Part shown: piece after piece, positions 1 to 64,000 of the stretch
How the letters are laid out: each line of letters begins with the position of its first letter
Position numbering within the stretch: the first letter of the stretch is position 1
Source: a phage
Reading direction: 5' to 3' (one strand)
DNA: 64,000 nucleotides
Sequence record: PZ534515.1
Made by a program: the position numbers and the translations under genes
Notes under the pieces: model-generated
What the model saw: only the letters and a program-made list of their open reading frames with translations
Told to the model about the DNA's origin: nothing
Database searches by the model: none

Positions 1-2
1 GT

Positions 3-941
3 TTAGGTGAGATTACAACTATTGCAGCACCATCTTCAGTAGGTAAGTCAGCTTACACTCGTGAGATGATTTATTCCGCTTGGAAAGAAACTGATTATAA
101 TATCGGTGTAATCCCTGTAGAAGATACCTATGAAGAGTTGATGGAGATGCTATGTGCAATCCACCTGAGCAAACAGATTTCTGAGATTCCTTATGATGAA
201 CGGGATTGGGATGAATTAAAAGGAGCACACGCAGAACTGTCTAAAGGTCGTCGTATCCATATCGTTGACCATCAAGGGGCAATTGACCAAGATAACCTGC
301 TAGAGTTTGTTGACTACCTTGTTAACAGCTTAGACTGTAAGATTATTATTCTTGACCCTATTACATTGGCTCTGTCACGTTCTGATACGGATGAAGAGGA
401 AGTCTTGTCTGAGCTATTGCGTCGTTGCAAACGCTACCAGTATGCACAGGTAAACGTATGTCACGTTCGTAAGAGTGCAGGTGGTCAGAAAGCCAACTCT
501 GAAGGTGGAGACATCTCTGAAGAGGATATCAAAGGTTCTGGTGCGTATTTCCAGATTTCTATGAATAACATCCTGTTAATGCGTAACAAGGTTGACCCAG
601 ACCCTGTTAAGAAAAACTTGACAAAAATCAAGTTAACTAAGTGTCGTCGTCATGGTAAGTCAACAGGTATTGCTGGTCATACTTGGTACAATCCAGATAC
701 AGGACGTCTTATCAAAGCTTCTGGATGTGGTGTTGATATTGATGGTGCAGCAGAAAATATTCGCCAGCAGTTTGGTATTGGTGAAGCTGAAGACCATTAT
801 GATGACTCTTTACCTCATTATGAGGATGAAGTGTTTGACCGTGAGACTGGTGAAGTCTATACTGAAGAACAGCGTCAAAGTTCAACGATTCCACCTGTAT
901 TAAGTGAGGATGCAGATGACTGCCCGTTCGAAACTGAGTGA
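3..941 (+). CDS. DnaB-like replicative helicase, C-terminal part (5' end lies outside the window)
   Basis: Reading frame is open from the window edge. Walker A-like AAPSSVGKS is at the start of the visible part, followed by a Walker B-like hydrophobic stretch KIIILDPITLA. Sits at the head of a replication gene block. Confidence 0.55.
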   Translation, partial: LGEITTIAAPSSVGKSAYTREMIYSAWKETDYNIGVIPVEDTYEELMEMLCAIHLSKQISEIPYDERDWDELKGAHAELSKGRRIHIVDHQGAIDQDNLLEFVDYLVNSLDCKIIILDPITLALSRSDTDEEEVLSELLRRCKRYQYAQVNVCHVRKSAGGQKANSEGGDISEEDIKGSGAYFQISMNNILLMRNKVDPDPVKKNLTKIKLTKCRRHGKSTGIAGHTWYNPDTGRLIKASGCGVDIDGAAENIRQQFGIGEAEDHYDDSLPHYEDEVFDRETGEVYTEEQRQSSTIPPVLSEDADDCPFETE

Positions 942-1193
942 TAGTTATAAAAGAGAGGGGTTCATACCCTTCTTTGAAGAAAAAAGTTTAAATAAATTTC
1001 AGGAAGAGTGTTTGACAAAGGTTGATAGGTTCTATAGAATGCTCTACATGAAATGTGATGGAGGTGTTGAGGTAGAAGAAAAGTTCCATCACAGCATTAT
1101 CACAGTCACTATTACTATACCTCAACATAATATTGGTTGGCTGTTTGTAATAAAAGAAAATGTGTTTGAATATCAAGTATATCGGAGAATATC

Positions 1194-1343
1194 ATGAAAC
1201 ACTCTAAAGCATTTGAAAAAGTTTTTGGGGATTCCTTAAAAGCCACTGCTGGCAAACCAGCAAAATACTATGAAGAGAAACGTGTAAGAACTGGAAAAAC
1301 TGCACGTAAAGCAGCTTCTAAAGATAAGCACAACTTCCAGTAA
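1194..1343 (+). CDS. small basic hypothetical protein (49 aa)
   Basis: ATG is preceded by GGAG at about 7 nt. Lys-rich product. Too short for the supplied ORF track. Confidence 0.3.
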   Translation: MKHSKAFEKVFGDSLKATAGKPAKYYEEKRVRTGKTARKAASKDKHNFQ

Positions 1344-1350
1344 TTAATAT

Positions 1351-1379
1351 TTGACAATAGAGTATCAACAAACTAGAAT
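1351..1379 (+). promoter_or_regulatory. sigma70-like promoter (TTGACA-17 bp-TAGAAT)
   Basis: Hexamers with 17 bp spacing read directly; located upstream of the SSB-like gene. Confidence 0.5.
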
Positions 1380-1415
1380 TGGTACTCTTCATAAATTGAG
1401 ATAGAGGTTTAAATA

Positions 1416-2273
1416 ATGTCTAAAGTTGTTAAAATGAAAGCTCCGGTAGAGAAGTACAACGGTACTGAACGTCAAACTCTGCGTTACCTGCTGAAAGATG
1501 TTTGGTTTTATTACCTGAACACTTCACCACGTCCGGGAAAAGGTAAATCCATTGATAAGAAATTCCCAGGCAAAGACTGCAACTACAGTGTTTCAATTCT
1601 GGCAGAAGATGGTAACAAACTGTTTAAAGAGTTCACTAAGTCTAAGAAAAACCCAGAAGGTTGGGATAAAGTTACTACTGAAGCAGTTGATGCAGATGAC
1701 TTCGAAGAGAAGTTTGGTTGCAAACCACCATTTGAAGCAGACACTTACTACATCCTGAAAGTAAGTCGTGCAGCAGCTTATAAGGATGGTGCTGTGTGGA
1801 CAGCTAAACAGTCATTCCCTGTAATGCTGATTGAAGAAGTAAACGGTAAGCGTGTAGCTGTTAAACAGCCGATGAAGAAAATCAAAGCTCAAGCATCTGA
1901 TAAACATGAAGATGACAAGAACTATGATGTAATTCATCCAGATATTGCAGTCGGTAACGGTTCTTTCGGTAGTGTGATTCTTTCTACTCACTTCTACACT
2001 TTTGAGAACAATGTTCTGACAAAACCTATTCAGGAACAGTTTATCATTGATACCCTTGTACCTTACACTGGTGGTAACGGTGCTAACGGTGAACCTGAAC
2101 TGGATGAAGACGAACTGGCTATGCTTGGTCTTGATGGTGTTGAAGATAACGGTGAAATCACTGAAGAAGACGCAACAGACCACAAACCTTCTAATGCTTC
2201 TGATGATGGCGACGATGAAGACTTGCCAGACCCAGATGATGAAGAAGATGAAGACTTCGATACAGAAGACTAA
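1416..2273 (+). CDS. ssDNA-binding protein-like (acidic C-terminal tail)
   Basis: Highly acidic C-terminus (DDEEDEDFDTED), typical of phage SSB tails. Position is between helicase and exonuclease. Assigned by composition and context only. Confidence 0.45.
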   Translation: MSKVVKMKAPVEKYNGTERQTLRYLLKDVWFYYLNTSPRPGKGKSIDKKFPGKDCNYSVSILAEDGNKLFKEFTKSKKNPEGWDKVTTEAVDADDFEEKFGCKPPFEADTYYILKVSRAAAYKDGAVWTAKQSFPVMLIEEVNGKRVAVKQPMKKIKAQASDKHEDDKNYDVIHPDIAVGNGSFGSVILSTHFYTFENNVLTKPIQEQFIIDTLVPYTGGNGANGEPELDEDELAMLGLDGVEDNGEITEEDATDHKPSNASDDGDDEDLPDPDDEEDEDFDTED

Positions 2274-2292
2274 TCTCTAAAAGTTACTTTAA

Positions 2293-2319
2293 AGCCCTGT
2301 ACTTAGTATGGGGCTTTTT
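2293..2319 (+). terminator. rho-independent terminator
   Basis: Hairpin agccc-loop-gggct followed by TTTTT. Confidence 0.55.
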
Positions 2320-2335
2320 CATATGGAGAGTCACA

Positions 2336-3376
2336 ATGGAGAAGTATACACTAACAAAACTTCCCGATTCAGTTACACATGTCTTTATTGACTCTGACAG
2401 TATTGCCTATAAAGGTGCTTGTGTAGTTGAGAAAGCAAAATATAAATATGTCAATAAACTCACAGCAGAAGAGTCTGAACCATTTGATAATGCAAAAGAT
2501 GCTGCAAGATGGTTAGCAGACCAGAGAATCCTTGTAGAAGAGCTTGGCCTAACATTTGATGAAGATGAATGGGAAAGACAGACTTGGAAAGAAGCTAAGA
2601 GTGAAAAAGAAGCTATCATGGCTACTCAGCAGGTTCTTCAGGAATGGCTTAAGGTTGTTGGTAAAGAAAGAACTTGGGTAGGTTATTTAACAGAGAAGGG
2701 TGTACATAAACATAAAGATATTAAAGGTCTTGAGCACCAATATCAAGGTAACCGTAAAGATGCTGTCACACCAACACACTTAGTCGCTTGTCGTGAATAT
2801 CTTTTATCCAGACCAGAGTTCAAACTCTTAAAGGGTGGATTCGAAGCTGATTCAATCGTAATTGCTAAAGCTGAGAAGATGGGTAAAAAGGCTGCTCTTA
2901 TGAGTATTGACAAAGACCTTCGACAAGCTGAAGGGACTTATTGTATTGATATGACTTATGAAAAGTCACCACTAATTTTTATTGCTGACAATAATGTTGG
3001 TGATATCTGGGATTGCCCTATCAAATCAAAACCAAAAGCTGCAAAAACAGTTGGTGTAGGTTTTAAATTCTTGTGTTATCAGGCTGTTGCTGGAGATAAT
3101 GCAGACAACTACTTCGGCCTTAAAGGTGCTGGCAAAGTAGCTGTGATGAATGCTTTGGATGGTAAAGATACCTACAAAGAGTGTCTTGATGCTATCTATG
3201 AACTCTATGCTAAAAAAGAGTCTTACACCTATGTATCATGGGATGGACAGACTGTTACCAAAACGCCATTAGAGTTAATGGAACAGCATTTCTTCCTAGC
3301 TTATCAAGAGAGAAATCCAAAAGATAATTTCTCTTTTAAGAAATATAATTGGGAGCCATGTATGAATGAAGATTAA
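2336..3376 (+). CDS. FEN-family 5'-3' exonuclease / RNase H
   Basis: N-terminal VFIDSDSIAYKGA resembles the PIN/FEN metal-binding motif. GDNADNYFGLKGAGKVAVMNAL matches the H3TH motif of Pol I-type 5' nucleases. Confidence 0.65.
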   Translation: MEKYTLTKLPDSVTHVFIDSDSIAYKGACVVEKAKYKYVNKLTAEESEPFDNAKDAARWLADQRILVEELGLTFDEDEWERQTWKEAKSEKEAIMATQQVLQEWLKVVGKERTWVGYLTEKGVHKHKDIKGLEHQYQGNRKDAVTPTHLVACREYLLSRPEFKLLKGGFEADSIVIAKAEKMGKKAALMSIDKDLRQAEGTYCIDMTYEKSPLIFIADNNVGDIWDCPIKSKPKAAKTVGVGFKFLCYQAVAGDNADNYFGLKGAGKVAVMNALDGKDTYKECLDAIYELYAKKESYTYVSWDGQTVTKTPLELMEQHFFLAYQERNPKDNFSFKKYNWEPCMNED

Positions 3377-3863
3377 AGGATTTGGCAATTGTCCCACCTA
3401 TGGACATTGGGTATCTTTATGTGGGGAAGTTGACCCCACTAAACATTTTGGTTTTGTCTATTTAGTACACTGTAAGAAAACCGGACAATATTATATCGGA
3501 AAGAAACAGCTTAATAGCGTGACCAAAAGAAAAGTTGCTGGCAAGACTCGGAAGAAGGTAGTCACTAAGGAGAGTGATTGGATGACTTATGAGACTTCTT
3601 CTGAGTATATTAAAAAAGATATCGAGAGCTTTGGAAAGGAATTTTTTGACTTTTACATTATCCAAACCTACTACACGAAAGGTGGCCTAGTTTATGGTGA
3701 AGCAAACCTCCAACATAAATTCGATGTAATGACAAAAAGGATTGACTCTAAGCTCAGACTCTTCTACAATGCCAATATTGCAGCAATTAAGTTTATTACT
3801 AAAGAAACTTATGAAGATGCTGAAAAAAGAATCCATAAGGTAATGAAAGCAAACTGTGCTTGA
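3366..3863 (+). CDS. GIY-YIG domain nuclease
   Basis: FVYLVHCKKTGQYYIGKK fits the GIY-(10-11 aa)-YIG signature. Confidence 0.5.
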   Translation: MKIKGFGNCPTYGHWVSLCGEVDPTKHFGFVYLVHCKKTGQYYIGKKQLNSVTKRKVAGKTRKKVVTKESDWMTYETSSEYIKKDIESFGKEFFDFYIIQTYYTKGGLVYGEANLQHKFDVMTKRIDSKLRLFYNANIAAIKFITKETYEDAEKRIHKVMKANCA

Positions 3864-3884
3864 TAACTGTTGAGAGAGAATAAA

Positions 3885-4133
3885 ATGTTTAACAAAAGTA
3901 AAGCTGTGAGTCATGTAGCAAAAGTTGACAGCAAGATTGAAGAACTTGAGCGCATTCTTGCAAATGCCAGAGAGTCAATAATTAAAGAAGTTGAAGCTGT
4001 TGAATCTCAAATGCAGCACCTAATGCTTAAACGTCAAGAGCTACGTGAGCATCTAGAATATATTGAAACGCGAGAGCTAAAGGTTAACAAATATTTTAAG
4101 GAGTCCGAATGTTTAACTCAAGAGAATCAGTAA
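3885..4133 (+). CDS. hypothetical protein (coiled-coil)
   Basis: ATG preceded by GAGAGAG. The track start at 3870 is a TTG. Confidence 0.45.
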   Translation: MFNKSKAVSHVAKVDSKIEELERILANARESIIKEVEAVESQMQHLMLKRQELREHLEYIETRELKVNKYFKESECLTQENQ

Positions 4134-4864
4134 AAAACTGGAACCTTCGTTGTGGGAACACTCAAAAGCAACCTTACAGTGACGAGTATTGGGAATCTTT
4201 AAAGTCTCAATCTCTATGTATGCTTGAAGAAGCAAAAGAGCTTGTGAAAGCAATTGAAGAGAAAGACCCCATTGAGACACTCGATGCTCAGGCAGATTTG
4301 CAATATGTTCTTGACGGTTTGATTTACCTGTCACAACATGACCATAACGGTGCTATGAAAGCTGTTTGCCATAATAATGACCTGAAGTACACAGATGACT
4401 ATGAAGAAGCTTTAAAACGTCTTGCAGATATTGAGAAGCGTACTGGTCAAGAGTGTATTATTCGAATGTCAGTGGTTGATGGTAAAGAGTGGTATGCGAT
4501 TGTCCGTGCAGCCGATGGGAAGATTATGAAGCAATCAAATCTCCCTAAAGTACAGCTTGGTGAATACATTGTAGAGCTTGAAAGCCAAGAACTTTTTGTG
4601 GTAGTATCTGAGACATGCGTTATCTGCAAAGGTATTGTAGGTAGCTTAAAGGATTTGGGTGTAGATGGTTTTGTAGAAGTTAATCCAATTACCTCTAAAG
4701 CAGATAAAGATTTCTGTAAAGAGAATGGACTATGGATTGCAGATATTGTCTACTATGATGGTGAGCAGTTCCATGTAACCTCATACCCGAAACTGAATTA
4801 TGATGCTAATAACCTGAAGTGCTGGTTAAAAGGGGTTGGTTATAATGGATTCACAGAACATTAA
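4109..4864 (+). CDS. hypothetical protein with MazG-like all-alpha NTP pyrophosphohydrolase motif
   Basis: LEEAKELVKAIEEKDPIETLDAQADLQYVLDGLIYL resembles the MazG/HisE E-x-x-E ... D-x-L pattern. AAGGAG sits 5 nt upstream of the ATG. Confidence 0.4.
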   Translation: MFNSRESVKNWNLRCGNTQKQPYSDEYWESLKSQSLCMLEEAKELVKAIEEKDPIETLDAQADLQYVLDGLIYLSQHDHNGAMKAVCHNNDLKYTDDYEEALKRLADIEKRTGQECIIRMSVVDGKEWYAIVRAADGKIMKQSNLPKVQLGEYIVELESQELFVVVSETCVICKGIVGSLKDLGVDGFVEVNPITSKADKDFCKENGLWIADIVYYDGEQFHVTSYPKLNYDANNLKCWLKGVGYNGFTEH

Positions 4865-5168
4865 TAAAGAGGTTGTGGCTCAGAAGAGCCACTTCTCAAA
4901 CTACAATATTTCTATGACGGTGTTTATGAATGACCCGTTACTTGAGAAGTATGGTGAGACTCCAGATACACTTCTGGATAATGAACAAGTTTTAAAAGCA
5001 GTCCTGTACAAATATGGGATTGATATTGAGAAAGAATATTCCTTTGAAATCTGCCTACACAGAAATACTTTTGGTAAAGTTGTAATGGCTCCACTCTTCA
5101 TGGGTGTAGAAAGAACTGACTATGGTTGGTTATATCTAAAAAGAAACTTGGAGAAATACCGTGTCTAA
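4845..5168 (+). CDS. hypothetical protein
   Basis: In-frame ATG in the track ORF (track start is TTG). Confidence 0.4.
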   Translation: MDSQNINKEVVAQKSHFSNYNISMTVFMNDPLLEKYGETPDTLLDNEQVLKAVLYKYGIDIEKEYSFEICLHRNTFGKVVMAPLFMGVERTDYGWLYLKRNLEKYRV

Positions 5169-5499
5169 AGCAAAAAAGTTATCTTATGATGACATTATCT
5201 CAGGTGCTAAGTTAGGTGTTGACAGTATCGGACAAGATGTTAAGCACGGAGACACAGTTATGTACTGTGATGACCGAAGAGGTAGAAGTGCAATCTTGTT
5301 TGGAAGAGTTGTTTGCAAAATGCGAGGCAATTACGTTGTTGCAGACATGGATGTGAATGTCACACAAAAACTTGAAACAATTATGGATAATAATACATCA
5401 TCATGGTTCTCCCTGAATTGTATGCACACATCTTCAGTCACAAAGGTAAGTGATAAGTTTTACGATATGTGGCAGAATGAGCAAATTTTCAAGATTTAA
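5161..5499 (+). CDS. hypothetical protein
   Basis: GTG start with GGAG 7 nt upstream; followed by a terminator. Confidence 0.4.
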   Translation: MSKAKKLSYDDIISGAKLGVDSIGQDVKHGDTVMYCDDRRGRSAILFGRVVCKMRGNYVVADMDVNVTQKLETIMDNNTSSWFSLNCMHTSSVTKVSDKFYDMWQNEQIFKI

Positions 5500-5504
5500 A
5501 CTAG

Positions 5505-5528
5505 GGAGCCTCTTCGGAGGCTCTTTTC
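5505..5528 (+). terminator. rho-independent terminator
   Basis: gagcctc-ttcg-gaggctc hairpin followed by TTTTC. Confidence 0.55.
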
Positions 5529-5545
5529 ATCTGTAGGATTTAAAA

Positions 5546-7780
5546 ATGATTAAGACAATTAAAAAATCAAACGGTACAGTAGTAAACTTTGACCCAGAAA
5601 GACTGAATAAGTGGGCATCATGGGCAGATAAGCGTGGAATTATCTGGTCAGAAGTCACTATGGAAGCCATGAAACGTGTCTACGAGGGTTGCACTACAAA
5701 AGAGATGCACCAAGCCATGATTGATGTTTGTGTTGATAAACAAACTCAAGAGTACTCAGACATGGCTGGACGGCTACTTCTGGGGATTATCTACAAAGAA
5801 GCCTTTGGAGGCTTTACTAAGGTTCCTACGCTGGTTACCTTCGTTAAAAATATGGAGAGAGCAGGACTTTGGGAGAAGATGGACTATTCTCAGGAAGAGC
5901 TTGAATATCTGCAAGGGTACATTGTGCACTCAAAAGATATCTCTTACGGTTATGCAGTTTTGAAACAGTTCAGAGACAAGTATGGTATCCGTGATATTAA
6001 AACGGGAAGACTTTTTGAGTCACCACAATTTATGTTTATGGGTATGGCTATGAAAGCCTTTGAGAAGCAACCAAAGCACCGTAGACTGCAAGATGTTATC
6101 AAGCTGTACACTTACCTATCTGACCTGAAGATTAATGCTCCTACGCCTTATCTGAATGGTTTAAGAGCTACTAAATCAGGTTATGCGTCATGCTGTTTGA
6201 TTAAGGCAAATGATACCGCTGAGTCTCTAGGTATTGCTGCAAAGGTTGCCTATGACATGACCACAAAGCAAGCTGGTATTGGTATGCTGATGGAGACTCG
6301 CACTATTGGTGATGGTATCCGTCAAAACACTATTGAGCACATGGGTAAACTGCCTTATTACAAGCTTGTACGCTCATCTGTAGAGGCAAACAAACAGAAG
6401 AGTCGTGGTGGTTCAGCTAACAACTTCTACACTGCTCTAGACCCGCAGATTGAAGATTTACTGCGTTTGAAGCATCCTACAACGGTTCCTTCTAAACGTA
6501 TTAACGAGATGGACTACTCATTTGGTACAAATGATTACTTCTGGCAGTGTGTTCAATATGATACAGACTGGTTGCTATTCTCTTACAAGGATGCACCAAA
6601 GCTCTATGACATGTTCTACACAGCATCTGCTGATGAGTTTGCTATGGCAGTTGGTCATGCAGTGCATTCAGGTGTCAAACACAGACGTGTGAAGGCTCGT
6701 GAAATTGCTAAACTGTTTATCCAGCAGCGTTATGCAACAGGCCGTGTGTATCCATTCTTCACAAATAATGCAAACACACATACACCATTTAAAGAGCCTT
6801 TGAAGATGTCAAATCTTTGTATGGAAATTGTGTTGCCAGTGTACGGCTTTGAGAAAGAGACAGACCTTTACAGAGATGACGCTGTGAAAGAGGATGGTGA
6901 GGTAGCTCTTTGCTTCCTAGCTAGTTTGGTTGCAGGGAGAATTTCAGAAGATGAATACGCTGACGTTGCTTATTATGCTCTTGCAATGGTTGACTCCGTT
7001 ATTGACCTTATGGATTATCCGTATCCGTCGATGCGTAACCATGTTCAGAAGCGTCGTTCTGTTGGGATTGGCCTTACAAATGTGGCTCATTACCTTGCGA
7101 AAAACTACGTGAACTATTCTTCAAGAGCAGGTAAGACAAAGCTCCATGAGCTTGCTGAAATGCACTCTTACTACTTACATGAAGCCTCTTTAAGACTTGC
7201 TAAAGAACGTGGTGTGCCTGAGTATATGCAGTTCACTAAGTATCCTGAAGGTTGGGTTCCTCCGAAGACAGCTAACAGGAAGATTGATGAGAAGCATGAT
7301 GCAAAACTTCGTTATGATTGGGATGACTTAGCACAACGTATTAAAGAAAATGGTGGAATCCGTAACTCTGTATTAGAAGCTTACATGCCTAATGAGAGTT
7401 CTTCACTGGCAACTAATACGACAAATGGCTTGTACCCAATTCGTGACTTTATTTTAACTAAAAAGTCTGCAACTGGTAACGTGCTGTTTATTGTTCCAGA
7501 TTACGAAGAGTTGAAGTATGTCTATGAAATTGCTTGGGATATTGACACCTTTGACCTGATTGATTGTTATGCAATTGTTCAAAAGTTCACTGGTCAAGCT
7601 ATCTCTTCAGATTTCTATGTTGACTATGCAAAGTCTAAGAAGGTATCATTGGCTCAAGCTTTGAAGTACATGATTTATGCCAACTCAGTAGGTATGAAAA
7701 CCATGTACTACCTTAACAGTCGCATTGGTGTAGGTAAATCTGCACTGCAAGATGCTTATTGCGAGGGTTGTGGTGTTTAG
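5546..7780 (+). CDS. nrdA: ribonucleoside-diphosphate reductase large subunit (class Ia)
   Basis: 744 aa. N-terminal ATP-cone-like region, the NLCMEIVLP active-site motif and the C-terminal CEGCGV tail. Confidence 0.9.
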   Translation: MIKTIKKSNGTVVNFDPERLNKWASWADKRGIIWSEVTMEAMKRVYEGCTTKEMHQAMIDVCVDKQTQEYSDMAGRLLLGIIYKEAFGGFTKVPTLVTFVKNMERAGLWEKMDYSQEELEYLQGYIVHSKDISYGYAVLKQFRDKYGIRDIKTGRLFESPQFMFMGMAMKAFEKQPKHRRLQDVIKLYTYLSDLKINAPTPYLNGLRATKSGYASCCLIKANDTAESLGIAAKVAYDMTTKQAGIGMLMETRTIGDGIRQNTIEHMGKLPYYKLVRSSVEANKQKSRGGSANNFYTALDPQIEDLLRLKHPTTVPSKRINEMDYSFGTNDYFWQCVQYDTDWLLFSYKDAPKLYDMFYTASADEFAMAVGHAVHSGVKHRRVKAREIAKLFIQQRYATGRVYPFFTNNANTHTPFKEPLKMSNLCMEIVLPVYGFEKETDLYRDDAVKEDGEVALCFLASLVAGRISEDEYADVAYYALAMVDSVIDLMDYPYPSMRNHVQKRRSVGIGLTNVAHYLAKNYVNYSSRAGKTKLHELAEMHSYYLHEASLRLAKERGVPEYMQFTKYPEGWVPPKTANRKIDEKHDAKLRYDWDDLAQRIKENGGIRNSVLEAYMPNESSSLATNTTNGLYPIRDFILTKKSATGNVLFIVPDYEELKYVYEIAWDIDTFDLIDCYAIVQKFTGQAISSDFYVDYAKSKKVSLAQALKYMIYANSVGMKTMYYLNSRIGVGKSALQDAYCEGCGV

Positions 7781-7835
7781 TTTTAATAACTACGAGGGTC
7801 GTAAAAGACCCTCTAAAATTAACTTTGGAGAAACT

Positions 7836-8093
7836 ATGAAAGATTTAATAGCAAATCATGAGTGGCCCATATATTTGCTCCATAAACCTCGGAAAACGCT
7901 GTACTATGTGAGTAGCACAGATATGATGATAAAACAAAATGATGACTCATGGGTCGCTGGTGTCTCTTACATCTCTACAGCAGATGGTAAAATCTATGCA
8001 AGACCTTATGACATGTTTAACAAAGAAAATTGGGAAGTTTTAGACAGAAAACAAGCCTTAGAGATGATAAAGAAAGGAGAAATCACACTATGA
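7836..8093 (+). CDS. hypothetical protein
   Basis: In-frame ATG with GGAG upstream; lies between nrdA and nrdB. Confidence 0.4.
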   Translation: MKDLIANHEWPIYLLHKPRKTLYYVSSTDMMIKQNDDSWVAGVSYISTADGKIYARPYDMFNKENWEVLDRKQALEMIKKGEITL

Positions 8094-9163
8094 TTAACCA
8101 ACACCCAATCTTTTTAGGTGGTGAGAGAAAAACATTTGACTCACTTAATAAGCACTACCCAAAAATCTTTGAGCTATATAAACAACAAAAAGCACAAGAC
8201 TGGTCAGAAGATGAGTTCCCTTTTGAACAATCACGTCTTGATTTTGAGAGTGTACCAGCATCAATGTCAGGTGTAATGCTTGAGATTCTTAAGTGGCAAT
8301 GGGAAGCAGATACCCAAGTTGCTAAGAGTTTAGCATTCGCCTTTGCACCATTTATCTCTGATGACATTTATGCAACTGCAATTATGAAGCAGTCTGAGAT
8401 TGAAAACCTACATGCTCTTACTTACTCAGAGATTGTAAGGCAATGTATTAAAAATCCTGAAACAATCTTAGATGAGATTAACCAGAACATTGCTGTACAA
8501 GACCGATTAAAAACTGTGAATCGTGTTCTTGAAGAATTACTAGATGAAGGCATAAACTATCGTCTGAGTTATGTCCGTGACTCGCTTCTGGACAAAGACC
8601 CTTTACACTTCCATAAAGTGATTCTAAAAGGTCTATTTGCAGTGACTGCACTTGAAGGTATTTCTTTTATGGCATCCTTTGCATGTACTTTTGCACTTGA
8701 TGCTCAAGATAAATTTCAAGGTATTGCTCAAGCTGTCCAGAAAATTATGCTTGACGAAATCCTTCACACTAAAATTGATATTGAAGTTTTAAAAGAAACT
8801 TTAAGAGATGATGAGTGGCAAAAAGCTTTCCAACAAATTCTTCCAGAGATTAAAGTAATCTTAGATGAAGTAGTTGAAAGCGAAGAGAAATGGTCGTATT
8901 ATATCTTCTCCGAAGGACGCGCTGTAGTTGGATTAAATACAAAGCTTCTTCATGAGTGGGTTTACTATAATGCTGCCCCACTGTATGATATGTTTGGCAT
9001 TCCCAGAGATTTTGTAGCTCCTAAAGAACCACCTTTGAAGTATATGATTAAGAAGATGGAAATTGATAAAGAGCAGAATGCTAATCAGGAGCAACAGAAC
9101 GGTGCGTACTTATTGAATACTGTTGTAGATGATTTGAATAGTGGATTTTTAGAGGTTCCTTAA
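8090..9163 (+). CDS. nrdB: ribonucleoside-diphosphate reductase small subunit
   Basis: Immediately downstream of nrdA. ATG preceded by AAAGGAG. Product of about 357 aa, typical NrdB size. Confidence 0.85.
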   Translation: MINQHPIFLGGERKTFDSLNKHYPKIFELYKQQKAQDWSEDEFPFEQSRLDFESVPASMSGVMLEILKWQWEADTQVAKSLAFAFAPFISDDIYATAIMKQSEIENLHALTYSEIVRQCIKNPETILDEINQNIAVQDRLKTVNRVLEELLDEGINYRLSYVRDSLLDKDPLHFHKVILKGLFAVTALEGISFMASFACTFALDAQDKFQGIAQAVQKIMLDEILHTKIDIEVLKETLRDDEWQKAFQQILPEIKVILDEVVESEEKWSYYIFSEGRAVVGLNTKLLHEWVYYNAAPLYDMFGIPRDFVAPKEPPLKYMIKKMEIDKEQNANQEQQNGAYLLNTVVDDLNSGFLEVP

Positions 9164-9405
9164 TGACTTATGTAATTTACTCCAAAACTGGATGCCCTCA
9201 GTGTGAGACTGCAAAGAATTTTGCGAAAGCTCGTGGTATTGACCATGTTGTGAGAATGTTAGGGCAGGATTATGAACTGTCAGACCTGATGGATATTGCA
9301 CAGATGCCAGTTCGTCAGATGCCATTCATCATGAAGACTGACGGTCAAAACCTAAAACCTGTTGGAACGCTACAGAATTTTATGGCAGAGGTGAATAATG
9401 CTTAA
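9163..9405 (+). CDS. glutaredoxin-like protein (NrdH/Grx)
   Basis: 80 aa with a CPQC active-site motif, directly after nrdB. Confidence 0.75.
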   Translation: MTYVIYSKTGCPQCETAKNFAKARGIDHVVRMLGQDYELSDLMDIAQMPVRQMPFIMKTDGQNLKPVGTLQNFMAEVNNA

Positions 9406-9604
9406 ACGCCTTTGGGAAGGTTTGGTTGTTGATTCACCAGCTATTGTGATTGGTATGCTTGTTGTTAACCTATTTACTGATTTTGAACAAGGTTCGTTGT
9501 TCGGAGCCATGTTACTATGGGTTATCTTTGAAATATTAGAGATACAGTTAGGCATCACTGAAAAACTAAGAGAACTCTTTTCGAAGTTTTCTAAAAAGAT
9601 TTAA
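9398..9604 (+). CDS. small hydrophobic protein
   Basis: ATG with GAGGTGA upstream; hydrophobic core VVDSPAIVIGMLVVNLF. Confidence 0.4.
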   Translation: MLKRLWEGLVVDSPAIVIGMLVVNLFTDFEQGSLFGAMLLWVIFEILEIQLGITEKLRELFSKFSKKI

Positions 9605-9609
9605 AATGA

Positions 9610-9636
9610 AAGGGTCTCTTCGGAGACCTTTTTAGC
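9610..9636 (+). terminator. rho-independent terminator
   Basis: gggtctc-ttcg-gagacc hairpin followed by TTTTT. Confidence 0.6.
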
Positions 9637-9652
9637 ATGTAAAGGGGCAATA

Positions 9653-11797
9653 ATGAACAAAGTACAAATTATTAAAAAGAATGGCTCACTTGAAGAACCG
9701 GATATCAAAAAAGTTTTAGCAGCAGTCACAAAGTCGGCTAACAGGGTTGGGTATAAAGAACTTCCACCAGATGTTACCCAAGCTCTTGAGTCAGCATTTA
9801 TGAGGATTCTGGTAAAGTCCACTAAGCAGAATAATTTGCTCATCTCAGTAAACGATATTCACAGTATTGTTGAGGGTGCTTTGGCAGAAGTAAATCACGA
9901 GATTTATGAGTCTTACTCAACATATAGAAATTACCGTAAAGAGGTTGCTCAAAATTGGGATGAGCTTTACCAGAAGACTAAAGACACGCTCTTCTTAGGT
10001 GACCGTGAAAATGCTAACTTTGACAGCAGTTTAATTTCTACAAAAGGTTCAATTATTCGTGGTTACCTGACTAAAGAAATCTTTAAACAGTACCATCTAA
10101 CACCAGAGGAACTTGAAGCCATTGAAAAAGGGTTTATCTATATCCATGATTTAAGAGACCTGATTTTTGGTGGTATCAACTGTTGCCTGTTCGACATTGG
10201 TAAAGTACTGAAAGGTGGCTTTGAAATGTCTGGCATCGAATACTGTGAACCAAAGTCTGTGCTGTCAGCCTTACAGGTTATCGGTGATGTAGTTCTTTCA
10301 GCAACTGCACAGCAATTTGGTGGTTTTACTTTAGCAGAGATTGATAAGGTGCTTGTACCATATGCTAAGAAGTCTCTACGCTATCATGCTGAGAAAGCAG
10401 CATCTTACGGTATTCCTAAAGAACATTACCATAACTATGTCATGGAGCAGCTACAGATTGAATTAACTCAAGGCTTCCAGTCACTAGAGATGAAGCTAAA
10501 TACTGTACCTTGTAGCCGTGGTGATTTCGCATTCACAACTTTAACATTTGGTTTACTTGACTCAGATATGTCTAATGAAGACAACCGACTACAATACATG
10601 ATTGCAAACACTATTCTTGATGTTCGCATGAATGGACAAGGTAAGAGCAAGAAGCCTGTTGTATTCCCTAAACTGGTTTATATTCATGACCAGAAGAGAC
10701 ACGATGAGAATATCTGTCAAGGTCAACTGTACAGTAAAGCTATTGAGTGTTGCTCTAAAGCAATGTATCCAGATTTCTTAAGCGTCTCTGGTCATGGTGC
10801 TGTAGCAGAAGCTTTTGAGCGTTCTGGCAAGGTAATTTCACCGATGGGTTGCAGAGCCTTCTTATCTCCATATCTTAATGAGGATGGGGAAGAGTTCTAT
10901 GTTGGTCGTGCTAACATTGGTGCTGTATCTTTGAACTTACCAATGATTTACCAGTATTCTAAAGAGAATGGTTTAGATTTCTGGAAAGAGCTTGATAAGT
11001 ACCTAGAGATGATTCGCAGCTTCCACAAGAAACGCTACGAAATGATTGCTAACATGCCAGCAAGTTCTAACCCTCTGGCATTCACACAAGGTGGTCTGTA
11101 CAAAGGGACTAAGAAACCTACTGACAAGGTTGGTTGGGATATCGTGAAGTCCTTCACAGCTTCTTTTGGGGTTACTGCTCTGGATGAGTTGTCTGTTCTT
11201 GCTGAGGGTAAACGACTTCATGAAGTTGGAAGCTATAGCTTTGCATACGATGTTCTGGCATACATTAACATGAAAACTGAAGAGTTTAAGAATGAAGATG
11301 GTTTCTTGTATGCGGTATATGGCACTCCAGCAGAATCACTTTGTGGAACTCAGCTAAAACAGTTCAGAGATATGTTTGGCGTTATCAAAGGTGTTTCTGA
11401 CAAGGAATACTTTACAAACAGTTTCCATATGAATGTTGCAGCAGACATCTCACCATTTGAGAAGCAGGACTTAGAAGAGCCATTCTTCCATATCTGTAGA
11501 GGTGGTAGAATCCAGTATGTAAGGGTGGCTAACCCAGAAAACTTACCAGCACTTAAAAGTTGTATTACAAGAGGTATGTTGAAAGGTTTTTATCAAGGAC
11601 TTAACTTTGACTTAGCAATCTGTGAGCATTGTGGTAACAGACCAAAGGCTGATGTTGAAGAATGTGAGGTTTGCCATTCACATGATATCTCTGTGATTAA
11701 CAGGGTGTGTGGGTATCTTGGATGGACTAAGATTAAAGGCGAATCCCGAATGAACGATGCAAAAATCGCTGAGATTCGTGATAGAATTTCTATGTAA
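9653..11797 (+). CDS. nrdD: anaerobic ribonucleoside-triphosphate reductase (class III)
   Basis: 714 aa. C-terminal glycyl-radical motif NRVCGYLGW and a preceding C-x-x-C pair. Confidence 0.9.
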   Translation: MNKVQIIKKNGSLEEPDIKKVLAAVTKSANRVGYKELPPDVTQALESAFMRILVKSTKQNNLLISVNDIHSIVEGALAEVNHEIYESYSTYRNYRKEVAQNWDELYQKTKDTLFLGDRENANFDSSLISTKGSIIRGYLTKEIFKQYHLTPEELEAIEKGFIYIHDLRDLIFGGINCCLFDIGKVLKGGFEMSGIEYCEPKSVLSALQVIGDVVLSATAQQFGGFTLAEIDKVLVPYAKKSLRYHAEKAASYGIPKEHYHNYVMEQLQIELTQGFQSLEMKLNTVPCSRGDFAFTTLTFGLLDSDMSNEDNRLQYMIANTILDVRMNGQGKSKKPVVFPKLVYIHDQKRHDENICQGQLYSKAIECCSKAMYPDFLSVSGHGAVAEAFERSGKVISPMGCRAFLSPYLNEDGEEFYVGRANIGAVSLNLPMIYQYSKENGLDFWKELDKYLEMIRSFHKKRYEMIANMPASSNPLAFTQGGLYKGTKKPTDKVGWDIVKSFTASFGVTALDELSVLAEGKRLHEVGSYSFAYDVLAYINMKTEEFKNEDGFLYAVYGTPAESLCGTQLKQFRDMFGVIKGVSDKEYFTNSFHMNVAADISPFEKQDLEEPFFHICRGGRIQYVRVANPENLPALKSCITRGMLKGFYQGLNFDLAICEHCGNRPKADVEECEVCHSHDISVINRVCGYLGWTKIKGESRMNDAKIAEIRDRISM

Positions 11798-11807
11798 AAC
11801 TTGACAA

Positions 11808-11850
11808 GGTGATGTGGGTCTTGATAGGCTTACATCACCTTTTTTATTGG
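11808..11850 (+). terminator. rho-independent terminator
   Basis: ggtgatgt ... acatcacc hairpin followed by TTTTTTATT. Confidence 0.55.
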
Positions 11851-11951
11851 ATGTTAGACATGGCAGAGAGTATTATTGGGTTGTTCATAGGTTCTGTCTT
11901 ACTAGGGTTCTTTTTAGGACTTTCTTATTGTGAATTAAGAGGCAAGTTAAA

Positions 11952-12152
11952 ATGCTTAAAATATCAAAAGCACTGACACCCATATTCCACATACTAGTCT
12001 TCTTCTTTGGGGTTAGTGTCATGGTATGGGGTTTTTCAGACCCACAATGGAGTTTCTCATATCACGGTCAGATGGATTTATGGTCATGCTTCAAACCGTT
12101 TTTGGGGTTAGCTATAGCATTCAGTGCATTACCAACTAAGGTGAAATTATGA
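11952..12152 (+). CDS. small membrane protein
   Basis: AAGAGG upstream; two hydrophobic segments. Confidence 0.4.
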   Translation: MLKISKALTPIFHILVFFFGVSVMVWGFSDPQWSFSYHGQMDLWSCFKPFLGLAIAFSALPTKVKL

Positions 12153-12544
12153 TTAAGTTGAATCAAAAACAGTTAGAGTGGATTAAAGATTACGCCTCAG
12201 AGTGTGGCTCTTGCGAAAAGAATCACGTAAGATACTCAACATTCCACACGGTCTTCACATTGTACATAGGCGACAACGTTCTAAGTGATTCCGTAGAAGA
12301 TGGTGTAGCATTGCCTAATGAGTTACTTGATAAACTAGCTGTAGTCACTGGAACTTGGTCTGAAGAAGATGGTCATGAATTATCTGACAATGTTGTCTTC
12401 TACACCATTGAAAACATTATGAACCCAGAGTATATTGCACTCATGACTTGTGCACAAGACTGCGTGCTCTTACAAGACTTCATTAAAGAGCACTGTGAAG
12501 AGTTTATTACTAAACAGGTTCCTTGTCAGGTAGTGTTTGAATGA
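12149..12544 (+). CDS. hypothetical protein
   Basis: ATG overlaps the preceding stop; Cys-rich N-terminus. Confidence 0.45.
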   Translation: MIKLNQKQLEWIKDYASECGSCEKNHVRYSTFHTVFTLYIGDNVLSDSVEDGVALPNELLDKLAVVTGTWSEEDGHELSDNVVFYTIENIMNPEYIALMTCAQDCVLLQDFIKEHCEEFITKQVPCQVVFE

Positions 12545-12593
12545 GTAAAACAATTCGAAGAAAAGGTTTGAATAATATTGGTGAGGTAACTAG

Positions 12594-13079
12594 ATGAATT
12601 ACATGGAGATTCGACCATTTGACACAGCTAATGGTGAAGGGGTTCGTGTAAGCCTCTTCGTAGCTGGTTGTAAGCATCACTGTGAAGGCTGCTTTAACAG
12701 GGAGTCTTGGAAGTTTAATGCTGGTAAAGAGTTTACTTATGCAAACCTCTACGGCATCATTAAGTTAATGGATGATAAGGCCATCAGTGGGTTGTCAATA
12801 CTTGGTGGAGAGCCTCTTGATGATAGGAACATTCAAGAGGTCACCAACATATGTAAACGTATTAAAACTGTTTATCCAGAAAAGTCTATATGGCTTTGGA
12901 CAGGTTTTCAGTTACACGAAAAAATTCATCTAGATGTGATGAAATATGTTGACGTGGTGATTGATGGTAAGTATGATTCTTCTAAACCAACAGTTAAACC
13001 ATATCGTGGTTCTGATAACCAAAACCTCTGGAGAAAAGAGTATGGGTGGCAAGGCGATTGTCAATGGCGAGCAGAGTAA
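12594..13079 (+). CDS. nrdG: anaerobic RNR activating protein (radical SAM)
   Basis: CKHHCEGC cluster near the N-terminus; about 160 aa; paired with nrdD. Confidence 0.8.
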   Translation: MNYMEIRPFDTANGEGVRVSLFVAGCKHHCEGCFNRESWKFNAGKEFTYANLYGIIKLMDDKAISGLSILGGEPLDDRNIQEVTNICKRIKTVYPEKSIWLWTGFQLHEKIHLDVMKYVDVVIDGKYDSSKPTVKPYRGSDNQNLWRKEYGWQGDCQWRAE

Positions 13080-13116
13080 ATCTCGTCGTAAAATTGGCTA
13101 CGGGAAAGGTGAGATA

Positions 13117-13407
13117 ATGATTATCTCTTTTAATAGTGCTTTATTAGGCACTTATAAGGTCAAGACCGAACTCCTTGATGAGTGGAAAAAGTATACAAAC
13201 TCACTGTTTGGTAATGTTGGAATGGAAGCCTTAGCAGAGATTGAGAAGGTGGGAACATTCGAAGTTATTGGTAAAGGCCACTTTACAATGTTCTACAAAA
13301 CAAATTTAACGTTGGTGACAGTATTGTTGGTGTCACTGAAGAAGAACTTAAAACATTTTGTGAAAAGATTGAGAGAGATACGAAATGGGAATCTGGAACA
13401 GTTTTAA
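13117..13407 (+). CDS. hypothetical protein
   Basis: In-frame ATG after the nrdG stop with AAAGGTGAG upstream. The track ORF start at 12961 overlaps nrdG. Confidence 0.35.
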   Translation: MIISFNSALLGTYKVKTELLDEWKKYTNSLFGNVGMEALAEIEKVGTFEVIGKGHFTMFYKTNLTLVTVLLVSLKKNLKHFVKRLREIRNGNLEQF

Positions 13408-13642
13408 ATCAAAAGTAAAAGCAGCACTGGCATCACTAGGTATGCTCACTGGTGTTGACGTTACTCATCTCATGCAGAACTTCAAGATGGATGAGAAACT
13501 AGCTAATGAGATTATGAAAAGTATCTATGTAGGTCGTGGTAAAGGTGGTAAAAAACAAGCACATCGACCAACTGGTGCAGCAGCTATTAAACGTGCAGCT
13601 AAGAAAGCTCGTAACCGTAAACGTAACAAGAAGGCTAAATAA
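13385..13642 (+). CDS. hypothetical protein with basic C-terminus
   Basis: ATG start; C-terminal KKARNRKRNKKAK. Confidence 0.4.
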   Translation: MGIWNSFKSKVKAALASLGMLTGVDVTHLMQNFKMDEKLANEIMKSIYVGRGKGGKKQAHRPTGAAAIKRAAKKARNRKRNKKAK

Positions 13643-13644
13643 TC

Positions 13645-13965
13645 ATGAGCAAAGTTTATAACACTCGTAAATTACAGATTTTCGTACTGTGCCAATTTAT
13701 GGCTAAAGAGTATAACTACTACTACTGCGGTACAGGGTTCATTAGCGATGATGACGGCTCATATCTACCATTCAAAGAGGCTGTAAAACTCTTCAATGAA
13801 GAGGAAAGCTCTAAGAAAGATATTGAAAAGGTTAAGCTAACCTACAGCAAGAAAGATAAGAAGATTATCTGCCTAGATAACTTTGTAAAAGTTACTGGAG
13901 AAGCAAAAGAGTTTATGGATGAGAGTGAAATCTCGTTCACAAGTATCTTGAAAGTAGCTCAGTAA
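13645..13965 (+). CDS. hypothetical protein
   Basis: ATG start; followed by a hairpin and T-run. Confidence 0.45.
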   Translation: MSKVYNTRKLQIFVLCQFMAKEYNYYYCGTGFISDDDGSYLPFKEAVKLFNEEESSKKDIEKVKLTYSKKDKKIICLDNFVKVTGEAKEFMDESEISFTSILKVAQ

Positions 13966-14016
13966 ACAGATACTATAAGGGGACTGTAAAGGTTCCCTTT
14001 TTATTTTGGAGATAAA

Positions 14017-14532
14017 ATGTATCTGTCAAATCTAAAACGTTCGGCTGCAATGTCAGTTCTAAGACTAAGCTTTGAAGAACGTCAAGAGTTCATTGACTCC
14101 CACCAATACGACCCTTCTAACTCAAATCACATGGTTCTCTGGAATCGTGATAGTACTCGTGAAAGAGCACTATTCCGCTATTATCCACATTACACCATAG
14201 ACAACCTGTATGAATGTTTTGTTGTTAAGAACACCATTGCAGTGCTCAATAAGCTTTGTAGATACACAGGCAACCAGTCCTTCACATTAGGTCACCACAA
14301 ACCTGTTACAAAAGGTGGCGAGCATCATTGTGCAAACTGGTTTATCCAAACTAAATCTGATAATCAGAAGCAGGGAGATAGCCTTCTAAGCATCCCTAAG
14401 ATGACCTATGAAGAGCAAGAGAAATATATCAAAAATAATATGCCAGATGTGCTTGACAACAACTATACAGATTTGGCAATATCTCTCCTGTTGAAGTTTG
14501 AGACAGTTTATAGGGCAACTTACAATGGCTAA
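14017..14532 (+). CDS. HNH endonuclease (homing-endonuclease-like)
   Basis: LGHHKPVTKGGEHHCANWFIQTKSDNQKQ fits the HNH motif (HH ... N ... N). Confidence 0.5.
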   Translation: MYLSNLKRSAAMSVLRLSFEERQEFIDSHQYDPSNSNHMVLWNRDSTRERALFRYYPHYTIDNLYECFVVKNTIAVLNKLCRYTGNQSFTLGHHKPVTKGGEHHCANWFIQTKSDNQKQGDSLLSIPKMTYEEQEKYIKNNMPDVLDNNYTDLAISLLLKFETVYRATYNG

Positions 14533-14803
14533 AGAGAAGTGGGAGATTTTACCACTAGTCAGTGAGGGTGGCAATGGTTGTGAAATGTACATGATACGAG
14601 GTCATGTTCCAGAACCAATTGCACTTGAGATGGTAAACAATTTTACAGATGGCTCTTACAAAGACTTAGGAGAACCAACTGTCAAGCAACAATGGGTTAA
14701 ACCTGTACCAGACAGCACAGGCAACTGTAGTGTACTTTATCACGTTGTAGACCCTGCAAAATGCAAATCTGCAATGGCAGTAACAAACGTAACTTTTGAT
14801 TAA
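14525..14803 (+). CDS. hypothetical protein
   Basis: In-frame ATG; the track start is an alternative codon. Confidence 0.35.
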   Translation: MAKEKWEILPLVSEGGNGCEMYMIRGHVPEPIALEMVNNFTDGSYKDLGEPTVKQQWVKPVPDSTGNCSVLYHVVDPAKCKSAMAVTNVTFD

Positions 14804-14816
14804 GAGAGAGAGAGCT

Positions 14817-15698
14817 ATGAAAACTATTATTGAAGCCGTTGTCACCGCACAAGAGAAATTCTTCCACACAGAAAAATTTAATATCATCCAATTCCCATCT
14901 GGAGAAATTGGTGGAAACTTCTCTGAAGACTTTGTTAAGTTTACTGAGCGTAATGCTGGTAAGATTGACAATGTTATATTGACTGTACAGGGATATGATA
15001 AAGATACACTGTTTGCATTAGCTTTGGCTAAGGATGCCGTTGACAGTCTTGTTCCATACAAATCAGCGATGAAAACCGTTGTTTTCGGGTTCTTACCGAA
15101 TGCTCGATATGACCGCCATATATTCAAAGGTGATTCAGCAGCACTGAAAGCCTTTGCCAACCTCGTTAATGCAATGGGTTTTGATGCAGTATGTGCTCTT
15201 GACCCTCACAGTAATGTTGCAGAAAACTTATTTAAGTGTTTTCAGAGCATGAAGCAAAAAGATGTAGCAGCACACTTTGCAAGTGACCCACGCATTGATT
15301 TCTTGGTAGCCCCAGATGCAGGTGCAGCTAAGAAGACTGAAGAGACTGCTAAAGAGGTGGATAAACCATATATCACAATGTCTAAAGTACGCAACCTTAA
15401 GACTGGTGAAATTACTGGTATGCGAATCCTTGATGCTGTTGATTTGACCGATAAAACTGTCATGATTCTTGATGATATTTGTGATGGAGGCCGAACCTTC
15501 ATAGAAGCAGCTAAACATCTTCGTGAAGCAGGTGCAAAACGTGTGGAACTCTATGTAACTCATGGTATTTTCTCTAAAGGTGTTGAAAACTTACTTGACA
15601 ATGGTATTGACCATATCTACACTACAAACTCTTTAGGGGAAGCTAAAGACCGTGGATTAACACATTATGCCCAAGTTACTGTAGTAACCATTGATTGA
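14817..15698 (+). CDS. ribose-phosphate pyrophosphokinase family protein (PRPP synthetase-like; candidate ADP-ribose pyrophosphokinase)
   Basis: PRPP-binding-type motif VMILDDICDGGRTF. ATG preceded by GAGAGAGAG. About 293 aa. Confidence 0.75.
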   Translation: MKTIIEAVVTAQEKFFHTEKFNIIQFPSGEIGGNFSEDFVKFTERNAGKIDNVILTVQGYDKDTLFALALAKDAVDSLVPYKSAMKTVVFGFLPNARYDRHIFKGDSAALKAFANLVNAMGFDAVCALDPHSNVAENLFKCFQSMKQKDVAAHFASDPRIDFLVAPDAGAAKKTEETAKEVDKPYITMSKVRNLKTGEITGMRILDAVDLTDKTVMILDDICDGGRTFIEAAKHLREAGAKRVELYVTHGIFSKGVENLLDNGIDHIYTTNSLGEAKDRGLTHYAQVTVVTID

Positions 15699-15705
15699 AA
15701 CTTTA

Positions 15706-15728
15706 TAGGGGCTTCAAAGCCCCATTTT
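15706..15728 (+). terminator. stem-loop / weak terminator
   Basis: ggggcttcaaagcccc hairpin followed by ATTTTG. Confidence 0.45.
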
Positions 15729-15743
15729 GAGAGAGATTAAAAG

Positions 15744-17525
15744 ATGACTAAATCACTTTATGCAGTACCAGCAGGTTTAAATGCAGATGCTTACAAATCT
15801 GGTCATGTTTACCAGTACCCTAGTGCAACAGATTACTTGATGTTTAACCTGACACCACGTAGTGATAAATGGTTTAACAGCCCTTTAGCAATTGATGGTG
15901 TAGTAGCTTTTGGTATTCAACGTTTTGTTAAAGATTACTTGATAGACCACTGGAATACCACCTTCTTTGAACGTGACAAAAAAGAAGCAATTGATGAAAT
16001 CTTAGAAGTCATGAACGGTGTTCTGGGTAAAGATGCTATTGGTCGAGAACATTGGGAAGCACTTCACGACTTAGGTTATCTACCAGTTGAAGTATACGCT
16101 GTAGAAGAAGGCACAGTTGTCCCTATGCGTGTTCCAATGATTGTATTCCAGAACACTGTTTCAGGTTTCCATTGGGTAGCAGGATATCTGGAAGATGCTT
16201 TCTCTGCTGAGATTTGGAAGGCTTGTACCATTGCGACTATTGCATTGCACTACAAACGTATCTGTAAGAAGTGGTCTGACCTTACTTGTGACAATGACTT
16301 GCATTTACCTTATCAGTGCCATGACTTTGCTATGCGTGGTATGTCCGGCTTTACCGATGACGCATTTAACGCTGTAGGTCACTTAACCAGCTTTAAAGGG
16401 ACTGATAGCTTCCCTGCTGTATATACAGCTAAACGCATCTATGGACAGTCCTACCCAATCTCTGAGATTGGTGGTTCTGTACCAGCCACTGAACACTCTG
16501 TCATGTGTGCAAACATTGCTTGGGAAGGTGGTAATGAATTGATTGAAGAGGAAAGACGCTTTAGAGGTGAGTTGCAAACCTTCCGTCGTTTCTTAACAGA
16601 AACTTACCCAACTGGTATTGTAAGTATTGTTTCAGATACTTATAATTTCTGGAGAACTGTATCAGTGATACTACCAGAACTCCGTAAAGAGATTATGGAA
16701 CGTGATGGCAAACTGGTAATTCGTCCTGACTCTGGCGACCCTGTACATATTGTCACAGGTTATAAAGCAATCCACTTAGAGTGTGCTAAAAAGGCTTATT
16801 ACGAACACCTAAGCAAGCTGGAAGCCAGCGACACAATGTTGAATGCTGTTCTGAACATGAAGCTTGAAAACATCAACTACGGCATTGCTGGGTGGCTACT
16901 GTCAGAAGGTTACGAAATGGTTGTTGACAGAGAAGACTTTGAAGTTGCCGATACAGTGATGTTGAAAAATGCTTATATGGTTGGTTCTGCAAACGTTGTA
17001 ACACGTCCTGTAGCAGAGATTGATGGAGCTATCAAGACACTGTATAACATCTTTGGGGGAACTATCAACTCTAAAGGTTTTAAAGTACTGGATGAGCACA
17101 TCGGACTTATTTATGGTGACTCTATCACGTTGGAACGTGCAAACGAAATCTTGAAGCGTTTGTATGAAATGGGTTTTGCAAGCTCTAACGTGGTGTTTGG
17201 TGTAGGTTCTTACACTTACCAGTACATGACTCGTGACACTTTTGCATTTGCTGTCAAAGCAACTCTTGCAAGCATTGGTGGTAAAGAGATTATGCTTGCA
17301 AAAGACCCTAAAACAGATAGTGGTGTTAAGAAGTCTGCTTTTGGTGGTGTAGCACCTATGTGGGATGGTGATAAGCTGAAAGCTGTAGATGGCTATGGAT
17401 TCCAGAGCTTTGCAGATGTGCTTGAACATCCAGCTTGTGCTTTACGTTTAGTCTTTAGTGACTCTGAGCAGTTCGGTTACACATCTCTTGGTGATATTCG
17501 AAATAATATTGACAAGCAACTTTAA
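15744..17525 (+). CDS. nicotinamide phosphoribosyltransferase family protein (NAMPT-like; candidate Namat)
   Basis: 593 aa. Family assignment is by recalled family resemblance and adjacency to the Prs-like gene; an HMM search is needed. Confidence 0.65.
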   Translation: MTKSLYAVPAGLNADAYKSGHVYQYPSATDYLMFNLTPRSDKWFNSPLAIDGVVAFGIQRFVKDYLIDHWNTTFFERDKKEAIDEILEVMNGVLGKDAIGREHWEALHDLGYLPVEVYAVEEGTVVPMRVPMIVFQNTVSGFHWVAGYLEDAFSAEIWKACTIATIALHYKRICKKWSDLTCDNDLHLPYQCHDFAMRGMSGFTDDAFNAVGHLTSFKGTDSFPAVYTAKRIYGQSYPISEIGGSVPATEHSVMCANIAWEGGNELIEEERRFRGELQTFRRFLTETYPTGIVSIVSDTYNFWRTVSVILPELRKEIMERDGKLVIRPDSGDPVHIVTGYKAIHLECAKKAYYEHLSKLEASDTMLNAVLNMKLENINYGIAGWLLSEGYEMVVDREDFEVADTVMLKNAYMVGSANVVTRPVAEIDGAIKTLYNIFGGTINSKGFKVLDEHIGLIYGDSITLERANEILKRLYEMGFASSNVVFGVGSYTYQYMTRDTFAFAVKATLASIGGKEIMLAKDPKTDSGVKKSAFGGVAPMWDGDKLKAVDGYGFQSFADVLEHPACALRLVFSDSEQFGYTSLGDIRNNIDKQL

Positions 17526-17539
17526 AAGTATATGATAAG

Positions 17540-17565
17540 AGGCTCCTATGGGAGCCTTTTTAATT
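17540..17565 (+). terminator. rho-independent terminator
   Basis: ggctcc-tatg-ggagcc hairpin followed by TTTTTAATTT. Confidence 0.6.
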
Positions 17566-17578
17566 TCTGGAGAATGCT

Positions 17579-17923
17579 ATGGACAACCTTTCCATATGGT
17601 TTAACAAGAAACCTGTACAACCGAAATACTTACAAGTTGCCTATACAGACATCCTTGAAGTTCTCGGTAAAGAAAAGTTTGAAAAGTTTTGTGAAGGCAT
17701 CTACAATCATCACTGCCAATTTGCTACAAAAGAAGGTATGTTTGTCATAGAACAGTTCTTTGGCAGAGACCCAGATGACTACGAAGAGATTAGCTTTGTA
17801 ATGAAATACATGATAGAGTATATTGAAAATCGTGGATTCGAAGTTAATCCTGAATTTTATGAGCACGAGGGTGTACCTTTAGCAAAAGGTTTTGATGGAA
17901 TACTTGTTAGCTGGACTTGGTGA
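17579..17923 (+). CDS. hypothetical protein
   Basis: ATG with GGAG upstream. Confidence 0.45.
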   Translation: MDNLSIWFNKKPVQPKYLQVAYTDILEVLGKEKFEKFCEGIYNHHCQFATKEGMFVIEQFFGRDPDDYEEISFVMKYMIEYIENRGFEVNPEFYEHEGVPLAKGFDGILVSWTW

Positions 17924-17928
17924 AAATT

Positions 17929-18264
17929 ATGAAAATCAAAGAAATGAACATCAATATTGTCTTAGAAGAACGCTGGGAGAACATCAAGAAGCCTGAAAAG
18001 GGTCATAAGTTCCTCAACAAAATCTTAGTAGCAGCTAAAGAAGAACTGACTGGCAAGGTTGCAGCAGCAATTACAATAAAGGTCTGTGTAAAAGGTCTTC
18101 CAGACAATCACCAATTTGCACTTGACGAGTTTAAAGAAAGCTTCTACAATCCAAACAAACAGATGCTTGAAAGTAACTTTGCAGTATCTACAAGTATCGT
18201 CCATGATAGAAGCTTCATCCTTTACAAGAATATGAGAGGTGAGTCATGCAAGCATATTGGATAG
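17929..18264 (+). CDS. hypothetical protein
   Basis: In-frame ATG; the track start at 17917 is a TTG. Confidence 0.45.
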   Translation: MKIKEMNINIVLEERWENIKKPEKGHKFLNKILVAAKEELTGKVAAAITIKVCVKGLPDNHQFALDEFKESFYNPNKQMLESNFAVSTSIVHDRSFILYKNMRGESCKHIG

Positions 18265-18422
18265 AAATTTTACTGTCACTTGGTAGTGTAGCAGTGTTCG
18301 TTTACCTTCTTTGCAAGTACTATGCAGAGCACAAAAAATGTGACTTCTGTAATGGGGAAGGTTATACAAGAACAGGCTGTTGCCCTATATGTGGTGGTTC
18401 TGGTAAAATGTTTAATAAGTAA
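18246..18422 (+). CDS. small membrane protein with C-x-x-C ... C-x-x-C zinc-ribbon motif (58 aa)
   Basis: Hydrophobic N-terminal helix followed by CDFCNGEG ... CCPICGGSG. Below the track size cut-off. Confidence 0.3.
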   Translation: MQAYWIEILLSLGSVAVFVYLLCKYYAEHKKCDFCNGEGYTRTGCCPICGGSGKMFNK

Positions 18423-18450
18423 TTTAACAGCAAACTAAGAGGAAAGTATT

Positions 18451-20817
18451 ATGCGCATGGTAAATGACCACGCAGAAGTGATTAAGAGTTCAACTTCTTT
18501 AGAGACGTCTCAAGCACAGATTACAATGACACCCGAAATGTTCAGCCTTTTAAGTTCTGGTGTATACACCTTTAAAGAAAGGGCAGTTATTCGTGAACTG
18601 TCATGTAACGCAGTAGATGCTCAGAAAGAGGCTGGAAAAGAGAACATTCCGTTCCATGTGCATTTACCTACTCGTTTTGAGCCTTACTTTGAAGTTCGTG
18701 ATTTTGGAACTGGATTGACTCATGATAAAGTTATGAGTTTGTATCTAAACTATGGGGCTTCTACGAAGAATGACTCTAATGACTACATTGGTGCAATGGG
18801 TATCGGCTCAAAATCCCCATTTGCAATTGCTCAGTCATTCACAGTGTCCAGTTATGTTGATGGTGTTGTTAATAAGTACTCTGTTTATCTTGAGAATGGT
18901 ATTCCTCAAGTAACTAAGCTGACCACCAACCCAACAAAAGAACCTAATGGTTTAGCTGTACGTGTAGCAGTTGCTGACCATCGTATCTCAAAGTTCTTTG
19001 AAGAGGCTGGTCACGTATACTCATACTTTGCTGTAAAACCGGAAAGTAATATCGAGTATGACGATGTATTATCAGATATGAATGTCATTGCCCGTGAAGA
19101 AGGTGTTTATGATGCCATGATTCATAAGCAAAGCTGGCGTTCTAGTGGTAACAGGACAGAGTTTAATGTGGTGATGGGTAACATTGCCTACCCTGTTAAC
19201 ATGGAAGCATTACTTGGTGATGATTTCTTTAAAGTCTTGCCAGAATTTTTCCGTAGGAGCGTAGACCTTGTAAACATCTACATGCCTATTGGCTCAGTTG
19301 CTATTGCAGCTTCTCGTGAAGCATTGCAGATGAATGACACGACAAAAAATGTTATCATTGAGGCTACTAAAAAGATAACTGAAGCAATTACAAAGGATGT
19401 TATCAAGAAAGTTAACAGCCAACCTACACTCATGGATGCTGCACAGGCTTATGCTGAGTTACGTTTGAACTCACGAGAGATGTTTAATGCTGTGTGTCCA
19501 AAGCTAGAGTGGGGAGGTGTTAAGCTTGATTCTCTGGAAGAAGAATTACTAAATATTCGTCGTGGAATTATCTATGCAGAAGACGGCTCAGTCATCTATG
19601 AACGTGACGGTAAAGGTAATATTAAGGTTGATAGGAACGGAAACAACATCCCTAAAGTAGATTATCTTTATGACCCAGTTGCTTATGTTAAGTTCAACTC
19701 TTTAGAGAGTAAGATTCGTGCGACATCACTTTCCTACACTCAAGAGGCAAGTATGTTCAATATTTTTGGCGCAATGCGTAAAAGCCAAATTGAACAGTTT
19801 TTGTTTGTTATAAATGACCGTCGCAATAAAAACGGTACTGAGAAGACTGTAGGACGCAATCAAATCTTGCGTGGTGCATGTCGAGACTATGCCAGTGAGT
19901 CAAGTCTGTTTCACAGATACAATGGTATCGTCTTTGTATTCTCTACTGAGAAAGAGTTAGACGACCTAATCAATCTACACAAACTTGATAAAAGCTTGTT
20001 AAAGATTGTAAAGATGTCTGATAAGGAACATCATTATCAGCGTAAAGAAGCTGTAAGAGGTGTTGTAAAACTCTGGAAAGCTGTTCCAGCAGAAGGTGTA
20101 GCTTCCTATAAAGAGGTGTCAGAAGACTTAGACACAATTGAAGAGCCTCAACTTTATATCAAGGCAGTAGGTGATACTGTTGATGGTGAATGTTTTTGCT
20201 CGTCTCCAGAAGATGTAGCTAAGTCAGTTGCCAATGTCATTGAAAAGACAGTCTATGTTTTCCGAAAAGCAAATTGGAAAAAGATACCAGAAGACTGGAT
20301 TGAAGTAGATGAGAAGCTCTTGAACGACAGCTTAACTGATGTTCACTGGATTAATCATAACAGGTATATGACACGTATCTATATGAATGGTGTCCTAGAC
20401 CTTACAAGCAGTTGGATTATTGCCAGAAACTTTACGTTCAATAACAGGAAGATTTCTCGCGGTTATTGCTATTCACGAGATACAAACAAAACTATCTTCT
20501 TAGAAGGTAATGAAGATGCTGTTGAGGCAATGTTTGGTAAAATCCAATACGTTGCTGCACCGTTTGCATACACTTACACTATTAGTCGGTTGCAAACTTT
20601 GAAAGAGTGCCTTGACAATGATACAAAGCTGTACAAGAAAATTAAGAAAGCTGGTGACCGTATGGTCATTAAGGTGACAAACTATCTTTCAAAAAGAAAA
20701 CAAGAAAACTTCTTGCTTTCTCATTTAGATTGGAATAAAGTGTCACCCATCGAAGTGAGTAAGTTCTTAGGCTTTGATGTGAAGTGTGTTCCAGAAGGGA
20801 CTACAATTTACGATTAA
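18451..20817 (+). CDS. rIIA: rIIA-like protein (GHKL-type ATPase fold)
   Basis: N-terminal GHKL boxes: IRELSCNAVDA (N box), RDFGTGL (G1), GAMGIGSKSPF (G2), in the same order as I recall for T4 rIIA. 788 aa. Confidence 0.7.
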   Translation: MRMVNDHAEVIKSSTSLETSQAQITMTPEMFSLLSSGVYTFKERAVIRELSCNAVDAQKEAGKENIPFHVHLPTRFEPYFEVRDFGTGLTHDKVMSLYLNYGASTKNDSNDYIGAMGIGSKSPFAIAQSFTVSSYVDGVVNKYSVYLENGIPQVTKLTTNPTKEPNGLAVRVAVADHRISKFFEEAGHVYSYFAVKPESNIEYDDVLSDMNVIAREEGVYDAMIHKQSWRSSGNRTEFNVVMGNIAYPVNMEALLGDDFFKVLPEFFRRSVDLVNIYMPIGSVAIAASREALQMNDTTKNVIIEATKKITEAITKDVIKKVNSQPTLMDAAQAYAELRLNSREMFNAVCPKLEWGGVKLDSLEEELLNIRRGIIYAEDGSVIYERDGKGNIKVDRNGNNIPKVDYLYDPVAYVKFNSLESKIRATSLSYTQEASMFNIFGAMRKSQIEQFLFVINDRRNKNGTEKTVGRNQILRGACRDYASESSLFHRYNGIVFVFSTEKELDDLINLHKLDKSLLKIVKMSDKEHHYQRKEAVRGVVKLWKAVPAEGVASYKEVSEDLDTIEEPQLYIKAVGDTVDGECFCSSPEDVAKSVANVIEKTVYVFRKANWKKIPEDWIEVDEKLLNDSLTDVHWINHNRYMTRIYMNGVLDLTSSWIIARNFTFNNRKISRGYCYSRDTNKTIFLEGNEDAVEAMFGKIQYVAAPFAYTYTISRLQTLKECLDNDTKLYKKIKKAGDRMVIKVTNYLSKRKQENFLLSHLDWNKVSPIEVSKFLGFDVKCVPEGTTIYD

Positions 20818-20822
20818 AGTGT

Positions 20823-20852
20823 TTGACAAGGGGCTTCAAAGCCCCTTAGAAT
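20823..20852 (+). promoter_or_regulatory. putative promoter with hairpin in spacer (TTGACA ... TAGAAT)
   Basis: TTGACA, an 18-bp spacer containing the ggggcttcaaagcccc hairpin, then TAGAAT. Confidence 0.35.
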
Positions 20853-20896
20853 AGCCTCACAAAATGATTTATTAACTAACAAGAGAGAGTAATAAG

Positions 20897-22006
20897 ATGA
20901 CTACTAAAACTAAAGCACAGATTGACGCAGAAATTTACAAACTGGTTAAAGAAGGTAAGCTGACTAAAACAGCTATTGCACAGAAGTTCAATACTTCAAC
21001 CCGTTCAGTTGGTCGTGCTGTAGAGCGTCATGAAGCAACCTTAAAAGGCAAGAAAAAGGTAGCTTCGACACCAGCTAAGAAGACTTTGAAGCAAGTTGCT
21101 AAGACCTTTAAAAAGAAAGCTGACAAACCAGTTGAAAAGGTCGTTAAAGAGTCTGTACAGAAAGCTCCAGTAAATAAACTGCATGAAGCTATGCAGAAAG
21201 ATGACAAGATTGAATACATGATTACTGGTGACTCTGTAATTATGACTTATGGTTCAGAATCTGAAATTGTTGAGTCTACTCATCCGAACTATCAAGAGAT
21301 TGTAGTTCATGTTGTGAAAGGTGAGTTCAAGAAAGCCTTTGAACTGATGAATATTCGTAAGTCTATCGAAAACTTCACTCAGGGTGCTATCACAATCAAA
21401 GGTGACAAGTTATTCTACGGTGCTGTTGAGATGCGTTCTACTCTGGTTGACCGTATTCTTCACATGATGAAGACTGGGGATAAAGGTTTTGAACGACTTG
21501 TAATGTTCTTCGAAAAACTGATGGAAAATCCATCTAAAGATTCTGTAGAACAACTTTGGGGATTTGTATCTCACCTTGATGTTGAAATTGATGAAGAGGG
21601 TTACATCATTGGTTGGAAGAAAGTCTCTACTCGTGAAGGCAAGCTGGTTGACTCACACACCTACAAAGTGCCTAATGATTTGGGTAACATTGTAGAAATG
21701 CCACGTTGGATGGTTGATAATAACCGTAACGTAACTTGCTCTCAAGGTCTTCATGTTGGTGCTTGGGATTATGTTCGTTGCTTCTCAGGAGATACAATCC
21801 TGAAGGTTCGTGTCCATCCACGAGATGTTGTATCTGTTCCGACTGATTACAACGATATGAAGATGCGTTCATCCCGTTATGAAGTTGCAGCAATCGTTGA
21901 TAATCAACGTAAAGTTCTGAAAGCATGGGATGGTAAGACTGAAGCTTTGCATGTCATCGTTGGTACTGCTGGGGAACTCATCTCTCAACGTAAACGTGAA
22001 ATCTAA
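20897..22006 (+). CDS. rIIB: rIIB-like protein
   Basis: Position immediately downstream of the rIIA-like gene and size (369 aa). No motif-level support. Confidence 0.4.
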   Translation: MTTKTKAQIDAEIYKLVKEGKLTKTAIAQKFNTSTRSVGRAVERHEATLKGKKKVASTPAKKTLKQVAKTFKKKADKPVEKVVKESVQKAPVNKLHEAMQKDDKIEYMITGDSVIMTYGSESEIVESTHPNYQEIVVHVVKGEFKKAFELMNIRKSIENFTQGAITIKGDKLFYGAVEMRSTLVDRILHMMKTGDKGFERLVMFFEKLMENPSKDSVEQLWGFVSHLDVEIDEEGYIIGWKKVSTREGKLVDSHTYKVPNDLGNIVEMPRWMVDNNRNVTCSQGLHVGAWDYVRCFSGDTILKVRVHPRDVVSVPTDYNDMKMRSSRYEVAAIVDNQRKVLKAWDGKTEALHVIVGTAGELISQRKREI

Positions 22007-22021
22007 TAAGTAATTTCTTAA

Positions 22022-22047
22022 AAGGCTGCTTCGGCGGCCTTTTTTAT
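22022..22047 (+). terminator. rho-independent terminator
   Basis: GC-rich hairpin (ggctgc-ttcg-gcggcc) followed by TTTTTTATTT. Confidence 0.6.
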
Positions 22048-22106
22048 TTGTATTTTGTGCAGAGTGCTGTATAATTGTGGTCACGATAAACTAAACAGGA
22101 GAACCA

Positions 22107-22655
22107 ATGAAGAAGTTGATTCTAGGTTTGTGCTTAATGTTTACAGCACACTTATCTTATGCAGTTGACTGCCCAGAGCTATCAATTAGCCAAAAAGTAA
22201 ACATGTTAAAAGCTTACCAGTATGGTGAGAATAATATGGGTAAAGGTTGGGGTATCACTCTAGCTGCTATAGCCTTACAAGAGTCAGAGTTAGGTCTGAA
22301 TGTAGAGAATAAAAAGACACATGATTATGGTATCTTCCAGAATCACTTGAAGACTGTTGTAAAGCGTAACAAAATCAGTCCTAATGTGGCTAAAAAGAAA
22401 CTCTTAAAAGATTTTGACTATGCTGCAAAGGAAACACACAAAGAGCTTGAGTTTTGGACGAAGGTACATGGTCAACCAAAGTCAAAGAAGACTTTACAAA
22501 AAGTTTTAGCATCATATAATGCTGGGTATTCGTACAAAATTCCTAAAGCTAAGAAATACTCTCAAGATGTCTATAACAATATGAAAGTCATCGCTCAATG
22601 TGAATTTGCAACAAACATTTCTAAGGTAAATCATGAAAAAATTAAGAAAGTCTGA
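22107..22655 (+). CDS. secreted lytic transglycosylase (SLT domain)
   Basis: N-terminal signal peptide MKKLILGLCLMFTAHLSYA. SLT-type motifs: E-S (QESELG), GIFQ, ASYNAG. Confidence 0.6.
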   Translation: MKKLILGLCLMFTAHLSYAVDCPELSISQKVNMLKAYQYGENNMGKGWGITLAAIALQESELGLNVENKKTHDYGIFQNHLKTVVKRNKISPNVAKKKLLKDFDYAAKETHKELEFWTKVHGQPKSKKTLQKVLASYNAGYSYKIPKAKKYSQDVYNNMKVIAQCEFATNISKVNHEKIKKV

Positions 22656-23328
22656 TGAAGTACTGTGTCATGCTTACGACTTGCATCCTCATGAGTTAGG
22701 TCTTGATTCCTGTATATGGACTCCAGAACAGTGCAGGGATTTTGAAGACACTGCAAGAGAAGTTGTATGTTCACTTGAAGAGTTCCACACGTCAGAACCA
22801 GTTGTGAACGTTGTGGACAAAGAGACTGGACAATCTCTAGGTGTAAGACGTGACAGTTTAGTCATAGTCAATAAAGACCTTGTAGAAAAAGGTAACCTCA
22901 TCTTAGCAGATATTGATGGTGTTCTTACAAATTTTAATCACGAAGATTGCTCAACGGAATTGACTGATGGGTCATTCTCACAGTACACTAATCTTCTTGA
23001 CTCTGTAAGAGCAAAACCAACGTATGTTTTTAGTATTATTGATGCAATTGCTAATCATGCTGCCATTGGACTCTTGACAGCGAGAGGTGAATCTCAGAGA
23101 ATACCTACTGAGATGTTTTTAAGGCATAACATAGAGCACGATTACATGCTTTTTATGCGTGGTTTTGGAACTAACTCTATAAATGCAGAAAGTTTGAAAG
23201 TTAGGATGATTCAGTCTTGCATTCTTCCTTACTTTGATATAGTATGTTTTATAGAAGATACAGAGAATAATGTTCAGAAGGTAAACAGAATCCTTCCGCA
23301 CATTAAAACTATGTTAGTAAAACATTGA
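22633..23328 (+). CDS. HAD-superfamily hydrolase-like protein
   Basis: ILADIDGVLTN fits HAD motif I (DxDG); GLLTARGE is a candidate motif II. Confidence 0.4.
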   Translation: MKKLRKSDEVLCHAYDLHPHELGLDSCIWTPEQCRDFEDTAREVVCSLEEFHTSEPVVNVVDKETGQSLGVRRDSLVIVNKDLVEKGNLILADIDGVLTNFNHEDCSTELTDGSFSQYTNLLDSVRAKPTYVFSIIDAIANHAAIGLLTARGESQRIPTEMFLRHNIEHDYMLFMRGFGTNSINAESLKVRMIQSCILPYFDIVCFIEDTENNVQKVNRILPHIKTMLVKH

Positions 23329-23338
23329 GAGAAAACTT

Positions 23339-23803
23339 ATGAACAATATCATTACGGTAGCACTGGACGTTACGGCAAACAAATCTGAAGTAGTTCGTAA
23401 CATTATCAAAAGCAACTTTGAGGGTAAAATCTTCCGTGCTGTCAATGTAAAAGCAGATGGTAACATCCGAGAATACCGTGCTCTTCTGAATGTTAAGAAA
23501 CACGTCAAAGGTGCTGGTTCAACGACTGCACACAAAGAAAACCTGATAACTATCTATGATATGGGTATGGCTTCAGAGTTAGGTGCTGAAGGTATCGTTA
23601 AAGAAGGTGCTCCGTATCGCTCTTTCAATCTGGAAACTGCTCTTATGCTTTCCTTTACAAGTGGTTCTAAAACAACTACTTATCTCTTTACTGATGCTGC
23701 AACGGTATCTGCTATCAAGGATAGCACCGTCAAAGCTGGGGTAGCTGCTGCTGCAAAAGCTTCTTCGATGGCTGCAAATGTCCTTGCTAAAGTCCTCGGT
23801 TAA
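23339..23803 (+). CDS. hypothetical protein
   Basis: ATG with purine-rich upstream region; Ala-rich C-terminus. Confidence 0.5.
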   Translation: MNNIITVALDVTANKSEVVRNIIKSNFEGKIFRAVNVKADGNIREYRALLNVKKHVKGAGSTTAHKENLITIYDMGMASELGAEGIVKEGAPYRSFNLETALMLSFTSGSKTTTYLFTDAATVSAIKDSTVKAGVAAAAKASSMAANVLAKVLG

Positions 23804-23814
23804 GGTTAAGATAC

Positions 23815-23840
23815 AGGCTCCTTCGGGAGCCTTTTTCATT
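23815..23840 (+). terminator. rho-independent terminator
   Basis: ggctcc-ttcg-ggagcc hairpin followed by TTTTTC. Confidence 0.6.
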
Positions 23841-23855
23841 TCAGGAGATTGTTAA

Positions 23856-24203
23856 ATGACATTTAAAGAGTTCTGTCAAGCTACTTTTATAATTGTTTTC
23901 TTAGTTGGGGCAGGTGTCTGGGGAGGATACTCTTACAGAGACTATCAAGTTGCTGAAGCTGAGCTAAACAATGAGAAACTAATAAGTGTTGCTAAAGATG
24001 CTTATCAGGAAGGTTTAGCCACACTCAGCACCAATTACAAAAATGATTTGAAAGATGTGCTTGCTAAGAATAAGCATACAAAAGAGGTACTAACATATGA
24101 AAAAACTAAGCCAGAGTTTTATAATGTTTGTGTTACTGATAATTATGTCAGGGTGTTCAACGAACAAAGTGAACAGTACATTCAAAAACTCCCAAGTAAG
24201 TGA
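23856..24203 (+). CDS. i-spanin-like protein (N-terminal TM, periplasmic coiled coil)
   Basis: AGGAG upstream. N-terminal TM helix FIIVFLVGAGVWGGY. The 3' end overlaps the next lipoprotein ORF in another frame. Confidence 0.4.
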   Translation: MTFKEFCQATFIIVFLVGAGVWGGYSYRDYQVAEAELNNEKLISVAKDAYQEGLATLSTNYKNDLKDVLAKNKHTKEVLTYEKTKPEFYNVCVTDNYVRVFNEQSEQYIQKLPSK

Positions 24204-24366
24204 GAGTGACAAGTACACTCAAGAAGAGTCAAGATTCACTGTCAAAGGTAATACTGGTAGTGATGTGGCAGCAGCCCTTGAGTTTTATCGTGATGGTTTT
24301 TACCAGTGCACAATCAAAGCTAATAACCTTATTGATATGATTTTATTAGGAAACAAACAGCAATGA
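24097..24366 (+). CDS. o-spanin-like outer-membrane lipoprotein
   Basis: Signal peptide with lipobox (LLIIMSGC). Start is embedded in the 3' end of the preceding gene in a different frame, the classic spanin arrangement. Confidence 0.4.
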   Translation: MKKLSQSFIMFVLLIIMSGCSTNKVNSTFKNSQVSESDKYTQEESRFTVKGNTGSDVAAALEFYRDGFYQCTIKANNLIDMILLGNKQQ

Positions 24367-24632
24367 CAGAGAATGAAGATACGTTCTATGTAGAAGGGTA
24401 CTTACTGCTACCACGACCAAAAGAAACTTATATGCGGGTTGATTTCTCACCAACCATTATGGATAATGTGATGTGTCATATCTTTATGCAAGGTGTCACA
24501 GCACAACTTAAGCATGTTGGTAAAGAGTGCAAAATAAAGGTTGACACTCATCCAGAAATCAAAGAGAATCACTACACATGGTTCTTACCAGACTCTAAAG
24601 AAATCTTAGCAGTTCTTAAAACGAGGAAGTAA
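24363..24632 (+). CDS. hypothetical protein
   Basis: ATG overlapping the preceding stop. Confidence 0.45.
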   Translation: MTENEDTFYVEGYLLLPRPKETYMRVDFSPTIMDNVMCHIFMQGVTAQLKHVGKECKIKVDTHPEIKENHYTWFLPDSKEILAVLKTRK

Positions 24633-24634
24633 CT

Positions 24635-24961
24635 ATGCAGATTAATGGAAGAGACTTTGTAGCCGTTTACTACGAGAAAGATAAAGAAGTTGGAGTAGCA
24701 CAAGTATCTTATGGTAATGGTAAGTGGCTATATGGAACAATCGCAGTAGTCGGAACAAGAAGTGATACAAAAACTTTTAAAGATTGTGTTGACCTTCTTG
24801 AAGAATCCATCCACAATCATTGGTGTCTGATATGGATGACTGACAACGAAGTGATAGAACGCTTCAAAAAGATTGGTATCAACATTGATAGCATTGAGCA
24901 TGTTGATTTATACGAGCTAACTGAGAAGGTAAACTATGAGAGTAATACTAGCCAGAGATAA
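24635..24961 (+). CDS. hypothetical protein
   Basis: ATG 3 nt after the preceding stop. Confidence 0.45.
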   Translation: MQINGRDFVAVYYEKDKEVGVAQVSYGNGKWLYGTIAVVGTRSDTKTFKDCVDLLEESIHNHWCLIWMTDNEVIERFKKIGINIDSIEHVDLYELTEKVNYESNTSQR

Positions 24962-25163
24962 AAAGACACGGAAACTTATCAGGTCAGCAGTGTTCATTGG
25001 ACGAAATGAGGTCATACCATTTACAGCAAATGATGTGATAGCTTACCGGAAGAACTTAGTATTCACTGACTGTTTACGTGGCTTCATCTCTGAACCATTG
25101 GAAGACTTTAAAAGTCGCTGTGGTAAAGGTATCATCATTCAAGAGGCAATTATTCATGGCTGA
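24936..25163 (+). CDS. hypothetical protein
   Basis: ATG with GAGAAGG upstream. Confidence 0.4.
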   Translation: MRVILARDKKTRKLIRSAVFIGRNEVIPFTANDVIAYRKNLVFTDCLRGFISEPLEDFKSRCGKGIIIQEAIIHG

Positions 25164-25356
25164 CTTCTGCAAAGACTGTGCTATCGAAATGTTCGGACGT
25201 GATACAGGTGACTTAAAAGGTCTTATCACTGAAGATGACTTTAAAGCTGGCTATGCAATGCCAGTAATCTGTGAAGGTTGTGGATGTATCTGGGTAGACC
25301 ACGAAGGACAACGTGTAAAACCTTCAGAAGATAAAGAATCTTGGGAGAGATGCTAA
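25156..25356 (+). CDS. small Cys-rich protein (C-x-x-C ... C-x-x-C)
   Basis: In-frame ATG with AAGAGG upstream; CKDC ... CEGCGC. Confidence 0.35.
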   Translation: MADFCKDCAIEMFGRDTGDLKGLITEDDFKAGYAMPVICEGCGCIWVDHEGQRVKPSEDKESWERC

Positions 25357-26142
25357 ATGGGTATTGTAAAAATCATCAATGGGGATATCTTCTCCGCATT
25401 TGATAAAGGTAAGTTTGATATCATTGGTCACGGTTGCAACTGTATGAACTTAATGGGTGCGGGTATCGCTGACAAGATTTCTAAACTTTACCCAAAAGCA
25501 TATGAGACCGATACAGAAGTTTATCTGTATACAGGTGGTATAGGCCACAAACCCTGTGAAAATTTACTAGGCAACTTCTCTGTAGCACGTTTAAAACAAG
25601 GCCGTATAGCTAACCTTTACACTCAGCTTCACACTGGTAAAGATGCCAGATACAGTGCTTTAGAGTCATCTCTGAAACAGCTTAACAGATACTGTGAAGT
25701 TAATCAGTTGAAGAAAGTTGGTTTACCTATGATTGGTGCAGGTATCGGTGGACTTGACCCTCAAGCCGTCACCGTTATCATTAATCAGGTGATGAAGAGT
25801 GTAGATGTCTATCTATATGTCTACGAAGGAGAGATGTACCACAAGTTACGCTCAGGTTGGAAGAACTACTGTGAACCAGAATACTTTGCAGGTGTAGTAG
25901 TGTTCACAGATAACACAGTTACCCTCTTCAGACGAAGAAAAGGTAAGGTACATCAAAGTAACCCTCCGGTTGAAAAGATGTCTCTAAGTAACGCTCTAGT
26001 TACCCACCTGTCGAAGAGCAATCACAGAATTGCAGTAACATTTGGCAGTGATGCAGATACATATATCTATGCAAGAAATGATGAGGATGTTGAGGAAATT
26101 TTCTCTTCACCGGAAGTTACCTTCTTAGACGCAAAGAACTAA
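25357..26142 (+). CDS. macrodomain protein (ADP-ribose binding/processing) with C-terminal extension
   Basis: IINGDIFS ... FDIIGHGCNCMNLMGAGIA matches the macrodomain N-terminal signature; later GLPMIGAGIGGLDP. About 100 aa of C-terminal extension has unknown fold. Confidence 0.65.
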   Translation: MGIVKIINGDIFSAFDKGKFDIIGHGCNCMNLMGAGIADKISKLYPKAYETDTEVYLYTGGIGHKPCENLLGNFSVARLKQGRIANLYTQLHTGKDARYSALESSLKQLNRYCEVNQLKKVGLPMIGAGIGGLDPQAVTVIINQVMKSVDVYLYVYEGEMYHKLRSGWKNYCEPEYFAGVVVFTDNTVTLFRRRKGKVHQSNPPVEKMSLSNALVTHLSKSNHRIAVTFGSDADTYIYARNDEDVEEIFSSPEVTFLDAKN

Positions 26143-26207
26143 GAAACTCTGTAGAATATTCACAATAGACTAAGCCTTTCTTATCTGGTAAATTTTCAGG
26201 TAAGGAG

Positions 26208-26408
26208 GGCTTTTTCATTTTAGAATTGTGCAGGTAGAGTTCTGTAGAGAAATCTGTAGAGAGAATTTTGAACTCCAAAGAGAAAATTTATTTTCAAACT
26301 GTGCAGGTAATCTCCAAAGAGCTTTTTCATTTTCAAAACGTGCAGAACCCACTCAGGTCGGGCAAGAAAAATCATTTTAGAATTGTGCAGGTAGGTGGGT
26401 GCAGGTGG
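26208..26408 (+). repeat. four direct repeats, consensus ttt-CATTTT-N2-AA-N2-GTGCAGGTA
   Basis: Copies at about 26208-26237, 26283-26311, 26320-26348 and 26367-26408 (the last with a duplicated GTGCAGGTgg tail), in a non-coding interval after the macrodomain gene. Confidence 0.6.
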
Positions 26409-26569
26409 GAATGTCGCCATTTCTCACAAGGCTACCACATCTGGAAATAAAAGTCAACAGAAAAATTTGTAGCGGATTGAAAAATAATTATTGATTGTAG
26501 TTCTGTTTTGTGGTAGTCGCGCGCACCCGTTTCATTACAATTCTTGCAAAAATATTTTTAAAATTCCTA

Positions 26570-26598
26570 TTGACTCTTTGAGTATGGTTATCTAATAT
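26570..26598 (+). promoter_or_regulatory. sigma70-like promoter (TTGACT-17 bp-TAATAT)
   Basis: Hexamers with 17 bp spacer, upstream of the first gene of the small-gene array. Confidence 0.5.
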
Positions 26599-26647
26599 TT
26601 GCATCAGACGGGCAAGCAAGCCCACTTCCTAAACTGGAGAATCCAAA

Positions 26648-26854
26648 ATGATGTACAGTCGCGAATTGATGGTTACAACCAACGTTAACACAAAGGCAAA
26701 ACGTTTTTATATGCAAGTGTGCGGCGCATGGCGTAGAATATCAGAAGCTGATTATTGCAACTATGTAGAAACGGCAATTAACTCTAATTGCTACCTAACA
26801 AAGAATACAAAGCGACATATAAAACAGACAGCGGTTTACTATTACGATATATAA
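26648..26854 (+). CDS. hypothetical small protein (array gene 1)
   Basis: ATG with GGAG upstream; followed by a type A module. Confidence 0.45.
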   Translation: MMYSRELMVTTNVNTKAKRFYMQVCGAWRRISEADYCNYVETAINSNCYLTKNTKRHIKQTAVYYYDI

Positions 26855-26942
26855 AAAGTACTTTACAAGGGGCTTAAAAGTTGATATCTTAAGCCCCAGA
26901 TAAAGAGCTTTACTAACTTACCTTAAACTAGGAGATTCTAAA

Positions 26943-27323
26943 ATGGCTTATCGTGCACCGAAATTCATCAATAAAGACAACTTCCGCAACGCACTGGAGA
27001 AGTCACTTGATGAAAAATTTAACGGTAAATTGATTATTGTTCACGCATTCAATTTTAAGTATGATATTAATGGGAATAAAATCAACCATTACACGGCAAC
27101 CATGATAGATGGTACACTATCAAGTGAAAAAGCCGTACTGAATGCACTTGCTGGACGCGGTAAAAACCTGATAAAATGTGATAAGCGACGTTATCAGGGT
27201 GGCGCATATGGTTATGATGATGCTGTTTACCATCTTGAAAACATGGGCTATTCAGTGGAAAAAGCTGGAGTGTCTCAAATAATCGGCAGTGACGGCTATG
27301 TGACAATTTTCAAAATTAACTAA
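26943..27323 (+). CDS. hypothetical protein (array gene 2)
   Basis: Conserved leader taaactaggagattctaaaATG. Confidence 0.5.
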   Translation: MAYRAPKFINKDNFRNALEKSLDEKFNGKLIIVHAFNFKYDINGNKINHYTATMIDGTLSSEKAVLNALAGRGKNLIKCDKRRYQGGAYGYDDAVYHLENMGYSVEKAGVSQIIGSDGYVTIFKIN

Positions 27324-27411
27324 TAAAGTACTTTACAGGGGGCTTATAGTTCGATAAAGTAAGCCCCAGATAAAGAGCTTTACCACTAAATCCTAAATTG
27401 GAGATTCAAAA

Positions 27412-27702
27412 ATGGCTATTATTAAAAACGTTGTAATTCCTGCAAAAACTCGTGATGACGCTCGCATCATGGCGAAAAAGTTAGGCGGGAAAGTGGTTGA
27501 CAACGGAAAACAAACTGCTGTAAGGTGGAACGTGAAGGCGGATAAACAAATGAATTTAAAAAATTCACCAATAAACTTTTTTACATGTGTAAACACTATC
27601 GGGAAAACGAATGTATACACTAAAAAGGCATATATCAGACGCATCGCCATGACGTCACCTATTCGCACAATGAGAAGTCATGCAAAGCTGAAAATTAAGT
27701 AA
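27412..27702 (+). CDS. hypothetical basic protein (array gene 3)
   Basis: Conserved leader; Lys/Arg-rich product. Confidence 0.5.
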   Translation: MAIIKNVVIPAKTRDDARIMAKKLGGKVVDNGKQTAVRWNVKADKQMNLKNSPINFFTCVNTIGKTNVYTKKAYIRRIAMTSPIRTMRSHAKLKIK

Positions 27703-27792
27703 TAGAGTACTTTACAGGGGGCTTAAAAGCTGATATCTTAAGCCCCAGATAAAGAGCTTTACCACTCAATCCTTAAACTAGGAGATTCAAAA

Positions 27793-28305
27793 ATGAAAAC
27801 TGTAGACGCTACCTTTGAAGTTGTAAAAGAAAAATTTTCCATCATTTACGAAGCTGTCAATTGCTACGAAGCAAGCCATAATCTTGATAATTGGAAGTTT
27901 ACAGATGACCATCAAGGCGGTGTGACTATTAAAAACCCCAACTGTCAGCGTAATGGATTTAAATATGCAATTCCTTTACATTACAGCCTTAAACAGCTTT
28001 CAATTGACTATGCAAAACAAGGCCGGGAAAATCCATCGAAAGAGGCTTACATCAGCTTACAGAAAGAACTAGAAAGAGATTTAGAGGCTTCAGAATATAA
28101 CATCGCCGCGAAAGTTGTAGATGCAAACGGTAGCACGGTTTTAGAGAGTTTTTATATTGGTTATGCTTTCGATTGGTGCTACAGTGACGGCGATGATTTA
28201 GATGACAGACTAAAAGAGGAAGTGAACAACGCAGACGCAGAATCTGAAGTATTAGAACGCTTGGAAGCATTAAAAGATTCAGTGATGAATATCTTTAAGA
28301 ACTAA
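27793..28305 (+). CDS. hypothetical acidic protein (array gene 4)
   Basis: Conserved leader. Acidic residues clearly outnumber basic ones by eye. Confidence 0.5.
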   Translation: MKTVDATFEVVKEKFSIIYEAVNCYEASHNLDNWKFTDDHQGGVTIKNPNCQRNGFKYAIPLHYSLKQLSIDYAKQGRENPSKEAYISLQKELERDLEASEYNIAAKVVDANGSTVLESFYIGYAFDWCYSDGDDLDDRLKEEVNNADAESEVLERLEALKDSVMNIFKN

Positions 28306-28397
28306 ATAGATTTCTTTACACGGGGCTAACAAGCTGGTAGGATAGCCCCAGATAAAGAGATTTATCAAATAAAGCCCTTAAACTAGGAGATTCAAAA

Positions 28398-28694
28398 ATG
28401 AAATTATCAAATCAAGTGCGTGAAAATCTAAGCAAATTACTCAATAAAATTGATTTTATCGAGACATCAAGAAATAGTCATGATGTTATGGAATGGTTAC
28501 ACGGCAAAATAAAAGGCCGTCGCGTAGTAATTTGCTTATGGAATAGTTGCAGGGAGTATAAAAAGCCTGTATTGCAAATTAATGTTTATGATGATACTTT
28601 TAAAAGTCCTGTTAAATCTGAAAGTGATTTATTAGAAGCTTATGAGATAACTGTAAATGGTAAAGTATCACGCAGAGAGGTAACACCATGCTAA
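28398..28694 (+). CDS. hypothetical protein (array gene 5)
   Basis: Conserved leader. Confidence 0.5.
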   Translation: MKLSNQVRENLSKLLNKIDFIETSRNSHDVMEWLHGKIKGRRVVICLWNSCREYKKPVLQINVYDDTFKSPVKSESDLLEAYEITVNGKVSRREVTPC

Positions 28695-29020
28695 TGATGG
28701 GCATCACTGCAATCATCGCCATTATAGCACTTTATAAGGCTTACAGCGCCTACAATCTGGCAAGTAAGGCAATCACGCAACAGGTCAATAATAGCCTTGT
28801 AATGAGCTTTCTGGAGCGTTTAAGTGATGAGCAAATAAAGCGGCTAGAAATGAGCTTCAGATTCAAAGCGAAAACCTATCAGATAAGTGATATCTTCAAA
28901 GATGATTTTCAGTTAGTCGATGATTATAATTCACTGATAAATGCTTTAAATATCAGTGACTTAAAAGACTACTACGCTGTAATTGTTCAAGAATTGAGCA
29001 AACGAAAAAATTTCTCTTGA
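28688..29020 (+). CDS. hypothetical membrane protein (array gene 6)
   Basis: ATG overlapping the upstream stop; N-terminal TM helix MLMMGITAIIAIIALY. Confidence 0.45.
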   Translation: MLMMGITAIIAIIALYKAYSAYNLASKAITQQVNNSLVMSFLERLSDEQIKRLEMSFRFKAKTYQISDIFKDDFQLVDDYNSLINALNISDLKDYYAVIVQELSKRKNFS

Positions 29021-29107
29021 TTTTGGTTTTTAAAACAAGTAAATTACTAATCAACGGGAGGGATGACCTCCCCACTAAGTAAAGTCCTTAAACTAGGAGA
29101 TTAGAAA

Positions 29108-29380
29108 ATGTATACTACTAACAACGGTCGTACTCTAAATGTAACTTTGCGCCACTATGTGAACGGTGTAATGCACTTCGAGGATTTACAAGCCGAACAA
29201 CATATCTTAGATTGGCAACTTGCAGGACTCCAAAAAACTGCTACAGGATACGGGAAAAAGATTCCAACCAGTTGGAAAGTATACTACGAAGGCCGTTTGC
29301 GCAGAATTTATCAAGATGTGCATAGCAATAGCGCAACAAGTTACATCATGGTAAAAGGCAAAAAGCTGCATTTAGTATAA
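29108..29380 (+). CDS. hypothetical protein (array gene 7)
   Basis: Type B leader. Confidence 0.5.
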   Translation: MYTTNNGRTLNVTLRHYVNGVMHFEDLQAEQHILDWQLAGLQKTATGYGKKIPTSWKVYYEGRLRRIYQDVHSNSATSYIMVKGKKLHLV

Positions 29381-29466
29381 AGTACTTTACAAGGGGCTTA
29401 TAGTTCGATAAAGTAAGCCCCAGATAAAGAGCTTTACCACTAAATCCTAAATTGGAGAACTTAAAA

Positions 29467-29871
29467 ATGGCTATTAATAATCGCGAGTTATCAATCTTAA
29501 AAGCACGTTTGACCGTTAACCGGATTAATGTTATTACGTCATCAGCACCGGACGAAACATTGCACAACATTATTGGGAAGATTCAAAGCGTTATCTTAGA
29601 CGTTGAAAACGTAAAAAACTCATTGGCTGACGTTGCAGCAGGTATCACGCTAGACGGTGCACAATATGAAATGACCGACATGTTAGGCAAATCTAAGGTA
29701 ATGAATAAAGAGCTTGATTTGAAAATGTTTCGATTTGCTGTTAAAGTGTGGCTATCTGTCGAGTATGACGCTAATTTTGCAATCGCTGACTTTTTCGCAA
29801 CATGGTTGCAACGTAACTTAACAAATCACGATTTTCGTAATATCTGTGATGCAATTTACGCAGAACTATAA
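29467..29871 (+). CDS. hypothetical protein (array gene 8)
   Basis: Type A leader places the ATG at 29467; the track start at 29452 is probably too far upstream. Confidence 0.45.
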   Translation: MAINNRELSILKARLTVNRINVITSSAPDETLHNIIGKIQSVILDVENVKNSLADVAAGITLDGAQYEMTDMLGKSKVMNKELDLKMFRFAVKVWLSVEYDANFAIADFFATWLQRNLTNHDFRNICDAIYAEL

Positions 29872-29880
29872 AAATTTTTG

Positions 29881-29909
29881 TTGACACTGGTTTTCAGATA
29901 GATTAAATT
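29881..29909 (+). promoter_or_regulatory. putative sigma70-like promoter (TTGACA-17 bp-TAAATT)
   Basis: Hexamers read from sequence inside the array. Confidence 0.35.
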
Positions 29910-29972
29910 ACACATCAACGGGGCTGGAATGACCTTCCCCACTAAATAAAGTCCTAAACTGGAGATTCAAAA

Positions 29973-30176
29973 ATGGCTATTATTAACGGTTTAACCATTG
30001 AAACTACACACATCAAAGATATTAAAGTTGGTGATGTAGTCCTTTCCCACGGCGTAGAGAAAACTGTTACTGCAAAGGATATCAAAGAGGATTCTTTCAT
30101 GGGTAGGACTCTCTTCGGTGATTCTTATTGCTTAGGTTATCTTGCAGTTTTAAAAGTTGTCAAAAATAACCGATAA
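29973..30176 (+). CDS. hypothetical protein (array gene 9)
   Basis: Type B leader. Confidence 0.5.
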   Translation: MAIINGLTIETTHIKDIKVGDVVLSHGVEKTVTAKDIKEDSFMGRTLFGDSYCLGYLAVLKVVKNNR

Positions 30177-30268
30177 AGTACTTTACAAGGGGCTTAAAAG
30201 TTGATATCTTAAGCCCCAGATAAAGAGCTTTACCACTAAATCAAGTCCTTAAACTAGGAGATTCAAAA

Positions 30269-30811
30269 ATGAAATGCTTTCACGGTACTACTCAAGAAAA
30301 TTTTATCAACCTGATTAATAACGGTGATAAGCCATCAGGTGCATGGAATTGTTCGGATATGGATGGGAATTTTTACGTTTATCCAGAAAATAAAATCTAT
30401 GGCGACGATGAGGAAGAGATAATCTCTGAAGGTATCCAGCAAGCTCTGGGCAATGCCGCTATCACCGCAGCTTTCCAGATGAAAACCCAAAATATTGTTA
30501 TCTTAGAACTTGATATTCCAGAAGATGAGTTAAACGATGATTATTCTTGTGATAATATGTCTGGCGTGGCAAGTTTTACAGAATATTTCGATTTAAACTG
30601 GATTAAAAAGGTTTACACCACTGAATTTAATGCTATGTTTTCACCATTTTGTCTGCCTTCACTGGATAACCCGAATTTAAGCTATATTGACGAGTCTCTG
30701 GAACTTCTCGCTAAAAGCGTTCAACAGTCCGACAGTATTCAAGTTTTTTGTGACATCATGGACACACTGACGGGAAACATCATAGAAAGAGATTTAAAGA
30801 GCTTTTTCTGA
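30269..30811 (+). CDS. hypothetical acidic protein (array gene 10)
   Basis: Type A leader; acidic patches. Confidence 0.5.
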   Translation: MKCFHGTTQENFINLINNGDKPSGAWNCSDMDGNFYVYPENKIYGDDEEEIISEGIQQALGNAAITAAFQMKTQNIVILELDIPEDELNDDYSCDNMSGVASFTEYFDLNWIKKVYTTEFNAMFSPFCLPSLDNPNLSYIDESLELLAKSVQQSDSIQVFCDIMDTLTGNIIERDLKSFF

Positions 30812-30844
30812 AAACCTATACAATCACCTTATAAACACTATTCA

Positions 30845-30866
30845 GCCCCTGTAAGGGGCTTTTAAG
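30845..30866 (+). terminator. rho-independent terminator
   Basis: agcccc-tgta-aggggct hairpin followed by TTT. Confidence 0.5.
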
Positions 30867-30877
30867 AGGCTTAAATC

Positions 30878-31111
30878 ATGCTTACAACTGTTTATCTCAT
30901 CCTTTCTATTTGTAACGGTCATTCATGTGATTTTAAAGGGCTTGAGGAGTTTACAGGAAGTAAAGAAAATGCCGTTCAGGTCTGTCAGATAGCAAGACAA
31001 GACTACCCCGCCAGTGATGACATTCAGTGTTATTTTAAGACAGAAGACAGCGACGGCGTTTATTTTGACAGCGTTGATGGTCAATATGAAATTATCATTG
31101 AAAAAGACTAG
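30878..31111 (+). CDS. hypothetical protein (array gene 11)
   Basis: AAGAGG upstream; the only array gene with its own non-modular leader. Confidence 0.45.
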   Translation: MLTTVYLILSICNGHSCDFKGLEEFTGSKENAVQVCQIARQDYPASDDIQCYFKTEDSDGVYFDSVDGQYEIIIEKD

Positions 31112-31199
31112 ACAAGCCTGATAAAAGTCTGTAAATTGTCAATCAACGGGAGGGATGACCTCCCAACTAAACAAAGTCCTTAAACTAGGAGATTCAAAA

Positions 31200-31541
31200 A
31201 TGGCTTATGTAACCGTAATTACCAATAAAGAAGATTCATCTTGGTCAACTCAAGTAAGTGACAAGATGTCACCTATGCAGTGCCTAAAATACTTTGAGCA
31301 ATGGAACAAAGGTGAGGAAACAAGCCCCTTTCAAGTAATGCAGGTTATTCATACAGACAACGAAGGGAATAAAACTGTTTTGAATAGTGAGTACTATGCA
31401 ACCAGATTCGAAACGAGAAGTAAAGCAATGAGGCTCTTACGTGAATCCGGTTACTCTCATATTGCCGCGCTAATCTGGGATGACCTCCTAAAAAGTCAGC
31501 GTATCAGCTATGTAAAACCTGAAAAAATATTTATCAGCTAA
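31200..31541 (+). CDS. hypothetical protein (array gene 12)
   Basis: Type B leader places the ATG at 31200. The track start at 31155 translates the conserved leader. Confidence 0.5.
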   Translation: MAYVTVITNKEDSSWSTQVSDKMSPMQCLKYFEQWNKGEETSPFQVMQVIHTDNEGNKTVLNSEYYATRFETRSKAMRLLRESGYSHIAALIWDDLLKSQRISYVKPEKIFIS

Positions 31542-31760
31542 TCAATAACTTACAAAAAACTTTTAAAAAAGTGTTGACAATGCCCCTTGACATTGGTAAC
31601 TTTGTTCGAGGGGGTTTATCTAAAAGGATTCACTTAAAAGATTCTTTATAGATAAACTTAAAAAATTGCTTGCAATCAGCTATCAAAACAAGTAAATTAC
31701 TAATCAACGGGAGGGATAACCTCCCCACTAAGTAAAGTCCTTAAACTAGGAGATTCAAAA

Positions 31761-32291
31761 ATGAACAAATTTCAAGCTATCAACTACATTCGCTCAATCC
31801 ATGTAATGTCAAAGCCTGTTAAAGACACCTATGAATTTCGTTGCAATGGTGTACACTTTGCAACCATCACTAAATCAGAAAACGGGACTTATTACATTCA
31901 TCGTCGTAATGTTGCAACCGTTGTAGTCTCTCACTTTATGCAAGCCGTTGCGGAACTCCTCCCGATGTTTTTAGGGCTTTACTTGGATGAGTGTAAGAAT
32001 ATCCGTAACCACGTTAAAAGCCTTTTAAACGGTTATAAAATGGCTTATGAACGTTCTATTCATAATTTGAACAAGTTCTATAAAGCCCCTGAAAACACCG
32101 TATCAATGGCATACGCTGTAAAGGGTGAGGCGGTGAGTCTCTTCGAAGTGGAAGAAATCGAGCTTTATGACCATCGCCCCAATGGTTACGCTAAAACTCT
32201 CGGTGAAGGTTTAACGTTTAACATCAAGAACTTAGAAAAAACTTTAAGAGATATTGAAAAAGATATTGACGAGACAATCAAAAATCTGTAA
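31761..32291 (+). CDS. hypothetical protein (array gene 13)
   Basis: Type B leader; preceded by a 220-bp spacer containing two TTGACA boxes. Confidence 0.5.
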   Translation: MNKFQAINYIRSIHVMSKPVKDTYEFRCNGVHFATITKSENGTYYIHRRNVATVVVSHFMQAVAELLPMFLGLYLDECKNIRNHVKSLLNGYKMAYERSIHNLNKFYKAPENTVSMAYAVKGEAVSLFEVEEIELYDHRPNGYAKTLGEGLTFNIKNLEKTLRDIEKDIDETIKNL

Positions 32292-32356
32292 ATTATCAAT
32301 CAACGGGAGGGATAACCTCCCCACTAAGTAAAGTCCTTAAACTAGGAGTTATCAAG

Positions 32357-32620
32357 ATGGAAAACGTAGAATTAACCACACTTTTACAAATTGCAACCGA
32401 TAAAGAAAACGTAGCATTAATTCACCGCATCGAAAGTGATTTGTTCAATGGTGAAATCATCAAAGAGTCTTACGAAGTTGTCGGATTCAAAGATGGTAAA
32501 ACGTTTGGATTCTTTGACCTCGACAAAGGCAACGCTGTTACAAATTACGATGTTTTATCTTGTGAGATTCTTACAAAATACAACGAAAAAAGGCTTGCAA
32601 CATACACCAACATGCAGTAA
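32357..32620 (+). CDS. hypothetical protein (array gene 14)
   Basis: Variant type B leader (aggagttatcaagATG). Confidence 0.45.
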   Translation: MENVELTTLLQIATDKENVALIHRIESDLFNGEIIKESYEVVGFKDGKTFGFFDLDKGNAVTNYDVLSCEILTKYNEKRLATYTNMQ

Positions 32621-32686
32621 ATTACTAATCAACGGGAGGTAATGACCTCCCCACTAAACAAAGTCCTTAAACTAGGAGATTCAAAA

Positions 32687-32935
32687 ATGGCAACTATCCG
32701 CGCAACTGTTAACGAATTTGGCTTCTACTCTCTGGATGTTAAATTTGACCTTGTAGGCACTGACAACGCCTTTGAAATGGTGAAAGGTCTTATCAGTCAG
32801 ACCATCAAAGACTATAATCCTTCTGATGAGTTCTGGAAAGAAACAAAACAGGAAGTTCTTAAAGATGGTTACACTTTTCACTATTGGGGAGAAAAAATCG
32901 TCTCCCTGTACTACAACAAACAAGATTATAACTAA
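32687..32935 (+). CDS. hypothetical protein (array gene 15)
   Basis: Type B leader places the ATG at 32687. The track start at 32642 translates the leader. Confidence 0.5.
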   Translation: MATIRATVNEFGFYSLDVKFDLVGTDNAFEMVKGLISQTIKDYNPSDEFWKETKQEVLKDGYTFHYWGEKIVSLYYNKQDYN

Positions 32936-32945
32936 TCGACGCAGC

Positions 32946-33000
32946 GGGGCTAAATAGCCCCAGATACCTTTACAGCCCCTTTCCAATAGGGGCTTTTTTA
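32946..33000 (+). terminator. tandem hairpins / rho-independent terminator closing the array
   Basis: ggggctaaatagcccc, then agcccctttccaataggggct followed by TTTTTT. Confidence 0.6.
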
Positions 33001-34530
33001 CGTCTTATGAAATGCCTATACAATCCTTTCCCTTTCCTTTCCAGAATCTTACTAGACCTTAAAAAGCAATAACTCTATAGCTTACTCTATAGCCTTTTAT
33101 CAAATCAACTTAAATATAAGCCCATAACCCGAAAGGGAAGGGCAACCATTTAAACGCTCTATAAAGCCCTATAACAGCCTTATCAACCCAACTTAAGGGA
33201 TTGCATTACCTCACCCTTAAAAGCCCTTTATAAAGCTTTCTAGAGCCTTAAAAGAATCTTATAAGGTTGTAAGCTTTATCATCTCGTTAGTATCTTATGA
33301 ACTACTAGAAAGGGCTTGTTAGTGTTTTAAAAGTATGTTATAGGGGCTATAAAGTTGCTTAAAAGTAGCTTAAAAGTTACGTAAATGCTAGCCCCCTTAA
33401 CATTTTCTTAACAATTTCTTAACAAACCCTACATAGTTATGCTTTTAAGGCACTTGTTAGCAACTTGTTAGCCCCTTGTTAAATCTCTGTTAAAACCATG
33501 TAAAAGCCTTGTAAGAGTCTTTGACATAGCCTTTAAAGCCCCTGTAAAGCCCTATAAAGAGCTTTCTACATAGTTGGGGTGTAATTACTAGGAAGAGACT
33601 TAAAAGAGCTTACAAGGAGCTATAGAGAGCTTTTAAGAGGGCTATTTAGAGAATCACTAAGAAAGAGAGGGAACGATAAGAAAAGAGATAGTGACCATGT
33701 TAATAGCTTGTTAAAAAGATTAAACACTTGTTAGGAACTTGTTAATTATCTTAACAAAATAACTCTTTAAAATTAACTTGTTAGCTCTTGTTAGTCATCT
33801 GTTAAGCATCTGTAAAGACTATTCAGCACTTGTTAGAAAACTGTTAAGCCCTTGTTAGTTCTGTTAAGAAACTGTTAAGACCTCTGAAGAGATGTTAAGA
33901 AGATGTAGCAACTGTTAAGAGATTGTTAATGATATTTTAAAATTCTGCAAAGGGGATGTTACAGGGATGTTAAGGGCTACCAAGCAGATATACATCTTCT
34001 ACAGATATTTTTGAGTTCCTTCAAAGACCCTAAAAAATGACTTGATAGTCCTATTTTATAAAAATTTTAAAATTCTGAATAATTACCTAGACAGTCTTTT
34101 AAAAATACAGGCATAAACAGGCTTATAAGATACCTTGTTAGTACCGTGTTAGACCTTGTGAGATAAGGTCTGTAAAGATATTCCTGTTAAGTTTGTTAAA
34201 ACAGTCTATATAGAGGCTTAGTAATACCTAGTGAACACCTATAGAGGGTAACATAGCTGACATAGAGATTAAGAGGTGTATAGGGGCTTCTAAGAGTGTG
34301 TAGATGTATGGTTAAGGTGATTGTATAGGTTGTTAAGAAGGCTTGTTAGAAGAGTGTTTAGAAGGGCTATACAGAGGGGCTATTAAGACCACTAGATAGT
34401 TACTAAGATACTATATAGTACTATATAACTATATATAGAGAGTAAGCTTAAGGAGGTTGTTAAGAAGGATAGATATTTTATTCACATATGATGGTGACCC
34501 AGAGGTTGGGACAACCGATAAAATTTTATA
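33000..34530. repeat. ORF-free zone with dense short degenerate repeats (YTGTTAR family and cttaaaag/tataaag family)
   Basis: No ORF of 60 aa or more on either strand across about 1.5 kb. More than 30 copies of cttgttag / ctgttaag / atgttaag; between 33700 and 33960 they recur about every 11 bp. Bounded by convergent terminators. Confidence 0.65.
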
Positions 34531-34565
34531 AAAATTAAAAAGCCCCCAATTAAGGAGGCTCTTAA
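34530..34565 (-). terminator. rho-independent terminator (minus strand)
   Basis: Reverse complement reads gagcctcc-ttaatt-gggggct hairpin followed by TTTTTAATTTTT, downstream of the last minus-strand gene. Confidence 0.5.
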
Positions 34566-34571
34566 GATATT

Positions 34572-35120
34572 TTAAATCAATGTTTCCAGAACTGTCTTCA
34601 GTGATGACTTGGTTGTCTGATAAAAATGAGTAAATCCGTTGTTGTTATCAAATATCTGCATCATGATATCATCTCCCTTGATTGGGTACACTCGGATATC
34701 ATAATGGAACCCATTAAAGACAGCAGAACCATTACAGAATGCACTAAAGTCATCCACTGAGATGTACTCTTCATGACCTGTGATTTTTATACAGATACCT
34801 TTACTCGGTCTCTTAGGGTTGATATCTTCCATCACAGACATACTCTGTCCACCAAGAGATACCATAGTGACCACTTTACGGTTCTTCTGTCTAAAGTACA
34901 TTTTAACTTTCTGTAAAGTGTCTTCATAGAACGGATAAGACTTCTCTACAAAGATTCCTTCTAATGGCTCTTTACCGTTTACAATACCTCTGGTATGACG
35001 TACTGAGAAGATAAGTTGCTCTAGTATGTCAAGGCTTTCTTCGGAGAGTGCTTCCCGAATATCATTCCAGTCAAGGACTAGGTAGTTGCCTTCAACTTCT
35101 TTTAAGTTATCTTTTTTCAT
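34572..35120 (-). CDS. hypothetical protein
   Basis: In-frame ATG (MKKDNLK...); the track start at 35165 is a TTG. Confidence 0.45.
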   Translation of the reverse strand: MKKDNLKEVEGNYLVLDWNDIREALSEESLDILEQLIFSVRHTRGIVNGKEPLEGIFVEKSYPFYEDTLQKVKMYFRQKNRKVVTMVSLGGQSMSVMEDINPKRPSKGICIKITGHEEYISVDDFSAFCNGSAVFNGFHYDIRVYPIKGDDIMMQIFDNNNGFTHFYQTTKSSLKTVLETLI

Positions 35121-35133
35121 ATCTATCACACCA

Positions 35134-35598
35134 TTATCGTAAAACTTGGTAATCTGGAACAGCAAACTTGTTGTCTTTGTTTTTAATGAGGTCTTCTTTT
35201 GTTACAAAGAATGTAAGACCACATAAGTGTGTATAGTGGCTACCATACTCAAATACTTTAAGTAAGTATTCGCCATCATCATAAACATGCTCTACTACAC
35301 CTTTTGCAACAATCTTTCCTGTCTTGAAGTCTTTAAGAGGGTATACGTTACCAACTTTAGGAACTGTTTTCATCTCAGGTTCTTTTAGTTTCTCACCAAC
35401 TTCTACATCACCTAGTAAGTGAGAACTCTCAAAAGCTACATATTGCATATAAGCTTCTGAGCATTCCCAGATAAAGCAATGTACAAGAGCCTTAGCAGCA
35501 TGTCTTGAACAATTCAACTTATCACAAATCTCTTTGTACATTTCATCTTTAGTTGAGTTGTCAAGCATTGCTTTTTGAACAACTTCTTTAATTTTCAT
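35134..35598 (-). CDS. hypothetical protein
   Basis: ATG start; Cys-rich N-terminal half. Confidence 0.45.
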   Translation of the reverse strand: MKIKEVVQKAMLDNSTKDEMYKEICDKLNCSRHAAKALVHCFIWECSEAYMQYVAFESSHLLGDVEVGEKLKEPEMKTVPKVGNVYPLKDFKTGKIVAKGVVEHVYDDGEYLLKVFEYGSHYTHLCGLTFFVTKEDLIKNKDNKFAVPDYQVLR

Positions 35599-35651
35599 TT
35601 CGCTACCTTCTAAGTTTCTACAAAGGGGCTATCAAGTAACCCCTCAAGTTA

Positions 35652-35876
35652 TTACTCAGACTTTTCAGTCTTCTTATCAGATTTCTTACTAGTCTTCTTC
35701 TCAGCTTTCTGTTCAGGTTCCTTCTCAGAAGTTGCCTTGATAACCATATCAAGAAGCTCTGATAGGTCACTCTTCAGCAAAGTAACAGGCTGCTCATTGT
35801 AGAAGTTTTTGTCAAGATAAACTTTGAACTCTTCAATAGAAGGAAATCCAAAAATTGGTACAGGTGTCTTAATCAT
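35652..35876 (-). CDS. hypothetical protein with Lys/Glu-rich tail
   Basis: ATG start; C-terminal EKEPEQKAEKKTSKKSDKKTEKSE. Confidence 0.4.
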   Translation of the reverse strand: MIKTPVPIFGFPSIEEFKVYLDKNFYNEQPVTLLKSDLSELLDMVIKATSEKEPEQKAEKKTSKKSDKKTEKSE

Positions 35877-35952
35877 TACTTAGTTTCTCCATAGGCATCT
35901 TTTAAGATTGCCTTGTTAATCATTTCAGCGATTGCAAAACGAACACATACAG

Positions 35953-36456
35953 CTATAATTGTAGGTTGCATTCTTTACTTACCTCTTCAAGTTTAACCTC
36001 AGAGTCCTTAAGTCGTTTCTTATGAACTCTGAATCTCATTAGTGAGATGATGATACCAACTAAAGGAACAGCATACAAGTACCAAACATCATATACCTTT
36101 GCAGTAATCTGTGTAATGGTTAAGTCTTGAGCTATGGAACTGATTGCTGATACTGCCAGTAATGTTGCTAAGAAAAATGCCAGTACCATGACAATACTTA
36201 AACAACCTCTGGCATGGTGTTCATGCTTAATGCACTTATTCTTTTCGTCAACAACCCTGTTGTAGTCATTTGTAAAGTCTCTGTAGAAAGCTTTCAAATA
36301 TTCTTTATTGTAGCCTTCAAAGCAACCTGTACCATACCAATAATCACCACCAAAATGTGCTATGATACCGGTATCTCCATTTGGTTTGGTTACTCTCAAA
36401 GAAGTATGATGACGAGTATCCTGATAATCTATCTTGTATCTTTCTTCGTAAATCAT
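35953..36456 (-). CDS. hypothetical membrane protein
   Basis: In-frame ATG with GAGAGG upstream (track start at 36486 is a GTG). Central TM segment LSIVMVLAFFLATLLAVSAI. Confidence 0.45.
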   Translation of the reverse strand: MIYEERYKIDYQDTRHHTSLRVTKPNGDTGIIAHFGGDYWYGTGCFEGYNKEYLKAFYRDFTNDYNRVVDEKNKCIKHEHHARGCLSIVMVLAFFLATLLAVSAISSIAQDLTITQITAKVYDVWYLYAVPLVGIIISLMRFRVHKKRLKDSEVKLEEVSKECNLQL

Positions 36457-36671
36457 TTTCCAACCTCTCTCAATCGTTTGTTCCACTCAAGGTCAACAAG
36501 TCTTTGCAGGACTTTCCCTCTAGGTGTTACACCTTTTAAATCTGCATCGTAGCAACGGTAAAAGTCACCTTCAGCATGTTTACCATAACATTTTCTGATA
36601 TTCTGACTTCTACGATATTGCTCTAACAGGGACAGTTTGTAGTAATCTTCAACTGTAGTTAGTTTTTTCAT
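36453..36671 (-). CDS. hypothetical protein
   Basis: ATG overlapping the neighbouring stop. Confidence 0.4.
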   Translation of the reverse strand: MKKLTTVEDYYKLSLLEQYRRSQNIRKCYGKHAEGDFYRCYDADLKGVTPRGKVLQRLVDLEWNKRLREVGK

Positions 36672-37213
36672 TCTTTCACCATAGCATTTCTGAACTGACG
36701 TTGAGTTTCTCTTGTAATTTCGTCTGGAGTAAACCCTGCTTTCAGCATATCTCTGAAAAGAACTTCTAAGTGATTCTTTTCAATAATGTAAATTGCATTC
36801 TGCACAGATGCCTTAAGTTCCTTCAGGTCACTGCTAATTTCTTCGCACTTGTTGACAATCTCTGTATCAACTTTCTTAAAGACTGGCATGGTATATCTAC
36901 GACCACCATTGGCAGCATCCATGAAAAATTTAAAAGATTCCTCAGAGTCCTTTAAAGCAATCCCTATAAAGTTCTTGTAAGCACCTGTGAAAGCTAAAGA
37001 CTCAATCTCAGCAGTTGAGTATACAGTTCCTGCACACAGTCTTGCGGAGGTACTAAATGTGTGGTTTGGTGTTATGTCAAAGTCTAAGTTCTTCAGTGGT
37101 CGAAAATAAACTGTGCCAGTATGCGAGATATGTGTTACAACAGCCTCCACACTCTTTGAAGGGTTCTGTTTAACATACAAAATAATTTTATCGTGTTCTT
37201 TCACTTTAGGCAT
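36668..37213 (-). CDS. hypothetical protein
   Basis: ATG start confirmed by reading the reverse complement. Confidence 0.45.
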   Translation of the reverse strand: MPKVKEHDKIILYVKQNPSKSVEAVVTHISHTGTVYFRPLKNLDFDITPNHTFSTSARLCAGTVYSTAEIESLAFTGAYKNFIGIALKDSEESFKFFMDAANGGRRYTMPVFKKVDTEIVNKCEEISSDLKELKASVQNAIYIIEKNHLEVLFRDMLKAGFTPDEITRETQRQFRNAMVKE

Positions 37214-37285
37214 ATCTATTCTCCAGAAACTAAAAAGGGAACTACCTCTCGATAGCTCCCATCATAGTTAATATTGTATACTTGG

Positions 37286-37867
37286 TCAAGAGTATTTTTT
37301 AGGCAGTAATGCGCTGCGCTTGTTGCTCTCTTCACTCAATAGTGCGATAAATTCATCACCTTTCCCTTTCCACGGGCTGAATGAAGGGATATGCTCACGA
37401 ATGGCTTCAATCACTGTCTTCAGTGCTGTATTTTTCATCCACCAGTCAGAATCTGCTGATGCTACAACATAGTACCCGCCATCATCGGTCAGAATTGGCT
37501 CTGAGATACACGGTGAAATCAGAGTGGTGATAATTGAACCGTTGTTCATATAGTATGTGCGCTTCATAACCTTTTCAAGAAGCTTGTGAAGGTCACCAAA
37601 CAGTGTTACAAGTTCTTTATGGTCAATGTCTTTTTCGAGATTAGCTCGATACTTCAAAAGTGCAGCATCAACTTCTCTGTCATTAAACTTGAAGTACTGG
37701 ACTTCATCAACAAGGCAGACACTAATGTTATTAACATTCATAGTCAACTTGCAAACTTTTGCAGGGGAATTGATACTTGGTTGAAAAAGTGCAACACACC
37801 CTTCAATGTTTCCAAAATGTTGGACTAATGTTACTTGTGGGATAATATCCTGTTGCTCTTCGGACAT
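37286..37867 (-). CDS. hypothetical protein
   Basis: ATG start. Confidence 0.45.
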   Translation of the reverse strand: MSEEQQDIIPQVTLVQHFGNIEGCVALFQPSINSPAKVCKLTMNVNNISVCLVDEVQYFKFNDREVDAALLKYRANLEKDIDHKELVTLFGDLHKLLEKVMKRTYYMNNGSIITTLISPCISEPILTDDGGYYVVASADSDWWMKNTALKTVIEAIREHIPSFSPWKGKGDEFIALLSEESNKRSALLPKKYS

Positions 37868-38211
37868 TACAGTTTCCTCATTAAATACTTTTTAAGTTGT
37901 GTGTTAGGTTTCTCAAAAACTTCTATAGAAGATATCTTGACAGATTCACCACGCATACCTGTATGCTTGAATATGTAGTACTCTAACATCCCTATATACT
38001 TTGCTGGTAAGTCATGTTTGACATACACCGTTACAGAATCTTCAAATTCAACAACCTTTGTACCATCTTTGTAGTTGAACTCTTTAGGATGGTTATAGTT
38101 GTCAATGTCATACATTAAAAAGAGTCTTTTCCGTTGCATGTCAAGCTTATTGGTTAAAGACTCTTTGATATCTGAGAAGTTTTTATAGACCGTTACGTGG
38201 AGCTTACTCAT
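37867..38211 (-). CDS. hypothetical protein
   Basis: Start overlaps the upstream stop. Confidence 0.45.
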   Translation of the reverse strand: MSKLHVTVYKNFSDIKESLTNKLDMQRKRLFLMYDIDNYNHPKEFNYKDGTKVVEFEDSVTVYVKHDLPAKYIGMLEYYIFKHTGMRGESVKISSIEVFEKPNTQLKKYLMRKL

Positions 38212-38497
38212 CGTTAAACTCTCTGACGAAGAAATAGTTGACTTTATTGTTACCTACCATAAGGTCAAAGCAGGTGTTCTCAAAAGGTTTGTTGTAGGCA
38301 TCATATGAAGTGTACGTATCAGCTACTTGTTTAGTATTGAGCTTTTTACTTGATGGGTTTAAGAGGCCACCATACAGTTTCTTGATAGCCTCTTCTACAA
38401 CAGACCAGATAATTTCGTCAGTAATTTCTTCGTACAGGTCAAGTTCACGCTCTAGTGAGAAGTCACAAATAGGGAAAATAACCTGTACTTTACTCAT
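38204..38497 (-). CDS. hypothetical protein
   Basis: Start overlaps the upstream stop. Confidence 0.45.
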   Translation of the reverse strand: MSKVQVIFPICDFSLERELDLYEEITDEIIWSVVEEAIKKLYGGLLNPSSKKLNTKQVADTYTSYDAYNKPFENTCFDLMVGNNKVNYFFVREFNDE

Positions 38498-38916
38498 TAA
38501 CGAATAACCTGTGTGACTTGAATTGCTTCAGTTACTGATAAGTCCCCAACAGTCTCTTCTTTGATGAAGGTGAAGGTTAGCTCAATAGGTTCTTGCTCTT
38601 CTTCTTCTTCTTCTTCTTCTTCTTGCTCAACTGGAACACCGTTAAGCTCATCAAAGATTGATTGAGTCGTCCAGTCTTCACCACCATCTGGGTAGTGGAT
38701 TGCGTAAAGAGGGAACTCCCTGTCAAACCAACCAAATACAGGGCAGCCATCTTCATCATCTCGCACTCGATGAAGGGTGCTTCCAGACCCTGTAAAACAA
38801 AGGAATAAATCTCCGTTGCACTTGAATATTACTGCGTCGGCAAAACCAATGTCCTCTCGACCATCATGGCCAAACGTGTCCACCTTTACTTGAATACTTC
38901 TAACATCTTTATTCAT
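38497..38916 (-). CDS. hypothetical protein with poly-Glu tract
   Basis: Contains EQEEEEEEEEEQE encoded by a CTT/GAA trinucleotide run. Confidence 0.45.
   Translation of the reverse strand: MNKDVRSIQVKVDTFGHDGREDIGFADAVIFKCNGDLFLCFTGSGSTLHRVRDDEDGCPVFGWFDREFPLYAIHYPDGGEDWTTQSIFDELNGVPVEQEEEEEEEEEQEPIELTFTFIKEETVGDLSVTEAIQVTQVIR
38598..38624 (-). repeat. (CTT)9 trinucleotide repeat (GAA on the coding strand) encoding poly-Glu
   Basis: cttcttcttcttcttcttcttcttctt read directly. Confidence 0.8.
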
Positions 38917-39307
38917 AAAAACCTCTCTCTGCTTGTTCGATTTTTGCTCTTAAAGTTTCGCAATGCTGCAAATGGTAGTTAGCTTCTTGTTCATGTGTTG
39001 CTAACTGCCTTTCCAGAACAGTTTTATAGTAACCTGCAAGTTGCTCTTTTGTCAATGGGTGCTCTGAAATAATATCAAGTCCACTTTCACCAAGAGGATT
39101 GAATTGTCCATGTTCATTGACATTGTAAGTCTCAAACTTGAACAGGCCATTGTTCACAGACTCAATAGGTGACAGTTCAACAAGCTCTACAGTAAACCGT
39201 GTATACACCTTGTCGCCTCTTGAAACCACATTGTTTCCGACAATGCGTACAAGCGAACCATTACGTGTGTACTTAAAAGTTCCAAAGTCACTAGCCCAAA
39301 GCTTCAT
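38909..39307 (-). CDS. hypothetical protein
   Basis: ATG start; followed on the minus strand by a hairpin. Confidence 0.45.
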   Translation of the reverse strand: MKLWASDFGTFKYTRNGSLVRIVGNNVVSRGDKVYTRFTVELVELSPIESVNNGLFKFETYNVNEHGQFNPLGESGLDIISEHPLTKEQLAGYYKTVLERQLATHEQEANYHLQHCETLRAKIEQAERGFYE

Positions 39308-39357
39308 AGTTTTCTCCTTAGAAAATAAAAAGGCTCCCGAAGGAGCCTATGAAGATA

Positions 39358-39822
39358 TTACTTTGGATATACACTGTCAAGGTAAATGTCAGCTTCCATT
39401 CTACGTCTGTTTTTCAGACCGTTTGAAGTGACCTTCTGACCTTTGACTGTAACCTTGTTCCACCACTGCATAGCTTCTGCACAACCTACCTTGTTACCAG
39501 CATTGTGGCGCTTGATAAATGTAGAATCCTGCATAGCTGTGATACCGATGTTGTATGTTTCACTTACAAGTGCATCGAACTCATTCTGAGAAGTTGGAAC
39601 CTTGATAGCTTTATTCACTGCTGCAACAAACTTCTCAACATCCGCGAGAAGATACTGTTCAGCTTGTTCAGCAGTGATTTTCATACCCATCTTAACAGGT
39701 TTTCCGTCAATACGGATTGTACCATACCCAATTGTTGGGATTCCGGCAGAGTCTTCGTAAGCCTCTAACTTCAGACCTTCAAAGAACTTAATGGCTTCTA
39801 AACCTTTTCTTGAGAGTTGCAT
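39358..39822 (-). CDS. GH24 lysozyme (T4-lysozyme / lambda R type), likely endolysin
   Basis: LEAIKFFEGLKLEAYEDSAGIPTIGYGT matches the catalytic E ... D ... T(I)GYG signature of phage GH24 lysozymes. 154 aa. Confidence 0.8.
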   Translation of the reverse strand: MQLSRKGLEAIKFFEGLKLEAYEDSAGIPTIGYGTIRIDGKPVKMGMKITAEQAEQYLLADVEKFVAAVNKAIKVPTSQNEFDALVSETYNIGITAMQDSTFIKRHNAGNKVGCAEAMQWWNKVTVKGQKVTSNGLKNRRRMEADIYLDSVYPK

Positions 39823-40955
39823 TATGCCTCCCCTGCTGGGTTAACTGTAACTGTTGCCGCATTAGACGTTACAGAGCCACCTGCACCAGTAACTACACAG
39901 GTGTAGCTTCCTGCATCAGCAGTGGTTGCACCTTCTTTGGTGTAAGTTGCAGCAGTTGCGTCTAGGATGTTTTCCTCACCCTTCTTCCACTGATAACCTG
40001 TTGCACCTGTTGCCACAACATTCAGTGTTAAGGTCTCACCTTCAGTGATTTCTTGATTGGCTGGCTGTTGAGTGATAACTGGCAAAGCATTTACCGTGAT
40101 TGTTGCAGGACTAGAAGTAACGGAACCACCAGCACCTGTCACAACGCAAGTATATGAACCTGCATCTGCTGGAAGTGCACCAGATTTGCTATAGGTAGCA
40201 TTTGTAGCTGAAGGGATGTCAGAGCCATCTTTCTTCCACTGATAACCTGTTGCACCTGTTGCAGTAACTGATAAGTTGATGTTTCCACCTTCATTAATGG
40301 TCTGGCTAGAAGGTTGCTGAGTAATCACTGGCAAGGCGTTCACAGTTACTGTTGCTGCATCTGAGGTGACACTTGTCCCACCCTCTCCAGATACAACACA
40401 AGTGTATGAACCAGCGTCAGCAGGTACTACAGATTGTTTTGTATAAGTTGCAGAAGTGGCACTAGAGATATTCTCACCATCCTTCTTCCATTGATAACCA
40501 GTGGCATTAGTTGCAAGAATACTTAGGTTAAGTGTGCCACCCTCATTAACTGTTTGGTTTGTCGGTTGCTGAGTAATTACTGGTGGCTTAATAGCATCCT
40601 TCAGCTTAGCATTCAGCATTGAGAACGGCTTAACTCTTGCCAACCATTCACAATACACTGTGTCAACATCTTTACCATTGATGATTGCATACTGTAAATC
40701 CATGAAGAAATCAGCAGTTCTCATCTGTGCACCAACACTGTAAAGAAGTTCATCACTAAAAGGAACTTTGTAGTCTGGTTTGTAGTCAAACTTCTCAACC
40801 TCTGCAATATCAGCTTCAGGCCAATATGAGCTATAGGTGAGTGGTAAAATAGCTTCTTGATATGTTCTAAAATCATATCTCTTACCAGCCTTTACATTTG
40901 CAACGAAACCTTTTACAAATTCTTTGAAGTCTGGGTAAGTCTTTGCTTTAATCAT
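39822..40955 (-). CDS. protein with N-terminal domain plus three tandem Ig-like repeats
   Basis: Three repeats of about 85 aa (PVITQQP.NQ..NEGG.NLS..AT.ATGYQWKKDG ... ADAGSYTCVV.G.GGSVTS..AT.TVNA). The N-terminal 125 aa are paralogous to the adjacent 123-aa ORF. Confidence 0.55.
   Translation of the reverse strand: MIKAKTYPDFKEFVKGFVANVKAGKRYDFRTYQEAILPLTYSSYWPEADIAEVEKFDYKPDYKVPFSDELLYSVGAQMRTADFFMDLQYAIINGKDVDTVYCEWLARVKPFSMLNAKLKDAIKPPVITQQPTNQTVNEGGTLNLSILATNATGYQWKKDGENISSATSATYTKQSVVPADAGSYTCVVSGEGGTSVTSDAATVTVNALPVITQQPSSQTINEGGNINLSVTATGATGYQWKKDGSDIPSATNATYSKSGALPADAGSYTCVVTGAGGSVTSSPATITVNALPVITQQPANQEITEGETLTLNVVATGATGYQWKKGEENILDATAATYTKEGATTADAGSYTCVVTGAGGSVTSNAATVTVNPAGEA
39850..40610 (-). 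repeat. three tandem repeats of about 255 bp (encode the Ig-like repeats)
   Basis: Near-identical stretches such as ttcttccactgataacctgttgcacctgttgc recur three times at about 255 bp spacing. Confidence 0.6.
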
Positions 40956-41323
40956 TTCTTTTTAGCCTCTAAACGTGCGTTTAATCTAAAATAGCCTTTA
41001 TGTTGTGGAGATACATCACCAACAACAATACCTTCAACCTTATAACCCTTACCAATTACATACTGGATATCCATAAGAAATGTACCAAGCCCAACAATGT
41101 GGAACATTGGGTACAATAACTTATCTGAATCTGGGAGATTAATATCTGGGATGTAGGTAGGTTGTTTACTAGTGGGTGTGATATCTTCTTCAGGCCATTT
41201 GCTAAGTCTCCATGTTAAAGGTGATGCAATAACATCTTTAAGATTATATCTATCACCTTTCTCCACGGAATTGATATAGGATTGTAGGAAGCAATAAAAG
41301 TCTTTTGCACTCTTAGCCTTCAT
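40952..41323 (-). CDS. hypothetical protein, paralog of the N-terminal domain of the Ig-repeat protein
   Basis: Alignment by eye with 39822-40955: shared DF..F, RY, WPE.DI, Y.PD, SD.LLY, F.MD.QY.I, LNA.L. Confidence 0.5.
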   Translation of the reverse strand: MKAKSAKDFYCFLQSYINSVEKGDRYNLKDVIASPLTWRLSKWPEEDITPTSKQPTYIPDINLPDSDKLLYPMFHIVGLGTFLMDIQYVIGKGYKVEGIVVGDVSPQHKGYFRLNARLEAKKK

Positions 41324-41370
41324 TAAATATCCTTATAAATAGATAAAGGGGCATTAGCCCCTGTTTATAC

Positions 41371-41961
41371 TTAAGCTTTGGTCTTAAGTAGGTTCTTAAG
41401 TTTTTTGAGATTCATGTTCTCGTCAAACTTAAAACCAAATCCATTGACATAATCAATGAACTCGGATTTCTTACTAAGTGATAGCGCGTAACTCATATCA
41501 AAGTTATTACTTGTTTCTGCGTCTGGACTAGAGTTCACATCAAATGAGATTTCTGTAGGCTCCTGCTTACTACTTCTCATATTATCAATCAATAGGCATG
41601 TATAGTTTGCCGGATAGAAGTTTGCACTACCGTCAACATACCCGTACTTATTATTGTGAATAAGGTTGGAAAATACCTTAAGAAATGTTTCTGAGTCGTG
41701 GCATACAAGTTTAAATTGACTGCACTCTCCAAGAGCCACTAAAGAATAAGGGCTTTCACTATCAATGTCGTAGTTTGGATTTGATGTTGTAACCGTCACA
41801 CGCATCAAGTTATTAGCAATAGTCTTCTGCTTGAAAGAATTTGGGACATAGTGAAGACCTCTATCACACTGATTAACTAGCTCTTTCAATAGGTCATTTG
41901 CATACGGTGAATTAATTGATACAGAGCCATCACTATTGTAATTAAAACTTACTGTTAACAT
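41371..41961 (-). CDS. hypothetical protein
   Basis: ATG start. Confidence 0.45.
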   Translation of the reverse strand: MLTVSFNYNSDGSVSINSPYANDLLKELVNQCDRGLHYVPNSFKQKTIANNLMRVTVTTSNPNYDIDSESPYSLVALGECSQFKLVCHDSETFLKVFSNLIHNNKYGYVDGSANFYPANYTCLLIDNMRSSKQEPTEISFDVNSSPDAETSNNFDMSYALSLSKKSEFIDYVNGFGFKFDENMNLKKLKNLLKTKA

Positions 41962-42188
41962 TTTTCAGTTCTCCTGCGATTTATGATTTTGCTGCAATAG
42001 AGAAACGAAGTAAACTCACTGGAAGAAACCATCAAGTGCTGTTCACTAGATTGAGCCATTGCCCTGAAATACATTCCAGTCAAAGCATCGTAGTGACTAT
42101 TCTTTCCAATTGAGGTTATATAGCCATGACTCTTTGCAGTTTGATATAAATCTATAATATCTGCGATTTCTAATTGGGAACTACACAT
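41955..42188 (-). CDS. hypothetical protein
   Basis: Start overlaps the upstream stop. Confidence 0.4.
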   Translation of the reverse strand: MCSSQLEIADIIDLYQTAKSHGYITSIGKNSHYDALTGMYFRAMAQSSEQHLMVSSSEFTSFLYCSKIINRRRTEKC

Positions 42189-42352
42189 AGATAATCCTCT
42201 TGTCTTCTGTAATTTTGAAAGAACAGGTACAGACCAATTTCAGAGGATGAATAGTAGAGTAACTCTACCCTTTTTGATTCCTTACAGTGATTGGTATTTT
42301 TACCTTTCTTCGGGTTGTTTGATTTTCTCATTAAGTCTCCTTTGTAGAACAA
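42170..42352 (-). CDS. hypothetical small basic protein
   Basis: First gene of the minus-strand block after the divergent region; exactly 60 aa. Confidence 0.3.
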   Translation of the reverse strand: MFYKGDLMRKSNNPKKGKNTNHCKESKRVELLYYSSSEIGLYLFFQNYRRQEDYLCVVPN

Positions 42353-42512
42353 GGCAGACCTACAGCTTTAAGTAAGATGGTACAGTAATCCATACAACAA
42401 GTCAAGAACTATTGCAAGTTAAAAAAGTTGTTGACAAAGGACTTGACAAGGTGTAGTATTATAAATACTTAGAAGATAACTTAAAAGGTTCCTCTAAAAA
42501 GGCTATTTAAAC

Positions 42513-42533
42513 AGATATCTTTCTGGATATCTA
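42513..42533 (+). promoter_or_regulatory. palindrome agatatc-N6-gatatct in divergent control region (operator candidate)
   Basis: 7-bp perfect inverted repeat between the minus-strand and plus-strand gene blocks. Confidence 0.35.
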
Positions 42534-42580
42534 TCTTTTATCTTAAAAGCCTTTTAAGAGGTCTTATAAGAGGCATACCA

Positions 42581-42952
42581 ATGAAAAACAGAACAAACAA
42601 AGGCCAGTTTAAAAAAGGCCAGTCTGGAAACCCATCTGGAAGACCAAAAGGCTCTCGTAACAAAAGCTCACTCGTAAAAGCTCAACTGACCATTGATAAT
42701 TCTGCTGAGTTCGCTGCAAAGCTGTTTGAGGCGATTGTTACAAGGGACGCTGCTAAGCTTGCAGAGTTCGGGTTAAACACAGATGACGTAACCATCAAGA
42801 GCATGATTGAGGTCGGTAAAACTATCTTTACTCACTCAGCAGGTGAGATGAAAGCACTTGCAGCAGACACTAAGAAGACTCCTGATAATGGTGGTCAACA
42901 ACAGACAGATAACAAACCAACGTTCTCTGCTGTAGCGACTCTCAAAAAATAA
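42581..42952 (+). CDS. hypothetical protein with basic N-terminal GQSGNPSGRPKGS motif
   Basis: ATG start. The motif may correspond to a phage DUF family; I cannot name it reliably. Confidence 0.45.
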   Translation: MKNRTNKGQFKKGQSGNPSGRPKGSRNKSSLVKAQLTIDNSAEFAAKLFEAIVTRDAAKLAEFGLNTDDVTIKSMIEVGKTIFTHSAGEMKALAADTKKTPDNGGQQQTDNKPTFSAVATLKK

Positions 42953-42964
42953 TTTTAAAAGGTG

Positions 42965-42996
42965 TTGACAGACTCTACAAAGTTGCTCTAAAGTCT
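42965..42996 (+). promoter_or_regulatory. putative promoter overlapped by a 9-bp perfect inverted repeat (TGACAGACT-N17-AGTCTGTCA)
   Basis: TTGACA at 42965; palindrome arms at 42966-42974 and 42992-43000. Upstream of the vWA-domain gene. Confidence 0.4.
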
Positions 42997-43033
42997 GTCA
43001 CATCAAACAACAAATGAGAGAAGCGAGTAAAAT

Positions 43034-44449
43034 ATGAGCGAGTTATTTAAACATGCGCACCTTCATGCAGGTCGAACTGAAAATGGTGCTGTAAACCATA
43101 CTTCATCAATGTCTGCTCTGGTAGACTTCTACAAAGCCGCTGGCTCAAGCCGTAGCAATGTAGAAATCTTACCAGACCTGTTCTACAAAGCTTTGCGTGA
43201 GGATGTTGATGTTGCAGTTCGTATTTTACTGCATATGCGAGATGTGCGAGAAGGTATGGGTGAGCGTAAAGCTTTCCGAACTGTTTTACTTCAAGCAATT
43301 GAAGATAAAGTTTTAGAACCTACACAGGTTCTCCGCATTATGGATAAGATTGCAGAACTTGGTCGTTTTGATGACTTCAAAATCTTTGTAGGTACTCGTT
43401 TTGAGACAGACGCCTTCAAACATTTAGAAGCAGCATTACTAGACCCTGCAACAGCAGGTTTAGCAGCTAAGTGGTTACCACGAGTAAAACCACGCCACAA
43501 ACAGTTTGTAAAACGTTTCTGTAAGTTTGCAAACTTAAGCGAGAAAGAGTACCGCACACTGTTATCTGCACTGTCTGATACGGTTGAGCAAAAAATCTCT
43601 GCTAATGAGTTTGGTAAGATTGACTACAGCAAGATTCCTTCACTCGCTGCTGCACGTTACCAAAAGCTCTTTAACCGTAAAGATGGGGAACGTTACAAAG
43701 CTTACATCGAGTCACTATCAAAGGGTGAGGCTAAGATTAACGCTGGTGCTGTTTACCCATATGATGTGATTAAATCTATCAAGCATGGTAATGCAGATGT
43801 TGCTAATGAGCAGTGGAAAGCACTACCAAACTGGATGGCAGAAGGTGAGAACATCTTGTGTATGACTGATGTTTCAAGCTCAATGTCTTGGGTGAATCTT
43901 GGTTCAATCACTGCCCTTGATATTGGTGTATCACTTGCCTTGTATGTAGCAGAACGCAATACAGGCTGCTTTAAGAATGAGTTAATGGTTTATTCAACAA
44001 ACCCTCACTTCATTGAACTGAGTGGCGATTTACAAAACCGTCATCGTCAGGTGATGCGTCATGTTGAATATGGTTCAACTAACTTACAAGCAGCTTTTGA
44101 CCGTATTCTTGAAATAGGTAAGAGAAACAACTTGACTCAGAAAGATATGCCAAGTAAGCTTATCATCTTCTCCGATATGGAGTTCAATCAGGTTGATGGA
44201 GCTAACGGTCGTACAAACTTTGAAGCAATTCAGAGTAAGTGCAAAAAAGCTGGATACGAAATGCCACAACTGGTATTCTGGTACTTAGCAAACCGTAATG
44301 GTACTTGCGAAGTATCTGTTAAGGATAATGGTGTAGCAATGGTATCAGGGTTCTCTCCAGCCACTTTAAAAGCTCTGCTTGGTGGTGAGAAGTTTGACCC
44401 AATCAGCGTAATGCTCAAAGCAGTAATGATTGACCGTTACATCTGGTAA
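43034..44449 (+). CDS. vWA-domain protein (MIDAS motif), possibly TROVE/Ro60-like
   Basis: ILCMTDVSSSMS fits the vWA MIDAS D-x-S-x-S motif. Alpha-helical N-terminal half. Located immediately upstream of the tRNA bank. Confidence 0.45.
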   Translation: MSELFKHAHLHAGRTENGAVNHTSSMSALVDFYKAAGSSRSNVEILPDLFYKALREDVDVAVRILLHMRDVREGMGERKAFRTVLLQAIEDKVLEPTQVLRIMDKIAELGRFDDFKIFVGTRFETDAFKHLEAALLDPATAGLAAKWLPRVKPRHKQFVKRFCKFANLSEKEYRTLLSALSDTVEQKISANEFGKIDYSKIPSLAAARYQKLFNRKDGERYKAYIESLSKGEAKINAGAVYPYDVIKSIKHGNADVANEQWKALPNWMAEGENILCMTDVSSSMSWVNLGSITALDIGVSLALYVAERNTGCFKNELMVYSTNPHFIELSGDLQNRHRQVMRHVEYGSTNLQAAFDRILEIGKRNNLTQKDMPSKLIIFSDMEFNQVDGANGRTNFEAIQSKCKKAGYEMPQLVFWYLANRNGTCEVSVKDNGVAMVSGFSPATLKALLGGEKFDPISVMLKAVMIDRYIW

Positions 44450-44467
44450 AAAGTTTCAAAAAGGGTA

Positions 44468-44496
44468 TTGACAATGTGTTTGATACCCTTTAATAT
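44468..44496 (+). promoter_or_regulatory. sigma70-like promoter (TTGACA-17 bp-TAATAT) flanked by an inverted repeat
   Basis: Hexamers read from sequence; aagggtat / ataccctt inverted repeat brackets the -35 and spacer. Upstream of the first tRNA. Confidence 0.55.
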
Positions 44497-44559
44497 GTTC
44501 TACATAGAAACGAAATGAGAGCTTTTCTAAGATACTGAAAAAATATTTTAAAAAAGTTC

Positions 44560-44589
44560 TTGACAACCACTAAAAAATAATGTTAAAGT
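44560..44589 (+). promoter_or_regulatory. second putative promoter upstream of the tRNA bank (TTGACA-17 bp-TAAAGT)
   Basis: Weaker -10; accact / agtggt inverted repeat. Confidence 0.35.
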
Positions 44590-44615
44590 GGTTACATAGA
44601 GTTTGAAAAATTTAT

Positions 44616-44692
44616 CTCTGTTTAGCTCAGCTTGGTAGAGCGTTCCGTTTGGGGCGGTAAGGCCGGAGGTTCAAGTCCTCCAACAGAGACCA
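44616..44692 (+). tRNA. tRNA-Pro (anticodon TGG), CCA encoded
   Basis: Hand-folded: acceptor ctctgtt/aacagag, D-arm gctcagcttggtagagc, anticodon loop ttTGGgg, T-arm ggagg-ttcaagt-cctcc. Confidence 0.7.
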
Positions 44693-44699
44693 AATTAAT

Positions 44700-44777
44700 G
44701 TTCCAGTAGACAAAATGGTAAAGTCACCACTCTTTCAAAGTGGATATTTGAGGGTTCAAATCCCTTCTGGAACGCCA
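44700..44777 (+). tRNA. tRNA-Glu (anticodon TTC), CCA encoded
   Basis: Acceptor gttccag/ctggaac, anticodon stem ccact/agtgg with loop ctTTCaa, T-loop ttcaaat. Confidence 0.7.
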
Positions 44778-44868
44778 GTTTTGACAGAAGACCAATTACA
44801 GCAAACTTAATCTTATTCATCTGAAGATAAATCGGACAAAGAAGAGATTTGGTCTGGTCATTAAGAAT

Positions 44869-44945
44869 TGCGGGTATAGAGAAAGGGCGTCTCACATGTC
44901 TCATTAGCATGGTATCGGCAGGTTCGACTCCTGCACCCGCCTCCA
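44869..44945 (+). tRNA. tRNA with anticodon CAT (Met/fMet or Ile-lysidine); 1:72 position unpaired
   Basis: T-arm gcagg-ttcgact-cctgc; acceptor tgcgggt/acccgcc with first-pair mismatch; anticodon loop ctCATta. Atypical features, so lower confidence. Confidence 0.45.
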
Positions 44946-45022
44946 ATTTTGCAGAAGACCGTATTCAGCAACAAACTACTTTTTGCGGATAAAAGAAAAA
45001 ACACGGTCTGGCAATGTATTAA

Positions 45023-45099
45023 GGTTAGGAAGCACATAAGGTATGTGCGGTCGCCTGTTAAGCGAATGGCACAGGGTTCGAATCCCTGACTAACCGCCA
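45023..45099 (+). tRNA. tRNA-Asn (anticodon GTT), CCA encoded
   Basis: D-arm gcac-ataaggtat-gtgc, anticodon loop ctGTTaa, T-arm caggg-ttcgaat-ccctg. Confidence 0.65.
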
Positions 45100-45170
45100 A
45101 ATTTAGGGGAGAAGCGATTGCTCACCGATTTGTAAGGTGCAAGTCCTTAGCCTGAATAGAATAATAAAAT

Positions 45171-45258
45171 GTGTCGTTATCCCGTAGATGGTAGCGGTGG
45201 GGACTGTAAATCCCTTGTCATTGAGACTCGGTAGGTTCGACTCCTACACGGCACACCA
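45171..45258 (+). tRNA. tRNA-Tyr (anticodon GTA), long variable arm, CCA encoded
   Basis: About 85 nt. Acceptor gtgtcgt/acggcac (one GU), anticodon loop ctGTAaa, T-arm gtagg-ttcgact-cctac. Confidence 0.65.
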
Positions 45259-45264
45259 AATAAA

Positions 45265-45342
45265 GGTTATGTAGTTTAATCTGGTTAAAATACTCCCCTG
45301 TCACGGGAGATGATGAGGGTTCAAATCCCTTCGTAACCGCCA
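45265..45342 (+). tRNA. tRNA-Asp (anticodon GTC), CCA encoded
   Basis: Acceptor ggttatg/cgtaacc, anticodon stem ctccc/gggag with loop ctGTCac, T-loop ttcaaat. Confidence 0.7.
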
Positions 45343-45799
45343 AATTATAATAAGTATTTCAAGATGATGTTTTGAGAGGGCTATTTATCCCCTCCCTTAA
45401 AGAGTTCTTACGAGTATTCTTTAAAGGAGCAGAAGACCAAATACAGCAAGTTACTTAAAATTTCAAGCCAATTTAATTTTGAAAAATTTAAAACTTGGTC
45501 TGGCTCAACAAATTTACAGAAGACCGTTTACAGCAAAACTTAAACAATCTATTTCTCCGGTAAAGAAAAGGCGAAGGTTCGATTCCTTCACTCGGCAGAT
45601 GTCGAGTTGGTGTAATGGTAGCACTTAAGATGATAAACAACGGTCTGGTAATTATCTTTGCAGTAGCTTATGTGGCTAATTATGTCGTCCCATGAGTGCC
45701 GATGAATTTCCTTAGCATGATTCTAGATTAGCTTAATAGGAAATGACTCTACAGACCCTTTAGCAAGGTCTGCGTAGGTTACTGCAAAGGTAATTTAAT

Positions 45800-45875
45800 G
45801 GAAGTGTAGCAGAATGGTGATGCGGCAGACTTTTAATCTGACAGGCGATGGGTTCGAATCCCTCCACTTCTACCA
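45800..45875 (+). tRNA. tRNA-Lys (anticodon TTT), CCA encoded
   Basis: Acceptor ggaagtg/cacttct, D-arm gca-gaatggtga-tgc, anticodon loop ctTTTaa. Weak T-stem (ggg/ccc) shared with the paralogous tRNA-Lys(CTT). Confidence 0.6.
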
Positions 45876-45879
45876 ATAT

Positions 45880-45956
45880 GGTTCAGTCGCAGATAAGGTA
45901 ATGCAGGGGTCTCATAAGCCCTATGAATGTGGGTTCGATTCCCATCTGAACCTCCA
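45880..45956 (+). tRNA. tRNA with anticodon CAT (Met-type), CCA encoded
   Basis: Acceptor ggttcag/ctgaacc, anticodon stem ggggt/gccct with loop ctCATaa, T-arm gtggg-ttcgatt-cccat. Confidence 0.65.
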
Positions 45957-45957
45957 A

Positions 45958-46033
45958 GCTGGTATAGTTAAGAAGGTTATAACACTCCCCTGATAAGGGA
46001 ATATCGGTGGTTCGATTCCACCTACCAGTACCA
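45958..46033 (+). tRNA. tRNA-Ile (anticodon GAT), CCA encoded
   Basis: D-arm gtta-agaaggtta-taac, anticodon loop ctGATaa, T-arm ggtgg-ttcgatt-ccacc. Confidence 0.65.
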
Positions 46034-46048
46034 ATTTCAATAAAGTTG

Positions 46049-46077
46049 TTGACATTAACATGTGACCACTTTATAGT
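46049..46077 (+). promoter_or_regulatory. internal sigma70-like promoter in the tRNA bank (TTGACA-17 bp-TATAGT)
   Basis: Hexamers and spacing read directly. Confidence 0.5.
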
Positions 46078-46278
46078 AACCTTAGTTTTCGTTGCGTAGC
46101 GTCTATTTTGCAAATTTAAAATAAATGCAAACGACAATGTTTTTCTGGCAGTAGCTTGATAGGCTAAACACCAGTGAGGTCTTCCAATCCCTCATCAAAG
46201 AATTTGGCGTACTCGCCCACGGTATGATTAATAAGGTGGGCATCTTTAAGGGCTTTCTAAGAGAGTCTTTAAAGATTA

Positions 46279-46355
46279 ATGCACCCTTAGTTCAATTGGA
46301 TAGAGCAACGGTCTTCTAAATCGTTAGTTACAGGTTCGAATCCTGTAGGGTGTGC
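46279..46355 (+). tRNA. tRNA-Arg (anticodon TCT), CCA encoded
   Basis: D-arm gttc-aattggata-gagc, anticodon stem acggt/atcgt with loop ctTCTaa, T-arm acagg-ttcgaat-cctgt. Confidence 0.7.
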
Positions 46356-46499
46356 CAAATAGTTAGCAGATTGCTTAGACGACCTTATCGGGTCTCCGTG
46401 TAAGGAGGTGGTCTGTATCTCATGTTTTCCAGAACATGTAAATAATCTGAGAAGGGGCTTTACAGTGTTGCGAAAATACGGTAAGCTTCGAATTATAGT

Positions 46500-46582
46500 G
46501 TGGGACGATGTTAAGACTCTAAGGCATGAGCAACGGCCTCCAAAACCGTTTCAAAGGGGTTCAACTCCTCCGTCCCATGCCA
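46500..46582 (+). tRNA. tRNA-like gene, probable tRNA-Trp (anticodon CCA) with an enlarged D region
   Basis: Acceptor gtgggac/gtcccat, anticodon arm aacgg(c)-ctCCAaa-(a)ccgtt, T-loop ttcaact. About 7 extra nt between acceptor and anticodon arm; needs a tRNA scanner. Confidence 0.4.
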
Positions 46583-46595
46583 AAGTCTTATTAGG

Positions 46596-46683
46596 GGTAG
46601 GTAGCGGCTAATGGCAGCCAAACAGTCTTGAAAACTGTTGCCACTGTAGAGATACGGTGAGGGTTCGACTCCTTTACTTACCG
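46596..46683 (+). tRNA. tRNA-Ser (anticodon TGA), long variable arm, CCA not encoded
   Basis: 88 nt. Acceptor ggtaggt/acttacc, anticodon loop ctTGAaa, T-arm gaggg-ttcgact-ccttt. Confidence 0.6.
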
Positions 46684-46837
46684 CCTAATAAGATTTAAAG
46701 CCAAGCTTCATTCGGATGTTGCTTTGGTATCCCTCGTGTATTGTCGTACACACTGATAAAGCACCTAGTAGGTGTCACGGAGAAGAGATAATATCAAGCT
46801 CTCCAAAGGTTCTAGTCACCGGATTAAACAAGACTAT

Positions 46838-46862
46838 GCAAAGACCAATTTAGGTCTTTTTA
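46838..46862 (+). terminator. rho-independent terminator inside the tRNA bank
   Basis: aagacc-aattt-aggtctt hairpin followed by TTTT. Confidence 0.5.
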
Positions 46863-46940
46863 GAGGGCTTCTAAGGTTATTACAGCTTGTTGTGGAACCT
46901 TGTTGCTTAGGTTCTTAGAAGTTCTCTAAAAAGATTTAAT

Positions 46941-47017
46941 GCACCTATAGCCCAACTGGTAGAGGCAGCAGACTTAGAATCTGCTCAGTGTGAGTTCGAA
47001 TCTCTCTAGGTGTACCA
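46941..47017 (+). tRNA. tRNA with anticodon TAG (Leu), short variable arm, CCA encoded
   Basis: Acceptor gcaccta/taggtgt, anticodon stem gcaga/tctgc with loop ctTAGaa, T-loop ttcgaat. Variable loop is only about 5 nt. Confidence 0.55.
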
Positions 47018-47024
47018 AATTAAT

Positions 47025-47100
47025 GCAGGTGTAGCAAAATGGTTATGCGGCTGACTCTTAATCAGTAAGACGATGGGTTCAATTCCCTCCACCTGTACCA
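47025..47100 (+). tRNA. tRNA-Lys (anticodon CTT), CCA encoded
   Basis: Close paralog of tRNA-Lys(TTT): acceptor gcaggtg/cacctgt, anticodon loop ctCTTaa. Confidence 0.6.
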
Positions 47101-47106
47101 AACATT

Positions 47107-47182
47107 GGGGTCATAGTTTATATGGTTAAAATTCGAGTTTTGCAAACTTGGGAACTGAGTTCAATTCTCAGTGACTCCACCA
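47107..47182 (+). tRNA. tRNA-Ala (anticodon TGC), CCA encoded
   Basis: Acceptor ggggtca/tgactcc, anticodon loop ttTGCaa, T-arm ctgag-ttcaatt-ctcag. Confidence 0.65.
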
Positions 47183-47188
47183 ATTAGT

Positions 47189-47263
47189 GCATCCATAGTT
47201 TAAACGGGAAAATTACAGTCTTCCAAACTGAGGTTGAGGGTTCGATTCCCTCTGGATGCTCCA
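47189..47263 (+). tRNA. tRNA-Gly (anticodon TCC), CCA encoded
   Basis: Perfect acceptor gcatcca/tggatgc, anticodon loop ctTCCaa, T-arm gaggg-ttcgatt-ccctc. Confidence 0.7.
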
Positions 47264-47269
47264 AACAAT

Positions 47270-47346
47270 GCTGCTTTCGTATAATTGGCTATTACACATC
47301 CCTTGTAAGGATGGAGATGCGGGTTCAAGTCCTGTGAGCAGCACCA
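47270..47346 (+). tRNA. tRNA-Thr (anticodon TGT), CCA encoded
   Basis: Acceptor gctgctt/gagcagc, anticodon stem catcc/ggatg with loop ctTGTaa, T-loop ttcaagt. Confidence 0.7.
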
Positions 47347-47441
47347 ATTCAGAGGTCAAGTGAAAGACCGCTGGTGTCAACTGAAGACCGTAACAAATTC
47401 CACGGAGTTGAGTTAGCGGCACAACTTCAGACCTCTTTCAT

Positions 47442-47516
47442 ACTCGCTTAGTTTATATGGTAAAACATCACCCTTACAAGATGAAGAAAAAGGTTCAAGT
47501 CCTTTAGTGAGTACCA
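47442..47516 (+). tRNA. tRNA-Val (anticodon TAC), CCA encoded
   Basis: Acceptor actcgct/agtgagt, anticodon loop ctTACaa, T-arm aaagg-ttcaagt-ccttt. Confidence 0.6.
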
Positions 47517-47517
47517 T

Positions 47518-47595
47518 GTTCCAGTATCCCAATTGGCAGAGGATGCAAGCTCAAACCTTGTACTAGTGACGGTTCGAATCCGTCTTGGAACACCA
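47518..47595 (+). tRNA. tRNA with anticodon CAA (Leu), short variable arm, CCA encoded
   Basis: Acceptor gttccag/ttggaac, anticodon stem gcaag/cttgt with loop ctCAAac, T-arm gacgg-ttcgaat-ccgtc. Confidence 0.55.
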
Positions 47596-47600
47596 ATTTT

Positions 47601-47676
47601 GCAGGATTAGTTCAAATGGATAGAGCAACAGTCTACGAAGCTGTTAATAGGGGTTCGAATCCCTTATCCTGCACCA
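47601..47676 (+). tRNA. tRNA-Arg (anticodon ACG), CCA encoded
   Basis: Perfect acceptor gcaggat/atcctgc, D-arm gttc-aaatggata-gagc, anticodon loop ctACGaa. Confidence 0.7.
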
Positions 47677-47695
47677 ATTTAAAGAGGCTATTTAG

Positions 47696-48253
47696 ATGAG
47701 ATATTTGAAGTATGCTTCATGGATTTTCCTAGCTTTGTTAGACCCATTGGCAGCAACCTTAGCAGTTATCTTAGCACCTTTTGTAGTTCCATTCTATAGT
47801 GAGAAGAAAGGACATCTACCTTTTGGATTCAGATGGATGGAGACATATGACAACCCCATTGATGGTGATGAAGGTCACATTAAACGATGGGCTAAGATTA
47901 GAAAGATTGGTAAGCTTGGTGTCTATTTGCAGAGAGTTGGATGGCTCTGGAGAAACAAAGCTTATAACTTCTCTTACCATGTGTTAGGAAGAGATATAAA
48001 AGATGTTACTAAGTGGAAAGGTAATATCAACGTAAGCTCTGACCCTGAAGATAATCAGACAGGTTATCTCCTAATGTGGAACAGTAATGCTTGGGGATTA
48101 TTCGCTTTTATCCCATCAATTAAAGTCTTTGGTAAACAATTCTACTGGAGAATTTATGTTGGGTGGAAACTAAAAAGTGTTGTCCCAGAAGAAAGAGCAT
48201 TCTCAAGGGAAAGAGTTATGTTGGCATTCTTTATTCATCCACTGAGAAAGTAA
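47696..48253 (+). CDS. hypothetical membrane protein embedded in the tRNA bank
   Basis: ATG with AAGAGG 8 nt upstream. N-terminal TM helix (WIFLALLDPLAATLAVILAPFVV), Trp-rich. Flanked by tRNAs on both sides. Confidence 0.5.
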   Translation: MRYLKYASWIFLALLDPLAATLAVILAPFVVPFYSEKKGHLPFGFRWMETYDNPIDGDEGHIKRWAKIRKIGKLGVYLQRVGWLWRNKAYNFSYHVLGRDIKDVTKWKGNINVSSDPEDNQTGYLLMWNSNAWGLFAFIPSIKVFGKQFYWRIYVGWKLKSVVPEERAFSRERVMLAFFIHPLRK

Positions 48254-48261
48254 AGATTTAA

Positions 48262-48337
48262 AGGGGATTAGTTTACAAGGTTAAAACCTCGGTCTTTGAA
48301 ATCGAAGAAGTTGGTTCAATTCCAACATCCCCCGCCA
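48262..48337 (+). tRNA. tRNA-Gln (anticodon TTG), CCA encoded
   Basis: Anticodon stem tcggt/atcga with loop ctTTGaa, T-arm gttgg-ttcaatt-ccaac. Confidence 0.6.
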
Positions 48338-48339
48338 AT

Positions 48340-48418
48340 GCTCCATTACTCCAATTGGCAGAGAGGCCAGACTTAAAATCTGTGTTATGTATCGGTTCGA
48401 ATCCGATATGGAGTACCA
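48340..48418 (+). tRNA. tRNA with anticodon TAA (Leu), variable region about 8 nt, CCA encoded
   Basis: Acceptor gctccat/atggagt, anticodon loop ctTAAaa, perfect T-arm atcgg-ttcgaat-ccgat. Confidence 0.55.
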
Positions 48419-48423
48419 AATTT

Positions 48424-48499
48424 AGCGGTATAGCATAACTGTCAATGCAGCAGTCTCTGAAGCTGTCCTATTAAGGTTCAAATCCTTATGCCGCTGCCA
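48424..48499 (+). tRNA. tRNA-Gln (anticodon CTG), CCA encoded
   Basis: Acceptor agcggta/tgccgct, anticodon loop ctCTGaa, T-arm taagg-ttcaaat-cctta. Confidence 0.65.
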
Positions 48500-48522
48500 C
48501 TTCTAAGGATTCTTACGAGAGT

Positions 48523-48598
48523 CTTTAAATGTGGCCTTATCATAAATGGTAATGACCCATGCTGTGAACATGGTCTATACGGGTTCAAATCCCGTAGG
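48523..48598 (+). tRNA. tRNA-His (anticodon GTG), CCA encoded
   Basis: Anticodon stem ccatg/catgg with loop ctGTGaa, T-arm acggg-ttcaaat-cccgt. Confidence 0.65.
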
Positions 48599-48603
48599 TC
48601 ACC

Positions 48604-48679
48604 CCAATTTATAGTCCAAGTAGCTTATATGGTTAAAGCGCGTGTCTGAAAAACATGAGAAGAGGGTTCAAATCCCACT
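48604..48679 (+). tRNA. tRNA-Phe (anticodon GAA), CCA encoded
   Basis: Acceptor agtccaa/ctggact, anticodon loop ctGAAaa, T-loop ttcaaat. Confidence 0.6.
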
Positions 48680-48695
48680 GGACTACCAATTTCAA

Positions 48696-49439
48696 AGGTG
48701 CTTAATGAAAGAGATGACAGAACAAGGTAAGGAGATTTTTAATCTCTTAAAAACCGGTAGAGGGTTTTCTAATCCCCTTATTACTGGTGCAGCAGTTCTA
48801 GGTGGAACCGTAGCTGCCTCTACATCACTTGTAAGCTCTATTAGCTCTGTAACAGACCCTGCAATGAAGGATAAGCTCATTGCTGCTGGACTTACAACAG
48901 TTCTGCTTAATAGCTTTACAACGAGTCTGACAAGCACTACATCAACTACTAAGACATTGACAGATTATGGTCAAAAATCTATTGATGAGTTTTCCTCACG
49001 TATGCAGGTAGCAAAAGGCTACTCCAATGTTATGGGTGCAGCAGGAGAGCAAGTTGGTTGTACACCATTTAGTGGTATTATGGGTGTTGCTACAGAGTAT
49101 GGTCAAAAAGCTATGGATACAATTAACAGCACACTAGATGGCGTTAATGATGTATTAAGTGACTTACAGGATGCTATTGATAAAGGGCTTGATACTATTT
49201 CTGATTTAGCTAACCAAGCTGTTAGTAAGATTAATGAAGGTATCTCGAAGATTACAGCTTATGCAGATGAAGTTGTGCAGATGATTGAAGAAGAAGCTGC
49301 CCTTATTGCAGAGTACCTTAAAACGAATATCAATGGGTTCTTAGCAGGTATCTTACCAGACTGGTTTGACGATGCTTGTAAAACTGGTGTGATTGACACT
49401 ATTGCAACACCAGAAATGAAGAACGCATTACAGAAATAA
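48696..49439 (+). CDS. hypothetical protein (Ser/Thr/Ala-rich, helical) between tRNA genes
   Basis: In-frame ATG just after tRNA-Phe with AAAGG upstream; the track start at 48642 would overlap the tRNA. Confidence 0.5.
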   Translation, partial: RCLMKEMTEQGKEIFNLLKTGRGFSNPLITGAAVLGGTVAASTSLVSSISSVTDPAMKDKLIAAGLTTVLLNSFTTSLTSTTSTTKTLTDYGQKSIDEFSSRMQVAKGYSNVMGAAGEQVGCTPFSGIMGVATEYGQKAMDTINSTLDGVNDVLSDLQDAIDKGLDTISDLANQAVSKINEGISKITAYADEVVQMIEEEAALIAEYLKTNINGFLAGILPDWFDDACKTGVIDTIATPEMKNALQK

Positions 49440-49440
49440 T

Positions 49441-49533
49441 GGAAGATTAACCCTAAAAGGTAAGGGAGCAGTTTGCTAAACTGCCAGTAGCTGAGAAATC
49501 GGTGTACCAGTTCAAGTCTGGTATCTTCCTCCA
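49441..49533 (+). tRNA. tRNA-Ser (anticodon GCT), long variable arm, CCA encoded
   Basis: Acceptor ggaagat/atcttcc, anticodon stem gcagt/actgc with loop ttGCTaa, T-arm accag-ttcaagt-ctggt. About 90 nt. Confidence 0.65.
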
Positions 49534-49537
49534 ATTT

Positions 49538-49613
49538 GAATCCGTGACAGAAATGGATATGTGCCTGTCTGCAAAACAGGTTTATAAGGGTTCGAGTCCC
49601 TTCGGATTCTCCA
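49538..49613 (+). tRNA. tRNA-Cys (anticodon GCA), CCA encoded
   Basis: Perfect acceptor gaatccg/cggattc, anticodon stem cctgt/acagg with loop ctGCAaa, T-loop ttcgagt. Confidence 0.7.
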
Positions 49614-49654
49614 AGTTATTTTACTCTCTCTCAATTAAAATAATAATAATGCCC

Positions 49655-49712
49655 TGCTATAAGTATTCTTCTTTTCGCTACCGAAGAGTATTTTTAGACA
49701 GGGCTTTTTTTA
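49655..49712 (+). terminator. rho-independent terminator closing the tRNA bank
   Basis: gccctg ... cagggc stem followed by TTTTTTT. Confidence 0.55.
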
Positions 49713-49836
49713 CAGAGTTATACTTTATAAGAAGCCTTATACAGTATGTCTCTGACGTACATTGTGGTTTCTCCTTGACGGTCTCTGTACCGTCTTTTTT
49801 AAGGGGAAACATGGTTAATTATTTGGAGAAAACATA

Positions 49837-50037
49837 ATGAGCGAGACCGTTTATAAAGAACTTTATGAAGCTAATAAGAAGCTAGAATTTATGCAGAATA
49901 CTATCATGGCAATTGCAGACAGATTGTCTGTAGCAACAGGTATTGATATCAAAGAAGCATCTATGGATGCACTTCTTGATGCTGTTGATGCAAAGTTCGA
50001 AGTTAAGAAAGAAGAGACTGCTACAGACTCTGAATAA
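49837..50037 (+). CDS. hypothetical small protein upstream of terminase (possible small terminase subunit or partner)
   Basis: 66 aa, acidic, predicted helical. Function inferred from position only. Confidence 0.3.
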   Translation: MSETVYKELYEANKKLEFMQNTIMAIADRLSVATGIDIKEASMDALLDAVDAKFEVKKEETATDSE

Positions 50038-50058
50038 TTCTATTTGCGGAGGTGCTTA

Positions 50059-51660
50059 ATGGACTTAAATGCTGTTAAGCAGAAGCGAGTGGAAGATGTT
50101 AGGAAAGTCCTAGCTGGAGAGTTGGGGCTTTCTGATGAAGTAAAAGAAATTATCAAATCATTCGGTAAAGACCCCTCTAAATTCCTTCCAACTCAAATTC
50201 TGACTTTATTAAGATACACACCAGACCAAGTTAGACTTATCTTCAAATTGATGACTGATAAGAACTATGTAGCCCCTCAGCCGGGTTCTCAAGAGGTCTT
50301 TTTAAATACTAATGCTGATTTGGTTCTCTATGGTGGTGCTGCTGGTGCTGGTAAAACCGCTGCATTGTTAATGGACTCTTTAAGATTTATTGAAGACCCT
50401 AACTATAACGCTGTATATTTCCGTCGAAATACAACACAGTTACAAGGTGGTTTATGGCCTGCTGCAAAGAAACTATTTGGTAAGTTTGGTGGGGTTCCTC
50501 ACGAGCAGAAGATGACTATCACGTTCCCTTCTGGGGCAACTATCAAGTTCACCTACCTAGAACTTGAAAAGCACGCTGAAGGTCATCAGGGTATTGAATA
50601 CTCGGCTATTTACTTTGACGAAGGTACACACTTCTCTGCTTCACAGATTTCATACCTACAGACTCGTCTACGTTCTGGGGCTGAAGGCGATTCATACATG
50701 AAGATTTCCATGAACCCAGACAGAGACCATTTTATTTATGATTGGGTAGAACCATTCTTAGATGAAGAAGGATATCCAGACCCTGAGAAGTGTGGTCGTA
50801 TTCGTTGGTATGTTATGAATGATGGTGTGATGGTCTCTGATTGGGAGAGAGACAAGATTCTTGAGATGTTCCCTCTTGAGATTCCTCAGACATACACCTT
50901 CATCTCTGGTACGATTGATGATAACCCAATTCTTGACTTCTTAGAACCTAAATACCGTGGTAAGTTGGAAAACAACACACCTGTAAACGTTGCAAGACTT
51001 CGTTTCGGTAACTGGAAGGCTCGTGCAGAAGGTTCAAACTATTGGCAAAGACAATGGTGTGAGATTGTTGATTCACTCCCAGAAGATGTGTTTGATGTCA
51101 GAGCATGGGACTTAGCAGCGACTTTACCATCTGAAATTAACCCTAACCCAGACTGGACAGCGGGTGTTAAGATGGGTAAATCTAAAAAAGACGGTTGCTA
51201 TTATATCATTGATGTAGTAAGATTTAGAGATAGACCCTCTGGAGTCGAAACACAAATTAATTTGACTGCTGAAAGTGACGGTAAGCGAACTGGTATTTTT
51301 ATCCCTCAAGACCCAGGCGCTGCTGGTAAATCCTATGCAACATCCCTCATCAGGAAACTTGCCGAGAAAGGTTATCGCGCAAGAGCTAAACCAACAAATA
51401 AAGATAAAGTTACCCGCTTTGCGGGATTTTCTGCTGCTTCTGAAGCTGGACTTGTAAAAGTCTTGAGAGGCAGTTGGAACGAAGCTTACTTTCAAGAACT
51501 TGAAGGTTTTTGTGGTGACGGTAAAACTAAAGATGACCAAGTGGATGCTACCAGTGATGCTTTCAACAGTCTTAACGAAGTTAAATTATTCAAGCCACCA
51601 TCAATGGGTGCTCACACAGACTTAGTGAGAGGAAACCCATATGAGGGGCTTAGACGTTGA
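50059..51660 (+). CDS. terminase large subunit
   Basis: Walker A VLYGGAAGAGKTAAL, Walker B-like IYFDEGTHF, and a C-terminal nuclease region with conserved acidic residues. GGAGG upstream of the ATG. Confidence 0.75.
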   Translation: MDLNAVKQKRVEDVRKVLAGELGLSDEVKEIIKSFGKDPSKFLPTQILTLLRYTPDQVRLIFKLMTDKNYVAPQPGSQEVFLNTNADLVLYGGAAGAGKTAALLMDSLRFIEDPNYNAVYFRRNTTQLQGGLWPAAKKLFGKFGGVPHEQKMTITFPSGATIKFTYLELEKHAEGHQGIEYSAIYFDEGTHFSASQISYLQTRLRSGAEGDSYMKISMNPDRDHFIYDWVEPFLDEEGYPDPEKCGRIRWYVMNDGVMVSDWERDKILEMFPLEIPQTYTFISGTIDDNPILDFLEPKYRGKLENNTPVNVARLRFGNWKARAEGSNYWQRQWCEIVDSLPEDVFDVRAWDLAATLPSEINPNPDWTAGVKMGKSKKDGCYYIIDVVRFRDRPSGVETQINLTAESDGKRTGIFIPQDPGAAGKSYATSLIRKLAEKGYRARAKPTNKDKVTRFAGFSAASEAGLVKVLRGSWNEAYFQELEGFCGDGKTKDDQVDATSDAFNSLNEVKLFKPPSMGAHTDLVRGNPYEGLRR

Positions 51661-51676
51661 TAGCTAGGTGAGAAGA

Positions 51677-53143
51677 ATGGCAGAAATTACAGAAACACAA
51701 GAAAGCTTACCACCATTTAGAATGGGTGAAGTAGGTTCTTTGGGTCTGAAGGTTAAGAATGGTAGAATCTATGAAGAACCTCGTCAGGCACTAAGGTTCC
51801 CTGAAAGTATTAAAACTTTCCAATTAATGATGCGTGACCCTGCTGTAGCAGCATCTGTGAATATTATTAAGATGTTTGTCAGAAAAGTCAACTGGAGATT
51901 CGTACCTCCAAAGGGAAAAGAGCAAGACCCTAAAATGCTTGAAAGAGCAGACTTCTTTAATTCTTTAATGGATGACATGGAGCATGATTGGGCAGATTTT
52001 ATTAACTCTGTAATGTCATTCTGCACTTATGGGTTCTGTGTTAACGAAAAGGTTTATAAGAAACGTCAGGGTAAGAAAGGAAAGTATCAGTCAAAATTTG
52101 ATGATGGTCTAATTGGGTGGGCTAAATTACCAATCAGAAACCAGTCAACACTTGATAAGTGGTATTTTGACGAAGACTTTAGAAAAGTTACTGGTGTCAG
52201 ACAAAATCTAAGAAATGTTTCACATATTGCTGGAGCAATTAATCTTGGAGAAAGACCACTAACAAGAAAACTCCCACGAGCTAAATTCATGCTGTTTAAG
52301 TATGATGATGAGTATGGTAACCCAGAAGGTCGTTCACCATTACTTAATGCTTATGTACCGTGGAAGTATAAAGTACAGATTGAAGAGTATGAAGCTGTTG
52401 GTGTTTCAAGAGACTTAGTAGGTATGCCAAAGATTGGTTTACCACCAGATTATCTGGATGAAAATGCAGAGCCTGAAAAGAAAGCTTTCGTACAATACTG
52501 CAAAACTGTTGTTAATGATATGATTGCTAACGACAGAGCAGGTTTAATCTGGCCTAGATATATCGACCCAGATACTAAAGAGGATATTTTTGAGTTCTCA
52601 TTAGTTTCTAGACAGGGTGCTAAAGCATATGATACAGGTTCTATTATTGACAGATATTCTAAGCAGATTATGATGGCATTTATGTCAGATGTTCTTGCTA
52701 TGGGTCAGTCAAAATACGGTTCATTCTCTCTTGCAGATTCTAAGACAAGTCTATTAGCAATGTCGGTAGATATTCTGCTGAAGCAAATTAAGAACGTAAT
52801 TAACCGCGACTTAGTTGCACAGACTTATGCCCTTAATATGTGGGATGATGAAGAACATGTACAAATCACATATGATGATATCGAAACTCCAGACCTTGAA
52901 GCAATTGGTTCTTATATCCAGAAGACTGTTGCAGTAGGTGCTTTGGAAGTTGACAAAGAGCTATCTAACAAGCTTAGAGAGCATATTGGTCTTCCTCCTG
53001 CTGATGAGTCTCAGCCAGTATCTGAAAAGCTTTCTCCGAATAGCCAAAGCCGTTCAGGAGATGGTTATAAGACCGCTGGAGAAGGTACTGCAAAGACACC
53101 TTCAGCAAAAGACCCAAGCACAGCAAATAAGGCAAATAAATAA
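51677..53143 (+). CDS. portal protein
   Basis: About 489 aa, immediately downstream of the large terminase. Assigned by size and position. Confidence 0.5.
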   Translation: MAEITETQESLPPFRMGEVGSLGLKVKNGRIYEEPRQALRFPESIKTFQLMMRDPAVAASVNIIKMFVRKVNWRFVPPKGKEQDPKMLERADFFNSLMDDMEHDWADFINSVMSFCTYGFCVNEKVYKKRQGKKGKYQSKFDDGLIGWAKLPIRNQSTLDKWYFDEDFRKVTGVRQNLRNVSHIAGAINLGERPLTRKLPRAKFMLFKYDDEYGNPEGRSPLLNAYVPWKYKVQIEEYEAVGVSRDLVGMPKIGLPPDYLDENAEPEKKAFVQYCKTVVNDMIANDRAGLIWPRYIDPDTKEDIFEFSLVSRQGAKAYDTGSIIDRYSKQIMMAFMSDVLAMGQSKYGSFSLADSKTSLLAMSVDILLKQIKNVINRDLVAQTYALNMWDDEEHVQITYDDIETPDLEAIGSYIQKTVAVGALEVDKELSNKLREHIGLPPADESQPVSEKLSPNSQSRSGDGYKTAGEGTAKTPSAKDPSTANKANK

Positions 53144-53643
53144 TGGCTGAAGTTATCTCTATTTCAAATGCTACACGAGTGCATTCGTATAGAGGTGTCC
53201 TTATCATTACTGATAAGCTATCTGTAGAGGCTGGCTCAAGGGTCAGCCTTTCAGGTTATGTTAGTGATGGTGGAATCTCTGACGTTTTCACTATTTGTAG
53301 GTTACTTGATGCACCAATGAGTGGAAAACCGTTTATTTCAGGAAATTGTAGTGAAATTGTTAAAATTCCATTTGACAGTTCATGCCTTTTGGGTGTAAAG
53401 TTATATAACTGCGAGAATAAACGTATCAATGTTAATAGCATTGAAGCCGCTTTCATTACCCTCGACACTGCATTTCAATCTCCAATGACGGTTAATAAAG
53501 AAACAAACAGACTTGAATACATTTTTTCACAAAATGATTACAAAGTACTTGTCAAAGGTAAAGTATATGATATGATTGTAAATGTGGTAGATGAATCTGG
53601 TAACCATTCAACAGTCCTTAAACAAAAAGTAAGGTTTAATTAA
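53143..53643 (+). CDS. hypothetical protein (head module)
   Basis: Start overlaps the portal stop. Confidence 0.45.
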   Translation: MAEVISISNATRVHSYRGVLIITDKLSVEAGSRVSLSGYVSDGGISDVFTICRLLDAPMSGKPFISGNCSEIVKIPFDSSCLLGVKLYNCENKRINVNSIEAAFITLDTAFQSPMTVNKETNRLEYIFSQNDYKVLVKGKVYDMIVNVVDESGNHSTVLKQKVRFN

Positions 53644-53975
53644 TGGGAACATTAACTATTGATGGTAAGAATAAAATCCTCGCCACGCTAACCCCAACGA
53701 CTATTATTTTACACAATGTAGACCCAACGGCAGACCCTACAGCAAATAAGGTTACTCAGCCAGTGGCTATTTATTTTTCTGAACCGGATAATGGCTTAAT
53801 TGCCTCAGAAGACACAGTTAATATTACTGTCCCAGCTTCTGCAACGGTCTCACACTATAGCTTGTGGGATGCTAACGATAAATGCGTGGCAACTGGTGCT
53901 CTTAGCAAACCTCAATTCTTTGCTGAAGAAGGTATCTATGTTATCTCTTCAGTCTCTGTAGATTTAAACAAATAG
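53643..53975 (+). CDS. hypothetical protein (head module)
   Basis: Start overlaps the preceding stop. Confidence 0.45.
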   Translation: MGTLTIDGKNKILATLTPTTIILHNVDPTADPTANKVTQPVAIYFSEPDNGLIASEDTVNITVPASATVSHYSLWDANDKCVATGALSKPQFFAEEGIYVISSVSVDLNK

Positions 53976-53986
53976 GGTGAGTAAAA

Positions 53987-55333
53987 ATGAGTTCGAATAT
54001 CTTCAGACTTGCTGATAGATTATTCAACCAACCTTTACTAGCCACTGAATCATTAGCTCACTCAGCAGCAACTTATGTGAATAACAGATTGCTGGGTGAT
54101 GTCCAAGCAGCAGTAAACTTTGATAAACCCAAAGGTGAAGCAAGAAGTCTTTTAAAAGTAAAAGATGACATTGCTATTATTCCTATTATGGGTGGTTTAA
54201 CTCATCGTATGACATTCATTGATGCAATGTGTACAGGTGGTTTAAGCTCTTATGAAGGTTTACGTAGAGGCTTTGACGAAGCTTTAGCAGACGAGTCAAT
54301 TAAGACTATTGTTCTGCATATTGATTCTGGTGGTGGTGAAGCTTCAGGTTGCTTTGAATTAGCACGTCACATTATGGCTTCAAGAGGCCAAAAGAAAATT
54401 ATTGCTTATGTAGATGAGTTCGCTTGTTCCGCTGCATATGCTCTTGCATCTTCTGCTGAAGAGATTATTGCATCACCAGATGCAGATGTTGGTTCTATTG
54501 GTGTAATCATGGTTCATCAGGAATTAACTAAGGCATTTGAAAAGAATGGCGTAACAATTAACGTCATTAAAGCTGGTGAGTTTAAAGGTATGGGTTCACC
54601 ATTCCAAGCACTTTCAGAAGAAAGCAAAGAAAGACTTCAAAAGAGAATTAATGATACCTACGCAACCTTTACAGGTTTTGTAGCTGAATCGCGTAATCTC
54701 TCTGAAGAAGCTGTAAAGAATACTGAGGCGAATGTTTATTCTGCTCAGGAAGCTCTTGAACTTGGTTTAATTAACTCAATCATGTCTCAAGATGATTTCT
54801 TAAATTACTTACAAGGTTCTGAAGAGGCTCCTGTAAGTTTAAACGTTAACAATTCAGGTGAAGAAATGACTGAACAAGAAAAGCAAGAACTAGAAGCTTT
54901 GCGTCTTCAGGTTGCTCAAATGAAAGCTAAAGAACAGGAAGCTGCTTTGTCAGATTTGACTAATAAGATTTCTGCTTCTGCTGAAGCTTTTGGATTTGAT
55001 GCAAAAGAAGCTGCAACGACTATTTTAGGTGCTGGTCTTGATAACCCTCTGAGTGTTCTGTTTATGAATGCTATGGAAGGTGCTAACCAGAAACTTAATG
55101 AAACTATCGCATCCCATGCTTCTACAATGGAAGAAAAAGAATCAGAAATTACCAAGCTGAAAGAAACTGCTGGTGCTGTTCTTGAACATTCCAACGCTAT
55201 GGAAGAAATGGGTAATGACGGCGAAGCTGATTTGGTTGAAGAAGAAAAAGAACCAGCTAAGAATGCTTCCGAAGACACCGCTGAACAACGCAAACTGGCT
55301 CTCCAGAATGCTCTAAAATCTCTTATCAAATAA
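53987..55333 (+). CDS. prohead protease (S49/SppA-type) fused to a coiled-coil scaffold-like C-terminal domain
   Basis: S49-like core (IVLHIDSGGGEASG ... GSIGVIMV); the C-terminal 170 aa are Ala/Glu/Lys-rich coiled coil. Confidence 0.55.
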   Translation: MSSNIFRLADRLFNQPLLATESLAHSAATYVNNRLLGDVQAAVNFDKPKGEARSLLKVKDDIAIIPIMGGLTHRMTFIDAMCTGGLSSYEGLRRGFDEALADESIKTIVLHIDSGGGEASGCFELARHIMASRGQKKIIAYVDEFACSAAYALASSAEEIIASPDADVGSIGVIMVHQELTKAFEKNGVTINVIKAGEFKGMGSPFQALSEESKERLQKRINDTYATFTGFVAESRNLSEEAVKNTEANVYSAQEALELGLINSIMSQDDFLNYLQGSEEAPVSLNVNNSGEEMTEQEKQELEALRLQVAQMKAKEQEAALSDLTNKISASAEAFGFDAKEAATTILGAGLDNPLSVLFMNAMEGANQKLNETIASHASTMEEKESEITKLKETAGAVLEHSNAMEEMGNDGEADLVEEEKEPAKNASEDTAEQRKLALQNALKSLIK

Positions 55334-55344
55334 GGAACACAATA

Positions 55345-55722
55345 ATGGCATATCAAGGTTTTACTAAGTTAGGTAAAAGAGAACCTCTGAATGATATCAT
55401 TCTTTGGGAACAGGTTACCCCAACAGGCCACTCTCGTAAAGAGTACACTCCGGTTGCTTCAACAGAATACCGTGTAGGCGAAGTTCTGAAAGCAGATGGT
55501 ACTAAGGTACAAGCTGGGGAAGAAACTCAGGCTGATTCTGTATGTATCGTTAACTTTTATGCAGACCTGCAACTGTCTTACCACGGTCAGTTGAAAGTTG
55601 TTGGTATTTACCGTGATGCAGAATTAAAAGACATGCTAACTCTTGAGTCAAGCGTTGATGCTGATGCAGTCAAGAAAGCTCTGGCTGCTAAAGGTATTGA
55701 TTTCGTACCAACTGGCCTGTAA
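55345..55722 (+). CDS. hypothetical head protein (possible decoration protein)
   Basis: 125 aa between the protease and the major capsid gene. Position only. Confidence 0.35.
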   Translation: MAYQGFTKLGKREPLNDIILWEQVTPTGHSRKEYTPVASTEYRVGEVLKADGTKVQAGEETQADSVCIVNFYADLQLSYHGQLKVVGIYRDAELKDMLTLESSVDADAVKKALAAKGIDFVPTGL

Positions 55723-55755
55723 TAACAATAATAAGACATTCTGGAGAATTTTACA

Positions 55756-56862
55756 ATGTTGACTAATTCTGAAAAAAGCAGATTTTTCCTTGCTGACCTG
55801 ACTGGTGAAGTCCAGTCTATCCCAAACACTTATGGGTATATTTCCAACTTAGGTCTGTTCCGTTCAGCACCAATCACCCAAACTACTTTCCTTATGGACT
55901 TGACTGATTGGGATGTTAGCTTGCTTGATGCGGTAGACCGTGATAGCCGCAAAGCAGAGACTAGCGCACCTGAGCGTGTTCGTCAAATCAGCTTCCCAAT
56001 GATGTACTTCAAAGAAGTTGAAAGCATCACTCCTGATGAAATTCAGGGTGTACGTCAGCCAGGCACTGCAAACGAACTGACCACTGAAGCTGTAGTACGT
56101 GCTAAGAAGCTGATGAAGATTCGTACCAAGTTCGATATTACTCGTGAGTTCCTGTTTATGCAAGCTCTGAAGGGTAAAGTTGTTGATGCTCGTGGTACTC
56201 TGTACGCTGACCTGTACAAGCAGTTCGATGTTGAGAAGAAGACTATTTACTTCGACCTTGACAACCCTAATGCTGATATCGACGCTTCTATTGAAGAACT
56301 GCGTATGCACATGGAAGACGAAGCTAAGACTGGCACTGTAATCAACGGTGAAGAAATTCACGTAGTTGTTGACCGTGTATTCTTCAGCAAGCTGGTTAAG
56401 CATCCTAAGATTCGTGACGCTTATCTTGCACAGCAGACTCCGCTGGCTTGGCAACAGATTACTGGTTCTCTGAGAACTGGTGGTACTGACGGCGTTCAGG
56501 CTCACATGAACACTTTCTACTACGGTGGTGTTAAGTTTGTCCAGTACAACGGTAAGTTCAAAGACAAGCGTGGTAAGGTTCACACTCTGGTGAGCATTGA
56601 TAGTGTAGCAGACACTGTTGGTGTTGGTCATGCTTTCCCTAACGTTTCTATGCTGGGTGAAGCAAACAACATCTTCGAAGTTGCATACGGTCCATGTCCT
56701 AAGATGGGTTATGCAAATACACTTGGTCAGGAACTGTACGTATTCGAATACGAAAAAGACCGTGACGAAGGTATTGACTTCGAAGCTCACTCTTACATGC
56801 TGCCATACTGTACTCGTCCTCAGTTGCTGGTAGATGTTCGCGCTGACGCTCAAGGTGGCTGA
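55756..56862 (+). CDS. major capsid protein
   Basis: 368 aa downstream of protease/scaffold. Strong highly-expressed-gene codon bias (CTG, CGT, GGT, GTT). Position and size. Confidence 0.55.
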   Translation: MLTNSEKSRFFLADLTGEVQSIPNTYGYISNLGLFRSAPITQTTFLMDLTDWDVSLLDAVDRDSRKAETSAPERVRQISFPMMYFKEVESITPDEIQGVRQPGTANELTTEAVVRAKKLMKIRTKFDITREFLFMQALKGKVVDARGTLYADLYKQFDVEKKTIYFDLDNPNADIDASIEELRMHMEDEAKTGTVINGEEIHVVVDRVFFSKLVKHPKIRDAYLAQQTPLAWQQITGSLRTGGTDGVQAHMNTFYYGGVKFVQYNGKFKDKRGKVHTLVSIDSVADTVGVGHAFPNVSMLGEANNIFEVAYGPCPKMGYANTLGQELYVFEYEKDRDEGIDFEAHSYMLPYCTRPQLLVDVRADAQGG

Positions 56863-56882
56863 TAAACTTAGGAGGGTTATGA

Positions 56883-57332
56883 ATGTGTTATACAGGCGAC
56901 CCAGCCAATAACCCTCTTGATAGAGTAAGAATCCTCTGCACAGACACCAATAATGATGAGATTCTTATTGAGCAGTCTGTGCTAGAGTGGTTCTATCTAG
57001 AATCTGGAAAGGATGAAAAGAAAGCAGCCATCAAAGCTCTTAAATATTTACTCTTTCAAGTAGCCAAGATGGGAGATGAGAAAGTTGGTGGTGTTTACTT
57101 ACGTAACTCTTCCAGATTCAAATCTCTGAAAGCTGTTTATGACGACCTTGTTAAAAGCTCTGTTTCAGGACTACCCTATGCAGGTGGTATTAACCAGTGT
57201 GATATTGACATGCGTCGTCAGAATCCTTGCTCTGTCAAGAAATACACAGAATATGGTGATGCTGCCAGATACGAAGGCAGAGATTACTGCAACCGTGTTA
57301 ATGGCGTATTTATTATCGAGCGAGATGAATAA
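56883..57332 (+). CDS. hypothetical protein (head completion / connector region)
   Basis: Position between the capsid and tail genes. Confidence 0.4.
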   Translation: MCYTGDPANNPLDRVRILCTDTNNDEILIEQSVLEWFYLESGKDEKKAAIKALKYLLFQVAKMGDEKVGGVYLRNSSRFKSLKAVYDDLVKSSVSGLPYAGGINQCDIDMRRQNPCSVKKYTEYGDAARYEGRDYCNRVNGVFIIERDE

Positions 57333-57814
57333 TGGTTAAAAGGGTTATTCACCCCGCTAGAGCAAAATTAGTCGGGGCTATGAAGAACTTGCAAACGGCT
57401 AATGCTCAAGTTGGGTATTTTCAAGAACAAGGTCAACATAGCTCTGGTTTTTCTTATCCTGCTTTAATGTATTTACAAGAAGTCATTGGAGTTCCTTCAG
57501 CTTCTGGTAAAGTATATCGTAGGTTGTTTGAAATCACTATGATGCTAAACAGACAGACCTTGTTAGAGCAGACTAAGAAGAATCTATATAAGCAACTTAG
57601 CAGTCTCAACACAGACCCTTCAGATACCTTAGAAGTATTTGCAAAGAATGCTCAAAAGGCAATTAAAAGAGGCTTTGGTAATTCTGCTATCCTCCCTCCT
57701 AACGCACCTTCCACAGTCAAGAAAAAAGGTTTTAACGCACCTCTTGTTGAGACAGGTGACTTAAGGGATAACCTTGCTTATAAAATTTCTACTAAGAAGG
57801 GTATTAAAAAATGA
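57332..57814 (+). CDS. hypothetical protein (head-tail joining region)
   Basis: Overlapping start/stop chain typical of a structural operon. Confidence 0.4.
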   Translation: MVKRVIHPARAKLVGAMKNLQTANAQVGYFQEQGQHSSGFSYPALMYLQEVIGVPSASGKVYRRLFEITMMLNRQTLLEQTKKNLYKQLSSLNTDPSDTLEVFAKNAQKAIKRGFGNSAILPPNAPSTVKKKGFNAPLVETGDLRDNLAYKISTKKGIKK

Positions 57815-58212
57815 GACTCTTAAACAGACACAGCTTTGTAGTAAAGCGTAAAGTCTCTGAAGACGGTTATTATAATGATGATGGTGATTGGGTAGCTTCA
57901 CAAGATATTGTTGAGGTTAACTGCAAAGGTAATATTCAGCCATACATCAAAGGTTCTGTAAAGAACGGTACACAGATTGCTTTACCGGAAGGTATTAGAC
58001 TCACCGATACAAGAATCCTGTATACTACATATAAACTTAGAACTTCAGATGATGTAGAGTGGAATGAGTCTGACATTGTTATGATTGATGGTCATGAGTA
58101 TGAAGTATTTATGACTATGGATTGGTCACAACAATTAGCCCATACGTCCCATTATGAATATATCATTATTAGAAGGGATAAAATGAATGCAGTTAGAAAC
58201 AGCAGAACTTGA
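57811..58212 (+). CDS. hypothetical protein (head-tail joining region)
   Basis: Overlapping start/stop. Confidence 0.4.
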   Translation: MRLLNRHSFVVKRKVSEDGYYNDDGDWVASQDIVEVNCKGNIQPYIKGSVKNGTQIALPEGIRLTDTRILYTTYKLRTSDDVEWNESDIVMIDGHEYEVFMTMDWSQQLAHTSHYEYIIIRRDKMNAVRNSRT

Positions 58213-58786
58213 AAAAGGTCTAGTTAGAACCTTAGTGGATGTTATTGGTCACAGACTAGCTCGTGATAAAAATAATAGGCCAAACGTAATTAGAGCTTAC
58301 CCTTCTGATAACTCAAATGACAAAGGTTTAAAACCTGACCAACCATTTATCACCGTATACTGTCAAGATGCTGCAACACCTTATGGTTGGGTTCTTGATA
58401 AGTTTGTTGAGGATGATGTAGTTTGTTACAGAATTGCTTTTCAGATTCCTGTATTAATTACGGTAAATGGTAAAGGTGCTCATAGTATTATGCTTGAGCT
58501 TAAACAACGATTAGAGATGAGTTCAGTAAGAGATTTAATCCTTGAAGAAACAGGAGCTACAGTACTAGACACTGGAGCAATCCCAAATGATTATACTTAT
58601 CTCAATACAGATTTCGAAAATTCTGCACCTCTTGTTGTAACTCTTGTAAAAAACTCAGTCCTGAAAGATGAACGTGGAAGTATTATTGAGCGTGTCATTG
58701 TTGATGGTGAGTTAGTTTATGAAGAAGGACAAGAGCCACCAGAATATACTATCCATCTAGATGTAGACTCCAAAGGGGTAAAATAA
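58187..58786 (+). CDS. hypothetical protein (tail completion region)
   Basis: ATG start. Confidence 0.4.
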   Translation: MQLETAELEKGLVRTLVDVIGHRLARDKNNRPNVIRAYPSDNSNDKGLKPDQPFITVYCQDAATPYGWVLDKFVEDDVVCYRIAFQIPVLITVNGKGAHSIMLELKQRLEMSSVRDLILEETGATVLDTGAIPNDYTYLNTDFENSAPLVVTLVKNSVLKDERGSIIERVIVDGELVYEEGQEPPEYTIHLDVDSKGVK

Positions 58787-60139
58787 ATGTGGAATCCAAT
58801 TGTTAATGTAGATATTACATTGAACACCGCAGGAACTACAAGAGAAGGTTTTGGTTTGCCACTATTCTTAGCTTCAACAGATAATTTTGAAGAAAGAGTT
58901 CGTGGTTACACTTCCTTAACTGAAGTTGCTGAAGATTTCGATGAGAATACTGCTGCATATAAGGCTGCTAAACAACTTTGGAGTCAGACTCCTAAAGTAA
59001 CTCAGCTTTATATTGGTAGACGTGCTATGCAGTACACTGTATCAATTCCTAATGCCGTTACTGAAAGTACAGACTACTCAATTACTGTAGCTGCTGGCGG
59101 TGGAATTTCTCAACCATATCAGTATACAGCACAAGCTGAAGACACTGCTGAAAACGTGTTGCAACAGTTTAAAACACAGATTGAAGCTGACCCAACAATC
59201 AAAGATAAGGTTTCTGTGAACGTAACTGGTAGCAATGGTTCTGCCACAATGATTATTACCAAAGCTGGTGATAATGACTTTGTGAAAGTAACAACTACAG
59301 CACAGACTGTATATGTTGCAAGTACAACTGCTGATACAGCATCAACTGCTCTTGCAGCCATCGAAACTTACTCTACCGACTGGTATTTCATTGCAGCAGA
59401 AGATAGAACTCAACAGTTTGTCTTAGCAATGGCTTCCGAGATTCAGGCTCGTAAGAAAGTCTTCTTCACGGCTAACTCTGATGTAGCAGCACTACAAGGC
59501 ACAGAATTGGCTAGTGCAAATGACGTCCCAGCACAGCTTGCTAAGAATATGTACACTCGTACAGTTTGTTTGTGGCATCACACAGCAGCAGAAGATTATC
59601 CAGAGATGGCATACATTGCTTATGGTGCTCCATATGATGCAGGTTCAATTGCTTGGGGTAATGCGCAGTTAACTGGTGTAGCTGCTTCTCTACAGCCATC
59701 TAATCAGAGACCTCTGACAAGTATTCAGAAGTCTGCTTTAGATGTACGTCACTGTAACTTTATTGACCTTGATGGTGGTGTTCCAGTGGTTCGTAGAGGG
59801 ATTACTTCTGGTGGGGAATGGATTGACATCATCCGTGGTGTTGACTGGTTAGAATCAGACCTGAAAACTTCTCTGAGAGACTTGCTAATTAATCAGAAGG
59901 GTGGTAAGATTACTTATGATGATACTGGTATTACCCGTATTCGTCAAGTCATTGAAACCTCTCTACAAAGAGCAGTTAACAGAAACTTCCTGTCATCTTA
60001 CACAGTAAATGTTCCTAAAGCCTCTCAAGTTGCTTTGGCAGACAAGAAAGCTCGTATCCTGAAAGACGTTACCTTCGCAGGTATCTTAGCAGGTGCTATC
60101 TTGGATGTTGACTTGAAAGGTACAGTGGCTTACGAATAA
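58787..60139 (+). CDS. tail sheath-like protein
   Basis: 450 aa followed by a 148-aa ORF, two small ORFs and a tape measure gene, matching the contractile-tail order sheath-tube-chaperones-TMP. No motif support. Confidence 0.4.
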   Translation: MWNPIVNVDITLNTAGTTREGFGLPLFLASTDNFEERVRGYTSLTEVAEDFDENTAAYKAAKQLWSQTPKVTQLYIGRRAMQYTVSIPNAVTESTDYSITVAAGGGISQPYQYTAQAEDTAENVLQQFKTQIEADPTIKDKVSVNVTGSNGSATMIITKAGDNDFVKVTTTAQTVYVASTTADTASTALAAIETYSTDWYFIAAEDRTQQFVLAMASEIQARKKVFFTANSDVAALQGTELASANDVPAQLAKNMYTRTVCLWHHTAAEDYPEMAYIAYGAPYDAGSIAWGNAQLTGVAASLQPSNQRPLTSIQKSALDVRHCNFIDLDGGVPVVRRGITSGGEWIDIIRGVDWLESDLKTSLRDLLINQKGGKITYDDTGITRIRQVIETSLQRAVNRNFLSSYTVNVPKASQVALADKKARILKDVTFAGILAGAILDVDLKGTVAYE

Positions 60140-60154
60140 TAGAGGTAAATTGGA

Positions 60155-60601
60155 ATGGCTATGTATCAGCAATATTCCCCTAAAGACGTTGTATGTAGCT
60201 GGAACGGCATTGCTATTGAAGGCTTTGCCCCAGACTCATTCTTACGTCTACAGAGAACATCACCACTTATTACACCAGTTGTAGGTGCAGGTGGTCAGGT
60301 TGCTCTGACAAGAAATGCAGACAAGACAGGTACTATTGAGATTGAGCTAATGCAGACTTCTCTCTCTAACCAGATGCTTTCTGCAATTCAAGCTAAACAA
60401 GACAATATGGAACTTGAAGAAGATATCTCTTCTAACTTCGTAATCTACGACCCATCAGGCTCTGTTCTGGCAACTGGTATTAATGCTTGGTTGCAGGAAT
60501 TGCCACAGATTGAACTTGGTCGTGACCAGAACTCTAAAACTTGGATTTTTGGTTGTGAGAAGCTAGACTACACTTCTACAATTCCAGCGTCAAGTGTTTA
60601 A
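60155..60601 (+). CDS. tail tube-like protein
   Basis: 148 aa directly after the sheath-like gene; followed by a terminator-like hairpin. Confidence 0.4.
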   Translation: MAMYQQYSPKDVVCSWNGIAIEGFAPDSFLRLQRTSPLITPVVGAGGQVALTRNADKTGTIEIELMQTSLSNQMLSAIQAKQDNMELEEDISSNFVIYDPSGSVLATGINAWLQELPQIELGRDQNSKTWIFGCEKLDYTSTIPASSV

Positions 60602-60613
60602 TAAATCCTATAA

Positions 60614-60650
60614 GGGGGAGACTTTAAAAGGTCTTCCCCTTTTTTGTTTC
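60614..60650 (+). terminator. hairpin / terminator after the tube-like gene
   Basis: gggggagac ... gtcttcccc hairpin followed by TTTTTGTTTCTTTT. Confidence 0.5.
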
Positions 60651-60674
60651 TTTTAAAAGTATTAAGGAATCACA

Positions 60675-61073
60675 ATGAAAACAGAATCTAGAGTAATTAA
60701 TGGTAAGAAAGTAAATATCATTCTGCTTGGGGCAAGAGACGGTATTAAGATGTCTATGAAGTTGGGTAAAATTGTTGTTCCAACATTTGCACAGATGCTG
60801 TCAAGTCTTACGGATAAAGATAAGAAAGAAGCTCCAATGGTTCCATTTAAAGAACTTGTTGAAGCTTGTTTTGACAGAATTGAAGAAATTAACCTAGAAG
60901 AAATGGCTACCCTGCTATTTCAAGGGGCAACTGTTGATGACTTCCCACTCAATATTGATACGTACTTCCAAGCAAACTACGGTGAATTTATTGATTACTT
61001 AGCATTTGCGCTGGAGGCAAACTTCGGAAGTTTTTTCGAAGCAAGCATTTTCAAAAGCCTAACTTCTCAGTAA
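60675..61073 (+). CDS. tail assembly chaperone-like protein
   Basis: Position immediately upstream of the tape measure gene. Confidence 0.35.
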   Translation: MKTESRVINGKKVNIILLGARDGIKMSMKLGKIVVPTFAQMLSSLTDKDKKEAPMVPFKELVEACFDRIEEINLEEMATLLFQGATVDDFPLNIDTYFQANYGEFIDYLAFALEANFGSFFEASIFKSLTSQ

Positions 61074-61075
61074 AC

Positions 61076-61314
61076 ATGGGTAACACTCTACAGACACCAC
61101 TGACTGATGCTGCTGTAGAGGCAACCTATGAAGAAGCAGACGAGATGAAATTTGTGCTTGCTATTTATGGTATGGAAGGGTGTAAAGAAACACTTGACCA
61201 ACTCTTTGCTATGACATTCTCTGATTTATTATCATTGAGACAATTTCTTGAAATTCAGAGGTCGTATAAAGAGGAAATTGCTTACAACGAACTTAGAAGA
61301 GCAGGAAAAATGTA

Positions 61315-61315
<1 letters not shown>
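61076..61315 (+). CDS. hypothetical protein (second small ORF before tape measure)
   Basis: Position. No overlap with the preceding ORF, so no frameshift evidence. Confidence 0.35.

Positions 61316-64000
<2,685 letters not shown>

Follow-up and report, generated by a model that had tools for sequence, protein, structure and literature searches.

NAD+ reconstitution pathway 1 (NARP1) is an important and recently discovered form of immune evasion, in which phages rebuild NAD+ from the debris of NAD+-depleting defences. The pathway and its intermediate, ADPR-pyrophosphate (ADPR-PP), were defined by deletion and metabolomics of an operon of Escherichia phage JohannRWettstein (Bas63) (bioRxiv 10.1101/2024.02.11.579819). 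Without genes 79-80, plaque formation by Bas63 on SIR2-HerA cells drops about 20-fold (Osterman et al., bioRxiv 10.1101/2024.02.11.579819). In addition, loss of these genes deepens NAD+ depletion, and ADPR-PP appears only when wild-type Bas63 and SIR2-HerA are both present (bioRxiv 10.1101/2024.02.11.579819). The rescue of NAD+ by this operon is independent of host PncC and NadR. Counter-defence by NARP1 has been documented by deletions in Bas63 (SIR2-HerA) and FADO (DSR2), and by an SpbetaL1 knock-in (type I Thoeris). Because the Bas63 proteins could not be purified, the enzymology and the crystal structures come from homologues of the Bacillus phage SpbetaL1. In vitro, SpbetaL1 Adps converts ADP-ribose into ADPR-PP, and SpbetaL1 Namat favours ADPR-PP as its substrate over PRPP and yields NAD+ directly (bioRxiv 10.1101/2024.02.11.579819). 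Vibrio phage Gary encodes NARP1-AP, a three-gene Adps-Adpp-Namat operon in which Adpp is a validated NARP1-associated ADPR-1''-phosphate phosphatase.

In this study, we analysed a window of 64,000 nucleotides of phage DNA (PZ534515.1). The phage is of the Felixounavirus type, and the window holds a pair of genes, adps and namat, that almost certainly constitutes a NARP1 operon (Table 1). Both genes lie on the same strand, separated by a gap of exactly 45 bp (15699..15743), and they are a genuine gene pair and not a chance arrangement. The first-pass annotation had described a Prs-family gene with a PRPP-binding-type motif and, 45 bp downstream of it, a 593-aa gene of the NAMPT family. This description agrees with the coordinates and the Pfam families, and the motif, VMILDDICDGGRTF, is found at residues 214-227 of the 293-aa first protein. 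The adps frame opens with an ATG, which is also the start annotated in relatives; an in-frame TTG at 14796 is a possible alternative.

Table 1. Features of the adps-namat region and of the distal Macro-domain gene (positions in the window).
Feature	Position	Strand	Remarks
Upstream terminator-like hairpin	13977..13999	+	consensus scan; fold -14.1 kcal/mol, z -2.6
Two co-directional conserved ORFs	14017..14803	+	14017..14532, 171 aa; 14525..14803, 92 aa from ATG 14525
adps, putative ADP-ribose pyrophosphokinase (ADPR-PP synthetase)	14817..15698	+	divergent Prs-family; bas63_0079 orthology
Intergenic GC-rich hairpin, GGGGCUUCAAAGCCCC then AUUUUG	15708..15723	+	between adps and namat
namat, putative nicotinamide ADP-ribose transferase	15744..17525	+	NAMPT-family; bas63_0080 orthology
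Terminator-like hairpin with T tail	17537..17560	+	3' of namat
Macro-domain protein, 261 aa, candidate accessory	25357..26142	+	Adpp homologue; bas63_0095 orthologue

The operon region was matched in 256 phage records, nearly all of them of the Felixounavirus type, and its DNA is 94.1% identical to that of Bas63. The two phages are of the same genus-level type and share the gene order, the 45-bp spacer and the flanking genes (orthologues of bas63_0077, 0078 and 0081-0084). Adps is 95% identical to bas63_0079 (14 substitutions) and Namat 97% identical to bas63_0080 (15 substitutions). None of these substitutions falls at a key residue, and all key residues are identical in the two phages, including the clamp loop TPRSDKWFNSP and the motif GSYTYQYMTRD. 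Moreover, dN/dS values against the Bas63 orthologues (0.10 for adps and 0.04 for namat) indicate strong purifying selection. A difference was seen in nrdD, which is split by a homing-endonuclease insertion in Bas63 but uninterrupted in the window. Judged from its sequence, the operon of the window is thus already known, as a near-identical copy of the founding NARP1 operon in Bas63, and we infer that it has the same activity. The question is decided by this 95-97% orthology to an experimentally characterised operon, together with the published sequence signatures. The first-pass preference for an Adps and Namat pair of the NARP1 type over classical salvage is substantiated by the identity to bas63_0079/0080, by the Namat signature and by the lack of an NMN adenylyltransferase among the genes searched. 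Since the pair belongs to the operon family on which NARP1 was founded, this finding is correct but not new.

By analogy with the characterised systems, the operon would act after a host defence (SIR2-HerA/Nezha, Thoeris, DSR1/2 or SEFIR) has cleaved NAD+ into ADP-ribose and nicotinamide. In a first step, Adps would form ADPR-PP by transferring pyrophosphate from ATP to the free ribose of ADP-ribose. In a second step, Namat would exchange the pyrophosphate of ADPR-PP for nicotinamide, yielding NAD+ directly. Such a route would need neither an NMN intermediate nor an NMN adenylyltransferase.

A different role for the two genes would be to boost classical salvage, with a genuine PRPP synthetase and a genuine, NMN-forming nicotinamide phosphoribosyltransferase as their respective products and host NadR or PncC-dependent routes leading on to NAD+. 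The names given by GenBank, Pfam, PHROG and NCBIfam fit such a role, and housekeeping Prs (E. coli b1207) and Nampt (human, Xanthomonas) do share their superfamilies and catalytic chemistry with the proteins of the window. Nevertheless, we regard classical salvage as very improbable here, and it has been largely refuted for the operon of Bas63, with its identity of 95-97%. The first gene already speaks against it. Adps matches PF00156 (Pribosyltran, E 1e-12), PF14572 (Pribosyl_synth, E 4e-9) and PHROG 619 (E 2e-97), but the N-terminal Prs domain PF13793 (Pribosyltran_N), for which E. coli Prs scores 179.5 bits, is undetectable in it by Pfam search. Among NCBIfam models, it passes just the broad TIGR01251 subfamily model (133 bits, cut-off 113) and stays below the threshold of every Prs equivalog, the best score being 109.5 bits against 296. 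On the same models, E. coli Prs reaches 423-533 bits (Prs models) and 180 bits (Pribosyltran_N). The validated SpbetaL1 Adps is similarly divergent, with Pribosyltran_N below the cut-off and even the broad TIGR01251 model missed. On these grounds, namely the failed equivalog models and the undetected Pribosyltran_N domain, we rejected the identification of the first gene as a housekeeping Prs. In this sense, it is relevant that SpbetaL1 Adps, when assayed for Prs activity with ribose-5-phosphate and ATP, formed no product (bioRxiv 10.1101/2024.02.11.579819, Fig. 2D legend).

The assignment of the first protein to Adps is also consistent with its active site and its gene context. The catalytic lysine is kept: Lys190 aligns with K162 of SpbetaL1 Adps, which is needed for activity (bioRxiv 10.1101/2024.02.11.579819), and the equivalent required active-site lysine in Gary Adps is K192. 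The pairwise identities of the protein, 30% to SpbetaL1 Adps and 25% to E. coli Prs, would not be decisive if the link to Bas63 were set aside. However, the protein is 95% identical to Bas63 Adps, a query seed that defined the phage Adps clade. An adjacent Namat homologue is found in 97% of this clade, and the same adjacency is seen in the window, where 45 bp separate the stop codon of adps from the start of namat and both genes share a strand.

Regarding the second gene, Namat matches PF04095 (NAPRTase, E 3e-34), and its match to PF18127 (NAMPT_N, E 5e-5) lies slightly under the curated cut-off (24 against 25 bits). The first-pass annotation had proposed a profile or structure comparison to tell Adps and Namat from their housekeeping relatives. 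Adps failed the Prs equivalogs, as described above, and the nearest solved structures to Namat are those of SpbetaL1 Namat (9W5X/9W5W, E 1e-127), with human NAMPT at E 1e-41. On the other hand, Namat passes the generic equivalog NF006629, 'nicotinate phosphoribosyltransferase' (467 against 405 bits), a result that agrees with classical salvage. It is also true that SpbetaL1 Namat makes NMN from PRPP in vitro, and by analogy the Namat of the window may have a secondary, classical NMN-forming activity. When both substrates are offered, however, SpbetaL1 Namat takes only ADPR-PP.

The adenine-clamp motif of Namat argues against classical salvage and in favour of NARP1. Residues 488-498 form the SCH selectivity motif GSYTYQYMTRD, which has been defined as specific to Namat (PMC12774641), with the aromatic residues Y490 and Y494 corresponding to F392 and Y396 of SpbetaL1. 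Both of these aromatics are missing from the corresponding segment of Xanthomonas Nampt (7YQO, GGALLQKVDRD), which thus has no aromatic clamp, and from that of 9KE8 (GAQTYQRNTRD). The clamp loop (SCL) consists of S40-D41-K42-W43, as in Bas63 Namat. Adenine is stacked in this loop either by an Arg at the third residue or by Lys/Tyr plus a stacking fourth residue, and Bas63 Namat is cited as the type with Lys followed by the fourth residue (PMC12774641). SpbetaL1 differs in this point, as its loop uses R40 where the window has K42-W43. The catalytic residues His251 (ATEH251S) and Arg327 (IR327PDSGDP) are conserved, Arg327 being equivalent to R306 of SpbetaL1 and R311 of the human enzyme, and His251 to H243 of Gary; the catalytic His is shared with SpbetaL1 as well. 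Overall identity to the SpbetaL1 protein is 46%.

Two insertions, one of 77 aa (residues 351-427) and a second of about 15 aa (about residues 258-275), distinguish Namat of the window from the proteins of SpbetaL1 and FADO, which have neither. Among phage genomes, the 77-aa insertion was found only in 254 records of the Felixounavirus/Mooglevirus type. Compared alone with solved structures, it did not match any of them meaningfully (best E 1.1). As a lesser possibility, this Ounavirinae-specific insertion could add a regulatory or interaction function to Namat.

The search for an NMN adenylyltransferase (NMNAT) bears both on classical salvage and on NARP2, the pathway by which phages such as Vibrio phage KVP40 make NAD+ from PRPP and nicotinamide. 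KVP40 restores NAD+ with a NAMPT-family enzyme, as would the phage of the window, but its system consists of NadV (Nampt) and NatV (NMNAT/Nudix), needs the NMNAT and prefers PRPP; the window instead has an Adps-type partner and the adenine clamp. The first-pass annotation saw no NMN adenylyltransferase nearby, and our searches extend this observation. Pfam detected neither an NMNAT (CTP_transf_like) nor a Nudix domain in nine ORFs around the pair (12149..14803 and 17579..18422), and the same holds for the remaining ORFs of the window with 100 aa or more, as far as position 61073. These remaining ORFs were a greedily selected, non-overlapping, ATG-start set, concatenated into pseudo-proteins for Pfam, and the scanned set ended ahead of the 742-aa ORF at 61315..63543, an orthologue of the Bas63 tape-measure protein. 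Bas63 has 23 kb without counterpart in the window; in ten of the otherwise unannotated proteins encoded there, Pfam likewise showed neither domain, and the full Bas63 annotation lists no NMNAT or Nudix gene. Within this coverage, NARP2 and a classical salvage completed by the phage itself were therefore rejected. A NARP2-type system, with the NAMPT-family second gene acting as NadV and NatV encoded elsewhere, is even less probable than classical salvage and close to negligible, given also the Adps-type partner of this gene and its Namat motif.

The anatomy of the locus is consistent with a NARP1 operon in a transcription unit. The upstream hairpin coincides with a terminator annotated at the same place in phage AYO145A, and it is the likely 5' boundary of a unit that holds the two small ORFs, adps and namat. 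At the other end, the hairpin that follows namat has a 10-bp stem with 5 GC pairs and then TTTTTAATTT (consensus scan), with a fold of -14.8 kcal/mol, and is predicted to close the unit. Between the two genes, the 51-nt intergenic stretch folds into a third hairpin (MFE -12.6 kcal/mol, z -2.6), and a rho-independent terminator is annotated at the equivalent site in AYO145A. With only 4 T in its tail, this hairpin escaped the consensus terminator scan, and we rejected it as a full terminator. It is possibly a weak terminator or attenuator, or an element for processing and stability of the transcript. SpbetaL1 has the same two-gene adps-namat layout, but its genes abut, whereas those of the window are split by the spacer with the hairpin.

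The two small ORFs upstream of adps are orthologues of bas63_0077 and bas63_0078 and are probably co-transcribed with adps-namat. They belong to PHROG 3500 and PHROG 4726, neither of which has an assigned function, and a weak resemblance to HNH endonucleases was seen for the 171-aa ORF (E 9e-5). Both are outside the known NARP1 components. We also looked for the accessory genes described in other NARP1 loci, such as Adpp or RyDEP, a RyR-domain (PF02026) cADPR glycosidase inserted in a NARP1 locus (bioRxiv 10.64898/2026.05.28.727677). Neither a Macro-domain Adpp nor a RyR-domain RyDEP was found in the ORFs flanking adps and namat (Pfam E up to 1; PHROGs), and PF02026 had no match in the neighbours or in the rest of the scanned window ORFs. 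Within two or more ORFs on either side there is no Macro domain, that is, no operon-linked Adpp.

Being 95-97% identical to the discovery operon, the instance in the window adds nothing new to the biology of NARP1. Sequenced Felix O1-like phages that carry this operon number more than 200, and database entries call its products 'ribose-phosphate pyrophosphokinase' and 'nicotinamide/nicotinate phosphoribosyltransferase'. The models of NCBIfam, Pfam and PHROG are unable to separate Adps and Namat from Prs and Nampt, and NCBIfam has no model specific to either protein. The practical value of our analysis is therefore one of annotation, as these labels should become Adps and Namat.

The distal Macro-domain protein is the sole lead with some value for further work. 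It matches the Pfam Macro family (E 8e-8) and PHROG 335 (E 3e-113), a group that, besides the validated Gary Adpp, holds two more Macro proteins associated with NARP1. This protein might extend the operon into a dispersed NARP1-AP, in which ADPR-1''-phosphate, arising from RES-type NADases (aRES), would be converted into ADP-ribose and feed Adps and Namat. Such an extension would add to the NARP1 reading and does not exclude it. The identities of the Macro protein are 25-36%, with 27% to Gary Adpp (BLASTP, E 3e-14), and its His25 and Asn28 align with H24 and N27 of Gary Adpp, whose mutation abolished anti-aRES activity. These residues, however, are generic ADP-ribose-binding residues of Macro domains. 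Furthermore, the Macro gene of Gary lies within the operon, whereas its homologue in the window is found 7.8 kb and about 17 genes downstream, well past the hairpin that closes the NARP1 unit, and encodes a protein whose C-terminus extends about 100 aa beyond what is seen in Adpp. Its best NCBIfam match is a DarG-type glycohydrolase macrodomain, far below the cut-off. The Macro family occurs in 2850 phage records, about 1000 of them from Escherichia phages, against 189 Escherichia records with any Namat or Nampt, and with so many more records it is not specific to NARP1. The window has the Adps/Namat core in common with Gary. On balance, we consider a dispersed NARP1-AP unlikely, but clearly less so than classical salvage or NARP2. 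The published survey looked no further than two genes from NARP1, and the aRES phage panel included no Felixounavirus. If the distal protein did act as Adpp, Felixounaviruses would be resistant to aRES and yet be scored as plain NARP1 by surveys of two genes on either side. In this sense, the Macro protein suggests that the published 15% of phosphatase-associated NARP1 operons may undercount phosphatases encoded elsewhere in the genome.

We found that the genes adps and namat, encoding a Prs-family protein (Adps, ADP-ribose pyrophosphokinase) and a NAMPT-family protein (Namat, nicotinamide ADP-ribose transferase), form an already known pair. They are a near-identical copy of the founding operon of NAD+ reconstitution pathway 1 (NARP1), and more than 200 sequenced relatives carry this operon. 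The first-pass annotation had described two ORFs of these families, a 45-bp gap, a 593-aa second product and a PRPP-binding motif, and the ORF table and Pfam searches show that it was right in every particular. Both genes are co-directional and their spacer measures exactly 45 bp. An in-frame TTG lies upstream of adps at 14796; the ATG is the start annotated in relatives. Pfam detects Pribosyltran (E 1e-12) and Pribosyl_synth (E 4e-9) in the first protein, in which the PRPP-loop motif VMILDDICDGGRTF spans residues 214-227. The second protein matches NAPRTase (E 3e-34) and, just under the cut-off, NAMPT_N (E 5e-5).

Features of the NARP1 locus and the distal Macro-domain gene
Feature	Coordinates	Strand	Remarks
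Terminator-like hairpin with T tail	13977..13999		fold -14.1 kcal/mol
171-aa ORF	14017..14532		PHROG 3500, weak HNH-endonuclease-like match
92-aa ORF	14525..14803		PHROG 4726
adps	14817..15698	+	293 aa from ATG (ORF table)
GC-rich hairpin in adps-namat spacer	15708..15723		GGGGCUUCAAAGCCCC then AUUUUG
namat	15744..17525	+	593 aa (ORF table)
Terminator-like hairpin with T tail	17537..17560		fold -14.8 kcal/mol
Macro-domain protein gene	25357..26142	+	261 aa (whole-window Pfam scan)

A megablast search of phage genomes with 14700..17600 matched 256 records, almost all from Felix O1-like phages, whose hosts are Escherichia, Salmonella, Shigella and Citrobacter. Identity is 96.7% in the best match and 94.1% in the BASEL phage Bas63 (Escherichia phage JohannRWettstein, MZ501086), which has the same local gene order: nrdG, small ORFs, bas63_0077, bas63_0078, bas63_0079, a 45-bp gap, bas63_0080, small ORFs and rIIA. 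In ungapped alignments, Adps shares 279 of its 293 residues (95%) with bas63_0079, and Namat 578 of 593 (97%) with bas63_0080. The dN/dS values against Bas63 (0.10 for adps, 0.04 for namat) therefore indicate strong purifying selection on both genes.

Deletion of genes 79-80 lowered the plating of Bas63 on SIR2-HerA cells ~20-fold and deepened the NAD+ loss (Osterman et al., bioRxiv 10.1101/2024.02.11.579819). In the same study, the new metabolites ADPR-pyrophosphate (ADPR-PP) and ADPR-cyclic phosphate appeared only with wild-type Bas63 on defence-carrying cells. Purification of the Bas63 proteins worked poorly, and the enzymology was therefore done with homologues of Bacillus phage SpbetaL1. 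SpbetaL1 Adps gave no product in a Prs assay (ribose-5-phosphate and ATP, according to the legend of Fig. 2D) and formed ADPR-PP from ADP-ribose and ATP. SpbetaL1 Namat produced NAD+ directly from nicotinamide and ADPR-PP; it can make NMN from PRPP, but given ADPR-PP and PRPP together it used ADPR-PP alone. This pathway, which the authors called NARP1, was detected in 859 of ~20,000 phage genomes and is reported to counter Thoeris, DSR1, DSR2, SIR2-HerA and SEFIR (bioRxiv 10.1101/2024.02.11.579819). The earlier interpretation of the pair as a NARP1-type Adps and Namat thus agrees with what has been published for its direct orthologue.

With 95-97% identity and intact signatures, the window copy almost certainly carries out the NARP1 chemistry, and confers the phenotype, published for its orthologues and homologues. 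In such a scheme, a host NADase effector of the SIR2, TIR or SEFIR type would cleave NAD+ to ADP-ribose and nicotinamide. Adps would then move pyrophosphate from ATP onto the free ribose of ADP-ribose, at its 1'' position, yielding ADPR-PP. Namat, with a narrowed active-site entrance and the adenine predicted to be clamped by Y490, Y494 and W43, would replace the pyrophosphate of ADPR-PP by nicotinamide and regenerate NAD+. Since the substrates arise only after NAD+ cleavage, the pathway would be active only when needed.

The database annotation suggests a different reading, namely classical salvage by a Prs and a NAMPT: bas63_0079 is named 'ribose-phosphate pyrophosphokinase' and bas63_0080 'nicotinamide phosphoribosyltransferase'. 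We consider this highly improbable in view of the Bas63 delta-pncC delta-nadR result, the ADPR-PP metabolite, the published substrate tests and the scores of Adps, which miss every Prs equivalog cut-off. The profile-HMM comparison with housekeeping Prs, proposed earlier, speaks against a housekeeping Prs. The sole model that the window protein passes is the broad TIGR01251 subfamily (133 bits, cut-off 113), and it stays below the cut-off of every Prs equivalog (best 109.5 bits against 296), with no detectable Pribosyltran_N domain. The validated SpbetaL1 Adps gives a similar pattern, unlike E. coli Prs, which scores 423-533 bits and 180 bits with the same models. Lys190 falls at the position of SpbetaL1 K162 in the alignment, a residue that cannot be mutated without loss of activity (bioRxiv 10.1101/2024.02.11.579819). 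The window Adps has 30% identity with the SpbetaL1 enzyme and 25% with E. coli Prs, so the decisive link is the near-identity to Bas63 rather than to the assayed enzyme.

The published signatures of Namat are also present. A 2026 structural study (PMC12774641) defines a selectivity-clamp helix with the motif GSX-phi-X-phi-X-phi-TRD, in which positions 3 and 7 are aromatics that stack on the adenine. The second element is a clamp loop with Arg in third place or, as the study notes for Bas63, with Lys/Tyr there and a stacking residue in fourth place. Both elements occur in the window protein, as G488-S-Y490-T-Y-Q-Y494-M-T-R-D498 and S40-D-K42-W43, whereas Xanthomonas Nampt (7YQO, GGALLQKVDRD) and PDB entry 9KE8 (GAQTYQRNTRD) lack the two aromatics. 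The catalytic His (ATEH251S) and Arg327 (SpbetaL1 R306) are kept, and the nearest solved structures are those of SpbetaL1 Namat (9W5X/9W5W, E 1e-127, against 1e-41 for human NAMPT). Two insertions set the window protein and Bas63 Namat apart from the Namat of SpbetaL1 and FADO: ~15 aa at about residues 258-275 (about 16515..16568) and 77 aa at residues 351-427 (16794..17024), directly after the RPDSGDP strand. Among the phage genomes searched, the 77-aa segment is confined to 254 Felixounavirus/Mooglevirus-type records, and its sequence changes rapidly between the two genera (44-52% identity). It matched no solved structure, and the word 'insertion' is absent from the main text of PMC12774641.

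A NARP2-type pathway (Nampt plus an NMNAT/Nudix route) is scarcely credible. We scanned the flanking ORFs one by one and, joined into pseudo-proteins, the other ATG-start ORFs of 100 aa or more selected from the window (tape-measure ORF 61315..63543 excepted), together with ten otherwise unannotated Bas63 proteins from the 23 kb outside window coverage, and read the whole Bas63 annotation. No CTP_transf_like/NMNAT or Nudix protein was found in this set, in line with the original remark that no NMN adenylyltransferase is visible nearby. The scanned ORFs also lacked an RyR domain, the hallmark of RyDEP, a cADPR glycosidase inside some mycobacteriophage NARP1 loci. A Macro domain is likewise missing from the two genes on either side of the operon, the range for NARP1-AP (NARP1 plus the Macro-domain phosphatase Adpp). 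Thus, judged by its gene content, the operon is a plain two-gene NARP1.

A Macro-domain protein, orthologous to bas63_0095 ('putative phosphatase'), is encoded 7.8 kb away, beyond the two genes on either side covered by the published survey. It may functionally extend NARP1 as a dispersed NARP1-AP, which would add to the NARP1 reading rather than replace it; we regard this as rather unlikely. The protein matches PHROG 335 (E 3e-113), as do Adpp of Vibrio phage Gary and two other NARP1-associated Macro proteins from Table S1 of the paper on Gary Adpp (E 1e-49 to 6e-61). With Gary Adpp, an ADPR-1''-phosphate phosphatase, NARP1 can overcome aRES, a RES-domain defence; the phages in the aRES panel included no Felix O1-like one. 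A BLASTP alignment with Gary Adpp spans 154 residues at 27% identity (E 3e-14). A six-sequence alignment shows no variation at His25 and Asn28, which correspond to Gary H24 and N27, the residues whose mutation abolishes anti-aRES activity; however, these are generic Macro-domain residues. The family is not NARP1-specific, since it occurs in 2850 phage records, ~1000 of them from Escherichia phages, and is much commoner than Namat/Nampt genes of any kind. Furthermore, the best NCBIfam match is a DarG-type macrodomain, far under threshold, and the protein has an extra C-terminal region of ~100 aa. The remaining value of the operon lies in correcting the database names and in this modest Adpp-homologue lead.

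Four co-directional ORFs lie between the two terminator-like hairpins. The first two, also conserved in Bas63, AYO145A and Felix O1, are probably co-transcribed with NARP1. GAGAGAGA-type purine tracts precede both adps and namat. The 51-nt spacer with its hairpin folds at -12.6 kcal/mol (z -2.6); attenuation or stabilisation of the transcript is a possible role. The AYO145A record has a rho-independent terminator annotated at the corresponding position; the consensus terminator scan did not call the hairpin here, and its T tail is short. If the hairpin is a terminator, Adps and Namat levels could be unequal. A sigma-70-like site at 17509..17536 (TTGACA-16-TATGAT, 11/12 consensus matches) overlaps the last codons of namat and abuts the downstream hairpin, placing promoter and terminator back to back; it presumably serves the genes downstream of namat.

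Elsewhere, nrdD (anaerobic ribonucleotide reductase, 9653..11797) is one uninterrupted 714-aa ORF, whereas in Bas63 it is annotated as two joined pieces around the homing-endonuclease gene bas63_0068. Upstream of nrdA, 3366..3863 and 4109..4864 hold a SegE-type GIY-YIG homing-endonuclease-like ORF (Pfam E 4e-26) and a MazG/PRA-PH-like ORF, whose pyrophosphohydrolase match is marginal (21.7 bits, cut-off 21.3). Finally, 26 tRNA genes with a few small ORFs between them cluster at 44616..49613 (+), as is typical of Felix O1-like phages.

Follow-up and report, generated by a model that had tools for sequence, protein, structure and literature searches.

NARP1 is a pair of phage enzymes whose function has been demonstrated experimentally for Bas63 and SPbetaL1: Adps converts ADP-ribose (ADPR) to ADPR-PP, and Namat then uses ADPR-PP and nicotinamide to form NAD+ (bioRxiv 10.1101/2024.02.11.579819). 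A January 2026 preprint has described a bacterial defence that bears on this pathway (Osterman et al., bioRxiv 10.64898/2026.01.28.702374). RES-domain defence proteins called aRES, which were cloned from E. coli, Klebsiella and Enterobacter, convert NAD+ to nicotinamide and ADPR-1''-phosphate, a product that NARP1 cannot use. According to the same work, some phages add to their NARP1 operon a gene for Adpp, a Poa1p-like macro protein. The purified Adpp of Vibrio phage Gary (KNV71_gp137) converts ADPR-1''-phosphate (ADPR-1P) to ADPR, i.e. to the substrate of NARP1, and the three-gene pathway, called NARP1-AP, overcomes aRES.

In that survey, a macro gene was counted only if it was located within two genes of NARP1, and Table S1 of the preprint contains no Escherichia, Salmonella or Felix phage (10.64898/2026.01.28.702374). 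Because of this adjacency rule, the screen did not reach the Felix O1 lineage, to which the phage of the NARP1 discovery itself belongs.

Two other kinds of macro proteins serve as references. Poa1p of Saccharomyces cerevisiae (PDB 6LFQ) is an ADP-ribose-1''-phosphate phosphatase, a eukaryotic housekeeping enzyme of tRNA splicing. In DarG, a macro hydrolase is joined to a domain that binds the toxin, and the phage proteins AdfM (PhiKZ gp104 and PhiPA3 gp108) are grouped here with DarG2.

A two-domain macro protein and NARP1 in a Felix O1-like phage

The DNA analysed here, hereafter the window, is a stretch of 64,000 nucleotides (record PZ534515.1) of a Felixounavirus, a Felix O1-like myovirus of the Ounavirinae. 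E. coli, Klebsiella and Enterobacter, the sources of the cloned aRES, are hosts of this phage group. The following features of the window are central to our analysis.

25357..26142, + strand: whole macro gene, an ORF of 261 residues coding for a macrodomain and an orphan C-terminal domain; orthologue of bas63_0095 ('putative phosphatase')
25357..25824, + strand: macrodomain of the Poa1p/Adpp-like type, residues 1-156, with the motifs H25-G-C-N28-C...M-G-A-G-I-A, N86-L-Y-T-Q90 and I-G-A-G-I-G-G-L-D134
25825..26139, + strand: predicted linker helix (~residues 158-167) and orphan β-rich C-terminal domain ending in a helix, residues 157-261
14796..15698, + strand: Adps, the Prs-like ADP-ribose pyrophosphokinase of NARP1 (Pfam Pribosyltran and Pribosyl_synth; 94% nucleotide identity to the Bas63 operon)
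15744..17525, + strand: Namat, the NAMPT-like nicotinamide ADPR-transferase of NARP1 (Pfam NAPRTase and NAMPT_N; same length as bas63_0080)

The ORF at 25357-26142 is real, and its first ~156 residues are a genuine macrodomain, with the macro α/β fold and the two Gly-rich ADPr-binding loops of the PF01661 (Macro domain) superfamily. The protein is 97% identical to bas63_0095 of phage JohannRWettstein (Bas63), and phrog_335 covers it entirely (E=2.7e-113). More than 130 genomes of Escherichia, Salmonella and Shigella phages are 92-97% identical to the window over a 4-kb stretch around the macro gene, which belongs to the conserved core genes of the group (258 records with at least 80% protein coverage). 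Its public annotations vary between 'putative phosphatase', 'O-acetyl-ADP-ribose deacetylase' and 'hypothetical protein'.

A preliminary description of this DNA had proposed an N-terminal macrodomain, a C-terminal extension without recognisable motif and, in the same phage, a candidate pair of NAD+-reconstituting enzymes. All three proposals were borne out. The macrodomain spans residues 1-156, the C-terminal ~105 residues match neither a Pfam family nor a protein of the PDB, and the pair encoded at 14796-17525 is NARP1, with 94% DNA identity to the validated bas63_0079-0080. By comparison with the 882-nt bas63_0079, the true start codon of Adps is probably the ATG at about 14817. The NARP1 genes are still annotated in public records as ribose-phosphate pyrophosphokinase and nicotinamide phosphoribosyltransferase.

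The macro gene is located 7.8 kb downstream of Namat on the same strand, a distance of 15 genes in Bas63, and judging from terminator-like sites it apparently belongs to a separate transcription unit. We determined whether this arrangement is found in relatives. Two-domain homologues were recovered down to ~32% overall identity. In two of the most distant of them (P0012 and P0019), the macro domains of which are ~40-42% identical to that of the window, the macro gene has the same location, being preceded by rIIA, rIIB, a lysin gene and a HAD/PNKP-like gene, and a gene for a Namat-like protein of 594-610 residues is found immediately upstream of rIIA. Similarly, the gene order in Erwinia phage M7 (Kolesnikvirus) is Prs-like, NAMPT-like, rIIA, rIIB, ..., gp101. 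The NARP1-macro arrangement is conserved across Ounavirinae-like phages. Such co-occurrence in a single lineage is consistent with functional coupling of the two loci, but it does not constitute independent evidence for it.

The interval between the two loci also contains a 231-residue ORF (22633-23328) that overlaps the end of the lysin-like gene and has no Pfam match in our scan. Its counterparts in relatives give weak HAD_PNKP matches, and that of Bas63 (bas63_0087) is annotated as 'polynucleotide kinase'. This ORF may code for a second phosphatase or a kinase.

The macrodomain groups with Adpp enzymes

We built a profile from ten Adpps of Table S1, without Felix sequences, on which the macro protein scores 110 bits (E=8e-35). 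BLASTP against the Gary Adpp aligned the whole macro domain, with 27% identity (E=3e-14). The macro protein shares four motifs with Adpp and Poa1p, which in the Table S1 Adpps read H-x-(C/A)-N-C...M-G-x-G-I-A, P-E/K-A-Y-E-A/T-D, N-L/V-Y-(G/T)-Q and I-G-x-G-x-x-G-G. The first of them reads HGCNCMNLMGAGIA in the macro protein, HQCNCFCRMGRGIA in the Gary Adpp and HSCNCNGSWGGGIA in Poa1p. As in the Adpp active site, this motif is accompanied in the macro protein by NLYTQ and IGAGIGGLD, and there is no catalytic Lys. The NARP1-adjacent Adpp of Acinetobacter phage phiAbaA1 harbours the same HGCNC and YTQ variants as the macro protein, and a tblastn search directly matched Pseudomonas phage JG004, one of the phages with an Adpp in Table S1. 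We searched the construct sequences of the preprint for alanine variants to learn which Adpp residues had been mutated, and found none.

The macro protein also differs from the Adpps in several respects. The Gary enzyme, at the identity given above, belongs to the same clade and has the same HxxNC, N-x-Y-x-Q and IGxGxxGG motifs. However, Adpps are single-domain proteins of ~150-170 residues (all 128 Table S1 entries examined), whereas the macro protein has 261 residues and an extra folded domain. In addition, Adpp genes are located in or near the NARP1 operon, whereas the macro gene is 7.8 kb and 15 genes away, yet in the same genome and on the same strand. As for Poa1p, its sequence similarity to the macro protein is detectable only over residues 1-60; it has a Ser in place of the Gln and is devoid of the C-terminal domain.

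The Adpp-like macro clade characterised by the 'TQ' motif is large, with 2,803 phage records including Tk.4 of RB69 and T4. The RB69 tk.4 product (positions 1486-1950 of our record L009) has the HGCNC and NLYTQ motifs and scores 106 bits on the Adpp profile. Tk.4 of T-even phages and other phage 'NLYTQ' macros (phrog_335, 'phosphatase') thus share their motifs and clade with the macro protein of the window, but they consist of a single domain. To our knowledge, T-even phages are devoid of NARP1. For comparison, NARP1 phages number 859, i.e. far fewer than the records of the 'TQ' clade (10.64898/2026.01.28.702374). As the clade is far wider than NARP1 and includes Tk.4, membership in it is no proof of coupling to NARP1 or of a single substrate. 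T4 devoid of adfA and adfN is still resistant to DarTG2, and it may encode further factors (PMC11825919). Since Tk.4 lacks the lysine of DarG, it is not an obvious candidate for such a factor.

Comparison with DarG, AdfM and TARG1

Sequence searches of the PDB, both single-sequence and profile-based, ranked TARG1/OARD1 and DarG at the top, and NCBIfam and PADLOC both label the macro protein as DarG. We examined this assignment residue by residue and at the level of families. The match to the DarG equivalog model NF048014 of NCBIfam scores 50.6 bits for a cut-off of 250, and only positions 4-152 of the 338 positions of the profile align. The C-terminal part of the macro protein does not align to the DarG profile, no similarity to the DarT-binding domain of DarG was found, and no ART-like or DarT neighbour is present in the annotated gene context.

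The macro sequences of the DarG proteins of Mtb, T. aquaticus (Taq) and Thermosipho, and those of TARG1 and Poa1p, were taken from the PDB (100% matches). The DarG sequences were verified against entries 5m3i and 5m31, and AdfM was obtained from the PhiPA3 genome. A tblastn search of plasmids for annotated DarG genes yielded only generic 'macro domain-containing protein' entries. For TARG1, D125 corresponds to chain index 119 of 4j5r, and with this offset of 6, K84 is the K of 'LITKK'.

In the MAFFT alignment, 'NFPTKKHW' of DarG, 'MFPTKERW' of AdfM and 'LITKKRA' of TARG1 align with 'NLYTQLH' of the macro protein. Gln90 replaces the catalytic lysine of DarG (K80; Taq/Mtb), PhiKZ AdfM (K78) and TARG1 (K84), and it is invariant in all 19 of the 19 two-domain family members. 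The assignment of K78 as the lysine of PhiKZ AdfM is from earlier work (PMC13309987). The catalytic dyad of TARG1 is absent altogether, with K84 replaced by Q90 and D125 by G131. N28 aligns with N22 of DarG, but this Asn is found class-wide and is not discriminating.

Family-level comparisons gave the same picture. The macro protein scores 42 bits on a DarG/AdfM profile versus 110 bits on the Adpp profile, and the scores of Mtb DarG and of AdfM on Adpp profiles are 67 bits and 18-39 bits, respectively. In a neighbour-joining tree, a simple distance tree, the two-domain Felix group nests within the phage clade that contains the Adpps, and DarG, AdfM and TARG1 are found on a separate branch. Finally, tblastn with Taq DarG retrieved another, far smaller group of phages (291 records: chimalliviruses, jumbo Erwinia phages and G7C-like phages), with no Felixounavirus among the 40 of these 291 matches that were listed. 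DarG2 and AdfM thus differ from the macro protein by their catalytic Lys, where the latter has Gln, and by their clade; the macro protein also has no DarT partner. As the defining feature of the DarG/AdfM type, its catalytic lysine, is not found, we disfavour this assignment. The macro protein is Poa1p-like or Adpp-like, rather than DarG-like or MacroD-like.

Proposed function and alternative readings

We consider it the most likely reading, at about even chances, that the macro protein is an Adpp-type ADPR-1''-phosphate phosphatase that feeds ADPR to NARP1 in trans, countering RES-type NAD+ phosphorolysis. In the proposed scheme, aRES would split NAD+ phosphorolytically, yielding nicotinamide and ADPR-1''-phosphate, a compound of no use to NARP1. 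The macrodomain would bind ADPR-1''-phosphate and remove its 1''-phosphate to release free ADPR, which Adps and Namat, encoded 7.8 kb upstream on the same strand, would turn into ADPR-PP and then NAD+. The macro protein, Adps and Namat would then constitute an unlinked 'NARP1-AP' pathway. It is from the macro fold, the membership in the Adpp clade, the motif pattern without the DarG/TARG1 lysine and the presence of NARP1 in conserved synteny that we infer a substrate in common with the Gary Adpp and action in trans with NARP1. Several points speak against this proposal. The main one is the breadth of the 'TQ' clade, which may have a wider or different range of substrates. In addition, the macro gene is 15 genes from NARP1 and apparently in another transcription unit, the work on Adpp consists of a single preprint, no more than 27% of residues are shared with the validated enzyme, and the extra domain is left unexplained. 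Macro subfamilies are, moreover, notoriously promiscuous in vitro.

It is possible, if fairly unlikely, that the macro protein is instead a general hydrolase of ADP-ribose derivatives not tied to NARP1, i.e. a stand-alone counter-defence protein or detoxifier. Its candidate substrates would be O-acetyl-ADPR, ADPr attached through phosphate to the ends of RNA or DNA, proteins or RNA that are ADP-ribosylated by host defence ARTs, or ADPr-based signals. The same macro clade is present in thousands of phages, RB69 with its Tk.4 among them, and we know of no NARP1 in T-even phages; the macro gene is located outside of the NARP1 operon, and some databases carry the 'O-acetyl-ADP-ribose deacetylase' annotation. 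All of this would fit a general hydrolase, as would a survey by the Aravind laboratory, in which phage macros are seen as mainly targeting several kinds of soluble ADPr derivatives (PMC9503650). However, the only clade member studied experimentally is an ADPR-1P phosphatase, NARP1 and the macro gene are in conserved synteny across the lineage, and the sequence points to no specific alternative substrate.

A catalytically inert ADP-ribose reader or sponge, with the C-terminal domain as its effector or adaptor, appears very unlikely. The essential lysine of its closest relatives with solved structures is missing from the macro protein, which has an additional C-terminal domain, and non-catalytic macro readers exist (PMC9503650). 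Nevertheless, the validated Adpp shares this Gln and these loops, so that inactivity does not follow from the missing lysine; conservation of the H-x-x-N-C and G-x-G loops is strict, and a monomeric, single-site, enzyme-like fold would make a poor sponge.

Finally, we hold it to be highly improbable that the macro protein is an orphan antitoxin of the DarG2/AdfM kind, which would free the thymidines of phage DNA from the ADP-ribose attached by DarT2 and bind DarT by its C-terminal domain, since in spite of the DarG labels in databases it has the invariant Gln90 in place of the catalytic lysine, belongs to a separate clade and scores 50.6 bits where 250 are required. The preliminary description had envisaged either the reversal of DarT-type ADP-ribosylation or the processing of ADP-ribose-derived signals. 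The former is not supported by these data, for DNA ADP-ribosylation in particular, whereas the latter, taken as the processing of an ADP-ribose derivative linked to the NAD+ module, is the reading that we favour.

If the macro protein is indeed an Adpp-type phosphatase, Bas63, the model NARP1 phage, and with it all phages of the Felix O1 group, which are in wide use for the biocontrol of Salmonella and E. coli, would already possess the associated phosphatase that renders NARP1 effective against RES-type NAD+ phosphorolysis, encoded 15 genes away. The reported 15% prevalence of NARP1-AP would then be an underestimate owing to the adjacency rule, and the unlinked Adpp-like macros of thousands of phages, including Tk.4 of T-even phages, would merit re-examination. 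In bas63_0095, there is an immediately testable gene in a genetically tractable phage. The Adpp kind of protein itself has already been described; the novelty here lies in an Adpp-like macro encoded apart from its presumed partner operon and fused to an orphan domain.

The C-terminal domain

Residues ~157-261 are predicted to form a linker helix, six β-strands and a terminal helix (pLDDT 80 and pTM 0.71 for the domain alone), and we regard this modelled fold as provisional. The only BFVD match of the domain is the orthologue encoded by phage SUSP2, and the TM-score of this match is poor (0.38). When the C-terminal 105 residues were used alone in a word-indexed search, no homologues were retrieved. 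In an exhaustive HMM search of 1.84 billion protein representatives, the domain was found only in this phage lineage and always C-terminal to the macrodomain; the remaining matches are two truncated gene calls (P0033 and P0038) and long repetitive proteins. The latter, of β-propeller or retroelement types, match in multiple stretches, and we judged them spurious as homologues of the C-terminal domain.

Conserved positions of the domain are N170, P174, F177 and G179 at its start and D232 and Y236 in a late strand. Its net charge ranges from -5 to +4 across the family, which gives no hint of a dedicated nucleic-acid binder or DNA mimic. The C-terminal domain evolves faster than the macro domain, by a factor of 1.4-2.6. 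The median pairwise dN/dS values are 0.19 for the former and 0.10 for the latter (28 Felixounavirus pairs), and those relative to Mooglevirus are about 0.4 and 0.18, respectively. The C-terminal domain is under purifying selection. The syntenic protein of Erwinia phage M7, gp101 (260 residues; positions 11998-12780 of our record L008), has the same Adpp-like 'NLYTQ' macro, and its ~110-residue tail has no detectable similarity to the C-terminal domain of the Felix O1 group. The purifying selection and the unrelated tail in M7 together indicate that the tail is a real, selected and replaceable module on a conserved enzyme. It represents a lineage-restricted domain without known fold relatives, fused to a putative anti-defence enzyme.

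Partner docking, target binding and oligomerisation are candidate roles for this domain. One specific version is that the fast-evolving domain is a target-binding module that recognises a host NADase, for example a RES-domain protein, or docks onto Adps or Namat, which would make the macro protein a two-pronged anti-defence protein. We consider this version unlikely. If true, product clean-up and stoichiometric binding would be combined in one protein, in a logic parallel to that of DarG with its macro hydrolase and toxin-binding domains, here with an unrelated, previously unseen domain. The replacement of the tail in M7 would then represent retargeting in an arms race. We also considered the aRES inhibitor aRad1, which neither the C-terminal domain nor any ORF of the window resembles.

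Flanking elements and other features of the window

Two elements directly flank the macro gene.

25156..25356, + strand: small ORF of 66 residues with a CxxC...CxxC pattern (bas63_0094), zinc-ribbon-like; its stop codon directly abuts the ATG of the macro gene
26172..26212, + strand: terminator-like hairpin with a 17-pair stem followed by a T-run, 30 nt past the stop codon of the macro gene; consensus scan, pattern match only

The small ORF is annotated as a 201-nt CDS (hypothetical protein) in Bas63, PHB11, BPS15Q2 and other phages, and it is probably co-transcribed or translationally coupled with the macro gene. We considered it as a conserved Zn-ribbon partner gene and rejected this idea. 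The position abutting the macro gene is occupied in one distant relative (L002/L007) by a different CxxC...CxxC ORF, of 63 residues, and in another (L003) by an unrelated ORF of 103 residues. As the CxxC ORF is absent from the latter, and as the two CxxC ORFs, found in Felixounavirus and in the former, are not evidently homologous, we did not include it in any system.

The hairpin probably marks the end of the transcription unit. An Rfam scan of positions 23000-29000 gave no matches. Four imperfect direct repeats with the core ATTTT[AC][AG]AA..GTGCAG(GT), spaced by 73, 39 and 45 nt, are found at 26206-26390, in a gene-poor stretch just after the hairpin. The 64 kb contain no further copy of this pattern (four matches for 0.03 expected), which resembles an iteron or operator array.

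Elsewhere in the window, 26 tRNA genes are clustered at 44616-49613 on the + strand, as is typical of Felix O1-like phages. Both the GC skew and the AT skew change sign in the region ~33000-42000, being negative between about 33 and 42 kb, which points to either a gene block on the opposite strand or an altered polarity of replication or transcription.

Follow-up and report, generated by a model that had tools for sequence, protein, structure and literature searches.

The locus considered here raises the question of why four similar sequences recur, close together and on the same strand, in a non-coding gap just ahead of a run of small phage genes. The stretch of DNA analyzed (64,000 nucleotides of record PZ534515.1, hereafter the window) is Felixounavirus DNA, that is, DNA of a Felix O1-like myovirus. 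Between positions 25300 and 27400 it matches 255 phage records, nearly all of them from Felixounavirus members, Felix O1-like myoviruses that infect Escherichia, Salmonella, or Shigella, and the closest match is Salmonella phage OPT-SAL01 (99.7% across 26100–26700). The original prediction held that the repeats could be binding sites for a phage regulator or promoters for a phage-specific factor. Comparison of the sequences leads us to a reading in which the repeats very probably are docking sites for a putative DNA-binding protein that either times gene expression or starts DNA copying.

Indeed, positions 26209 to 26393 carry four same-strand direct copies of an asymmetric unit of ~28 nt (Table 1) with the pattern (A5/T5)-TCATTTY-N6-GTGCAGgta and the consensus G-(CTTTT or AAAAT)-TCATTTY-cAAwyT-GTGCAGgta. 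Each unit begins with an A5 or T5 tract, which is followed by two conserved blocks, TCATTTY and GTGCA, that lie ~13 bp (about one helical turn) apart. Copies 2 to 4 are preceded by a purine-rich block (CTCCAAAGAG or GGGCAAG), which brings the true repeated unit to ~38 nt. The four direct repeats as first described are present, although the consensus given for them was slightly too strict, because copy 2 reads TATTTT in the window (CATTTT in relatives) and copy 3 ends with GTGCAGAAC rather than GTGCAGGTA. Copy 2 is also the one missing from three-copy variants such as EcoM2. The duplicated GTGCAGGTgg noted after the last copy was likewise found, as GTGCAGGTGGG; judged by its distribution among the sequences compared, this partial duplicate is lineage-specific and lies outside the conserved element.

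When scored with a position weight matrix derived from 28 distinct copies of several genera, the cores in the window reach 32 to 40 bits. The exact sequence GTGCAGGTA occurs four times in the window where 0.40 occurrences are expected, a number that none of 100 shuffles reaches; three of these lie in the repeat array and one (25736) is within the macro-domain gene. The pattern CATTTTNNAANNGTGCAG fits all four copies with at most one mismatch, and its sole other matches have two mismatches and are located elsewhere on the opposite strand. The repeat cluster is not explained by chance. A tandem repeat finder misses the array because its units are too divergent and too widely spaced.

Table 1. 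Positions of the repeat copies and of the features that surround them in the window.
Feature	Position	Strand	Description
Solitary fifth copy	22038–22065	+	CCTTTTTTATTTGTATTTTGTGCAGAGT; weaker site, 4.2 kb 5′ of the array
Macro-domain (Tk.4-like "phosphatase") gene	25357–26142	+	Pfam Macro, PHROG 335
Rho-independent terminator of the macro-domain gene operon	26172–26212	+	17-bp stem
Motif copy 1	26209–26236	+	GCTTTTTCATTTTAGAATTGTGCAGGTA; matrix core score 39.9
Motif copy 2	26282–26309	+	GAAAATTTATTTTCAAACTGTGCAGGTA, with CTCCAAAGA just before; score 35.8
Motif copy 3	26321–26348	+	GCTTTTTCATTTTCAAAACGTGCAGAAC, with CTCCAAAGA just before; score 31.8
Motif copy 4	26366–26393	+	GAAAAATCATTTTAGAATTGTGCAGGTA; score 37.6
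Partial duplicate, 3′ block only	26399–26409	+	GTGCAGGTGGG; lacks the motif 5′ half; in 7 of 47 distinct arrays
Sigma70 promoter TTGACT-17-TAATAT	26570–26598	+	AT-rich upstream region; drives the first small-gene-array gene (26648–26854)

The gap that holds the repeats (26143–26647) is ~500 bp long and non-coding, with the macro-domain gene on its 5′ side and, on its 3′ side, an array of small genes of unknown function that have one promoter apiece. Along the + strand, the gap presents in order the terminator of the macro-domain gene operon, the four copies, a lineage-variable G-rich or C-rich tract, a conserved AT-rich block, and a promoter. The T-tail of the terminator doubles as the T-run that forms the 5′ part of copy 1. 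The canonical TTGACT-17-TAATAT promoter that was said to follow the repeats is located where expected; the array stands ~180 bp 5′ of it, and the array copies lie between ~180 and ~360 bp from this first strong sigma70 promoter of the small-gene array.

Several other elements were observed in the same region. The sequence directly after copy 4 (26394–26440) varies by lineage, being a G-rich GGTGGGTGCAGGTGGG in the window, Bas63, and OPT-SAL01, which includes GCAGGTGG, one mismatch from Chi, and a polypyrimidine (C-rich) tract, CCCCTCTCCCCCTCTTACTCCCCCTCTCCCC, in most relatives. The block at 26455–26530, AAAAGTCAAsAGAAAAATTTGTAG...TTGAAAAATAATT, is common to Felixouna- and Mooglevirus and is followed by a promoter-like TTGATT/TTGACT-17-TA(G/T)NNG, in which the last base of the −10 element is G in every lineage seen, a base that is unusual there for a functioning sigma70 promoter. 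Within the small-gene array, repeated modules (26855–26900, ~27313–27429, 27684–27797, 29377–29476, and 30172–30273) carry a promoter-like TTTACA-17-TATCTT that overlaps a GGGGCTTAA...TTAAGCCCC hairpin lacking a T-tail, which may be a terminator, an operator, or a processing site; these modules correspond to the 57-bp repeats described for Felix O1. A weak Rfam match to CRISPR-DR57 inside the macro-domain gene (25918–25954; E = 0.025; 22.7 bits, below the gathering score of 39) was judged to be due to chance.

The original prediction would have fallen if the motif were absent from relatives, and it clearly withstood this check. On searching, we collected 47 distinct arrays from at least five lineages, six of them with three copies. 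Three or four copies occupy the same genomic place in Felixounavirus, Suspvirus, Mooglevirus, Kolesnikvirus, and an unclassified 88-kb IMG/VR contig (L040) that has no GenBank relative at the DNA level. Start-to-start spacings are 73/39/45 in the Felixounavirus window and in a SUSP2-like Suspvirus contig, 75/41/45 or 77/39/45 in the Mooglevirus members Moogle, Sf17, and ESh21, 37/37/39 in the Kolesnikvirus Erwinia phage phiEa21-4, which carries a GTGCATAG variant, and 36/148/38 in the unclassified contig. With that one exception of 148, the spacings range from 36 to 77 bp (3.4–7.3 turns) and are irregular, without helical phasing. The copies persist even though the inter-copy and flanking intergenic DNA cannot be aligned between genera: a 601-bp query aligns with phiEa21-4 over only 67 bp, and this segment spans copies 3 and 4. 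The first downstream gene differs wholly between lineages, the downstream genes are non-homologous, and the upstream macro-domain gene is the sole neighbor of the array that is conserved in all lineages, which associates the array with the 3′ limit of the operon that contains this gene.

Outside of this phage group the element was not encountered. After removal of chance matches, Ounavirinae-like contigs were all that pattern scans of IMG/VR and metagenomes recovered, E. coli genomes contain nothing that resembles the repeat unit, and in RB69, a T4-like phage with tk.4, an intergenic gap after tk.4 was not found. In the unclassified contig, the array (400–1250, minus strand) is arranged as 2+2 copies after a short 148-aa macro-domain gene and a Dam-like methylase; an AT-rich stretch with ~ten TTAACA repeats lies 3′ of the array, and three CTCATTATG-like repeats lie 5′ of it.

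Does the array act as DNA, RNA, or protein? Spacings that are not multiples of three across genera indicate that conservation operates at the DNA level. In agreement with the earlier description, the interval is non-coding in effect: the open reading frames that overlap it, including the annotated bas63_0096, bas63_0097, and Moogle115, translate the repeat itself, and no common frame persists between genera. A protein-coding repeat was accordingly rejected, as spacings of 37/37/39 and 75/41/45 break the frame and the similarity of the reading frames is that of the repeat aligned in several registers. A structured RNA was rejected on folding z scores of −0.8, +0.4, and +1.1 in three genera with the terminator removed, and Rfam and tRNA searches gave no match in the gap. 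The gaps between units (9–47 nt) do not conform to a CRISPR array, in which spacers of at least ~26 nt are expected.

A genome terminus or pac site was also considered and rejected. The ends of UAB_Phi87 were mapped experimentally by Bal31 digestion and run-off sequencing (PMC4837284), and its terminal repeat corresponds to window positions 47921–48462, 22 kb from the array. This 542-bp terminal direct repeat of the UAB_Phi87 record lies in the tRNA cluster and overlaps the 5′ part of a 185-aa open reading frame (47696–48253), and it probably represents the physical end of the genome in phages of this type. Breaks just 3′ of copy 4, in the C-rich tract, occur in two independent GenBank records, TH10 and LMP34. 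Because of this tract and the ~75-bp overlap of the TH10 ends, these breaks are probably assembly or coverage artifacts.

The array copies also do not read as promoters recognized by the host. As originally noted, they do not match sigma70 hexamers: they lack a −10 element, and a scan of 25800–27000 yields only the promoters at 26570 and 26862. The lack of a −10 at any fixed distance indicates that the copies are not promoters themselves. By hand comparison with consensus sequences, the copies fit neither sigma70, on either strand, nor sigma54, sigma32, or sigmaE. Similarly, hand comparison with DnaA, IHF, Fis, CRP, Fur, Tus/Ter, and marbox sites gave no convincing match, and we regard any resemblances as leads only.

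The position of the motif elsewhere in the genome is more informative. In the complete 86.4-kb OPT-SAL01 genome, a matrix scan recovers only the four array copies and one weaker site, and the complete 84.6-kb phiEa21-4 genome contains only the four array copies by matrix or regular-expression scan; the solitary promoter copy is absent in Kolesnikvirus. In the window, the weaker, solitary copy lies directly 3′ of the rIIB terminator (22020–22043) and over about −44 to −17, the −35/spacer region, of a sigma70 promoter, TTGTAT(22048)-16-TATAAT(22070–22075). This promoter drives an operon for an SLT-like lipoprotein, a polynucleotide kinase, spanins, small proteins, and the macro-domain protein, which is the operon whose terminator precedes the array; the distance from the solitary copy to the array is 4.2 to 6.6 kb. 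The equivalent Mooglevirus promoter is TTGAAA-16-TATAAT (11/12). In the Felixouna- and Mooglevirus contigs, the spacer of this promoter retains TGTGCAG despite variation in the five bases to either side of it. The T-run and ATTT of the solitary copy resemble the usual terminator tails of this phage (compare PMC3185647 Table 2), and hence the 7-nt TGTGCAG provides most of the support for assigning this copy to the motif.

A third terminator, at 23815–23832, is followed by TTTTTCATTTC and lacks GTGCAG. In the region 23815–23850, this terminator leads into GCCTTTTTCATTTCAGGAGATTGTT, which corresponds to the motif 5′ half only, and the i-spanin gene has its ribosome-binding site and start where GTGCAG would stand. 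Terminators of this phage seem typically to end in T-rich "TTTTTNATTT" tails.

Published data place the array between genes with different timing. In reverse transcription–PCR experiments with Felix O1, ORFs 3, 4, 6, and 10 of the upstream operon were assigned to 25 min and ORFs 5 and 9 to 10 min, and ORFs 13, 16, and 20 to 22 of the small-gene array peak at 5 min (PMC3185647 Table 3). Thus, genes of different temporal classes meet at the array. The PhageMaP screen probed Bas63 with short barcode cassettes, which were placed where Cas9 cuts (bioRxiv 10.1101/2024.10.10.617714). Insertions assigned to "gene 96", whose limits lie inside copy 1 and at the start of copy 4 ("gene 97" comprises copy 4 and downstream DNA), gave fitness values of +0.24 to +0.93 in two hosts, which is in the non-essential range (bioRxiv 10.1101/2024.10.10.617714). 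Insertions within the Bas63 array are therefore tolerated, and this tolerance fits an accessory regulatory site.

Taken together, the long asymmetric unit, co-orientation, conservation, presence at two loci, promoter overlap, and irregular spacing fit independent or cooperative protein binding best. Of the specific roles considered, we favor that of operator-like sites for one putative sequence-specific DNA-binding protein, which would control transcription at the operon and early–middle boundary, and we hold this view tentatively, at somewhat below even chances. It is favored mainly because the fifth copy overlaps the core of a sigma70 promoter. Only this solitary copy overlaps or abuts a core promoter; the four array sites lie 3′ of a terminator and well upstream of the next promoter, which is an unusual placement for operators and argues against the assignment, as does the lack of a solitary copy in Kolesnikvirus. 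The fact that the units are asymmetric and all co-oriented suggests binding by a monomer or a head-to-tail oligomer and not by a symmetric dimer.

If such a protein exists, a molecule on the solitary copy might compete with or reprogram RNA polymerase at the promoter of the post-rIIB operon, and molecules on the four array copies might form a cooperative anchor past the operon terminator, bordering the immediate-early small-gene array. This anchor could loop to the promoter copy, or it could insulate the two temporal classes from each other or act as a roadblock between them. We infer that a protein binds here; its action may be to repress, to loop, to insulate, or to block read-through. None of the 19 proteins whose genes flank the array on its two sides matches a DNA-binding or Rep family. 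The only recognizable helix-turn-helix regulator of Felixounaviruses is Bas63 gp35, an XRE-type (HTH_3) protein that is found in 261 of 261 non-Erwinia relatives and is essential in PhageMaP (bioRxiv 10.1101/2024.10.10.617714). Because gp35 has no homolog in phiEa21-4, which has the array, it cannot be the universal binder. Within the original proposal, putative binding sites for a regulator are the best-supported part, and such a regulator may or may not be encoded by the phage.

Operator-like sites recall several known systems. As with lambda OL/OR and lac O1–O3, one site lies over a core promoter and a cluster of the same site is several kilobases away, an arrangement compatible with looping; unlike those palindromes, which bind symmetric dimers and cluster over promoters, the array here lies behind a terminator and lacks a dedicated promoter. 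T4 middle promoters, with a MotA box at −30 and a sigma70 −10, resemble the solitary copy in that a lineage-specific element occupies the −35/spacer region ahead of a good −10 and expression of the operon is maximal at middle times, but there is only one such promoter per genome, the array copies lack a −10, and MotA and AsiA have not been reported (PMC3185647). The marbox sites of MarA, SoxS, and Rob, which are monomeric activators with two helix-turn-helix motifs, are likewise asymmetric and orientation-dependent, span ~20 bp or more, and contain two blocks about one helical turn apart. When aligned by hand to the marbox consensus, the unit agrees at only ~8 of the 14 positions specified, and genes of the AraC family were not found.

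The same evidence can be read in other ways. The repeats could constitute an iteron-type replication origin, wherein a phage initiator would bind the four repeats, melt AT-rich DNA, and load the primase-helicase, with the solitary copy in an autoregulatory or auxiliary role. Felix O1-like phages have no known origin, and a genome-unique cluster of three to four direct repeats at one locus, conserved in number and position and set in a 500-bp non-coding gap beside a strong promoter and stretches of 75 to 78% AT, is what such an origin might look like. The oriE iterons of T4, another lytic myovirus, provide a precedent (PMC3016281): they too form a direct-repeat cluster beside an early promoter that is syntenic among relatives, and their role is still undefined. 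They differ in being evenly spaced 12-nt units (PMC3016281), compared with irregularly spaced units of ~28 to 38 nt here, and our array has no adjacent RepEA/RepEB-like gene and has a fifth copy in a promoter. Lambda and plasmid iteron origins, with four O-binding repeats and an AT-rich region in lambda, share the four genome-unique direct repeats beside AT-rich DNA and a promoter. The lambda iterons, however, occur within the initiator gene at intervals of about two helical turns and are internally dyad-symmetric, whereas the units here are long, asymmetric, 36 to 77 bp apart, and irregular, without helical phasing. Furthermore, an initiator-like gene was not recognized among the 19 flanking proteins, and the downstream genes are not conserved between lineages. 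The AT-rich stretches, 50 to 150 bp 3′ of the array, are not exceptional; the AT maximum of the gap belongs to the UP region of the promoter, and stretches just as rich in AT are found elsewhere. GC skew tracks transcription without an inflection at the array. The neutral insertions in Bas63 argue against a single essential origin and are still compatible with a redundant one. We therefore regard an origin as clearly less likely than operator-like sites but as the main and a serious rival; the operator and origin readings are compatible because initiators often autoregulate via a promoter copy of their own site.

It is improbable that the copies are relics of duplicated terminator-plus-promoter modules or decoys for closed-complex RNA polymerase, with no dedicated binder. 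The 5′ half resembles T-rich terminator tails, the terminator at 23815–23832 is followed by the same TTTTTCATTTC, the solitary copy is itself a terminator–promoter module, and by direct reading the A/T tract and TTTCAA are loosely like an UP element and a weak −35; but neutral relics would not keep GTGCA, block spacing, and copy number across genera whose flanks cannot be aligned. Nor is RNA polymerase known to make any sequence-specific contact at the position of GTGCAG. Slightly less probable again is the second part of the original proposal, that host RNA polymerase is redirected by a phage-specific factor to four tandem promoters and one dual promoter. In favor, the asymmetric motif always points in the direction of transcription, a real promoter coincides with the solitary copy, and tandem promoter clusters open the early regions of other phages (T7 A1–A3). 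Genome-wide inspection does not support this proposal, however, in that the motif is present at only two loci in the complete genomes scanned and is absent 5′ of structural, replication, and other early, middle, or late units. By direct reading, the array copies are not followed by a consistent −10-like element, and a −10 at fixed distance (TGTGCA-N8-TAnnnT) occurs once only, at the solitary copy. Felix O1 also encodes no RNA polymerase and no known sigma factor or appropriator (PMC3185647).

Least probable, in our estimation, is a polar protein–DNA barrier or genome-entry pause that splits ~22 kb by one physical end (tRNAs, lysis cluster, and early small genes) from the rest of the genome. 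A variant that we find equally remote has the array and the promoter partner site bracket the operon as an entry pause or stop, or as a barrier to forks or transcription, with a putative Ounavirinae binder that lacks a recognizable DNA-binding domain. All copies share the same polarity, and the first-step-transfer border of T5 is also repeat-rich. The repeats mark the inner edge of the early small-gene array, and ~22 kb (~25% of the genome) separate them from the terminal repeat as mapped from UAB_Phi87 (PMC4837284). Felix O1-like phages are not, however, known to enter in two steps or with a particular end first, insertions in the array are neutral, and the solitary promoter copy is left unexplained. 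Were it true, the barrier would be a functional analog, in a myovirus, of the T5 first-step-transfer stop region.

We therefore return to operator-like sites as the preferred reading of the array, which is a new, well-delimited case of putative iterated protein-binding sites in a phage control region. In the literature on Felix O1-like phages, we did not find a description of the motif, transcript maps, or origin mapping, and the Felix O1 genome paper gives other direct repeats and promoters but not this element (PMC3185647). Among the matches listed, none of 60 GenBank records annotates a repeat, binding, or origin feature at the array. Felix O1 and related phages are classics of diagnostics and are commonly used in therapy and biocontrol, and their temporal control of transcription and terminator bypass were described as not understood (PMC3185647). 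The array is a precise engineering target, and given that Bas63 tolerates insertions there, it might serve as a safe landing site, or else be one to avoid in therapeutic derivatives. As a sharply defined cis-acting site that is subfamily-wide and genome-unique, with a partner copy in a promoter, the element offers a bait for the missing regulator or initiator of these phages.

Follow-up and report, generated by a model that had tools for sequence, protein, structure and literature searches.

Why should small, unrelated genes of a phage be separated by stem-loop modules that are almost copies of one another, and what do these modules do for the genes between them? The 64-kb window, which is the whole stretch of DNA analysed here, comes from a Felixounavirus, a Felix O1-type phage. 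Its region 26570-33000 was matched by 256 phage records, and those checked for taxonomy belong to Felixounavirus, Mooglevirus or Suspvirus. We consider it probable (about 75%) that PeSL-type cassettes make up this region, which would be a hyperplastic array of early genes in a Felix O1-like myovirus.

The array consists of 15 ORFs (w1-w15; 67-180 aa; 26648-32935), all on the + strand and enclosed by two intrinsic terminators (Table 1). A preliminary description had given about 15 genes a cassette each. This is true of 12 ORFs, since the six type A and six type B modules claimed were all located, and of w1 as well if the divergent module 0 is counted as a 13th. It is not true of w6, which overlaps w5 and has no module (w5-w6 act as a two-gene cassette), nor of w11, which has its own ribosome-binding site 3' of a terminator-like hairpin. 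The latter hairpin falls under the T-run threshold of the terminator scan and accompanies w10 and w11 in every genome carrying them; w11 is linked to w10 without exception in the genomes compared. The scan found intrinsic terminators only at the array flanks, none being internal in w1-w10, and a U-tract is absent from every module hairpin. The start codon of w15 was chosen from the leader and annotated orthologs. The array-end segment (32946..33000) is a breakpoint partner in several relatives.

Table 1. Genes, modules and other elements of the array and its outliers (positions in the 64-kb window)
Feature	Position	Strand	Details
Outlier	15708..15723	+	short hairpin GGGGCTTCAAAGCCCC, then ATTTTG
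Outlier	20823..20852	+	TTGACA, hairpin GGGGCTTCAAAGCCCC (arms 20830-20845) in 18-nt spacer, TAGAAT
Intrinsic terminator	26172..26212	+	left array boundary, ends upstream unit; terminator scan; Felix O1 't13' in PMC3185647
Module 0, divergent	26570..26647	+	TTGACT 26570-75, 17 nt, TAATAT 26593-98; hairpin GGGC..GCCC 26610-26623; leader CTAAACTGGAG
w1	26648..26854	+	68 aa, phrog_5293
Type A module	26852..26945	+	w1 stop, TTTACA-17-TATCTT, hairpin 26869-26897, leader, w2 ATG
w2	26943..27323	+	126 aa, phrog_4495
Type A module	27321..27414	+	TTTACA-17-TAAAGT, hairpin 27339-27367; dG -25.1 kcal/mol, z -4.05
w3	27412..27702	+	96 aa, very basic, pI 11.0, phrog_5089
Type A module	27700..27795	+	hairpin 27718-27746
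w4	27793..28305	+	170 aa, acidic, pI 4.62, phrog_4190
Type A module	28303..28400	+	variant arms GGGGCTA/TAGCCCC, hairpin 28322-28349, -10 TAGGAT
w5 and w6	28398..29020	+	98 and 110 aa, 7-nt overlap
Type B module	29017..29110	+	TTGATT (holds w6 TGA stop), 17 nt, TAAATT 29040-45, 10 nt, hairpin 29056-29073, leader
w7	29108..29380	+	90 aa, phrog_3436
Type A module	29378..29469	+	hairpin 29393-29421; w7 TAA stop inside module
w8	29467..29871	+	134 aa, phrog_4327
Type B module	29881..29975	+	TTGACA-17-TAAATT, variant hairpin GGGGCTGG..CCTTCCCC 29920-29940
w9	29973..30176	+	67 aa, phrog_3623
Type A module	30174..30271	+	hairpin 30189-30217
w10	30269..30811	+	180 aa, pI 4.05, ortholog of Bas63 gp107
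Terminator-like hairpin	30844-30863	+	AGCCCC-TGTAA-GGGGCT, then TTT; between w10 and w11
w11	30878..31111	+	77 aa, acidic, pI 4.11
Type B module	31109..31202	+	-35 TAGACA holds w11 TAG stop; -10 31132-37; hairpin 31148-31164
w12	31200..31541	+	113 aa, phrog_4318
Non-coding spacer	31542..31669	+	highly conserved, between w12 and type B module 31670; TTGACA-17-TAACTT, -10 inside CCCC..GGGG stem (31583-31615); 17-bp AU-rich hairpin 3' of this promoter-like element
Type B module	31670..31763	+	TTGCAA-17-TAAATT, hairpin 31709-31726
w13	31761..32291	+	176 aa, phrog_4725
Type B module	32266..32359	+	-35 TTGACG within w13 CDS; w13 TAA stop is first 3 nt of -10 TAAATT; hairpin 32305-32322
w14	32357..32620	+	87 aa, phrog_7022
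Type B module	32595..32689	+	w14 TAA stop is first 3 nt of -10; hairpin 32634-32652
w15	32687..32935	+	82 aa, phrog_4559
Array end	32946..33000	+	hairpin GGGGCTAAATAGCCCC, then AGATA (32946-32961)
Intrinsic terminator	32974-32994	+	right array end, with T-run; scan; Felix O1 't23'

Each module, of about 90 bp, combines a predicted host-type promoter, a feature absent from the preliminary description, with a stem-loop and a ribosome-binding site. Promoter-like sites are enriched in the array region (44 observed versus 28.1 ± 4.7 expected). The predicted type A promoter is TTTACA-17-TAnnnT, and the GGGGCTT..AAGCCCC hairpin encloses both its spacer and its -10. TTTACA followed by TAnnnT was present in all 72 type A copies from 19 genomes, at a spacing of 17 nt in 70 and 18 nt in 2, and a stop codon lies 5-9 nt 5' of the -35 in 70 of the 72. 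The -10 of these copies takes the form of ten different hexamers, with T1, A2 and T6 invariant. The arms are nearly invariant and the hairpin is 28-30 nt long, so the distance between arms varies; it is bordered by a 14-nt direct repeat, ATAAAG(TA/AG)CTTTAC, which is the palindrome forming the lower stem. The earlier picture, in which conserved arms enclose differing loops, is not quite right if taken to mean that type A loops differ freely, since the variable loop holds an invariant TAnnnT -10. The same arms do recur, as had been noticed, at the two outlying positions.

The type B promoter, TTGnnn-17-TAAATT, is located 10 nt 5' of a GGGAGG..CCTCCC hairpin, which would therefore form the 5' end of the mRNA. 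All 86 copies have TTGnnn or TAGACA, 17 nt, TAAATT or TAAAGT, and in each the hairpin follows the -10 at a distance of exactly 10 nt; stop codons are found inside the -10 (26 copies) or inside the -35 (28 copies). A common 23-nt leader, TTAAACTAGGAGATTCAAAAATG, with its GGAG 8 nt 5' of the ATG, was found between 26923 and 32689 (6 exact matches, 8 with ≤3 mismatches, all on the + strand; 0.00 expected in shuffles). The leader is not the same in all modules, as had been supposed: four use a shorter form, CTAAAYTGGAG (0.22 expected), and the one at 32337 departs after GGAG.

Folding energies of the module hairpins range from -12 to -25 kcal/mol, with z mostly between -2 and -4. On read-through RNA, type A is predicted to fold, at -22 to -25 kcal/mol, into an interrupted hairpin of about 20 bp that comprises, besides a 9-bp upper stem, a 3x3 internal loop and lower stems of 6 and 5 bp. 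Across type A copies 97.7% of cells pair, versus at most 57% with the partner slid. Compensatory changes include G-C to U-A, U.G to A-U and T-A to A-T, the last in the variant module 28303..28400, and U.G at one pair in 51 of 55 sequences points to a + strand-specific structure. All 36 type B alleles fold, with A-U, G-C, C-G and G.U interchanging at depths 4-7; arm sequence changes while pairing is kept, over lengths of 4 to 8 bp, and in the commonest allele a G.U pair makes the + strand RNA stabler than its complement (-13.7 versus -10.3). The covariation derives from few independent events, and two of five whole-structure measures for type A did not rise above shuffles. These compensatory changes, few as they are, and the strand-specific G.U pairs give only moderate support to the proposed selection on RNA structure.

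All 15 proteins are orphans and, as first described, mutually unrelated (E>0.7 in all-versus-all BLASTP; 15 different PHROGs). Acidic proteins are indeed present, namely w10, w11 and w4; structure prediction had been suggested for every small protein, with DNA mimics among the folds to look for. The predicted fold of the most acidic, w10, looks like an ADP-ribosyltransferase rather than a DNA mimic, and the AF2 model of w4 (pLDDT 82) gave no consistent fold match.

Comparison with 19 further relatives revealed that the gene content of the array differs in nearly every genome. Instead of a fixed syntenic set, we observed module-bounded gain, loss, duplication and replacement; this variable content and a 3.2-kb deletion in a viable isolate bear out the suggestion that the genes are accessory. 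For six distinct deletions (w2-3, w3-4, w3-9, w9-11, w12-13, w14) the crossover lies in register inside a module, and three-way alignments show a switch from left- to right-parent sites within that one module. In two deletions, a type B module is fused to the array-terminal hairpin at CAACGGG(G). Three events are out of register, at module edges: the 3.2-kb deletion of DR094 (TAA(A) microhomology only, two modules left in tandem, flanks 100% identical to DaR-2019b), the tandem duplication of a module+w3 cassette in L031 (430 bp, 99.5% identity) and the w5 deletion of IME338. Between 3 and 12 hairpin alleles occur per orthologous position, and the same alleles reappear elsewhere in the array. 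Within-genome allele identity exceeded permutation for type B (25 versus 16.7 ± 3.4; 42 of 2000 permutations reached 25), with no excess for type A (24 versus 23.0). Since multi-substitution alleles recur across positions and differ at orthologous ones, exchange between modules is needed. Selection against broken ORFs would also favour indel ends in intergenic modules.

PeSLs were described in the T4-like phages RB49/phi1, T4/PST and KVP40/nt-1 (Arbiol et al. 2010, PMC2839356; Comeau et al. 2014, PMC4122927). By definition, a PeSL combines a sigma-70-like early promoter with a stem-loop at any of five promoter-relative positions and extends from the upstream stop codon to SD+ATG between ORFans (PMC2839356); the reports that we found in the literature concern T4-like phages and a cyanophage only. 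The likeness proposed at the outset holds in both anatomy and behaviour. The modules similarly join a sigma-70-type promoter to a G/C-tract stem-loop (between -35 and -10, over the -10, or 3' of it), span the upstream stop codon to SD+ATG and are grouped, within a hyperplastic region, among small ORFans; where relatives differ by an indel or a replacement, the crossover falls inside the motifs. They differ in belonging to the Ounavirinae and not to T4-likes, in having just two architectures, both sharply defined and sharing one leader, in stop codons built into promoter hexamers, and in the type B hairpin, which follows the predicted start and would be a 5' mRNA hairpin, not a pre-initiation one. 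Terminator activity and mini-circles were shown for the PeSLs of RB49/phi1; for the array modules, promoter and hairpin functions are predicted from sequence. In Felix O1, direct repeats of 57 bp (between genes 15/16 and 19/20) and 39 bp (18/19 and 20/21) were reported by Whichard et al. 2010 (PMC3185647), and these are the type A and type B modules, respectively. That paper lists them only as repeats, with no reading as promoter, hairpin or site of recombination, and states that the promoters and temporal control of Felix O1 are unknown; its RT-PCR assigned ORFs 16, 20, 21 and 22 to 5 min, and ORFs 14, 17, 19 and 23 to 25 min.

The modules could alternatively be conserved expression signals only, with indels ending there since events that break ORFs or signals are lost. 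Since almost nothing but modules lies between the genes of the array, the location of events alone cannot separate this explanation from recombination promoted by the modules, and the three out-of-register events agree with it. It is nevertheless unlikely in view of the six in-register crossovers, each of which leaves a single hybrid module that switches from left-parent to right-parent sequence, the multi-substitution alleles shared across positions but different at orthologous ones, and the CAACGGG(G) junction common to two further events. Many near-identical copies, and a direct repeat flanking the type A hairpin, might also suggest selfish miniature mobile elements (REP- or MITE-like) spreading through intergenic regions. 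We regard this as highly improbable, since all copies keep a single orientation and a single register to stop codon, promoter hexamers and ATG, are limited to one array in 64 kb and, in IMG/VR, are confined to Felix O1-size contigs. The flanking repeat is itself the lower-stem palindrome, and copies in both orientations or unlinked to genes were not seen in related genomes.

Two further alternatives concern the action of the inverted repeats. In the T7 early region, intergenic RNase III hairpins of about 20 bp with an internal loop, a shape reportedly established by Dunn and Studier, separate small early genes transcribed by the host polymerase. Type A hairpins share this size, internal loop and setting, and may be RNase III-type processing and 3'-stabilising sites on a polycistronic early RNA, not terminators or attenuators; however, T7 transcripts start at left-end promoters, whereas here a predicted promoter lies inside every site. 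This possibility overlaps the main explanation, differing solely on hairpin action. The interrupted fold on read-through RNA, the missing U-tracts and internal terminators (w1-w10) and the + strand-specific G.U pairs argue for it, but the AU-rich lower stem follows in part from the palindrome TAAAG..CTTTA, by which the -35 is flanked as well, and the RB49/phi1 PeSL stem-loops that were tested acted as terminators (PMC2839356); we consider it possible, if rather doubtful. G.U pairs would be meaningless for recognition of double-stranded DNA, which speaks against the inverted repeats being operators for a dimeric phage or host DNA-binding protein that silences early promoters, with RNA hairpins incidental. 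Such operators would be consistent with the nearly invariant type A arms bracketing the -10, with the promoter spacer filled by the hairpin at 20830 and with the -10 again enclosed by a stem at 31583-31615. Type B arms, however, vary in sequence and length with pairing kept, the type A inter-arm distance varies, and no candidate repressor was identified; we consider this explanation unlikely.

If the array is built from PeSL-type cassettes, each module would supply the sequence context for the stop codon of the upstream ORF, a host sigma-70 promoter, a G+C-rich stem-loop and a common translation leader. Transcription from type B is predicted to start 2-4 nt before the hairpin and would yield mRNA with a 5'-terminal stem-loop, similar to those that shield E. 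coli mRNAs from 5'-end-dependent decay. Such stabilising stem-loops, including that of the ompA 5' UTR, were reportedly described by Emory, Bouvet and Belasco in 1992. Type B resembles them in that a stable hairpin is predicted within 2-4 nt of the mRNA 5' end and is followed by an unstructured spacer and the SD, but has no sequence relationship to them, and its start is placed by promoter geometry only. In type A the hairpin encloses the spacer and -10 of the promoter, and the whole structure would be present only in RNAs started further upstream; on these read-through transcripts it may act in attenuation, processing or 3'-stabilisation.

Flanking unrelated ORFs as they do, the near-identical modules would also serve as portable homology. 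Recombination between modules would delete, duplicate, insert or swap whole ORFs with all expression signals intact, and may in this way keep the gene set fluid among the Ounavirinae.

We found that the intergenic modules of this Felixounavirus array (units of approximately 90 bases, with a putative promoter, a hairpin and a leader carrying the SD, which end at the ATG) match the published definition of promoter-early stem-loop cassettes (PeSLs) in anatomy and behaviour, which corroborates the likeness proposed in the preliminary description. PeSLs pair a sigma-70-like promoter with a stem-loop, often with G-tract/C-tract arms, that takes any of five positions (PMC2839356); they begin at the stop codon of the preceding gene, extend as far as the SD/ATG, lie between ORFans and mediate modular shuffling (PMC2839356, PMC4122927). 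The modules likewise span the stop codon-to-SD/ATG interval between small ORFans, contain a sigma-70-like promoter sequence with a stable stem-loop of -8 to -25 kcal/mol overlapping its boxes (type A, GGGGCTT..AAGCCCC hairpin) or downstream of them (type B, GGGAGG..CCTCCC-type hairpin), and are the sites of indel and replacement crossovers. On account of this agreement we regard the array as a new, Felix O1-group case of PeSLs. Our literature search on PeSLs in phages returned reports for T4-likes and one cyanophage only, plus reviews.

The claimed row of about 15 small genes (w1 to w15, numbered from left to right; 67-180 aa) is present, as are the modules, six of each type, at their claimed positions, and a 13th, divergent unit lies ahead of w1. 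A module precedes most of the genes, but not, as had been supposed, every one: w6 overlaps w5, and w11 follows a terminator-like hairpin. The common leader also holds only in part, since the 23-nt sequence has six exact matches and eight with up to three mismatches, all confined to the array (expected number 0.00), but four modules carry a leader shorter by two bases, CTAAAYTGGAG. The GGGGCTT/AAGCCCC arms do recur outside the array, as the short hairpin GGGGCTTCAAAGCCCC, one copy of which (20830) occupies the spacer of TTGACA-18-TAGAAT. Coordinates are collected in the table.

Features of the phage DNA discussed in the text
Feature	Position	Strand	Remarks
Short GGGGCTT/AAGCCCC hairpins	15708; 20830		outside the array
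261-aa protein, immediately 5' of the array	25357-26142		Macro domain PF01661, E 8e-8
Left intrinsic terminator	26172-26212		array boundary; Felix O1 t13
Array, w1-w15	26648-32935	+	
w10	30269-30811	+	pI 4.05; predicted ADP-ribosyltransferase-like fold
w11	30878-31111	+	small, acidic; no module ahead
Non-coding spacer	31542-31669		128 nt, from w12 to the next module
Right intrinsic terminator	32974-32994		array boundary; Felix O1 t23
Gene-free region 3' of the array	33000-34570		~1.57 kb
tRNA cluster, 26 genes	44616-49613	+	typical of Felix O1-like phages

Sequence searches with the 6.9-kb array region matched 256 phage records, covering from 3% to 100% of it. Those inspected belong to the Ounavirinae, with identities of approximately 88-92% for Felixounavirus and 77% for Mooglevirus and Suspvirus, the closest record being Salmonella phage BPS15Q2 (90.5%). 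The cores of both module types were found in IMG/VR almost solely on contigs of 50-94 kb, mostly 81-94 kb (the size of Felix O1); the exceptions were three single leader matches on contigs of 15.7, 20.4 and 42.3 kb.

The putative promoters were analysed in the window and 18 relatives, which together supplied 72 copies of type A and 86 of type B, and -35 and -10 hexamers spaced by 17(18) nt were recognised in 158/158. Type A modules have the order stop codon, 5-9 nt, TTTACA, 17 nt (70 copies; 18 nt in 2), TAnnnT, and the stem opens one base past the -35 and closes just past the -10. The hairpin loops had been described as differing from one another; their sequence does vary, with ten -10 hexamers (including TAAAGT, TATCTT, TACCTT, TATGAT, TAAGAT and TAGGAT), but T1, A2 and T6 are invariant (72/72) and only the inner positions change, for which reason we interpret the loop as the -10 element. 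Its variation is exactly that tolerated by a sigma-70 -10. The -35 of type B (TTGACA, TTGCAA, TTGATT, TTGACG or TAGACA) and the 17-nt spacer fall within the 3' end of the preceding gene, whose stop codon opens the -10 in 26 copies (TAA as its bases 1-3) and lies inside the -35 in 28 (TGA of TTGATT, TAG of TAGACA). The -10 itself is TAAATT, or TAAAGT in Mooglevirus and Suspvirus, and is separated from the hairpin by exactly 10 nt in 86/86 copies. Promoter-like sites are over-represented in the region (44 versus 28.1 +/- 4.7 expected). In the RT-PCR timing table of the Felix O1 genome paper, the array ORFs considered here appear at 5 or 25 min post infection (PMC3185647); a literature search for Felixounavirus transcription start sites or RNA-seq found nothing. 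Were transcription to start about 7 nt past the -10, the type B mRNA would have its 5' end 2-4 nt before the stem, and the predicted type A start would fall at CAGATAAAG. A type A promoter would thus start its RNA where its hairpin ends on the 3' side, so that the full type A structure would exist only in RNAs begun upstream.

Selection on RNA structure, which had been suspected from the conserved stem arms, is moderately favoured by the retention of pairing, by G.U pairs and by compensatory changes, the reservation being that such changes are few in type A. All 36 type B alleles fold (stems of 4-8 bp; -3.6 to -14.5 kcal/mol) and their inner pairs exchange among A-U, G-C, C-G and G.U. A G.U pair in the commonest allele, GGGGAGGG/CCTTCCCC, renders its + strand RNA stabler than the complement (-13.7 versus -10.3). 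Among 55 distinct type A sequences, in which U.G pairs are frequent, 97.7% of cells pair, compared with at most 57% with slid partners. Compensatory changes here are found in 5 sequences with U-A for G-C, in the topmost stem pair, which is either U.G or A-U, and in a variant linked to w5, in which GGGGCTT/AAGCCCC has become GGGGCTA/TAGCCCC. The leader can also form a mini-hairpin with part of the SD, either CCU-UAAACU-AGG (approximately 93 leaders) or CC-UAAAYU-GG (102), with no mixed form, a pattern of little weight since no more than 6 nt separate its two sites. The rival view that the hairpins are operator sites is less likely, because the type B stems conserve pairing rather than sequence and because G.U pairs are present. 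As intrinsic terminators the modules fail: a U-tract follows 0/12 hairpins (the next bases are AGATAAAG or ACTAA), and the terminator scan matched only the two array boundaries. Termination or attenuation of transcription from upstream is a further attribute of PeSL stem-loops. The annotation of the hairpins in phage KhF3 as minus-strand terminators was rejected in view of the missing U-tract and the lack of minus-strand genes in the array.

Several roles may be considered for the hairpins. The type B hairpin may, as one option, be a 5' protective stem, given a geometry that fits that of 5'-terminal mRNA stabiliser hairpins, with the hairpin a few nt from the inferred 5' end. The type A hairpin may act as an attenuator, as an RNase III-type processing site or as a 3' protective structure. 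In read-through RNA, lower stems of CTTTA/TAAAG and UAAAGU/GCUUUA are predicted, with a 3x3 internal loop between them and an upper stem of 9 bp (-22 to -25 kcal/mol; z as low as -4.05), a predicted fold that may be compared with the RNase III sites of the T7 early type, in which about two helical turns of dsRNA with an internal loop are cleaved. An Rfam scan of 25000-34500 (E<=1) gave two sub-threshold chance matches only, neither of them in a module.

Other elements of the region deserve description. The terminators proper of this phage have the order AGCCCC..GGGGCT followed by a T-run, the reverse of that in type A (GGGGCT..AGCCCC), and at the end of the array a short type-A-like hairpin followed by AGATA, CTTTACA and the terminator resembles a permuted type A module; the sites compared are 32946-33000, 30844-30863 and 2295-2320. 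The motif (T)TTTCATTTTAGAATTGTGCAG occurs four times (26206-26390, 22035-22062; repeat family D12), twice directly 3' of terminator hairpins, and sits in the gap separating the left terminator from the first module. The non-coding spacer after w12 is near-invariant in 12 relatives, exceeding gene conservation, and no covariation was seen among them; it contains TTGACA-17-TAACTT, with the -10 inside a CCCC..GGGG stem, and then a 17-bp AU-rich hairpin, and could be a small-RNA promoter or a regulatory site. The gene-free region, where rightward and leftward transcription units converge and which is gene-free also in relatives, is dense in short repeats with a 10-12 bp period, plus a 22-bp one; replication origin, packaging site and array of protein-binding sites are possible roles for it.

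A comparison of relatives for cassette gain and loss revealed no fixed syntenic gene set; the variation is bounded by modules, as had been anticipated, and the gene-order strings differ in nearly all genomes compared. Thus w2, w3, w9-w11 and w14 are absent from Felix O1, w3-w4 from LNA1, w1, w3-w9 and w12-w13 from LF110P4, w14 from Meda, w13-w15 from MBP4696116 and w2-w9 from DR094, while KhF3 is without w12-w13 and has one extra gene, and IME338 is without w3 and w5 and has two. Adjacent HSPs in blastn chains share 24-107 nt at the junctions, both parental flanks traversing one common module, and in three-way alignments of six distinct events the informative sites switch from left to right parent within the module, in register. 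Two events meet at a short common sequence, CAACGGG(G), which links a type B module with the terminal hairpin. Three events are out of register, at module edges: the DR094 and IME338 (w5) deletions and a duplication in an IMG/VR Ounavirinae contig. The deletion in Salmonella phage DR094 relative to Salmonella phage DaR-2019b (relatives' sequences L014 2433-2590 versus L004 2151-2235 and 5441-5544) removed 3.2 kb with w2-w9 between flanks 99.9-100% identical, with TAA(A) microhomology only, and a tandem pair of type A modules remains at the site. The duplication (L031, reverse complement, 7001-7870) is a 430-bp tandem repeat of module plus w3 (99.5% identity) in which the ATG of one leader abuts the CTTTACA of a module. 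In PeSLs, recombination of neighbouring motifs gives rise to circular DNAs (mini-circles); the tandem repeat found here shows unequal exchange, but with an out-of-register junction.

Exchange of modules is also visible in their alleles, 3-12 of which were found per orthologous position among 9-16 genomes, identical multi-substitution hairpin alleles reappearing at other positions. Within-genome allele identity exceeds permutation for type B (25 versus 16.7 +/- 3.4; 42/2000 permutations), and for type A the same test for concerted evolution gave no excess (24 versus 23.0). BPS17W1 shares 99% identity with RPN213 as far as a type B hairpin (L011 7053-7140), past which come a leader in the Mooglevirus/Suspvirus style (AACAATCCTAAACTGGAGAATCT) and a right flank of 81% identity, and this sequence pattern suggests an inter-genus crossover at the module. 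Cross-genus transfer of the x10 cassette was rejected as too weak (IME338 versus KMM4, 87% identity over only 140 nt; other genes shared by these phages, 69-81% in alignments of at least 170 nt). Module homology extends into the first 4-5 codons (27412-27426, 29467-29480, 29973-29987; families D7 and D13), and w3, w8 and w9, proteins otherwise unrelated, begin ATGGCTATTA(T/A)TAA (MAII/MAIN).

The encoded proteins are mutually unrelated, as they had seemed by eye: all-versus-all BLASTP found no similarity and they fall into 15 different PHROGs. A first clustering had placed w7, w9 and w13 in one family, a merge which, in view of the BLASTP result, we take as a single-linkage artefact. Pfam gave no match for any array protein, and the PHROGs matched were function-unknown families only. 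Two acidic proteins had been noted, and w10, w11 and w4 are acidic; w3 is very basic. The array genes are dispensable at least in part, since a viable isolate exists without w2-w9. Gp98-gp111 of Bas63 represent the same array.

Structure prediction gave an ADP-ribosyltransferase (ART)-like fold for w10 and no fold assignment for w4. The ART fold is marked by a beta-sandwich core and a catalytic triad of H-Y-E or R-S-E. Residues Y36/Y38 and E80 of w10 are invariant and H5 is near-invariant (at least 90%), and these could form a candidate H-Y-E triad; at the sequence level, neither a profile search of PDB nor Pfam scans of the individual members, run at lax E-values, found an ART match. The protein is 95% identical to its ortholog gp107 of Bas63, which according to a preprint is more important on E. 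coli S17-1 and has been likened to the NAD-binding domain of RNA 2'-phosphotransferase (PMC11482910). Every examined genome with w10 also has w11, with a weak terminator-like hairpin between them, and the two could be an enzyme with its partner or inhibitor. The Macro protein goes in relatives by the annotations 'phosphatase' and O-acetyl-ADP-ribose deacetylase; w10, a possible writer of ADP-ribose, thus has a possible eraser next to it.

Felix O1-like phages are in wide use in Salmonella typing and biocontrol. The module set provides a map of 13 candidate early promoters for these phages, and thereby an answer to a question left by the Felix O1 genome paper, the location of early promoters; in that paper, both module types are given merely as 57-bp and 39-bp direct repeats, and promoters and temporal control as not understood (PMC3185647). 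For engineering, the modules mark sites where genes may be removed or inserted without disturbing expression, and the dispensable early orphans are candidate host-takeover or counter-defence genes, including the ART-like protein conditionally required in Bas63.

To conclude, we propose, with a probability of only about one in four, that the array is a recombinase-free, integron-like platform, whose modules are selected both as expression signals and as programmed break or template-switch points, and whose cassettes excise and re-insert. Such points would account for crossovers that keep register, for junctions recurring at CAACGGGG and for scars in which two modules stand in tandem. If the proposal is true, conditionally useful host-takeover or counter-defence genes (e.g. 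the ART-like w10 with w11) move by this route between Felixounavirus, Mooglevirus and Suspvirus. PeSLs have been proposed to drive the turnover of accessory genes in large virulent phages generally. That their design, known from T4-likes, is present in the Felix O1 group, which is unrelated, and with clear crossover evidence, suggests that the solution is convergent or widespread.
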